A stretch of 24,000 bases of DNA. Source: Bacillota bacterium. Its GTDB lineage: Bacteria > Bacillota > DSM-12270 > Thermacetogeniales > Thermacetogeniaceae. The notes beneath the pieces are model-generated. The model worked only from the letters and a program-made list of their open reading frames with translations. It was not told the DNA's origin and did no database searches. A program made the position numbers and the translations under genes. Shown one piece after another: positions 1 to 24,000 of the stretch (its first letter is position 1; each line of letters starts with the position of its first letter). The DNA is taken from assembly GCA_013177945.1 (NCBI GenBank), contig JABLXW010000015.1, positions 31,395 to 55,394 on the forward strand, in the 5' to 3' direction.

Positions 1-1
1 T

Positions 2-643
2 TACACCGATCCTGCCTTTGCGAAGGAGGTGCTCCTGAGCGACGACCTCCTTCACGAAGTGGTGGAGGACCTGAGGCTCGACGTCCCGCCCTCTCAGTTC
101 CGGTCTTTCAAAGAGTCGATTAAGGTGGAACCTTTAAAAGAGACCAACCTGCTCCGGCTCACCGTCGAAACGGAGGACCCCGCCGAGGGGCAGGCGGTCT
201 TGAAAAAAATGATCGAAATTTTCCAGCGCGGGAGCAGGGCGCAGATTGACCGCCACCGGGGCCTGATTGTGGGAGAACTGGACCGCATCAAGGCGGACCT
301 GGCAGAAGCAGAACAAAACATTAAAGAGACTCAGGCCGCCCTCAAGCGCCTGGCGGCCGGGACGGGAATGGCCGCCGACCTCCAGCAGGCCCGGCTCCTC
401 GACGCCCTGTCGCGCTTTGAGGAGCAGCGCCAGAGCCTGCTCCAGCAGCAGGCCGCCCGCCGGCAGGAGCTCAGCGGCATCGAGGGAATGCAGGTGATCG
501 AAGCGCCCCGGATTCCGGCGGACCCGGTGCGCCCCCGCAAAATGCTGAACATCGCCGTAGCCGCCCTCCTCGGCTTGATGGTTGGCGTCTTCGCCGCCTT
601 TGCCCTCGAATACTTCCGCAGCAACCCCCTGCGAACAACTTAA
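2..643 (+). CDS. Polysaccharide chain-length determinant (Wzz/YveK/CpsC type), 5'-partial
   Basis: The frame is open from the window edge (YTDPAFAKEV precedes the listed M at 29). There is a coiled-coil-like stretch (ADLAEAEQNIKETQAALKRL). The C-terminus IEAPRIPADPVRPRKMLNIAVAALLGLMVGVFAAFALEYF is a GNVR-type motif plus a terminal TM helix. The gene lies directly upstream of a capD-type gene. Confidence 0.8.
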   Translation, partial: YTDPAFAKEVLLSDDLLHEVVEDLRLDVPPSQFRSFKESIKVEPLKETNLLRLTVETEDPAEGQAVLKKMIEIFQRGSRAQIDRHRGLIVGELDRIKADLAEAEQNIKETQAALKRLAAGTGMAADLQQARLLDALSRFEEQRQSLLQQQAARRQELSGIEGMQVIEAPRIPADPVRPRKMLNIAVAALLGLMVGVFAAFALEYFRSNPLRTT

Positions 644-743
644 AGGCATCTGTTATTTAGAGGAAATTCTTGCAGGAGTTTCTTTTCTTTTGTCGAAGCT
701 TTTATCAAAGTCGGGGCTTATACCTGAAGAGTTAAACTGGGAG

Positions 744-2744
744 ATGTGTCTGAGAGAAATGGCGCGGAGAGCAGCAACTTTGCTGTTTTTTGTCCTTGAT
801 GCATTGTTCGTCAACGTCGCCTATCTGGGAGCGCTGGCCCTCCGTTTCGACGCCGCAGTCCCCGCCGAGTATCTGGCGGCTTATTTTACCCTCGCTCCCG
901 CGGCCACTATCCTCACCATCGCAGTTTTTTATTTTTCCGGGCTTTACCGGAAGATGTGGCGTTACGCCGGTGTCCGCGAAATATATGCCATTTTACAGGC
1001 TGTGACCATTGCGAGCCTCCTTGTGGTTGCGGTTGCCTATATCCTCGTTTACCCCTCGGGGGCGGCATCTCCCCTCCCGCGGAGCATTTACCCCCTCGCC
1101 TGGCTCCTCAACATGGCCTTTGTCGGCGCCTCCCGATTAAGCTCCCGTTCGCTGCGGGAAGTGGAGCTGAATGGGAGCCTGGCCTTTTTGCCGGATAATG
1201 GTTGGGGAAAGCAGTTGAAGAGGTTTTTCAGGCTTTGCCCCCGGGGGCCGTTTCAGGAAAACGACCGCCCAGGCAACCCCGGACCCCGCCGGCAGCGGGT
1301 TCTGATTGCTGGAGCCGGGGACGCCGGAGCAATGGTCGTGCGGGAGCTGCGCAACCACCCGGCACTCGGCTATGAACCTGTCGGATTCGTGGACGACGAC
1401 CCGCGCAAAAAAGGGCTTTACCTGCTGGACGTTCCGATTCTGGGGGACCGCTACGACATTCCCCGGCTTGTCGAGGAACTCCAGGTGGACGAGATCATCA
1501 TCGCCATGCCCTCGGTCCCCGGCCGGGTCGTGCGGGAACTGGTGGAGATCGGCAAAACCACAAGAGCCCGGTTGAAAACCGTTCCGGGGATCTACGAGCT
1601 GATCAACGGCAGGGTGTCGGTGAGCCAGATCCGGGAGGTCCAGGTGGAAGACCTGCTGGGGCGGGAGCCGGTGCAACTCGATCTGGAGGAAATCGCCTCC
1701 TATCTTGCGGGGCAGGTGGTGCTGGTGACGGGGGCGGGCGGCTCGATCGGGTCCGAGCTGTGCCGTCAGATCGCCCGCTTTCGGCCCGCTTCCCTCGTGC
1801 TGCTGGACTGCAGCGAAAACAACCTCTTCGAAATCGAGCAGGAACTCCGGGAGCGCCATCCCGGACACATCTGCGCGGAACTGGCAGACGTCCGGGACGG
1901 GGCCAGGGTGGAGCAGATTTTTGAGAGGTACAGGCCGCAGGTGGTTTTCCACGCCGCTGCCCACAAGCACGTCCCGATGATGGAGCGCTGCCCGGAGCAG
2001 GCTGTTTCCAACAACATCCTGGGCACCTATATCGTCGCCGCGGCCGCCTTGCGCTTCCAGAGCAAGATCTTCATCCTCGTTTCCACAGACAAGGCGGTCC
2101 GGCCGCTTAGTGTCATGGGCGCCACGAAACGCGCCGCGGAGATGCTGATCCAGTACCTCAATGAAAAAGGCAGAAAGGAAAACCTCCCAACCCGCTTCGC
2201 GGCGGTCCGGTTCGGCAACGTCCTGGGGAGCCGGGGGAGCGTGATCCCGATTTTCAAGCGCCAGATCGCGCGGGGCGGCCCCGTAACGGTGACCCATCCG
2301 GAGATGGTGCGCTACTTCATGACGATTCCGGAGGCGGTGCAGCTGATCATCCAGGCCGGGGCGCTCGCCGAGGGCGGGGAGATCTTCGTGCTGGACATGG
2401 GAGAGCCGGTGAAGATCGTGGACCTCGCCCGTGATCTCATCCGCCTCTCCGGTCTGGTTCCCGGCCGGGACATCGAGATCAGGTTTACGGGAATCCGCCC
2501 CGGCGAGAAATTGAAAGAGGAGCTGTTTACCCCTCAAGAGGAGAGGACGGCCACCAGAAACAGCAGGATTTTCATCGCCCGGCAGTGCGGCTTCGACTCC
2601 GGGGTGGCCGCGGCCCTGATCGACCACCTCAGGCTTGGCTTCGGTCTGAAGTCCCCTGAAGAGGCGCTTGCCCTACTGGGGTGGCTCTTTCCCGCCTGGC
2701 GCCGGACTCCGGAAGATGCGGCACCGGAGCACGTGGTATCATGA
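744..2744 (+). CDS. CapD/WbpM/PglF-type membrane-anchored NDP-sugar 4,6-dehydratase/epimerase (polysaccharide biosynthesis protein)
   Basis: Hydrophobic N-terminal helices are followed by two Rossmann glycine motifs (VLIAGAGDAGAMV, VLVTGAGGSIGSEL). Also present are STDKAVRP...MGATKR and RFGNVLGSRGSV, typical of this family. The ORF-track start at 582 would overlap the upstream gene by 62 nt. ATG 744 (or 759) sits just before the first TM helix, so the start is uncertain. Confidence 0.9.
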   Translation: MCLREMARRAATLLFFVLDALFVNVAYLGALALRFDAAVPAEYLAAYFTLAPAATILTIAVFYFSGLYRKMWRYAGVREIYAILQAVTIASLLVVAVAYILVYPSGAASPLPRSIYPLAWLLNMAFVGASRLSSRSLREVELNGSLAFLPDNGWGKQLKRFFRLCPRGPFQENDRPGNPGPRRQRVLIAGAGDAGAMVVRELRNHPALGYEPVGFVDDDPRKKGLYLLDVPILGDRYDIPRLVEELQVDEIIIAMPSVPGRVVRELVEIGKTTRARLKTVPGIYELINGRVSVSQIREVQVEDLLGREPVQLDLEEIASYLAGQVVLVTGAGGSIGSELCRQIARFRPASLVLLDCSENNLFEIEQELRERHPGHICAELADVRDGARVEQIFERYRPQVVFHAAAHKHVPMMERCPEQAVSNNILGTYIVAAAALRFQSKIFILVSTDKAVRPLSVMGATKRAAEMLIQYLNEKGRKENLPTRFAAVRFGNVLGSRGSVIPIFKRQIARGGPVTVTHPEMVRYFMTIPEAVQLIIQAGALAEGGEIFVLDMGEPVKIVDLARDLIRLSGLVPGRDIEIRFTGIRPGEKLKEELFTPQEERTATRNSRIFIARQCGFDSGVAAALIDHLRLGFGLKSPEEALALLGWLFPAWRRTPEDAAPEHVVS

Positions 2745-3339
2745 AAACGCCAGGCTTCGGAGCGGGAGCCGGGCTCCGCTCTGCCACCCTTTCGAAGGCC
2801 CTGCTGAGAAGGGGATTTTCCCCGGGCCTGTCGGTAAAGAGCCTGTGGAGGGAGGGCCTGCCGGTGAAGAGGGAGGCCGCCTCCCTCTCGATGAGCCTGG
2901 CCTGGGCGAGCAGGTTCCGCAGGCTGGCCGGCCTCTGGGGCACGTCCAGGTGCGTCCCGTCCACAAAAATGAGCCGCGTCAGGCCGGATTTGCCTCCCGG
3001 GATGATCTCGGTGATTTTCCCCTTCACCACATAGGCCCGCGTTCCGTCGTCCTTCACCCGGGCGCGGCGGGCGCGCACCGGGATCAGGACGAAGTCGGGG
3101 CGCAGGGGGAGGGGGAGGGCGTAGCGCCGCCCGCTCACCTCTGCGTACTTTCTGTAGGCTGCCTGCAGATCGAGGGTGAAATGGCGGGCAAGCCGGCGGA
3201 CCAGGGTCTTCGTCCTCAAGGGGCTGAAGACGGGCTCCTGATTTTCCAGGCGGATTTCCGTCCCGTTCGTCCCGTCTCGGGCGTAAACCGGAACAAGGCA
3301 CAGGAGTTCCGGCCAGATTTTTAAGAGATCAGCGTTCAT
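2629..3339 (-). CDS. Hypothetical protein, function unknown (only a weak ComK-like residue pattern)
   Basis: This 236-aa ORF has a start that overlaps the amidase stop by 11 nt, giving operon-like coupling. The pattern LVPV...PLPLRPDFVLIPV...IFVDGTHLDVP loosely recalls ComK family spacing, but I cannot verify this. The 3' end overlaps the convergent capD-type gene by 116 nt. Confidence 0.55.
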   Translation of the reverse strand: MNADLLKIWPELLCLVPVYARDGTNGTEIRLENQEPVFSPLRTKTLVRRLARHFTLDLQAAYRKYAEVSGRRYALPLPLRPDFVLIPVRARRARVKDDGTRAYVVKGKITEIIPGGKSGLTRLIFVDGTHLDVPQRPASLRNLLAQARLIEREAASLFTGRPSLHRLFTDRPGENPLLSRAFERVAERSPAPAPKPGVFMIPRAPVPHLPESGARRERATPVGQAPLQGTSDRSQA

Positions 3340-3859
3340 GGTTTCTCACCTCCCGGGCTATTTTATCCGAACATTTGTTCTGTGTCAAGCTGCCCCGGTC
3401 AGGGCTTATCTGGCGCCGGGTGCCCTCTGGGCGCGATGCAAGCAGGGCGCGGATCTGCTCCTCCTTGAAAAAGCGGCCCGGGCAGAGGGTTGCGGCCCCC
3501 GGGACCTCCCTGTGCCCCAGTACGTTGCCGGGCGGGATCCCGTGTTCCTTCAGGAGCCTCCTGAGGAGAGCCGCGAGGGCTTCCACCTGGGGCGGGAGCG
3601 GGGGGTGGTTTTCGAAGTTCCCGATGCAGGCGACCCCGATTCCCCTGAAGTTCATTCTCCCCGCCCGGCAGTGGGCGCCGGGAAGCGAAAGATCCCGCCC
3701 GGGTACCACCCTGCCGTCCCGCTCGATCAGGTAATGGTAGCCCACGTCCCGCCAGCCCAGGCTCTTATGGTAGGCCCGCACGGCTTGAGCGTCCTTCTCC
3801 TCAGCCCCCGTATGGTGGATGATGATGTGCGTCCAGCGCCTGTTTTTCATGCCTTTCAC
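3329..3859 (-). CDS. N-acetylmuramoyl-L-alanine amidase (Amidase_2 / PGRP fold)
   Basis: Motifs: WTHIIIHHTG, AYHKSLGWRDVGYHYLIERDG, GAHCRAGRMNFRGIGVACIGNF, VLGHREVPGAATLCPG. The start is GTG, with GGGAG 8 nt upstream. Confidence 0.9.
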   Translation of the reverse strand: MKGMKNRRWTHIIIHHTGAEEKDAQAVRAYHKSLGWRDVGYHYLIERDGRVVPGRDLSLPGAHCRAGRMNFRGIGVACIGNFENHPPLPPQVEALAALLRRLLKEHGIPPGNVLGHREVPGAATLCPGRFFKEEQIRALLASRPEGTRRQISPDRGSLTQNKCSDKIAREVRNHER

Positions 3860-3887
3860 CTTCGTTTCTCCCTGTTTTCTCCGGTGC

Positions 3888-4118
3888 TCACAGCGCCGGG
3901 CCGGATGGAGTATGATAAGCCCGGCGGGCCGTCAGGACCTCTTCGCCCGGTGCGCTCACCTCGGCGCCCGGGAGGTGCAGGGCGACTGCAAGCACCTGCT
4001 CGAGGCGGCCGATGGCGCCGGTTAAGGCCTCCAGCTTTTTTTCCAGCCGCACCAGCAGGTAGACCGCAATCACCATCGGGAAGCCGTAATTGCCGAATTG
4101 CACCAGGATCTCCTCCAT
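3888..4118 (-). CDS. yvrJ: YvrJ family small membrane protein
   Basis: The N-terminus MEEILVQFGNYGFPMVIAVYLLVRLEKKLEALTGAIGRLEQ matches the YvrJ pattern (GNFGFP..VAxYLLVRxExKL). A strong RBS (GGGAGGGAG) precedes ATG 4118. The gene is clustered with DUF1659/DUF2922, as is usual in Firmicutes. Confidence 0.8.
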   Translation of the reverse strand: MEEILVQFGNYGFPMVIAVYLLVRLEKKLEALTGAIGRLEQVLAVALHLPGAEVSAPGEEVLTARRAYHTPSGPAL

Positions 4119-4274
4119 TTTTACTCCCTCCCTTCCTGTCCGGCACTCAATCCTTGGGTGCTGAGTGCTAGGCTTTTCCGTATTCTCCCGGCCCCCTTGA
4201 AGGGGTGCCCGCCTGCCGTTTTCAGGATCTTGAGCCTTGCCCCGGCAGGCGGGCTGTCCAGGCCTTCAGCCGAA

Positions 4275-4496
4275 TTAAGCAGTAATCAGGTCTGTCGTGT
4301 CCCTGCTGACGATCCGGGCCCCGAGAATCGCCGTCGCGCTCCCCGTCCTTGATGTGAAGACGTTCCTGGCGATGATGGTGTTCATCGCCGCCTCTACCTC
4401 GGCGGGGGTGAGGTTCTCGCGGGGATCGGGCACGGCGATCCGGAGCCTCCCTCCTCCGGCGGTCTGGAAGATCAGCTCAAGCCTCCTGGTGAGCAC
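4275..4496 (-). CDS. DUF2922 family protein
   Basis: RLELIFQTAGGGRLRIAVPDPRENLTPAEVEAAMNTII is the typical DUF2922 pattern. The start is GTG with GGAGGTG 7 nt upstream. It lies downstream of a DUF1659 gene. Confidence 0.8.
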   Translation of the reverse strand: MLTRRLELIFQTAGGGRLRIAVPDPRENLTPAEVEAAMNTIIARNVFTSRTGSATAILGARIVSRDTTDLITA

Positions 4497-4562
4497 CCTG
4501 TTTCACCTCCCTCATGAAAAGTATTTGCAGCACCCGGCACTCAGGAGTGCCGGGGAGGCGGC

Positions 4563-4787
4563 TTAGACGGCCACGAGGTCCACTTCATTCAGCCGCTGGA
4601 TGGCGTTGAGCGGGTGGATCTGGAGTCCGGCCAGCACCTGCCCGACCTCGTAAACGTCCGCGTCCTGGGCCTCGGTCTTCACGTTCCGGTAGGAGCGGGT
4701 GCGGAGCACCGGGTCTCCGTTGGCGTCGATCCCCGTCTGCACCACCAGCTGGAGGGTGGACTGCACGGGCATTGCGTTCACAGCCAT
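4563..4787 (-). CDS. DUF1659 family protein
   Basis: MAVNAMPVQSTLQLVVQTGIDANGDPVLRTRSYRNVK...VYEVGQVLAGLQ is the typical DUF1659 pattern. ATG 4787 has GGGAGGTG at correct spacing. The ORF-track GTG at 4796 abuts the RBS. Confidence 0.8.
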   Translation of the reverse strand: MAVNAMPVQSTLQLVVQTGIDANGDPVLRTRSYRNVKTEAQDADVYEVGQVLAGLQIHPLNAIQRLNEVDLVAV

Positions 4788-5048
4788 TCTCTTCACCTCC
4801 CTTCCCGATTGCTCGCCCCTATTTTAAAGGGGGGTTCGCGGGTGCGGCAAAATCCGCATCACGCAAATGCGAAGCCTCCGGCGGGGGGAATTTGAGAGAT
4901 GCGAAGGGTGGAAGGACGGACCGGGGAAGCGGGCCTCTCACTTGGGCTGTCTGCGGACGGCGCACAGGGGCGCACTTCCCGGCCGCGTCAGCGGGAGGCC
5001 GCAAAGAGCGAAAGAGAGCCCGGAATTTCCGGAATACCACTTGCAGGT

Positions 5049-5077
5049 CAAACAAGGGGACGGTTCTCTTGTTTGCC
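5049..5077 (-). repeat. Solitary inverted-orientation copy of the repeat-family hairpin
   Basis: caaacaaggggacggttctcttgtttgcc is the exact reverse complement of the hairpin caaacaagagaaccgtccccttgtttg found in repeat copies C-E. The flanks are not shared. Confidence 0.45.
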
Positions 5078-5367
5078 TTCAGCCGCTCATCCGCTCATCG
5101 GCCGTCCAGCCGGGTTGCCCGGGGGCGGTCAAAAAGAGTGGTGGTAAAATTATTCATGAAAGGTTATAATGGCCCTGGGGCGGTCCCGGGGCATGCGGTA
5201 GCGGAGATTAAGGCAGGGCAGCCGTTTCTTCTGCCGGCTGCGTCGCCCTCGCCCCTGCCCAAAGCCGCGGGGAGCCCCGCGGCCGCCGGGGATCCGGGTT
5301 TCGCGCTGCTGGAAAGCGCCGCCTCGTTTTCTGGCTCTCGAGAAAAACTGGTCAAAGGGGGGTTTTA

Positions 5368-5904
5368 GTGAAGCATCCCAACGCTAAGGGGAGGACCTCC
5401 AGGGTTTTAAAAACTTTTTCAGAGCGCCACAGGCGTTACCTTGCGGCCGTGCTCCGCGAAATCAAGCAGTTTTACCGCGAGAACTTGCTTGGCCTTGCAA
5501 TTTTCGGCTCTTACGCCCGCCAGGAGAACCGTCTGAACTCCGACCTCGACCTCCTCATTATTCTCGAGAAGGCACCTGGGCTTAGCTGTCGCCTTGAGGA
5601 GTTTGTGGAGCACGTAGAAATGAAGCACGAGGCCCTTGCCCAGGAGATGTACGAGCAGGAAGGCATCTTTTGCGAACTTTCTCCTTACATCCTGACGCTG
5701 GAGGAGGCTCTGAAGCTTCAGTCAATTTACTTCGACCTTGTGGATCACCACTTGATTCTTTACGACCCTAGGGGTCTGCTTGCGCGGATTATCAGCTCGA
5801 CAAGGAAGTTTTTGGAGCAGGCGGGGGCGAAGAAGGAGCGGGAGGGAAACACTTGGGAATGGGACATAACAAAGTTTGGCTTCTCCGGGGGGGTTGAGCT
5901 GTGA
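5368..5904 (+). CDS. Nucleotidyltransferase-domain protein (MNT-like, long form)
   Basis: LAIFGSYARQENRLNSDLDLLIIL is the GS-x(9-10)-D-x-D polymerase-beta-type NTase motif. The start is GTG after GGGGGG. Its stop overlaps (GTGA) the start of a HEPN remnant. Confidence 0.8.
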   Translation: MKHPNAKGRTSRVLKTFSERHRRYLAAVLREIKQFYRENLLGLAIFGSYARQENRLNSDLDLLIILEKAPGLSCRLEEFVEHVEMKHEALAQEMYEQEGIFCELSPYILTLEEALKLQSIYFDLVDHHLILYDPRGLLARIISSTRKFLEQAGAKKEREGNTWEWDITKFGFSGGVEL

Positions 5905-6065
5905 GAAAGGATGCACTTGCTGCGGCTTACCTGAAGAAGGCAGAAGTGCGCTTCCAGGCGCTGCTTTTTTATAAGGAGCGCGGGGCTTATTCTGACGTGG
6001 TGCGGGAAGCCCAGGAGATGGTAGAGCTTTTGCTGAAAGCAGTGCTGCGGGGGATTGGCGCATGA
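5901..6065 (+). pseudogene. HEPN-domain gene remnant (N-terminal ~54 codons, then frameshift/stop)
   Basis: My translation from GTG 5901 is VRKDALAAAYLKKAEVRFQALLFYKERGAYSDVVREAQEMVELLLKAVLRGIGA*. The expected HDLVK continuation appears in the +1 frame straight after the stop and then terminates. The start is coupled to the upstream NTase by a 4-nt overlap. Confidence 0.55.
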
Positions 6066-6128
6066 CCTGGTAAAAGATCCGGTACATGTTTTGATGATGA
6101 GAAATGACGGAAGCTAAACAGCGCCTGC

Positions 6129-6194
6129 GTTTACCTTAAGCCAGCTGCGGAAAAAGACCTGCGCTGCCTGCCGAAACCTGTTGTGAAAAACAGG
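6129..6194 (+). pseudogene. Possible RelE/ParE-type toxin N-terminal fragment
   Basis: Translation VYLKPAAEKDLRCLPKPVVKNR resembles the conserved 'A.kDL..Lpk.v.kr' N-terminus of RelE/ParE toxins. There is no start codon and no remainder of the gene. Confidence 0.3.
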
Positions 6195-6312
6195 TCGTTT
6201 GCTTCCTTTAAGAAAGTCACCCTTGCTTTTGTAAAAATCTGCCGTTATAATGAATCAGAGGGCCTCAGAGGGCCAGAGAAATAAGGCACCGGGAAGGAAG
6301 AGGAGGTCAGCC

Positions 6313-6714
6313 GTGGAGAGAAGTCGTGACTGGATGGATCAGGCCGAAGGGGATCTCCGGCACGCTCAAAGTGATTTAGAGCATGGTTTCTATGAGTGGG
6401 CCTGTTTCTCTTCCCAGCAGGCGGCCGAGAAGGCGGTGAAGGCTGTTTTTCAAAAGATGGGAGCCGAGGCCTGGGGGCACTCCGTGGCGGACCTCCTTAA
6501 AGAGCTTGCAAAGAGGCAGCCGGTTTCGGAGGACTTGCTCAATGGGGCTTACGAGCTCGACAAGGCCTACATCCCTGCCCGCTACCCCAACGCCCATCCT
6601 TCCGGCTCCCCCCGCGAGCGCTATACTCGAGAAGAGGCACGGAGGCTGATTAACCATGCAGAGAAGATCATCAAGTTCTGTAAAAGTCTTCTATCCCGAA
6701 CTGACCAGGGCTGA
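6313..6714 (+). CDS. HEPN domain protein
   Basis: VERSRDWMDQAEGDLRHAQSDLEHGFYEWACFSSQQAAEKAVKAVFQKMGAEAWGHSVADLL...IPARYP has HEPN helices and an R-x4-6-H-like region. GTG 6313 is preceded by GAGGAGG at 6-nt spacing. The ORF-track start at 6250 lies in a scar region. Confidence 0.85.
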   Translation: MERSRDWMDQAEGDLRHAQSDLEHGFYEWACFSSQQAAEKAVKAVFQKMGAEAWGHSVADLLKELAKRQPVSEDLLNGAYELDKAYIPARYPNAHPSGSPRERYTREEARRLINHAEKIIKFCKSLLSRTDQG

Positions 6715-7042
6715 GGTGATTCGCCTTCTCTCTGAGCGGCTGAAGGAGCTCAACGAAAAGCTCCCACTGGTGCGGGCGGTCCTTTTTGGCTCGTATGCCA
6801 GGGGAAACTATACGGCCGGAAGCGATATCGACCTCCTGATCGTCTACCGGGGAGAGGAGCGGGAGGAAGCCTACACCCTTGCAAGGAAAGTGTTGGACCT
6901 GCCCCGGCTGGAGCCTCATGTCTATGCGGAGCCGGAGTACGCGGAGATGGAAAAGACGGTGCAGGCGATGACCAGGGACGGCATCGTGCTCCTGCCGTCG
7001 GCCGGCGGCGAGCGGTGTTCTCCCGACGATTGGAAAAATTAA
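6656..7042 (+). CDS. Minimal nucleotidyltransferase (MNT-type)
   Basis: AVLFGSYARGNYTAGSDIDLLIVY is the NTase motif. The gene is paired with the upstream HEPN gene. An alternative GTG start at 6716, 2 nt after the HEPN stop, is equally plausible. Confidence 0.85.
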   Translation: MQRRSSSSVKVFYPELTRAEVIRLLSERLKELNEKLPLVRAVLFGSYARGNYTAGSDIDLLIVYRGEEREEAYTLARKVLDLPRLEPHVYAEPEYAEMEKTVQAMTRDGIVLLPSAGGERCSPDDWKN

Positions 7043-7348
7043 AATCCTTCGGCTCCCCAAATTTCGGCTTGCCCGGATGGAACCGCTGCTCGGCGTTTCC
7101 TCCGTTCGTCTCTCCCGTTGAGGTGCTTCCCGCCGCATGTGGACACCGGCGCCGCGATCCCGCCGTCTCGAAGAGCCGCTGAATGGCCGCGCGTCCTGAA
7201 TCAGCACCATCATCCCCCGGCAGTCAACCCCGTGAGGAGGTTCGAACGGGAGTCGTGGTTTTGAGCGGTGGAATTTGTGATAAACTATTGATGAGAAGTT
7301 GAGGAATGTTTTGTCAGGGCAGGTGGTTTCTGGTGGACGCATCGAGGC

Positions 7349-7615
7349 TTGAGGAAGAAAAGGGGAAGGCACGCAGCTCTGCTGCGCTCGGAGGTCGCTC
7401 GTCTGACGGAGGAACTCTGCAGGCTGGGGGCGAAAAAGATCGTGCTTTTTGGCTCGCTGGCGCGCGGCCGCCTGGACCTTTTCACGGACATCGATCTTCT
7501 GGTTGTGATGGAGAGCGACCTGCCGTTTGTTGAAAGGAGCGGCTGGGTCTACCGGAAGCTCATGCCCCGTGTGGATGCCGATATTATAGTCTATACCGGG
7601 GAAGAGTTTGTGTGA
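7349..7615 (+). CDS. Short minimal nucleotidyltransferase (MNT-type), 88 aa
   Basis: IVLFGSLARGRLDLFTDIDLLVVM is the NTase motif. The only available start is TTG at 7349. Its stop overlaps the next MNT start (TGATG). Confidence 0.7.
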   Translation: MRKKRGRHAALLRSEVARLTEELCRLGAKKIVLFGSLARGRLDLFTDIDLLVVMESDLPFVERSGWVYRKLMPRVDADIIVYTGEEFV

Positions 7616-7965
7616 TGGGCGGGATCGTTGTGGAATATCTGACTGCCGGTGAAAAAGAGGCGGTTGCCGAGTTAAAAGAGGCGCTTCAGGATATGCTGGG
7701 GGACCGGCTGGTAGGGCTTTATCTCTTCGGCTCCAAGGCGAGGGGGGATTACGGCGCCGGTTCTGATATTGACATCGCGGTGATCGTACGAGGGCTGACG
7801 AGGGATTTAAAAAACGCCGTATTCGATAAGGCTGCCGATATCGAGCTTGAGCGCGATGTTTCTCTTTCAACACTGGTTCTTTCCGAGGAGCAGTTCGAGT
7901 TTTTGAAGCGGCGGGAGAGAAGAATAGCCCTGGATATCGAAAGAGAAGGGGTGCCTCTTTTATAG
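7615..7965 (+). CDS. Minimal nucleotidyltransferase (MNT-type)
   Basis: LYLFGSKARGDYGAGSDIDIAVIV is the NTase motif. ATG 7615 overlaps the stop of the preceding MNT. A HEPN gene follows. Confidence 0.85.
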   Translation: MGGIVVEYLTAGEKEAVAELKEALQDMLGDRLVGLYLFGSKARGDYGAGSDIDIAVIVRGLTRDLKNAVFDKAADIELERDVSLSTLVLSEEQFEFLKRRERRIALDIEREGVPLL

Positions 7966-8016
7966 TCTTTTATGGTTCTTTTAGAGCCATTTTTAAGGAC
8001 CGGCGGGGTGAGTTCT

Positions 8017-8421
8017 GTGACCGATGAGAACAAGCGGGAAAATATCAGGGAGGAAATCAACCGGGCAAATAATCTCCTCGATGCTGCGGACTATTTGAGC
8101 GCGGGCGGCTTTTACAACGATGCCGTTTCCCGTTTGTATTATTATCTTTTTTATCACTTCAGGGCGCTGCTTTTAACGGAAGAATTGGAGCCGAAAACCC
8201 GTGAAGGGATGTCGAGGTTGATAGGAATACGTTTTGTCAAGCCGGGAATCCTTGATGCAAGGAGCTCTCGCGTCTTTTCGAGGCTGATGAAATACAGGGA
8301 GGAAGCGGATTACAACCCGGCTTTTTTGTTTTCAGAGGATGATTATCTTGAATTAAGGGGAGAGGCGGTAGAAGTCGGGGACGCCGTCAGGAGATACCTG
8401 AAAGAGAAGGGTTATTTGTGA
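8017..8421 (+). CDS. HEPN domain protein
   Basis: NRANNLLDAADYLSAGGFYNDAVSRLYYYLFYHFRALLL...KYREEADY matches HEPN, including the R-x-x-x-D-Y end motif. GTG 8017 is preceded by GGGGTGAG. Confidence 0.85.
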   Translation: MTDENKRENIREEINRANNLLDAADYLSAGGFYNDAVSRLYYYLFYHFRALLLTEELEPKTREGMSRLIGIRFVKPGILDARSSRVFSRLMKYREEADYNPAFLFSEDDYLELRGEAVEVGDAVRRYLKEKGYL

Positions 8422-8699
8422 TGCTTTTCGTCTGCAGCGGCAGCAGAAAATTTAGAGGTATCGTGGTTTAGTATGACTTTCCCCATAAAACCCTCCAGAA
8501 CCAAGAGGTTCTTGTCAAAATAAATTTCTTCTCAAGAGAGATGTTGCCTTCCTATTGTGCTAAAATTATGGCACATTTTTTATCCCTTCTAGGGAGGCAA
8601 CTTGCTTTGCAGATCATGCATACTTTTATCCCGCGCAATGTTGCCTGATCCTGGTCCGATTTGGCATGAGTTTGGCAACAGACCCTTGTGGATTAACAG

Positions 8700-9060
8700 C
8701 CCTTTTCAGTTCAGGTGCAGGCAGGCTTTCTTCAAAGGAGAGCCTGTGCCTTCCTGCGAAATTCGTCGAAATGCGCCGTCTGCGGCTCCCCCGTCAGGCG
8801 TCCCGTCCGGCACAAGATAGTTTGCGAAAAGTGCAACCGCGTCTGGCACGCCGATGCCAACGCGGCGCTCAACATACTGCTTTCGGGCCCCTCGAAGAGG
8901 CACGGGGTGGGGGCCACGCCCCAGCGGCCGCGAGTACTCCGGTGGAACTGTCACCGGTGGGAAAGCCGCCGCAAATCCGCCGCCAAAAGCGGCGCTCCCC
9001 TGGCGGCGTGAGCCGCCTCGGGAATCCCCGGGCTTTTGCCCTGGGGAGGAAGTCAATCTT
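8700..9060 (+). mobile_element. tnpB: TnpB (IS200/IS605-family OrfB) 3' remnant, frameshifted
   Basis: RNSSKCAVCGSPV...KIVCEKCNRVWHADANAALNILLSG is the zinc ribbon plus the RuvC-III HADxNAAxNI motif. The tail PPRESPGFCPGEEVN sits in another frame over the hairpin ccccgggcttttgccctgggg. The N-terminal ~2/3 of the gene is absent. Confidence 0.7.
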
Positions 9061-9061
9061 A

Positions 9062-9286
9062 CTACTGGTTCTGTTTGTCAAAAACCTTGTACTGAGGCTC
9101 CTGCTGTTCGATGTAGTTGATCCGGCCCTTGATGCCGTCCCTGATCCTCTCCAGTTGGGAGGCGTAATCGGAAAACATCTTCTGGGCATTCTTGTCCTGG
9201 GTATCCAAAGCAAAGGACTTCAGTTCGGCGGTGACGGTTTCCAGTTGTGCCAGTAGCTGGTTCATTTTGACACCGATGGTCATCAC
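9062..9286 (-). CDS. DUF1657 family (spore-associated) protein
   Basis: TIGVKMNQLLAQLETVTAELKSFALDTQDKNAQKMF...IEQQEPQYKV is the characteristic DUF1657 pattern, including the EPQYK end. The RBS is AAAGGAGGAA. Confidence 0.85.
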   Translation of the reverse strand: MMTIGVKMNQLLAQLETVTAELKSFALDTQDKNAQKMFSDYASQLERIRDGIKGRINYIEQQEPQYKVFDKQNQ

Positions 9287-10034
9287 GATTTCCTCCTTTG
9301 AACATGTTGATTTTATTACTATTTTGCGCGCTTTTGGGAAAAAAATTTATGGTAAGGAAAGTTATATCCCAATTTCGCACCCTGAAATGAAACGGCCTTT
9401 AATTAATTTTTATGATGGCAGAAATGGAATGGCACCAATAAAAACTAGCAGCCCGTGTTAGTAATAAGGTTTATTGAGCACTTTAGCATCTTCCCCTTTT
9501 GGTCCTCAGTTTCCGGCGCCTGCGGTCCTTCAGGGTAAAGTTCTTGGGGATTCTCCCTCTTAAGAAGAAATCCACTTTTCTCAAAGATACCACATCACTA
9601 AATCCACGTAAATTTTTTGGATCAGGAAAAATCGCAGTTTCGGAAAACAGGAGAATGGCATCCCCGGACAAAGAGTCTTAGAAAATTGGAACTTCCACCA
9701 TCACCAGCCTCCTACGAGTCCTGGCGCTGCTTAAAGGTTACACCACTCGCTTGTTGCTTCAGCTTCACGAACCACTGTCCCAGGGAGGAGGGACTTCAAA
9801 AAGCTCAACAGAATCCGAATGGGAGTTCCCTCAAAATTCTGGATTCGACCCACACCAGAACCTTCCGTGCCCTCTGCCGGCAGCTTGAGGGCGGCACCTG
9901 CCGCCGCTGCTGCCTCTCCTGCTGCGCCGCCAACTGTTTTCTGCCCCTGCTTCGGGAAAGCATTCCTCGGGACTTTCCTCACTTAATTGTACCCGTGAAA
10001 GGATGTCGGTGATCGCCTTTGCAGTTAGCTGCGC

Positions 10035-10064
10035 TTGACGACCGTGCCCCGGCAGGGTTATACT
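10035..10064 (+). promoter_or_regulatory. Putative sigma-A promoter of the AbrB/VapC module
   Basis: TTGACG (10035-10040), an 18-nt spacer, then TATACT (10059-10064), about 35 nt upstream of the antitoxin ATG. Confidence 0.5.
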
Positions 10065-10099
10065 GGTGAGTGAGAAGTTATCCAGGGGGGCTCAAAGGT

Positions 10100-10378
10100 A
10101 TGCCTTATATTGCTACCGTATCACAAAAAGGGTGGGTGGTCATACCGAAGGAACTCCGCGCAAAGCTCAAGATCCGCCCGGGAAGCAAGGTCCTCCTCGT
10201 GGAAGGGGAGGAGGGCCTGGTGATTACACCTCTCCCCGAGGACCCGATTGCTGCTTTCAGGGGGATGCTCAAGGGCTTTCCCCTGGTGGAAGAGCTGCTG
10301 GAGGCCAGGAAGGAGGAGGCTGCCCGTGAAGAGCTACGTGCTGGACAGCTACGCGGTGCTGGCGTACTTCCAGGATGA
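10100..10378 (+). CDS. vapB: AbrB/MazE/SpoVT-family antitoxin (VapB-like)
   Basis: MPYIATVSQKGWVVIPKELRAKLKIRPGSKVLLVE is a swapped-hairpin AbrB-type motif. It lies directly upstream of, and overlaps, a PIN gene. Confidence 0.85.
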   Translation: MPYIATVSQKGWVVIPKELRAKLKIRPGSKVLLVEGEEGLVITPLPEDPIAAFRGMLKGFPLVEELLEARKEEAAREELRAGQLRGAGVLPG

Positions 10379-10745
10379 AGAAGGGGCAGCCCAGGTGGAG
10401 GGACTGCTCCGGGAAGCCGCTGCAGGAAAGGCATCCCTGATCCTGTCTGCCGTCAACCTTGGGGAGGTCGCCTACATCACCCAGCAGAAGGCCGGGGCGA
10501 AAGGCAGGCGCAAACTTCTGGCTGCGCTGGACGCCCTTCCGGTTACGGTTGTAGACGCCGACCGGGGCCTTGCCCTCGCGGCGGCGGAGATCAAGGTAAA
10601 ACACGCCGTTTCCTACGCCGATTGCTTCGCGCTCGCCCTGGCCCGGCGCAGCGGGGGAACTGTGGTCACGGGGGACCCCGAGTTTAAAAAGGCAGAGGGG
10701 GTCGCGCCGGTTCACTGGCTCCCGGAAAAACCCAAACAACGCTAA
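10326..10745 (+). CDS. vapC: PIN-domain toxin VapC
   Basis: VKSYVLDSYAVLAYF...NLGEV...SYADCFALALA...VVTGDPEF shows the PIN acidic residues. GTG 10326 is preceded by GGAGGAGG at 6-nt spacing. Confidence 0.9.
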   Translation: MKSYVLDSYAVLAYFQDEEGAAQVEGLLREAAAGKASLILSAVNLGEVAYITQQKAGAKGRRKLLAALDALPVTVVDADRGLALAAAEIKVKHAVSYADCFALALARRSGGTVVTGDPEFKKAEGVAPVHWLPEKPKQR

Positions 10746-10754
10746 ACCCCTCAA

Positions 10755-10943
10755 TTGATTTACCTTTATCTCAGCGGCCCCCGCAGCTCCAGGGGGGATG
10801 GAGTGCGAGGTAAGTTTGGTTTTTGCCTGCTTTTTGCAAACAAGAGCAAACAAGAGCAAACAAGAGAACCGACCCCTTGTTTTTTCTGTGCAGTCTGACG
10901 CAACAGGAGAACAGGACCGTTCCCTTGTTGCCCTTTGTTGCTC
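10755..10943 (+). repeat. Repeat family copy A (core + hairpin arms; 3 x caaacaagag)
   Basis: It shares cagcggcccccgcagctccaggggggatggagtgcgaggtaagtttggt.tttgcctgctttt.gcaaacaagag...aaccg.ccccttgtt with copies B-E. It fills the whole gap between two convergent vapC genes. Confidence 0.8.
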
Positions 10944-10945
10944 TT

Positions 10946-11407
10946 TCAATATACACGGAGGATGTTCTTTGAAGTTAAGAAAAAATGGCTGTCAAATGTG
11001 AATACATCCTTAATATCAGTTTGCTGCTCTAAAATCACAAAGCTCACGGCATCCACATACGAAATGGCTTGATCACTGTATTTTTTTATTAGACGAAGCG
11101 CTTCTCTTTCAATCTCCGGTGTTGAATAAACCACCTGCAAAAAACTCGTGTTTTCGGCTTCTTTTATGCTCTCCAAAAACCGCAGTGCCGTGCGATAATT
11201 AACATTATAACGAATAAATGTATAAGTTTCAGATATAACAAGGTTGCTGGTAACCTGCACAACCCTGCCGGCAACCATTGCTTTGAAAACTGTTTTGGCC
11301 GTTTCATGGTTGGCATCATGCCTGAGCGCTAACGCAATCCAGGCACCGGTATCTACAAACACCTTATGGCCTGCCATATAAATATCTGTCATGGTTAACC
11401 GACCCAT
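10946..11407 (-). CDS. vapC: PIN-domain toxin VapC
   Basis: KVFVDTGAWIALALRHDANH...SNLVISETYTFI...SYVDAVSFVILE...VFTFDSHF shows the PIN D/E/D/D pattern. ATG 11407 has GAGGGG 7 nt upstream. Alternative ATGs lie at 11392 and 11377. Confidence 0.9.
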   Translation of the reverse strand: MGRLTMTDIYMAGHKVFVDTGAWIALALRHDANHETAKTVFKAMVAGRVVQVTSNLVISETYTFIRYNVNYRTALRFLESIKEAENTSFLQVVYSTPEIEREALRLIKKYSDQAISYVDAVSFVILEQQTDIKDVFTFDSHFFLTSKNILRVY

Positions 11408-11633
11408 CCTGCGGCCCCTCTGTTTCGTCGCTTATGCCGACAATCTCCAGCAGGGGGTTTTCCTGAAGCCTTTTTTTCTCCTGGCTTATGAAATTATCCA
11501 GAGCTTCCCGGATGATCTCAGCCTCCGTTACCATTTTGATCTTTGCCAGCTTCTTCAGCTCTTCATCCTGCTCCGGGAAGATGTATGTCTGTTTCCTCAC
11601 CATGCGTTGAGCCCGCTCCCGGCTACCGCTCAC
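11364..11633 (-). CDS. vapB: Ribbon-helix-helix antitoxin (VapB-like)
   Basis: KQTYIFPEQDEELKKLAKIKMVTEAEIIREALDNFI is an RHH motif, and the C-terminus is HDRYLYG. GTG 11633 is preceded by GGAGGAGG at 6-nt spacing. The ORF-track ATG at 11669 lacks an RBS. Confidence 0.85.
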   Translation of the reverse strand: MSGSRERAQRMVRKQTYIFPEQDEELKKLAKIKMVTEAEIIREALDNFISQEKKRLQENPLLEIVGISDETEGPQDGSVNHDRYLYGRP

Positions 11634-11750
11634 AGCATCCCTCCTCCATTTAGAAATTGTTATATACATTGTAAATTATCGTTTATGATGTTGTCAAACC
11701 ACAAGCAAGCACACCTGCGCGCCACATCCTGGATCAGCACCTTGTAACCA

Positions 11751-11900
11751 GGATTTCCCCAAGCGCCCCCCACAACTTCAGGGGGATGGAGCGCGAGGTA
11801 AGTTTGGTCTTTGCCTGCTTTTCGCAAACAAGAGGACCGTCCCTGTGTTTGTGTAAAGATACCATATTTGCATCCCTTGCCTGCCTCTTGTTGCCCAAGC
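11751..11900 (+). repeat. Repeat family copy B (diverged hairpin)
   Basis: ggatttccccaagcgccccccacaacttcagggggatggagcgcgaggtaagtttggtctttgcctgcttttcgcaaacaagag matches the family core. The right arm is degenerate (gtccctgtgtttgtg ... cttgttgccc). Confidence 0.7.
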
Positions 11901-11940
11901 CGGAGGAATCGGCATCTTGTATCCCGGGCCGGCAAATGTT

Positions 11941-11968
11941 ATACTTGTAGTAATACTTGCAGTAGTAC
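11941..11968 (+). promoter_or_regulatory. Tandem palindromic operator-like sites upstream of the RHH/PIN module
   Basis: atACTTGTAGTAatACTTGCAGTAgtac holds two adjacent TACT-N3-AGTA palindromes, ending 3 nt before the AGGAGG RBS (11971) of the RHH gene. Confidence 0.5.
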
Positions 11969-11984
11969 AAAGGAGGTGCCGGGA

Positions 11985-12266
11985 ATGGGTGAAGGTTCAA
12001 ACAAGAGCAATACCAGCTTAAAAAAACCAAAAAAGCAGGCCTCTCAAATTACGGCGGTGAGACTGCCCTCCGAGGTTGTCTGCCGGATCGACGCCCTTGT
12101 GGGGAGGGGCAACCGCTCCAGGTTCATCGCAGCCGCCGTTGAAAAGGAATTAAAGCGGCGGGCGCGCCTTGCACACCTCGAAGAGGCGGGGGGTTTTATC
12201 CCTGACGACCTGGATGCCTTAGCCTTTGTGAACCGGCTGCGAGCTTGGGATGAGAGGGCTGATTGA
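11985..12266 (+). CDS. vapB: Ribbon-helix-helix (CopG/Arc-type) antitoxin
   Basis: ITAVRLPSEVVCRIDALVGRGNRSRFIAAAVEKEL is an RHH motif. AGGAGG lies 8 nt upstream of ATG 11985. The ORF-track start at 11811 lies inside repeat copy B. Confidence 0.85.
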   Translation: MGEGSNKSNTSLKKPKKQASQITAVRLPSEVVCRIDALVGRGNRSRFIAAAVEKELKRRARLAHLEEAGGFIPDDLDALAFVNRLRAWDERAD

Positions 12267-12668
12267 GTGGCTTCCCGCGGCTTTCTGCTCGACACCGATT
12301 TCTTGATCGATTTGAACCGGAGCAGGCGCCACGTTTTGCGCCAGCGGGCGGAAAAGCTCTTGCTCAGCATCAATGACGCCGACCTCTACATTTCCAGTGT
12401 GGCGGTTGCGGAATTCTTGACCGGGGTCCCGGAAGACAGACAGGAAGAAGTGCAGAAAATGCTCCAGGAGCAATACTTTTACCTTGCTCCTGCTTATGAG
12501 GAGGCTGTCTTTGCCGGAAGGCTGCGCCGGGAGTGGCTTGCGCGGGGCTATACCCTGGCTCTTTCCGATGTCACCAATGCTGCCCTGGCAATCTCCCGGA
12601 AACTGGCCCTGGTGACGAGGAATGTTTCTCACTACCCCTTTTCTGAGCTTGCGATTATTGAATGGTGA
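12267..12668 (+). CDS. vapC: PIN-domain toxin VapC
   Basis: FLLDTDFLIDL...SVAVAEFL...LSDVTNAALAI...LVTRNVSHY is the PIN pattern. The GTG start follows the antitoxin TGA immediately. Confidence 0.9.
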   Translation: MASRGFLLDTDFLIDLNRSRRHVLRQRAEKLLLSINDADLYISSVAVAEFLTGVPEDRQEEVQKMLQEQYFYLAPAYEEAVFAGRLRREWLARGYTLALSDVTNAALAISRKLALVTRNVSHYPFSELAIIEW

Positions 12669-12809
12669 CAGACTGATGCAAGGAAGACTGAAGGAAGAAG
12701 ATATGCTAGACGACATAGCAAAAATTGCCAAAGCCTTATTTACGTTTTCATTACGATGGTAGAACACCTGCTTTTTCTGAGATATAATATGCCCAGGAGG
12801 TGCTTGTAA

Positions 12810-13043
12810 ATGATTGAGCGTATTTCCATTGACCCTGCTGTCTGCCACGGGCAGGCTTGCATCAAAGGAACACGTATTCCTGTGCACCAGATTATTAGTA
12901 TGCTGGCAAACGGAGATACCATTGAGGAATTGTTAGAGGAGTACCCTTCCCTTAAAAGGGAAGATATTTTGGCATGCCTTGAATATGCTGCTTTACTTGC
13001 GGAAGAACAAATTATCCCGTTTGAGGCTATGAATAAGCCATGA
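12810..13043 (+). CDS. DUF433 domain protein (antitoxin-like)
   Basis: [56 protein letters not shown] is the canonical DUF433 pattern. The RBS is AGGAGG. A TATAAT lies at 12783-12788. Confidence 0.9.
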   Translation: MIERISIDPAVCHGQACIKGTRIPVHQIISMLANGDTIEELLEEYPSLKREDILACLEYAALLAEEQIIPFEAMNKP

Positions 13044-13153
13044 GGATTTATGTAGATGAAAATATCCCTGCAAAGACAGTCCGTGCTCTGCGAGAACTTG
13101 GTCATGAAGTATTTGATCACCGGGGTACGCCAAGAGAAGGGATCGCCGATCAA
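13040..13153 (+). pseudogene. DUF5615 (Mut7-C/PIN-like) toxin gene, truncated after ~38 codons by repeat copy C
   Basis: MRIYVDENIPAKTVRALRELGHEV is the DUF5615 N-terminus, with ATGA coupling to DUF433. From 13154 on, the sequence is identical to the repeat segment also present at 15987. Confidence 0.7.
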
Positions 13154-13379
13154 TCAGGGGGTCAGGCCCCATCTCAAGAAAGAAGAAGTCGCGGAGGCTT
13201 ATGCTGTTCTGAAAAGCAGCGGCTTGCTGGAAAGTTGAACTTTTACGCTCGCGATTTCCCCCGGCGGCCCCCGCAGTTCCAGGGGGATAGGGCATGAGGT
13301 AAGTTTGGTCTTTGCCTGCTTTTCCTTTTCGCAAATCGCAAACAAGAGAACCGTCCCCTTGTTTGCCCTTGTTTGCCAG
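13154..13379 (+). repeat. Repeat family copy C (long form)
   Basis: It is near-identical to 15987-16203. The shared sequence runs cagggggtcaggccccatctcaagaaagaagaagtcgcggaggcttatgctgttctgaaaagcagcggcttgctggaaagttgaacttttacgctcgcgatttccccc ... gtaagtttggtctttgcctgctttt ... caaacaagagaaccgtccccttgtttgcc. Confidence 0.85.
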
Positions 13380-13380
13380 T

Positions 13381-13412
13381 AAAATAAAAAACAGCAGGCA
13401 CATATCGCCTGC
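13381..13412 (-). terminator. Rho-independent terminator of the DUF4258-like/DUF2283 operon
   Basis: The minus strand reads GCAGGCgatatgtGCCTGC followed by tgTTTTTTATTTT, 16 nt after the DUF2283 stop. Confidence 0.7.
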
Positions 13413-13427
13413 AGATGCCTTTCCCAG

Positions 13428-13664
13428 TTACCGCTTGCTCGCGTTCAAAATGGTCACACCAACGACTTCGTTTCCCCGGTAGCGCACCACGATGTCGTCC
13501 GCAACGAATTCGCTGTCGTCAGCAGCAACCGGCTGCTCGGTGAAGTGCACATACAGAACGTCTCCTACCGGGTCGTAGGATGCCCGCAGGAGGGGAAGGC
13601 CGGATCTTACGACCGCTTGCGATACCGTTTCGGCAAGCTTAATATAGCTCATTGCTTCGGCCAT
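13428..13664 (-). CDS. DUF2283 family protein (antitoxin-like)
   Basis: ASYDPVGDVLYVHF...DDIVVRYRGNEVVGVTILNASKR is the DUF2283 pattern. The RBS is GAGGGTG. Its start overlaps the upstream gene by 16 nt. Confidence 0.85.
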   Translation of the reverse strand: MAEAMSYIKLAETVSQAVVRSGLPLLRASYDPVGDVLYVHFTEQPVAADDSEFVADDIVVRYRGNEVVGVTILNASKR

Positions 13665-13969
13665 ACAATCACCCTCTTTTCCAGTTGCCTAACCTTCCGG
13701 GTTAGGAATGCTGTTATGATGAATCCGTCACCAGGGCCTGTTTCCTTATACACCACTACCAGGAACTTCCCGGCCGTTATTTCCCGGATGGCCAACAACT
13801 CACCGCGGCTCCCTGACAAAACTTTAAGGGGTCTCCTGACGGTGAGAAGCACCTCCCGGCGCAATTCTTCGAGTTCCGGATGCTCCTCGACTATATGCTG
13901 CCACCGTTCCTCTGACAGTCTAATCCAGATACCGGAAACAGCATGTGTTCCCATCCTCTGCTCGGTCAC
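13649..13969 (-). CDS. Small toxin-like protein (DUF4258-like pattern) paired with DUF2283
   Basis: IRLSEERWQHIVEEHPEL...VLLTVRRPLKV...GKFLVVVYKE...GFIITAFLTRK is the pattern of the small proteins usually found upstream of DUF2283. The family name is uncertain. The start is GTG after GGAG. Confidence 0.7.
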   Translation of the reverse strand: MTEQRMGTHAVSGIWIRLSEERWQHIVEEHPELEELRREVLLTVRRPLKVLSGSRGELLAIREITAGKFLVVVYKETGPGDGFIITAFLTRKVRQLEKRVIVWPKQ

Positions 13970-14040
13970 TATTCTCCAGCTCTCCTTCTATGACACTAGT
14001 CTATCAGAAATCTGGCAGGTCAGCAATATTATGATAAAAT

Positions 14041-14300
14041 CAGAACAAAAGTTCCCTTCCGTTTAGGCATTTCCCCGAACGCTTCTGGTTGTACCCGGGG
14101 ATGTCGTCCTGCGTTGCAGCCCCAATGCTTTTGAGCTTTTACGCCCGGGATTTCCCCCGGCGGCCCCCGCACCTCCAAGGGGGATGGAGTGCGAGGCAGG
14201 TTTGGTCTTTGCCTGCTTTTCGCAAACAAGAGCAAACAAGAGAACCGTACCCTTGTTTGCCAGTCCCCTTGTTTGCCCCCTTGGTTGCCCTTGGTTGCAA
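14041..14300 (+). repeat. Repeat family copy D: compact composite (L arm + core + hairpin arms), MITE-like
   Basis: The L arm agaaca...gttcccttccgtttaggcatttccccgaacgcttctggttgtacccggggatgtcgtcctgcgttgcagccccaatgctt is also at 15733-15823. It is joined directly to the core (cttttacgcccgggatttcccccggcggccccc...gggggatggagtgcgagg...). The right end has 2 x caaacaagag and 2 x ccttgtttgcc. Confidence 0.8.
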
Positions 14301-14331
14301 CCCTGCAAAGGGCGCAATGTTTGGGGGCGCC

Positions 14332-14360
14332 TTCGCATTAGATCAGGAAACTGGTATAAT
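14332..14360 (+). promoter_or_regulatory. Promoter inside the duplicated ~100-bp promoter/leader cassette (copy 1)
   Basis: TTCGCA (14332-14337), a 17-nt spacer, then TATAAT (14355-14360). It is preceded by the hairpin GGCGCaatgtttggggGCGCC. The leader ends in GGAGG, 9 nt before ATG 14411. The same cassette is found at 19047-19153. Confidence 0.6.
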
Positions 14361-14389
14361 ATAACTGATATTAATATAGATGAGAATAA

Positions 14390-14985
<596 letters not shown>

Positions 14986-15107
14986 GGCACTGGTTCATGA
15001 GCAGCTCCAACGGGGGGAGGTGGACGTGCTCCGCCCGTATCTTTTGCTTGAGCGTTACCGGCAATTACTGGAGGATCTCCACGAGCCTTGCCGTTGTGGC
15101 GGAGCGG

Positions 15108-15150
15108 CATGAAGAAAAACCGGTCGGCTGCTGGAAAGTTAAACTTTGCG
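15108..15150 (+). repeat. Short diverged fragment of the repeat family (copy F)
   Basis: gaagaaaaaccggtcggctgctggaaagttaaactttgcgcc resembles gaaaagcagcggcttgctggaaagttgaacttttacgc of copies C and E. Confidence 0.4.
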
Positions 15151-15201
15151 CCTAATTTTCTGTTTTATACTTTATGCTAGAGAAAAATCGGAGTGAGGCT
15201 T

Positions 15202-15546
15202 ATGATTTCCGGCTTGAATCCTTTGCGGGAAACCGATAAAAAGGCTGTCGTGGAGTTCTGCACCCTCCTCCGGAGGAAGCTGAAAGACAACTTGCGGCAG
15301 ATCAGATTGTTCGGCTCTAAGGCCAGGGGAGATGACGACCCCGAGTCGGATATTGACATCCTGCTGCTTGTGGAAAAACGAGATCCTGTTGTAGAAGATC
15401 AAATTATTGACATCGCCTATGAGGTAAGTTTGAAATACGATGTTGTCATGATGCCGGTAGTGCTGTCAGTTGACGAGTATTTGAGTTCCTTATCGAGAGC
15501 CAGCCTTTTTTACCGTCATACTCAAAACGAAGGTCTGGTATTATGA
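15202..15546 (+). CDS. Minimal nucleotidyltransferase (MNT-type)
   Basis: IRLFGSKARGDDDPESDIDILLLV is the NTase motif. The RBS GGAGTGAGG precedes ATG 15202. It has an ATGA overlap with the downstream HEPN ORF. Confidence 0.85.
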   Translation: MISGLNPLRETDKKAVVEFCTLLRRKLKDNLRQIRLFGSKARGDDDPESDIDILLLVEKRDPVVEDQIIDIAYEVSLKYDVVMMPVVLSVDEYLSSLSRASLFYRHTQNEGLVL

Positions 15547-15743
15547 ATGAGGATTTTCTCGCATTGGCTCGGTTTCGCGTGAACAGAGCAAAAGAGACGC
15601 TGTCCGAGACCAGGCTGTTGTTGGATGCCGGGCATCTAAACGGTGCGGTTAACCGCTTGTATTATGCTGCTTTTTATGCCGCCCGTGCTATCCTGGCTAC
15701 CAAAGGGCTCGATTCATCGAAACACAGCGGCGTAGAACAGTAG
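15543..15743 (+). pseudogene. HEPN gene truncated at ~66 codons by repeat copy E
   Basis: FRVNRAKETLSETRLLLDAGHLNGAVNRLYYAAFYAARAILATKGLDSSKHSGV parallels the first half of the intact HEPN at 8017-8421. The last codons and the stop fall in the L arm of the repeat, and the C-terminal R..DY half is missing. Confidence 0.7.
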
Positions 15744-16203
15744 TTCCCTTCTATTTAGACATTTCTCCGAACCCTTCTGATGTATACCCCAGGATGTCGT
15801 CCTGCGTCGCAGCCCCAATGCTTCTTGCATACTTTGGCAATGACGTTAAAGCAAAGGTGGAAAAGCTGCTTTCGATCTTGGGAGACAAACCGGTGCGGTT
15901 CCTGGAGTGCGTAGCCACCACCCATTATGCTTACCGTTCCTGCTCCCTGAGGAAAACAGGTCATTTGCTTCCCTTGAGAAAGTCGTCAGGGGGTCAGGCC
16001 CCATCTCAAGAAAGAAGAAGTCGCGGAGGCTTATGCTGTTCTGAAAAGCAGCGGCTTGCTGGAAAGTTGAACTTTTACGCTCGCGATTTCCCCCAATGGC
16101 CCCCACAGCTCCAGGGGGATGGGGCATGAGGTAAGTTTGGTCTTTGCCTGCTTTTCGCAAACAAGAGAACCGTCCCCTTGTTTGCTACGTCCCCTTGTTT
16201 GCC
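15733..16203 (+). repeat. Repeat family copy E: long composite (L arm + ~160-bp unique insert + long core + hairpin arms)
   Basis: The L arm 15733-15823 matches 14041-14130. The segment 15987-16203 matches 13154-13379. It ends with caaacaagagaaccgtccccttgtttgctacgtccccttgtttgcc. Confidence 0.8.
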
Positions 16204-16408
16204 ATTTTGCCCGGGGCATTCGCAGTTTTTGCCTTTGAAGATCTTGAGGGGGATTCCATTTTCAGTACCGGCCGGGAAGACAACCGGGAAGGCAAAAATT
16301 TGCGTGATTTTCGGCGGGGCAGTGATTTTACTTTTTAAGGAAGGGCGCTGGGAATAGCCGACTCCACTCCCTCACGGGCCCCCTGGATGACTCGAGGATC
16401 TTTAAACT

Positions 16409-16843
16409 TTGGGCTTTCAGCCGGAAGAAAAAGTAAAGGTGAAAGTGGAATTCATGCGCATGCTGGCCCGGATGAAGCTGGACCCGGCCCGGATGGAACT
16501 GTTGGCCGGCTTTTTCGAGACTTACTTGAAACTGAACCGCAAGGAAGAAGAACAATATAACCGGGAACTGGGTAAACTGGATAGCAAGGAGGTTGACGTA
16601 ATCATGCAGATTACTACTGGTTGGCATGAAAAAGGTCGTGCGGAAGGCAAAATCGAAGCCAAGCGGGAAGTTATATGCAAATACCTGTTCCGCAAGTTTG
16701 GGGATAAATCGTCTGACCTGCAACAAAAGGTCCAGCAGATAACCAGTCTGGAAGTGCTGGACTATGTCCTGGAGGAGCTTTTTGCCGCCAATACCATCGA
16801 AGAAGCCCGGGCCGTTGTCAATAACGGTGCAGGTGTCATTTAA
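16409..16843 (+). pseudogene. C-terminal fragment of an Rpn/YhgA-like (transposase_31) protein, DUF4351-type tail
   Basis: EFMRMLARMKLDPARMELLAGFFETYLKLNRKEEEQYNRELGKL...TTGWHEKGRAEGKIEAKREVICKYLFRKFG...LEVLDYVLEEL is the typical Rpn-family C-terminal region. The N-terminal PD-(D/E)xK half is absent, and in-frame stops lie just upstream of the TTG at 16409. Confidence 0.5.
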
Positions 16844-16872
16844 ATAGGCGGGATTAGCGAGAGATAATTTTT

Positions 16873-16935
16873 TTGGTCGAGGAAGCCCCGGAAGGTGGTT
16901 ACACAGCACGAGCCCTCGGCCACTCTATATTATTT
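16873..16935 (+). pseudogene. Possible HicB-like antitoxin N-terminal fragment
   Basis: LVEEAPEGGYTARALGHSI resembles the 'E..eGGY.A.al..sI.tqG' N-terminus of one HicB-like family. A TAA lies 4 codons upstream, and the similarity is lost after about 20 codons. Confidence 0.3.
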
Positions 16936-17280
16936 ATTTTTTACTCTCGTTTTAAGCAGCAAGGCCCCTCCCGAGCACCATGTCAGAACATTCCGCGTCG
17001 CCCCTTGGAGTTCAGCGCACCAACCCCCGTTTCGCTTGCCTGCCGATCGGTGCTGTGTTTTTAAAATCCCAGATTGCCTTGTTGATCGGGCAGGAAGTTC
17101 CGGCTTTTTGTCGAATTTCCTTTTTGTGGTTTTTCTTTACAGCGATGACGAATTAGTTCCTGAAGCTTGAGAGGTCATTGGGACTGAGTGGGATGCGCTT
17201 CAAGATCCCAGAGTTGGAATGATTTGCTTTCGGTGCCAAGATGAGAAAGGAAGATTATTGGAAAATTTCTGCAAATCAGC

Positions 17281-17310
17281 ACAAAAGGCAGGAAAATCCT
17301 GCCTTTTGTC
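17281..17310. terminator. Perfect 12-bp hairpin, bidirectional terminator-like
   Basis: ACAAAAGGCAGG-aaaat-CCTGCCTTTTGT. The A/T runs flank a GC core, so either strand yields a stem followed by U-rich sequence. Confidence 0.55.
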
Positions 17311-17414
17311 GAATCCTAAATTCTAAATCCTAAAACTATAAGACCTCAGGTCCAAATAAAAATTATCCTCCGTTTCAAGAGCCAAATTGTTTATCAAGGA
17401 GTCAAATCGTTTGA

Positions 17415-17843
17415 ATGAGAAAAAAGCATGTCACCGTCATAATTACTTCTCTTAGTTTGTCTGTGCTTCTTCTCATTCTTCTTTTGCATTACAATAGCTG
17501 GCTGGTCGGTGCCGTTAAGAGGCAGGCAGAAGACGTTCTGGTGAGCGTAATTACCACCATTTTAGTATCAGCTGGAAGCGGAGCGGTAATCTGGTTCCGC
17601 AAGTATTATAAGCAGCGCAGGAAACACCAGATACCGTACCACCGCGAATTCAGGATAGGCAGATGGACACCTTCCCGCGACGTTCCCTTTATTTTTGCCG
17701 ATGGAGTAGATCTCGATAAGCCCCGGCGCCTGTCACCGGCCGAGATTCACTGCGGGGAGGTCGAATCCCGTTTTAAATCCCTTCTGACTTATTGCCTTAC
17801 CGGGAGACGATCGTTGAAGCCTACAGCAGAGAGGGGTTTTTAA
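17415..17843 (+). CDS. Two-TM membrane protein (possibly the N-terminal part of a frameshifted TM-Nudix gene)
   Basis: There are two clear hydrophobic helices (VTVIITSLSLSVLLLILLLHY and VLVSVITTILVSAGSGAVIWF) followed by a basic RKYYKQRRKH stretch. An AT-rich upstream region precedes it. The 3' end overlaps the next ORF by 52 nt in another frame. Confidence 0.55.
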   Translation: MRKKHVTVIITSLSLSVLLLILLLHYNSWLVGAVKRQAEDVLVSVITTILVSAGSGAVIWFRKYYKQRRKHQIPYHREFRIGRWTPSRDVPFIFADGVDLDKPRRLSPAEIHCGEVESRFKSLLTYCLTGRRSLKPTAERGF

Positions 17844-18667
17844 GGCTTACCGATGGCCAGATCGTCAGACTGGAGTCATTTACTTTGGTGCGCCCTCGTG
17901 CTGACGAGCCGCCTGAATGGATTTTATCCTTCAGTCCGCTCTCATATTTTGACTTCATCTGCACAAACCTGGCCCTCACCCCTACATTTAAGCCCGTTGT
18001 TCTGCCTGCGCCTGTTTTAGATGCGCTTAACAAGCACCGGGCGAATGTCGAGCAAAAAATAACCTTTAGAGAAGTACTGGACTGTTCTTGCCTGGGCAAC
18101 GGGCTGACCCTGCACCTGAACGTGATCGACGCGGATAACAAGCTGCTCGTCGGGCGCCGTCCCAAAGACCTCCCGATTTACGGCGGGAAGCTGGTTACTT
18201 CTGTCACCGGCGCCGTGAGCTGGAACGACCGGAGGTGTGAAGGGGTGCCGCCGGATCCTTTCCTGGCTGCCGTAAGGGAGGCCCGTGAGGAAACGGGCAT
18301 CACATTGCTCAAACGCGATGTTTTCTTCTACGCTCTGGGAATGCAGGGAGACCAGCGGCATCCTCTGCTGTTAGGTGCGGTCAGGCTGGAAGACAGGCTG
18401 GAGAATGTTCTCAAAACCTGCCGGGATGCCTGGGAAAACGAGGTGTTTTATTACCTGGACCTGGACGATCTTGATACCTGCGCTGCGGTTCTCGTTTACG
18501 GCGACTGGATACCCGCCAGCGCCGTTGCCGTGGCCTTGTCCCTGCTGGACCAGCACGGCTATAAAAGCGTTGAGGATGCCTTCAACCGGGCCGAGCAGCG
18601 GAAGTACAAGGCGTGGCTTTCGAGGACGCCCTGGCACCGGCGGAAAAGATGGTCTTTGCTGGCTTAA
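17792..18667 (+). CDS. Nudix-fold hydrolase-like protein with a ~100-aa unknown N-terminal region
   Basis: LHLNVIDADNKLLVGRRPKDLPIYGGKLVTSVTGAV...PFLAAVREAREETGITL has a canonical second half of the Nudix box (REx2EExGI) and a non-canonical, lengthened first half. The only upstream start is TTG 17792, which has no RBS. Alternatives are TTG/GTG at 17885/17888 after GGAG. Confidence 0.7.
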   Translation: MPYRETIVEAYSREGFLRLTDGQIVRLESFTLVRPRADEPPEWILSFSPLSYFDFICTNLALTPTFKPVVLPAPVLDALNKHRANVEQKITFREVLDCSCLGNGLTLHLNVIDADNKLLVGRRPKDLPIYGGKLVTSVTGAVSWNDRRCEGVPPDPFLAAVREAREETGITLLKRDVFFYALGMQGDQRHPLLLGAVRLEDRLENVLKTCRDAWENEVFYYLDLDDLDTCAAVLVYGDWIPASAVAVALSLLDQHGYKSVEDAFNRAEQRKYKAWLSRTPWHRRKRWSLLA

Positions 18668-19081
18668 GCGAGGTTTTGCTTTAAATCAGGGACAGCGGCT
18701 ATGTTAAGAAAAAAGCAGGAAACATAGGGTCTCTGTTGAATATGTAATAATTGACAAATGAACCGTTAAAAAGAAGTTTTTTGGGACCTAGATATAGTGA
18801 AGTGATAGCTTTTCGAAATTCTTTTTTCCAATGCTGAAGGGTGGCATTAATGCCTATGACTAGATATTCCGATTATTATTTTTTTCGATATTTTATTCTG
18901 CCAGCTGTACAAATCAGTTTTAATTTTGAAGACGATCAAAGCGAACTGAAACCTAAAGATAGGATCAAAAGGGCCATTGATGTGCTGGAAGAAAAAAGGA
19001 AAATAACAGAAGTATTTAAAAACCGTAAGTATTTGCTCTATTTTTCAAAAGGGCGCAATGTTTGGGGGCACCTTCGCATTC

Positions 19082-19112
19082 TTCGCATTATAGATCAGGA
19101 AACTGGTATAAT
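19082..19112 (+). promoter_or_regulatory. Promoter inside the duplicated promoter/leader cassette (copy 2), driving hicBA
   Basis: The same cassette as 14306-14402 is present: gggcgcaatgtttggggg.accttcgcatt...gatcaggaaactggTATAATataactg...aataaga.ttcgtggagg. TATAAT is at 19107-19112. The spacer from TTCGCA is 19 nt here because of a 2-nt insertion. Confidence 0.5.
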
Positions 19113-19173
19113 ATAACTGGTATGAATGTAGATGAAAATAAGAGTTCGTGGAGGTAAGAGGAGCGTGAAAGAT

Positions 19174-19440
19174 ATGAAACAGCGCGTCGTCGTGCGGGTG
19201 GAAATCTTCCGCGAAGGTGATCTGTACGTGGGTCTCTGCCCAGACTTGGAAGTCTCAAGCTTTGGGGAGACGATCACCGAAGCGAAGGATTCTCTTCGAG
19301 AGGCTTTGGAGGCTTTCCTCGAGGAATGTGAAGCGATGGGGACCCTGGAGGAGGTTTTAGAGGAAGCGGGCTACCTCCGGCAGGATGGGACTTGGCTACC
19401 GCGTCAACCGGTCTCAGCTGAACTGGTCGCCCTCGGGTAA
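19174..19440 (+). CDS. hicB: HicB family antitoxin
   Basis: VVVRVEIFREGDLYVGLCPDLEVSSFGETITEAKDSLREALEAFLEE is the HicB/UPF0150 pattern. ATG 19174 follows GAGGAG. The ORF-track start at 19132 lies in the shared leader cassette. Confidence 0.85.
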   Translation: MKQRVVVRVEIFREGDLYVGLCPDLEVSSFGETITEAKDSLREALEAFLEECEAMGTLEEVLEEAGYLRQDGTWLPRQPVSAELVALG

Positions 19441-19448
19441 ACAGGGTT

Positions 19449-19688
19449 ATGGCTTCTCGTAAGATTACACCCATTCCCTATCAGAAGCTGGTAAAAATTT
19501 TCGAGCTAGACGGCTTTACCATCAAACGCCAAAAGGGGGACCACCTGATTTTGACGAAGCCAGGGGCGAAGCGACCGGTTGTGATTAAGAAAAGCCCACG
19601 TGAGGTGCCTGTAACCCACATCTTAACGAATTTAAAAACCGCAGGGATGAGTCGTGAGCGCTATTTGGAACTGCGGGCTCAGGTATAG
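19449..19688 (+). CDS. hicA: HicA family mRNA-interferase toxin
   Basis: ITPIPYQKLVKIFELDGFTIKRQKGDHLILTKPGAKRPVVIKK is the YcfA/HicA pattern (G-x-H motif). It lies 8 nt downstream of hicB. Confidence 0.9.
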   Translation: MASRKITPIPYQKLVKIFELDGFTIKRQKGDHLILTKPGAKRPVVIKKSPREVPVTHILTNLKTAGMSRERYLELRAQV

Positions 19689-19714
19689 TGCTGGAGCCGC
19701 GGGTTCCCGCGCCT

Positions 19715-19815
19715 GCCGAGACTTTGGCAACTTTCAAGACCCTTTTCAGGAGGTACTCTCCCGAGCGCGTCCTCTGGCGCTACGACCCGATTGTTTTGAG
19801 CAAGTTCACCCTGCC
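19715..19815 (+). pseudogene. Internal fragment of a DUF1848-family gene
   Basis: ETLATFKTLFRRYSPERVLWRYDPIVLSKFT matches the conserved '...PERViWRYDPIilt' block of DUF1848 proteins. About 33 codons are visible, with no N- or C-terminal remainder. Confidence 0.55.
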
Positions 19816-19915
19816 AGCGGGGGAACTGTGGTCACGGGGGACCCCGAGTTTAAAAAGGCGCAAGGGGTCGCGCCGGTTCACTGGCTCCCGGAAAAACCCA
19901 GATAACGCTAACCCC
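19816..19915 (+). pseudogene. vapC: 3'-terminal fragment of a second copy of the vapC at 10326-10745
   Basis: agcgggggaactgtggtcacgggggaccccgagtttaaaaaggc.....ggggtcgcgccggttcactggctcccggaaaaaccca.a.aacgctaa.ccc is near-identical to 10649-10750. It encodes GGTVVTGDPEFKKAQGVAPVHWLPEKPR*. Confidence 0.8.
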
Positions 19916-22196
19916 GATGTTGTCCTGGCCCGCCGGGGGGCGTGTTCTCTTTCAAAACATCCTTTAGAAATCTTCCTAACGCTTTCCTCCCTTCCCTGGC
20001 GGGTTTTGCAGATTCCATCTGATACTGTTCGATTTCCGGCCCATTTTCCGGGTTCCAATCAACAAAATTTAAAATGTGCATTTTCTTTCCCTGGGGCGGT
20101 ATGAGGAAATCCATTAACCTGTGGGTTAGTTCCTCATGGTGGCTCACGATAAACAGTTGGCGCCGCGGGCTGTCATCATCGCCGGTCCCATAAACGATTT
20201 GCCTTAACAGTGCAGCCTCCCGGGGTAGCTGTGCCATGTCGAAGGATGTCGTGGTATCATCCAGGGCAATGATCCCGTGACGCAAAAAACTGATATCCAG
20301 GGATATGTTCAGCCCCAGGAGCAGCGAAAGGGCAAGTTGAGACTGCTGCCCTGTAGAAAGTGAGGTTAAAGTGCGACCGTCTGCGGTTTTAAATTCCCAG
20401 ATTCCCTGTTGATTTCTTCCTTGTTTTCTTTGCGAGCTTTGGATTCTCACAGGGAGAATACCCCGAACCAGGCGAAACCTGTAGAGAATTTTGTTTATCA
20501 ATTCTGCAAGCTTTTGGGCTTCGCTATCCGGAACCTGACGGATGCTTTCTAGAACTGATTTCTCCGGTGTAATCTCCCTATTCAATGCATCCTTCAAAAT
20601 TCTAATTTGCTCTTTTGCCTTCCTGTATTGGCCCGACTTCTTCAGTTGTTCCTGGCGATTCAGGTCTCTTTTTTCAACGTCAATCCATTTGTCCAAAGCC
20701 TTTAGAATGTCATCGGCCAATTTAACAGGATGCGTTTCAGATTTTGATGTGGCATCGCGAAAAGCCTGACCGGCTTCGAGTTTCGCTCTCTGTCCGGCCC
20801 TTTCCTGCGCTTTTTTTAGAAGTTCCTGCGCGTCGGCAGAAGTATTTGCCATCTTCTTGATTTCTTCGAGTATATCAATGGTTGTCTTGCACTCAGAAAG
20901 CTCTCTTTCCTGTTTATTAACAGCTGTTGAAAGCCTGCTTCGCTCGTTTTCCACCTGTTCCTGCCAGCTTGCCAATATTTCATCGAGGTGCTTTCCATTA
21001 ACAGCAAGGGAAGTATAGGCTGTATTAAGCCAATTCATAACTTCCACAGGTGGACGCATATATTCATTATTGGAACCAACATCTAATTGTTGCCATTCGT
21101 GCCCGTGCTGGCGAAGTGATTGCATAATTTCCAGCAAACCGGGCCCTTCAGGACTCTTGAAATGATTCTCCACTTTTAACAGCAATTGAAGCCTTTCTTT
21201 GTTTTTGGCCAACTCTTTCCCCAACTCCAGGCAGTTATTCTTCAAAGCGTCAATTTGTTTCAATTTCAGTATATTCGTGGCGTCGGGAAGGCTGGCGATC
21301 AGGTGATTCAGCCGTTCCGCCGTATCGCTTTTTGGGAGGATATGCTTTATTTTGAGCTCATTGATGAGGGTTTGAAAGTATATCAAGGTGGATGTTATAT
21401 TCATGTCTTCGCTTGGTTTCTGCAGGCCCATATAATTGCTGAAGCTGAGAGTAAAATCGGCGAGCTTTTTTTGCCAGTCCTTTCTCAAGTCTCCCCCGGT
21501 CTTTAAGACGTCGATGACGGGAAGTTCCCGTGGTGCAATATTGAAATTTTCCACTACAAAGATGAGTTGCCGCCATAAATCTGTTACGCTGCGAGCAATT
21601 TCCTCCCTCTCTTTGTTTAATGCCGCCTCGCTTTCAACTCCGGTTATGACCAGCGTTCTCTCCTTTTGCTCTACTTGTTTTAGGGCCTCTTTAAGCGCGG
21701 AACGCGCTACTTCAACCTCCTCAGGTGGGGGCGCCAGAAAGTCCTTAAGGGTTGTTCCTCGTGTAAAATTATCAAAAGTCTCCTCAACCAGATCCTGATA
21801 GAAAAAACTTGCCTTTGCTGTAATTTCTCTTGCAGAAGGTGATCGATGCCAGATCGGGTCGCTGCATTCGGGGGAACCTTTTTTAGGAACAGTAACCGTC
21901 ACATTTTTTTCAGCACCACTTGTTTTTAAGATGGTTGCTTCTAACGTAGTCTTTTCAGGGAAGTACTTTATCTCTGGCAATTCAAAGATAACAGGTTCCC
22001 TGAGCGGGTGAAGGTGACCTGTAAGGAGCAGGCAGAGCGCATCGATCAAGCTGGTTTTACCGAATCCGTTGGGCCCGGTAATTAAAACAACATCTGCATC
22101 GGTGTTTAACGGTTTATTAAGCTTTTTTATCCCGCGAAAATCGCAGATGTTGATAGACTTAACTCTTAAAATACCTTCATTACTGGTGGTAAACAT
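19908..22196 (-). CDS. Coiled-coil ABC/SMC-type ATPase (RecF/RecN/SbcC-like head; LmuB/ABC-3C-like)
   Basis: The N-terminus is ILRVKSINICDFRGIKKL...VVLITGPNGFGKTSLIDAL (Walker A). A ~450-aa region rich in E/K/L/Q is predicted helical. The C-terminus carries LSTGQQSQLALSLLL (ABC signature), HGIIALDDTTTSFD (Walker B/D-loop, DD rather than DE) and LFIVSHHEE (H-loop). The RBS is AGGGGGG. Confidence 0.9.
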   Translation of the reverse strand: MFTTSNEGILRVKSINICDFRGIKKLNKPLNTDADVVLITGPNGFGKTSLIDALCLLLTGHLHPLREPVIFELPEIKYFPEKTTLEATILKTSGAEKNVTVTVPKKGSPECSDPIWHRSPSAREITAKASFFYQDLVEETFDNFTRGTTLKDFLAPPPEEVEVARSALKEALKQVEQKERTLVITGVESEAALNKEREEIARSVTDLWRQLIFVVENFNIAPRELPVIDVLKTGGDLRKDWQKKLADFTLSFSNYMGLQKPSEDMNITSTLIYFQTLINELKIKHILPKSDTAERLNHLIASLPDATNILKLKQIDALKNNCLELGKELAKNKERLQLLLKVENHFKSPEGPGLLEIMQSLRQHGHEWQQLDVGSNNEYMRPPVEVMNWLNTAYTSLAVNGKHLDEILASWQEQVENERSRLSTAVNKQERELSECKTTIDILEEIKKMANTSADAQELLKKAQERAGQRAKLEAGQAFRDATSKSETHPVKLADDILKALDKWIDVEKRDLNRQEQLKKSGQYRKAKEQIRILKDALNREITPEKSVLESIRQVPDSEAQKLAELINKILYRFRLVRGILPVRIQSSQRKQGRNQQGIWEFKTADGRTLTSLSTGQQSQLALSLLLGLNISLDISFLRHGIIALDDTTTSFDMAQLPREAALLRQIVYGTGDDDSPRRQLFIVSHHEELTHRLMDFLIPPQGKKMHILNFVDWNPENGPEIEQYQMESAKPAREGRKALGRFLKDVLKENTPPGGPGQHRG

Positions 22197-22246
22197 GTTC
22201 CCCCCTAACCCCCCTGTGTTAAAATACCCGTTCGTTTTTGCTATGT

Positions 22247-22975
22247 TTATTTCTCTCCGGCAATTCTGTCGATTTCTGAGAGCGATTCAGCAGTCCACTC
22301 TAATATTGCGTCTTTAATAGAGTTGCCGGTTTCCCAGGATTGGATTATTGTGTTCATTAACTCCCGGTGTTTGTCAGTTGATTTTTCAGACCTGTATGTG
22401 TCTTTCAACATTTTGAGATATACCTTTGATTCAAGTTGTTTTATTTTATCCGACTCTGTCCAGAGGGCGGTTGCGCCGGATAGCAGAGAGTAGATAACCT
22501 TTGTCTCATCACCGCTTGGAGCATAAAACAGGGAAAAATCGCCGCGATGCCAGTCCTGATCTGCCGCCCATAAGGTTACATCGTTTTCCAGGATCTCCTC
22601 ATCCATGCCTTCAACGGGAGAAATAACTCCTATTACCGGTACTATCACCCCTTGCTGCTCTGCATAGCCGCTTAGCAATCGCAGAATCCCGGCAATTGCT
22701 TCTTTAATTTCAGAAATGCTGTCATGAAGCTTCTGTGTTGCTAGTTTTACGGTAAAGTGCACGGCGAGTGCCACATCGGTAAGGTAAACCTCACTGACGG
22801 CCAGGAGTTTTTCATCTCTTTCTAGTAGTGAGGATACAAGCCTGTTTTTTGTGTTCTTATCAAGCTTAAGCCGCCAGTTGGCAATTGACTTTGGATCAAT
22901 TACGATATCCTCATACAAAGCGATCACCCTGCTATAAGATTTTCTTTGCCCGCCATCTAATCCCGCGGCGAGCAT
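22247..22975 (-). CDS. Hypothetical protein, 'middle' gene of the ATPase operon
   Basis: This ~242-aa ORF is AT-rich and has no motif I recognise. ATG 22975 (TTG 22984 in the ORF track) overlaps the upstream gene by 44-53 nt. A 50-nt gap separates it from the ATPase start. Confidence 0.7.
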   Translation of the reverse strand: MLAAGLDGGQRKSYSRVIALYEDIVIDPKSIANWRLKLDKNTKNRLVSSLLERDEKLLAVSEVYLTDVALAVHFTVKLATQKLHDSISEIKEAIAGILRLLSGYAEQQGVIVPVIGVISPVEGMDEEILENDVTLWAADQDWHRGDFSLFYAPSGDETKVIYSLLSGATALWTESDKIKQLESKVYLKMLKDTYRSEKSTDKHRELMNTIIQSWETGNSIKDAILEWTAESLSEIDRIAGEK

Positions 22976-24000
22976 TGGCCGCAATAAGCTTAGCCGCTCT
23001 CAACGATGCGAAGAACTTTTCTCTTGTTGCATCAACGCTCGATGGTGCTTTGGAATCCCAGCAGAAGATGTCTCTAAAAGGGAGTTTGTAAATAGTAACC
23101 CTCTTTTTCATATTGAGTTCCCGGGCACTATTTGATTCCTGGAGATCGACTTTTTGGTGGATAATTTCCGCTCGTTCTACTGATTTAGAACTGACAACGA
23201 TTCCAATGCTGATGTTGTTGTTAAGCAAAACATTTTTATTTCCAAGAGCTTTTTGCAGCACGCTTGTATCGTGAACAATAAAAACCGGCAGGTTCGCAAA
23301 GATTTTCAGGATGAAAAGGTTATTCTCAATACACACCACCCTGTTTATTTCTTCCCATTTCCTTCTATTGCCGGCAACGAAAAAGAGGATTAAAAGAACC
23401 AGGGGAAGCAGTACGGGCTTTTCTAGCAATGGCAGGTAGGCCCCCGGGTTGCAGTATGTTCTGCTGTACCTGATGCAGTTTATCCATTTTGTTAGTGTAG
23501 TTACATGTAAATGGTTATCTAGTGCCAGCAGTTGCGGGAAACGCCCGAAGGGTGCTTTGGCAGGGGCGAGCCAGTTAGTAAAATCGGACAGCAAAGCGTC
23601 TACAGGGTGAATGCAAGAAGAGAGGTAAGCATAAAACGGAGTATCCGGTCTACAGCATTTTTTAAACAGCTGCCAAAAAGCTGCCTGGTATACTTTTTCC
23701 CAAAATACGTCAGCTGACAAACAACTATCTTTGATTCCTGGATCGAGATCTTTGGCATCAGCGCCCGTAAATACATTTTTGTGGATATTGCAGTAAGCCA
23801 GGGAATCGTTGTGTGCAATGGCGTAAGAATGAAGAATTTGCACCTGGTTAAAGGTGAGGTTGCATTCATACGCAGCTATGAAAGGGGCGTTAGGCAGATT
23901 CCAGCAGGATCTTTGTTTTGCTTGGCGGCCTCCGGGCCTCCTTCCGTTAATACATTCCGAATTTTGAAATTCCTCTGCAATTTGCAGGACAGTATGTCTT
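22932..24000 (-). CDS. Hypothetical Cys-rich protein, first visible gene of the ATPase operon, probably 5'-partial
   Basis: The ORF track starts at GTG 23843, which has no RBS. My translation of the same frame stays open to the window edge: RHTVLQIAEEFQNSECINGRRPGGRQAKQRSCWNLPNAPFIAAYECNLTFNQ-VQILHSY. It contains one hydrophobic stretch (KPVLLPLVLLILFFVAG). I recognise no motif. Confidence 0.65.
   Translation of the reverse strand, partial: RHTVLQIAEEFQNSECINGRRPGGRQAKQRSCWNLPNAPFIAAYECNLTFNQVQILHSYAIAHNDSLAYCNIHKNVFTGADAKDLDPGIKDSCLSADVFWEKVYQAAFWQLFKKCCRPDTPFYAYLSSCIHPVDALLSDFTNWLAPAKAPFGRFPQLLALDNHLHVTTLTKWINCIRYSRTYCNPGAYLPLLEKPVLLPLVLLILFFVAGNRRKWEEINRVVCIENNLFILKIFANLPVFIVHDTSVLQKALGNKNVLLNNNISIGIVVSSKSVERAEIIHQKVDLQESNSARELNMKKRVTIYKLPFRDIFCWDSKAPSSVDATREKFFASLRAAKLIAANARRGIRWRAKKIL

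Follow-up and report, generated by a model that had tools for sequence, protein, structure and literature searches.

What does the three-gene operon at the end of this 24,000-nucleotide stretch of DNA (the window) encode, and does it belong to a known defence family? The evidence points, with a probability of about 0.72, to a Lamassu-family operon (type II, also ABC-3C) of the order lmuA-lmuC-lmuB, with a predicted anti-phage or anti-plasmid role and a SIR2 effector.

Layout of the operon

The ORFs bear out three co-directional genes on the minus strand, the last of which encodes a 762-aa Rad50/SMC-type ATPase. Gene 1 runs off the window after at least 355 codons. A public contig (L001) that is identical to window positions 19871–24000 extends past base 24000, supplying the sequence that the original prediction had called for, and yields a full-length gene 1 product of 641 aa. 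The operon comprises the following features, coordinates past 24000 referring to the L001 extension:

24001–24857, minus strand: SIR2 domain of gene 1, residues ~1–300, beyond the window (L001)
22932–24000, minus strand: lmuA-like effector gene, C-terminal 355 codons (residues 287–641), C-terminal domain (translation; L001)
23370–23417, minus strand: hydrophobic stretch PVLLPLVLLILFFVAG of gene 1, residues 481–496
22924–22930, minus strand: Shine-Dalgarno-like AGGGTGA, 5 nt upstream of the gene 2 TTG
22247–22918, minus strand: lmuC-like middle gene (gene 2), 223 aa, TTG start (16-sequence alignment and gene call on L001)
22200–22214, minus strand: G-rich Shine-Dalgarno-like stretch in the 50-nt gap upstream of the ATPase ATG (22196)
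19908–22196, minus strand: lmuB-like gene (gene 3), 762-aa ABC ATPase of the Rad50/SMC type, whose head is split and whose middle is long and helical (ORF, Pfam, PADLOC and family profile)

The tight coupling proposed for these genes holds for the 50-nt gap between gene 2 and the ATPase gene, while the 44–53 nt overlap proposed for genes 1 and 2 is an artefact of taking the longest ORF. The same choice (TTG at 22984, 245 aa) lay behind the predicted gene 2 size of about 242 aa. The alignment with fifteen homologues begins at the TTG at 22918; this start gives a protein of 223 aa and a spacer of 13 nt after the gene 1 stop (22932). The block is AT-richer than its surroundings, as had been noticed, with 45.3% GC versus 54.3% in the rest of the window and 62.8% in its first 5 kb. 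The reported gene-fragment scar and TA array are also present next to it, and comprise a DUF1848 fragment and HicA/HicB-like, PIN and HEPN/nucleotidyltransferase genes.

The ATPase and the middle protein

The ATPase carries the following motifs, with conservation given over 30 homologues:

22053–22076, minus strand: Walker A GPNGFGKT, aa 41–48; G41, N43, G44, G46, K47 and T48 invariant
21789–21806, minus strand: putative Q-loop region FFYQDL, aa 131–136; Y133, Q134 and D135 nearly invariant
20343–20360, minus strand: ABC signature LSTGQQ, aa 613–618; S614 and Q617 invariant, G616 nearly invariant
20256–20273, minus strand: Walker B IIALDD (hhhhDD type), aa 642–647; D646 and D647 invariant
20136–20144, minus strand: H-loop SHH, aa 685–687; S685, H686 and H687 invariant

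Walker A, the signature, Walker B and the H-loop had all been predicted, and each is present and invariant or nearly so. FFYQDL is assigned as a probable Q-loop by analogy with the ABC ATPase architecture. The DD of Walker B, which had been deemed unusual, is the published hhhhDD consensus of long Lamassu LmuB.

In Pfam, the protein matches SMC_N across aa 12–693 (4.8e-11) and AAA_23. Its best PADLOC match is the LmuB model PDLC03859 (7.3e-18), the match spanning the last two thirds of the sequence. LmuB models match 29–30 of the 30 family members (best 9e-25), which range from 692 to 790 aa in length, and matches to PADLOC mad3 are nearly equal. Against the PDB, the family profile matches Rad50 and SMC heads at about 1e-8, with Rad50 as the closest head, and no solved LmuB chain is found among its best 60 matches. 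Long LmuB has been reported always to carry a CxxC zinc hook. The motif is absent from 27 of the 30 ATPases and is not conserved in the other three; the apex instead bears a conserved Pro/Gly/Trp-containing segment (F346, L354, W368, and W411).

Gene 2 had been described as lacking a recognisable motif, and sequence and fold searches agree. The protein matches no Pfam, NCBIfam or PADLOC family, and the PADLOC LmuC models match neither it nor any of its 15 homologues. An AlphaFold2 model (pLDDT 83.5) consists of an α/β domain at the N terminus, with helices in the C-terminal part. The model has weak fold matches (TM ≤ 0.32), which include XPF/Mus81-like domains, the nickase Nt.BspD6I and Mre11 (human Mre11, E = 6e-3), and does not match solved LmuC. 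In L021 and L022, a single fusion protein joins the middle protein to the N terminus of the ATPase via a linker of ~25 residues, and about ten representatives of 935–1070 aa share this arrangement. Because of these fusions, the middle protein probably lies near the ATPase head, the position also predicted for LmuC of long Lamassu.

The same data could be explained by an independent origin: an ATPase resembling Rad50/SbcC would have acquired a SIR2 protein and an unrelated adaptor, and the resemblance to Lamassu in gene order and sizes would be convergent. The missing zinc hook, the nearly equal mad3 matches, the failure of gene 2 to match LmuC and the nearness of the ATPase profile to Rad50/SMC heads rather than to any solved LmuB within the best 60 PDB matches all favour this explanation. 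However, no other defence-ATPase model matches as well as LmuB, the invariant DD is a long-Lamassu signature, and Lamassu itself has been proposed to derive from SbcCD. LmuC has also been reported to diverge beyond the reach of sequence methods, so that even a true member would be expected to give no LmuC match. Convergence is considered unlikely.

The SIR2 protein

The original prediction recognised no effector signature in the visible 355 residues of gene 1. The full-length protein carries a clear SIR2_2 domain at residues 172–299 (Pfam, 60.7 bits versus a cut-off of 24.5); the signature was missed because residues 1–286 lie beyond base 24000. The PADLOC LmuA SIR2-type model matches gene 1 in the N-terminal GAGxS region only (E = 0.006), and matches 13 of 39 gene 1 homologues.

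The structure was read from a model of P0064, an orthologue of 57–60% identity (pLDDT 88.8, pTM 0.91). Foldseek matches the model to ThsA, DSR2, Avs5, SPARSA and SIR2-HerA with a probability of 1.00. The C-terminal domain, ~340 aa in gene 1, is composed of helices and a β-sheet in the P0064 model, as described for the C-terminal domains of long LmuA. A stretch of gene 1 at residues 481–496 had been taken as TM-like. The aligned region of P0064 is a helix (454–466) of the C-terminal domain in a block of pLDDT 93–95 within the compact model; residues 481–496 are therefore probably a buried core helix.

The active site deviates at one position. Asn occupies the place of the catalytic His in 60 of 60 aligned and 118 of 118 full-length homologues, and alignment to ThsA puts this Asn opposite the H of KLHG. 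The other SIR2 motifs, GAGxS, TTNYD (N177, D179) and GFGSxEPQ, are all invariant. With Asn in place of the catalytic His, NADase activity is unproven. The chemistry may be ADP-ribosyl transfer or an altered NAD+ cleavage instead of the classical NADase reaction.

Alternatively, the SIR2 domain could be a non-catalytic NAD/ADPR-binding or scaffold module, with the toxicity residing elsewhere, for example in the effector C-terminal domain or in gene 2. Such a role fits the uniform Asn and its placement against ThsA, a PDB entry whose title names an H-to-N mutant of KomC, a SIR2 NADase, and the weakly nuclease-like N-terminal domain of gene 2. Yet the invariance of the remaining motifs argues for a working NAD+ site, and SirTM sirtuins, which have Gln for the catalytic His, are active ADP-ribosyltransferases. 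Gene 2, as its alignment is read, also has no conserved PD-(D/E)xK-type motif arrangement, and its fold matches are low. A non-catalytic SIR2 domain is thought improbable.

Linkage, relatives and proposed action

The SIR2 gene, a ~220-aa middle gene and a ~760-aa ATPase gene occur in the same order in every sampled locus with enough sequence, the middle gene always lying between the other two. Genes 1 and 2 thus co-occur with this ATPase clade in several phyla, answering the proposed neighbourhood check; Bacillota, Rhodocyclaceae, Phycisphaerales and Gammaproteobacteria are among the taxa, and the distribution is patchy. The flanks vary at every related locus and are rich in defence genes: TA genes, an OLD-family ATPase, a DUF499 protein, type I restriction-modification, type III CRISPR and IS elements. 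One sub-branch heads type III-B cmr operons. The three genes are passed on together, and transfer between phyla carries them into defence islands. These neighbourhoods refute a housekeeping DNA-repair ATPase (a RecN/SbcC/RecF orthologue) with incidental neighbours: some homologues are named RecF or SbcC in databases and partial NCBIfam matches to both occur at the P-loop, but the scores are far under the cut-offs (RecF 34 versus 172, SbcC 18 versus 478), the SIR2 and middle genes accompany the ATPase gene while the flanks change, the distribution is patchy, the GC content is below that of neighbouring DNA, and an sbcD or recN context is absent.

The predicted Lamassu type II or ABC-3C-like order is thus supported by the LmuB match, the conservation of the trio across phyla and the DD consensus. 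Long Lamassu (type II, lmuA-lmuC-lmuB) with a Sir2 effector has been classified (PNAS 2025; bioRxiv 10.1101/2025.04.02.646746), and SIR2 is a catalogued effector class known from long as well as short Lamassu. The locus resembles long Lamassu in gene order, ATPase size (~760 aa here, ~800 aa in long LmuB), prototypical Walker A and hhhhDD Walker B, an effector with an N-terminal SIR2 domain and a large C-terminal domain, a middle protein longer than short LmuC and probably near the ATPase head, and a defence-island location. It differs in the apex segment that replaces the zinc hook, in the Asn of the SIR2 site, and in partner proteins that are unmatched by the PADLOC 2023 LmuC models and marginal by the LmuA models.

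Short Lamassu (DdmABC, and Vc-Cap4, solved as LmuA1-B2-C1) shares the three components, their order, the absence of a zinc hook and an SMC-like ATPase; its ATPase senses DNA ends and its effector is held inactive via the C-terminal domain, as may both occur here. In contrast, its effector is a Cap4 nuclease, its LmuB averages ~600 aa, ~160 aa less than the ATPase here, and its Walker B reads D[Q/S/T/E]. The solved chains have no sequence-level match among the best 60 PDB matches, and the gene 2 model does not match solved LmuC.

The SIR2 NADases ThsA (Thoeris), DSR2, SIR2-HerA, SPARSA and Avs5 share the fold, the GAGxS and TNYD motifs and an N-terminal effector domain joined to a sensor or adaptor part. 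They keep the catalytic His (e.g. DSR2 H171, from mutant entry titles) and have a fused SLOG, HEAT-like or STAND domain, whereas the sensor here is a separate SMC-like ATPase. SirTM (class M sirtuins) also lacks the His and is still active on NAD+, but has Gln and a partner Arg, is linked to macrodomain/GcvH-L operons, acts in the oxidative stress response, and is unrelated by context or close sequence. SbcCD/Mre11-Rad50 has the closest ATPase head in the PDB, and the weak Mre11 match of gene 2 is in line with the proposed origin of long LmuC from the SbcD C-terminal domain. Unlike SbcCD, the locus lacks a nuclease partner and a zinc hook, its coiled coil is much shorter, and it is mobile and patchily distributed.

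Whether the system counts as known was to depend on strong matches to a catalogued Lamassu subtype. The SIR2 class is catalogued, which shifts the system towards known, although LmuA and LmuC model matches are weak or absent. A Lamassu with a SIR2 effector is a class already described computationally, from which the family departs in the absent CxxC hook, the absent LmuC match, the His-to-Asn change and the cmr-linked sub-branch. If the proteins act like those of the solved Lamassu complexes, a dimer of the ATPase would keep one effector molecule inactive by way of the middle protein and the effector C-terminal domain. The trigger sensed by the ATPase would be abnormal DNA, for example ends or replication intermediates from an invader, and ATP hydrolysis would release or oligomerise the effector. 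The SIR2 domain would then consume NAD+, and growth of the infected cell would stop, resulting in abortive infection.

Layout and surroundings of the operon

Three minus-strand genes form the operon near the right end of the window. They encode, in order, a SIR2 effector (gene 1), a middle protein (gene 2), and an SMC-like ATPase (gene 3). ORF translation recovers all three where the original prediction had located them, with gene 2 lying between the following two:

22932-24000, minus strand: visible part of gene 1, 355 codons, open at the window end
19908-22196, minus strand: ATPase gene, 762 aa

The 50-nt gap predicted between gene 2 and the ATPase gene is correct, but the 44-53-nt overlap predicted between genes 1 and 2 is a product of choosing the longest reading frame, which starts at TTG 22984. 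The predicted length of ~242 aa for gene 2 is an artefact of the same choice. The start is set at TTG 22918, because 15 homologues align from there and AGGGTGA stands 5′ of it. Gene 2 then encodes 223 aa and follows the gene 1 stop after a 13-nt spacer. A promoter and terminator scan of L001, a public contig that contains the operon, gave counts not above those of shuffled sequence, and no promoter is claimed.

The block is AT-richer than its surroundings, as had been noticed, with 45.3% GC versus 54.3% elsewhere in the window; genes for polysaccharide synthesis, at the left end, reach 62.8%. GC3 is 0.46-0.48 in the three defence genes versus 0.75 in a polysaccharide biosynthesis gene, which places the boundary of the native, GC-rich chromosome here. 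The scar of gene fragments noted beside the operon is present as a DUF1848 fragment, and the toxin–antitoxin (TA) array noted nearby as a HicA/HicB-like pair, a PIN gene, and several HEPN and nucleotidyltransferase genes:

19688-19810, plus strand: DUF1848 fragment, 39 residues (profile positions 88-126 of 262), abutting the 3′ end of the ATPase gene
19132-19688, plus strand: HicB-like (UPF0150) and HicA toxin pair, next downstream of the operon, in convergent orientation
5368-5904 and 15193-15546: nucleotidyltransferase (MNT) genes
6250-6714 and 7972-8421: HEPN genes
10946-11407: PIN gene
582-2744, plus strand: polysaccharide biosynthesis protein (Polysacc_synt_2, 1.4e-118)

The DUF1848 fragment is a decaying gene and constitutes the scar. 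The closest relative, L002 (GCA_029907475.1, 95% nucleotide identity to window 19944-24000), has a longer DUF1848 gene of 174 aa at the same place. Pfam matches none of several further ORFs (150-400 aa) in 3338-18667. Scans of the window found no tRNA genes, tandem repeats, or CRISPR arrays. There is no sign of integration-site repeats, and the few short direct and inverted repeats look like chance.

The ATPase and the completed effector

The Walker A, signature, Walker B, and SHH motifs predicted for the ATPase are all present, together with a Q-loop-like element:

aa 41-48: Walker A, GPNGFGKT
Q-loop-like: FFYQDL
aa 613-618: ABC signature, LSTGQQ
aa 642-647: Walker B, IIALDD
aa 685-687: SHH

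When 30 homologues extending down to 25-29% identity are aligned, the motif residues vary little or not at all, and D646 and D647 of Walker B are invariant in all 30 sequences. Pfam SMC_N covers residues 12-693. Judged by its sequence, the protein has the make-up of LmuB, the Lamassu ATPase: an SMC/Rad50-type ABC ATPase with Walker A, signature, and Walker B motifs and a predicted intervening coiled coil. LmuB is also its best match among 5,027 defence-protein models of PADLOC (7.3e-18), and LmuB models match 29-30 of the 30 family members (best 9e-25). No solved LmuB chain is among the best 60 PDB matches of the ATPase family profile.

The two aspartates of Walker B had been regarded as odd. 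However, hhhhDD is the published LmuB consensus of long Lamassu, and IIALDD conforms to it; the short forms carry D[Q/S/T/E]. The ATPase shares this motif with long LmuB but differs from it in the zinc hook. Long LmuB is reported always to possess a CxxC zinc hook, whereas CxxC is absent in 27 of the 30 ATPases and stands at non-homologous positions in the other three. The length of 762 aa (692-790 aa in the family) falls between the reported averages of short (~600 aa) and long (~800 aa) LmuB. The center of the protein holds a conserved Pro/Gly/Trp-rich segment:

20950-21180, minus strand: conserved non-heptad segment, aa ~340-415 of the ATPase, with F346, L354, W368, and W411 invariant or nearly so in the 30-homologue alignment

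This segment takes the place at which one would look for a zinc hook or hinge.

L001 was found through an exact match to the ATPase protein; this 5.2-kb contig is identical to window 19871-24000 and reaches 1,110 nt further. Gene 1 is complete on this contig and encodes 641 aa. Residues 172-299 match Pfam SIR2_2 with 60.7 bits against a cut-off of 24.5. The window holds gene 1 from residue 287, so that the original prediction saw the C-terminal domain alone and found no effector signature. The apparent novelty of an 'unknown effector' is gone with the completed gene, and the lesson for annotation is that this effector was 'unrecognisable' only through the cut at the window edge.

The effector fold was judged on P0064, an orthologue 57-60% identical to gene 1. 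Its AlphaFold2 model (pLDDT 88.8, pTM 0.91) matches ThsA, DSR2, Avs5, SPARSA, and SIR2-HerA at a Foldseek probability of 1.00. Beyond the SIR2 part, ~340 residues fold into a compact domain of helices and β-sheet, and the C-terminal domains of long LmuA are likewise described as helices plus β-sheet. Gene 1 is thus built like LmuA, the Lamassu effector, with an N-terminal SIR2 effector domain and a C-terminal domain of ~340 aa; SIR2 is a listed LmuA effector domain in both long and short Lamassu. PDB sequence and profile searches gave weak SIR2 motif matches only. A transmembrane reading of a hydrophobic stretch in gene 1 is rejected, as the aligned region belongs to the high-confidence part of the P0064 C-terminal domain. 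The stretch is probably a buried helix.

The SIR2 domain has the Rossmann fold with a GAGxS NAD-binding loop and the catalytic Asn of TNYD. Within these motifs no variation is seen at G29, A30, G31, N177, or D179, and 59 of 60 sequences have S33. The catalytic His of the (K)xHG motif is absent throughout the family. It is replaced by N229, which is Asn in 60/60 aligned sequences and 118/118 full-length homologues, within the motif YK(I/L/V)NGCA. Profile alignment to SeThsA places kinG opposite kLHG, with Asn against His. The other SIR2 active-site motifs are all invariant. Characterised defence sirtuins have the catalytic His, which is mutated in structures (PDB titles DSR2 H171A and KomC H146N). 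The single precedent for an active sirtuin lacking it is SirTM, an ADP-ribosyltransferase, which has Gln instead.

A Cys cluster, WCC...C...C..C, lies inside the SIR2 domain at residues ~70-100 (gene at L001:254-2179, this part outside the window). It is conserved in part of the effector family only and may derive from the zinc-binding module of sirtuins, as a remnant or a variant. At the other end of the protein lies a basic tail, a candidate contact for the ATPase or DNA:

22932-22975, minus strand: basic C-terminal tail of gene 1, last ~14 residues, consensus R..R.R(A/T)K.I/L, conserved across the effector family

The L002 copy of the effector gene consists of two overlapping ORFs, 285 and 411 aa long (L002:7345-9266); it is a frameshifted pseudogene, unless the assembly is in error. 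L002 has intact middle and ATPase genes.

Inheritance of the trio and the middle protein

The loci surveyed comprise neighborhoods of ATPase homologues, from 93% to about 27% identity, and eleven genome loci found independently via gene 2. Profiles of the three proteins were run on all of them. Wherever a locus is covered by enough sequence, a SIR2 protein (~590-730 aa) comes first, then the middle protein (~210-250 aa), and then the ATPase (~690-790 aa); the exceptions are a degenerate copy (L020) and loci cut by contig ends. The genes often overlap. Hosts include Moorellaceae, Peptococcaceae, Desulfofundulus, Koleobacter, Rhodocyclaceae, Phycisphaerales, and Gammaproteobacteria, and further gene 1 homologues occur in Sorangium, Cellvibrio, and Halomonadaceae. 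The flanks differ at every locus and are rich in defence and mobile genes, such as TA pairs, an OLD-family ATPase, a DUF499 protein, type I restriction-modification, IS elements, and type III CRISPR. The three genes are one unit that co-occurs as a mobile module in defence-rich neighborhoods. Because the trio stays together while its flanks vary, a housekeeping RecF, SbcC, or RecN identity of the ATPase is ruled out. NCBIfam scores agree, at 34.3 against an equivalog cut-off of 172 for RecF and 17.8 against 478.5 for SbcC, with matches to the P-loop only.

Gene 2 has the position and size expected for LmuC, the Lamassu middle component, in all loci, between the effector and ATPase genes. Its relatives number only 194 among 1.84 billion representative proteins in a full HMMER scan. 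About ten of them are much longer, at 935-1070 aa, and begin with the gene 2 domain. Two such genes, L021:829-3786 (985 aa) and L022:1994-4933 (979 aa), encode the middle protein fused to the N terminus of the ATPase through a linker of ~25 residues. These fusions show a physical link between the two proteins.

PDB single-sequence and profile searches with gene 2 returned nothing useful; LmuC has been described as too divergent for sequence methods. The AlphaFold2 model (pLDDT 83.5) has weak Foldseek matches throughout (TM <= 0.32). Human Mre11 and XPF/Mus81-type domains are among these matches; no solved LmuC is. Long LmuC is reported to resemble the SbcD C-terminal domain weakly. A PD-(D/E)xK nuclease reading was considered because of the XPF/Mus81 and nickase fold matches, but was not adopted given the TM values and the absence of the canonical motif order. 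Gene 2 is classed as a putative LmuC on position, size, co-inheritance, and fusion rather than on demonstrated homology.

The five most divergent ATPase homologues (P0045-P0049) all lie directly upstream of a type III-B cmr operon, and the 3′ end of the module overlaps the first cmr gene. The fused proteins of L021 and L022 belong to these cmr-linked relatives. The operon contains a RAMP gene, Cas10/Cmr2 with intact HD and GGDD, Cmr3, a second RAMP gene, and Cmr5. The SIR2/middle/ATPase module and cmr operon span the following regions:

L009:3475-14193
L021:1-9719
L022:1-7308
L023:2209-13973
L025:868-12359

At the window locus itself, neither cas genes nor a CRISPR array was found. A literature search found no paper linking Lamassu-like modules with cmr operons.

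Lamassu assignment and proposed action

We assign the locus to type II (ABC-3C) of the Lamassu family, with SIR2 as the effector domain, because LmuB is the best match of the ATPase, Walker B is hhhhDD, and the gene order and effector agree with the published order, lmuA-lmuC-lmuB, and effector repertoire (PNAS 2025; bioRxiv 10.1101/2025.04.02.646746). The Lamassu/ABC-3C reading in the original prediction was right on these grounds. The clade was compared with published Lamassu through descriptions and PADLOC models; the latter barely or not at all recognise the other two proteins: the LmuA model matches gene 1 weakly, and none of the LmuC models matches gene 2. Within a part of Millman's Table S7, none of the Sir2 model names looked for occurs. 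The clade is a variant of a known system, distinguished by the missing zinc hook, Asn at the SIR2 His site, and an apparently uncatalogued middle protein.

A more far-reaching reading, which we consider unlikely, is that the clade represents a distinct Lamassu branch. It would combine hallmarks of the long and short forms, namely Walker B DD and ~760 aa, yet no zinc hook. The universal His-to-Asn replacement would mean that the effector acts by ADP-ribosylation or another non-classical NAD+ reaction, not by bulk NAD+ hydrolysis. One sub-branch, incorporated at the 5′ end of type III-B cmr operons and in some cases carrying LmuC fused to LmuB, would functionally couple an SMC-like DNA sensor and a SIR2 effector with a CRISPR interference complex.

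For the type II Lamassu system favored here, it is established which domains are present, that the catalytic motifs of the ATPase are conserved, and that the three genes are linked genetically and physically; solved Vibrio and Bacillus complexes suggest how the parts may act. By analogy, an ATPase dimer would bind one effector and one middle protein and hold the effector in a monomeric, inactive state. Binding of DNA ends or replication intermediates, with ATP hydrolysis, would release the effector, which would oligomerise, become active, and attack NAD+. In the natural LmuC-LmuB fusions the linker is short, which argues that the middle protein would lie beside the ATPase head, the location predicted for long LmuC; such fusions could thus serve to reveal its docking site.

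Lamassu occurs in roughly 10-15% of prokaryotic genomes. To our knowledge, its mechanism has been studied solely in the short form with nuclease (Cap4) effectors, and a literature search found no paper studying a SIR2-type Lamassu. The relatives next to cmr operons point to a possible cooperation of SMC-type sensors with type III CRISPR. The clade could serve as a tractable SIR2 Lamassu in which the active-site His is naturally Asn, and so test whether defence sirtuins need the His or whether some are ADP-ribosyltransferases.
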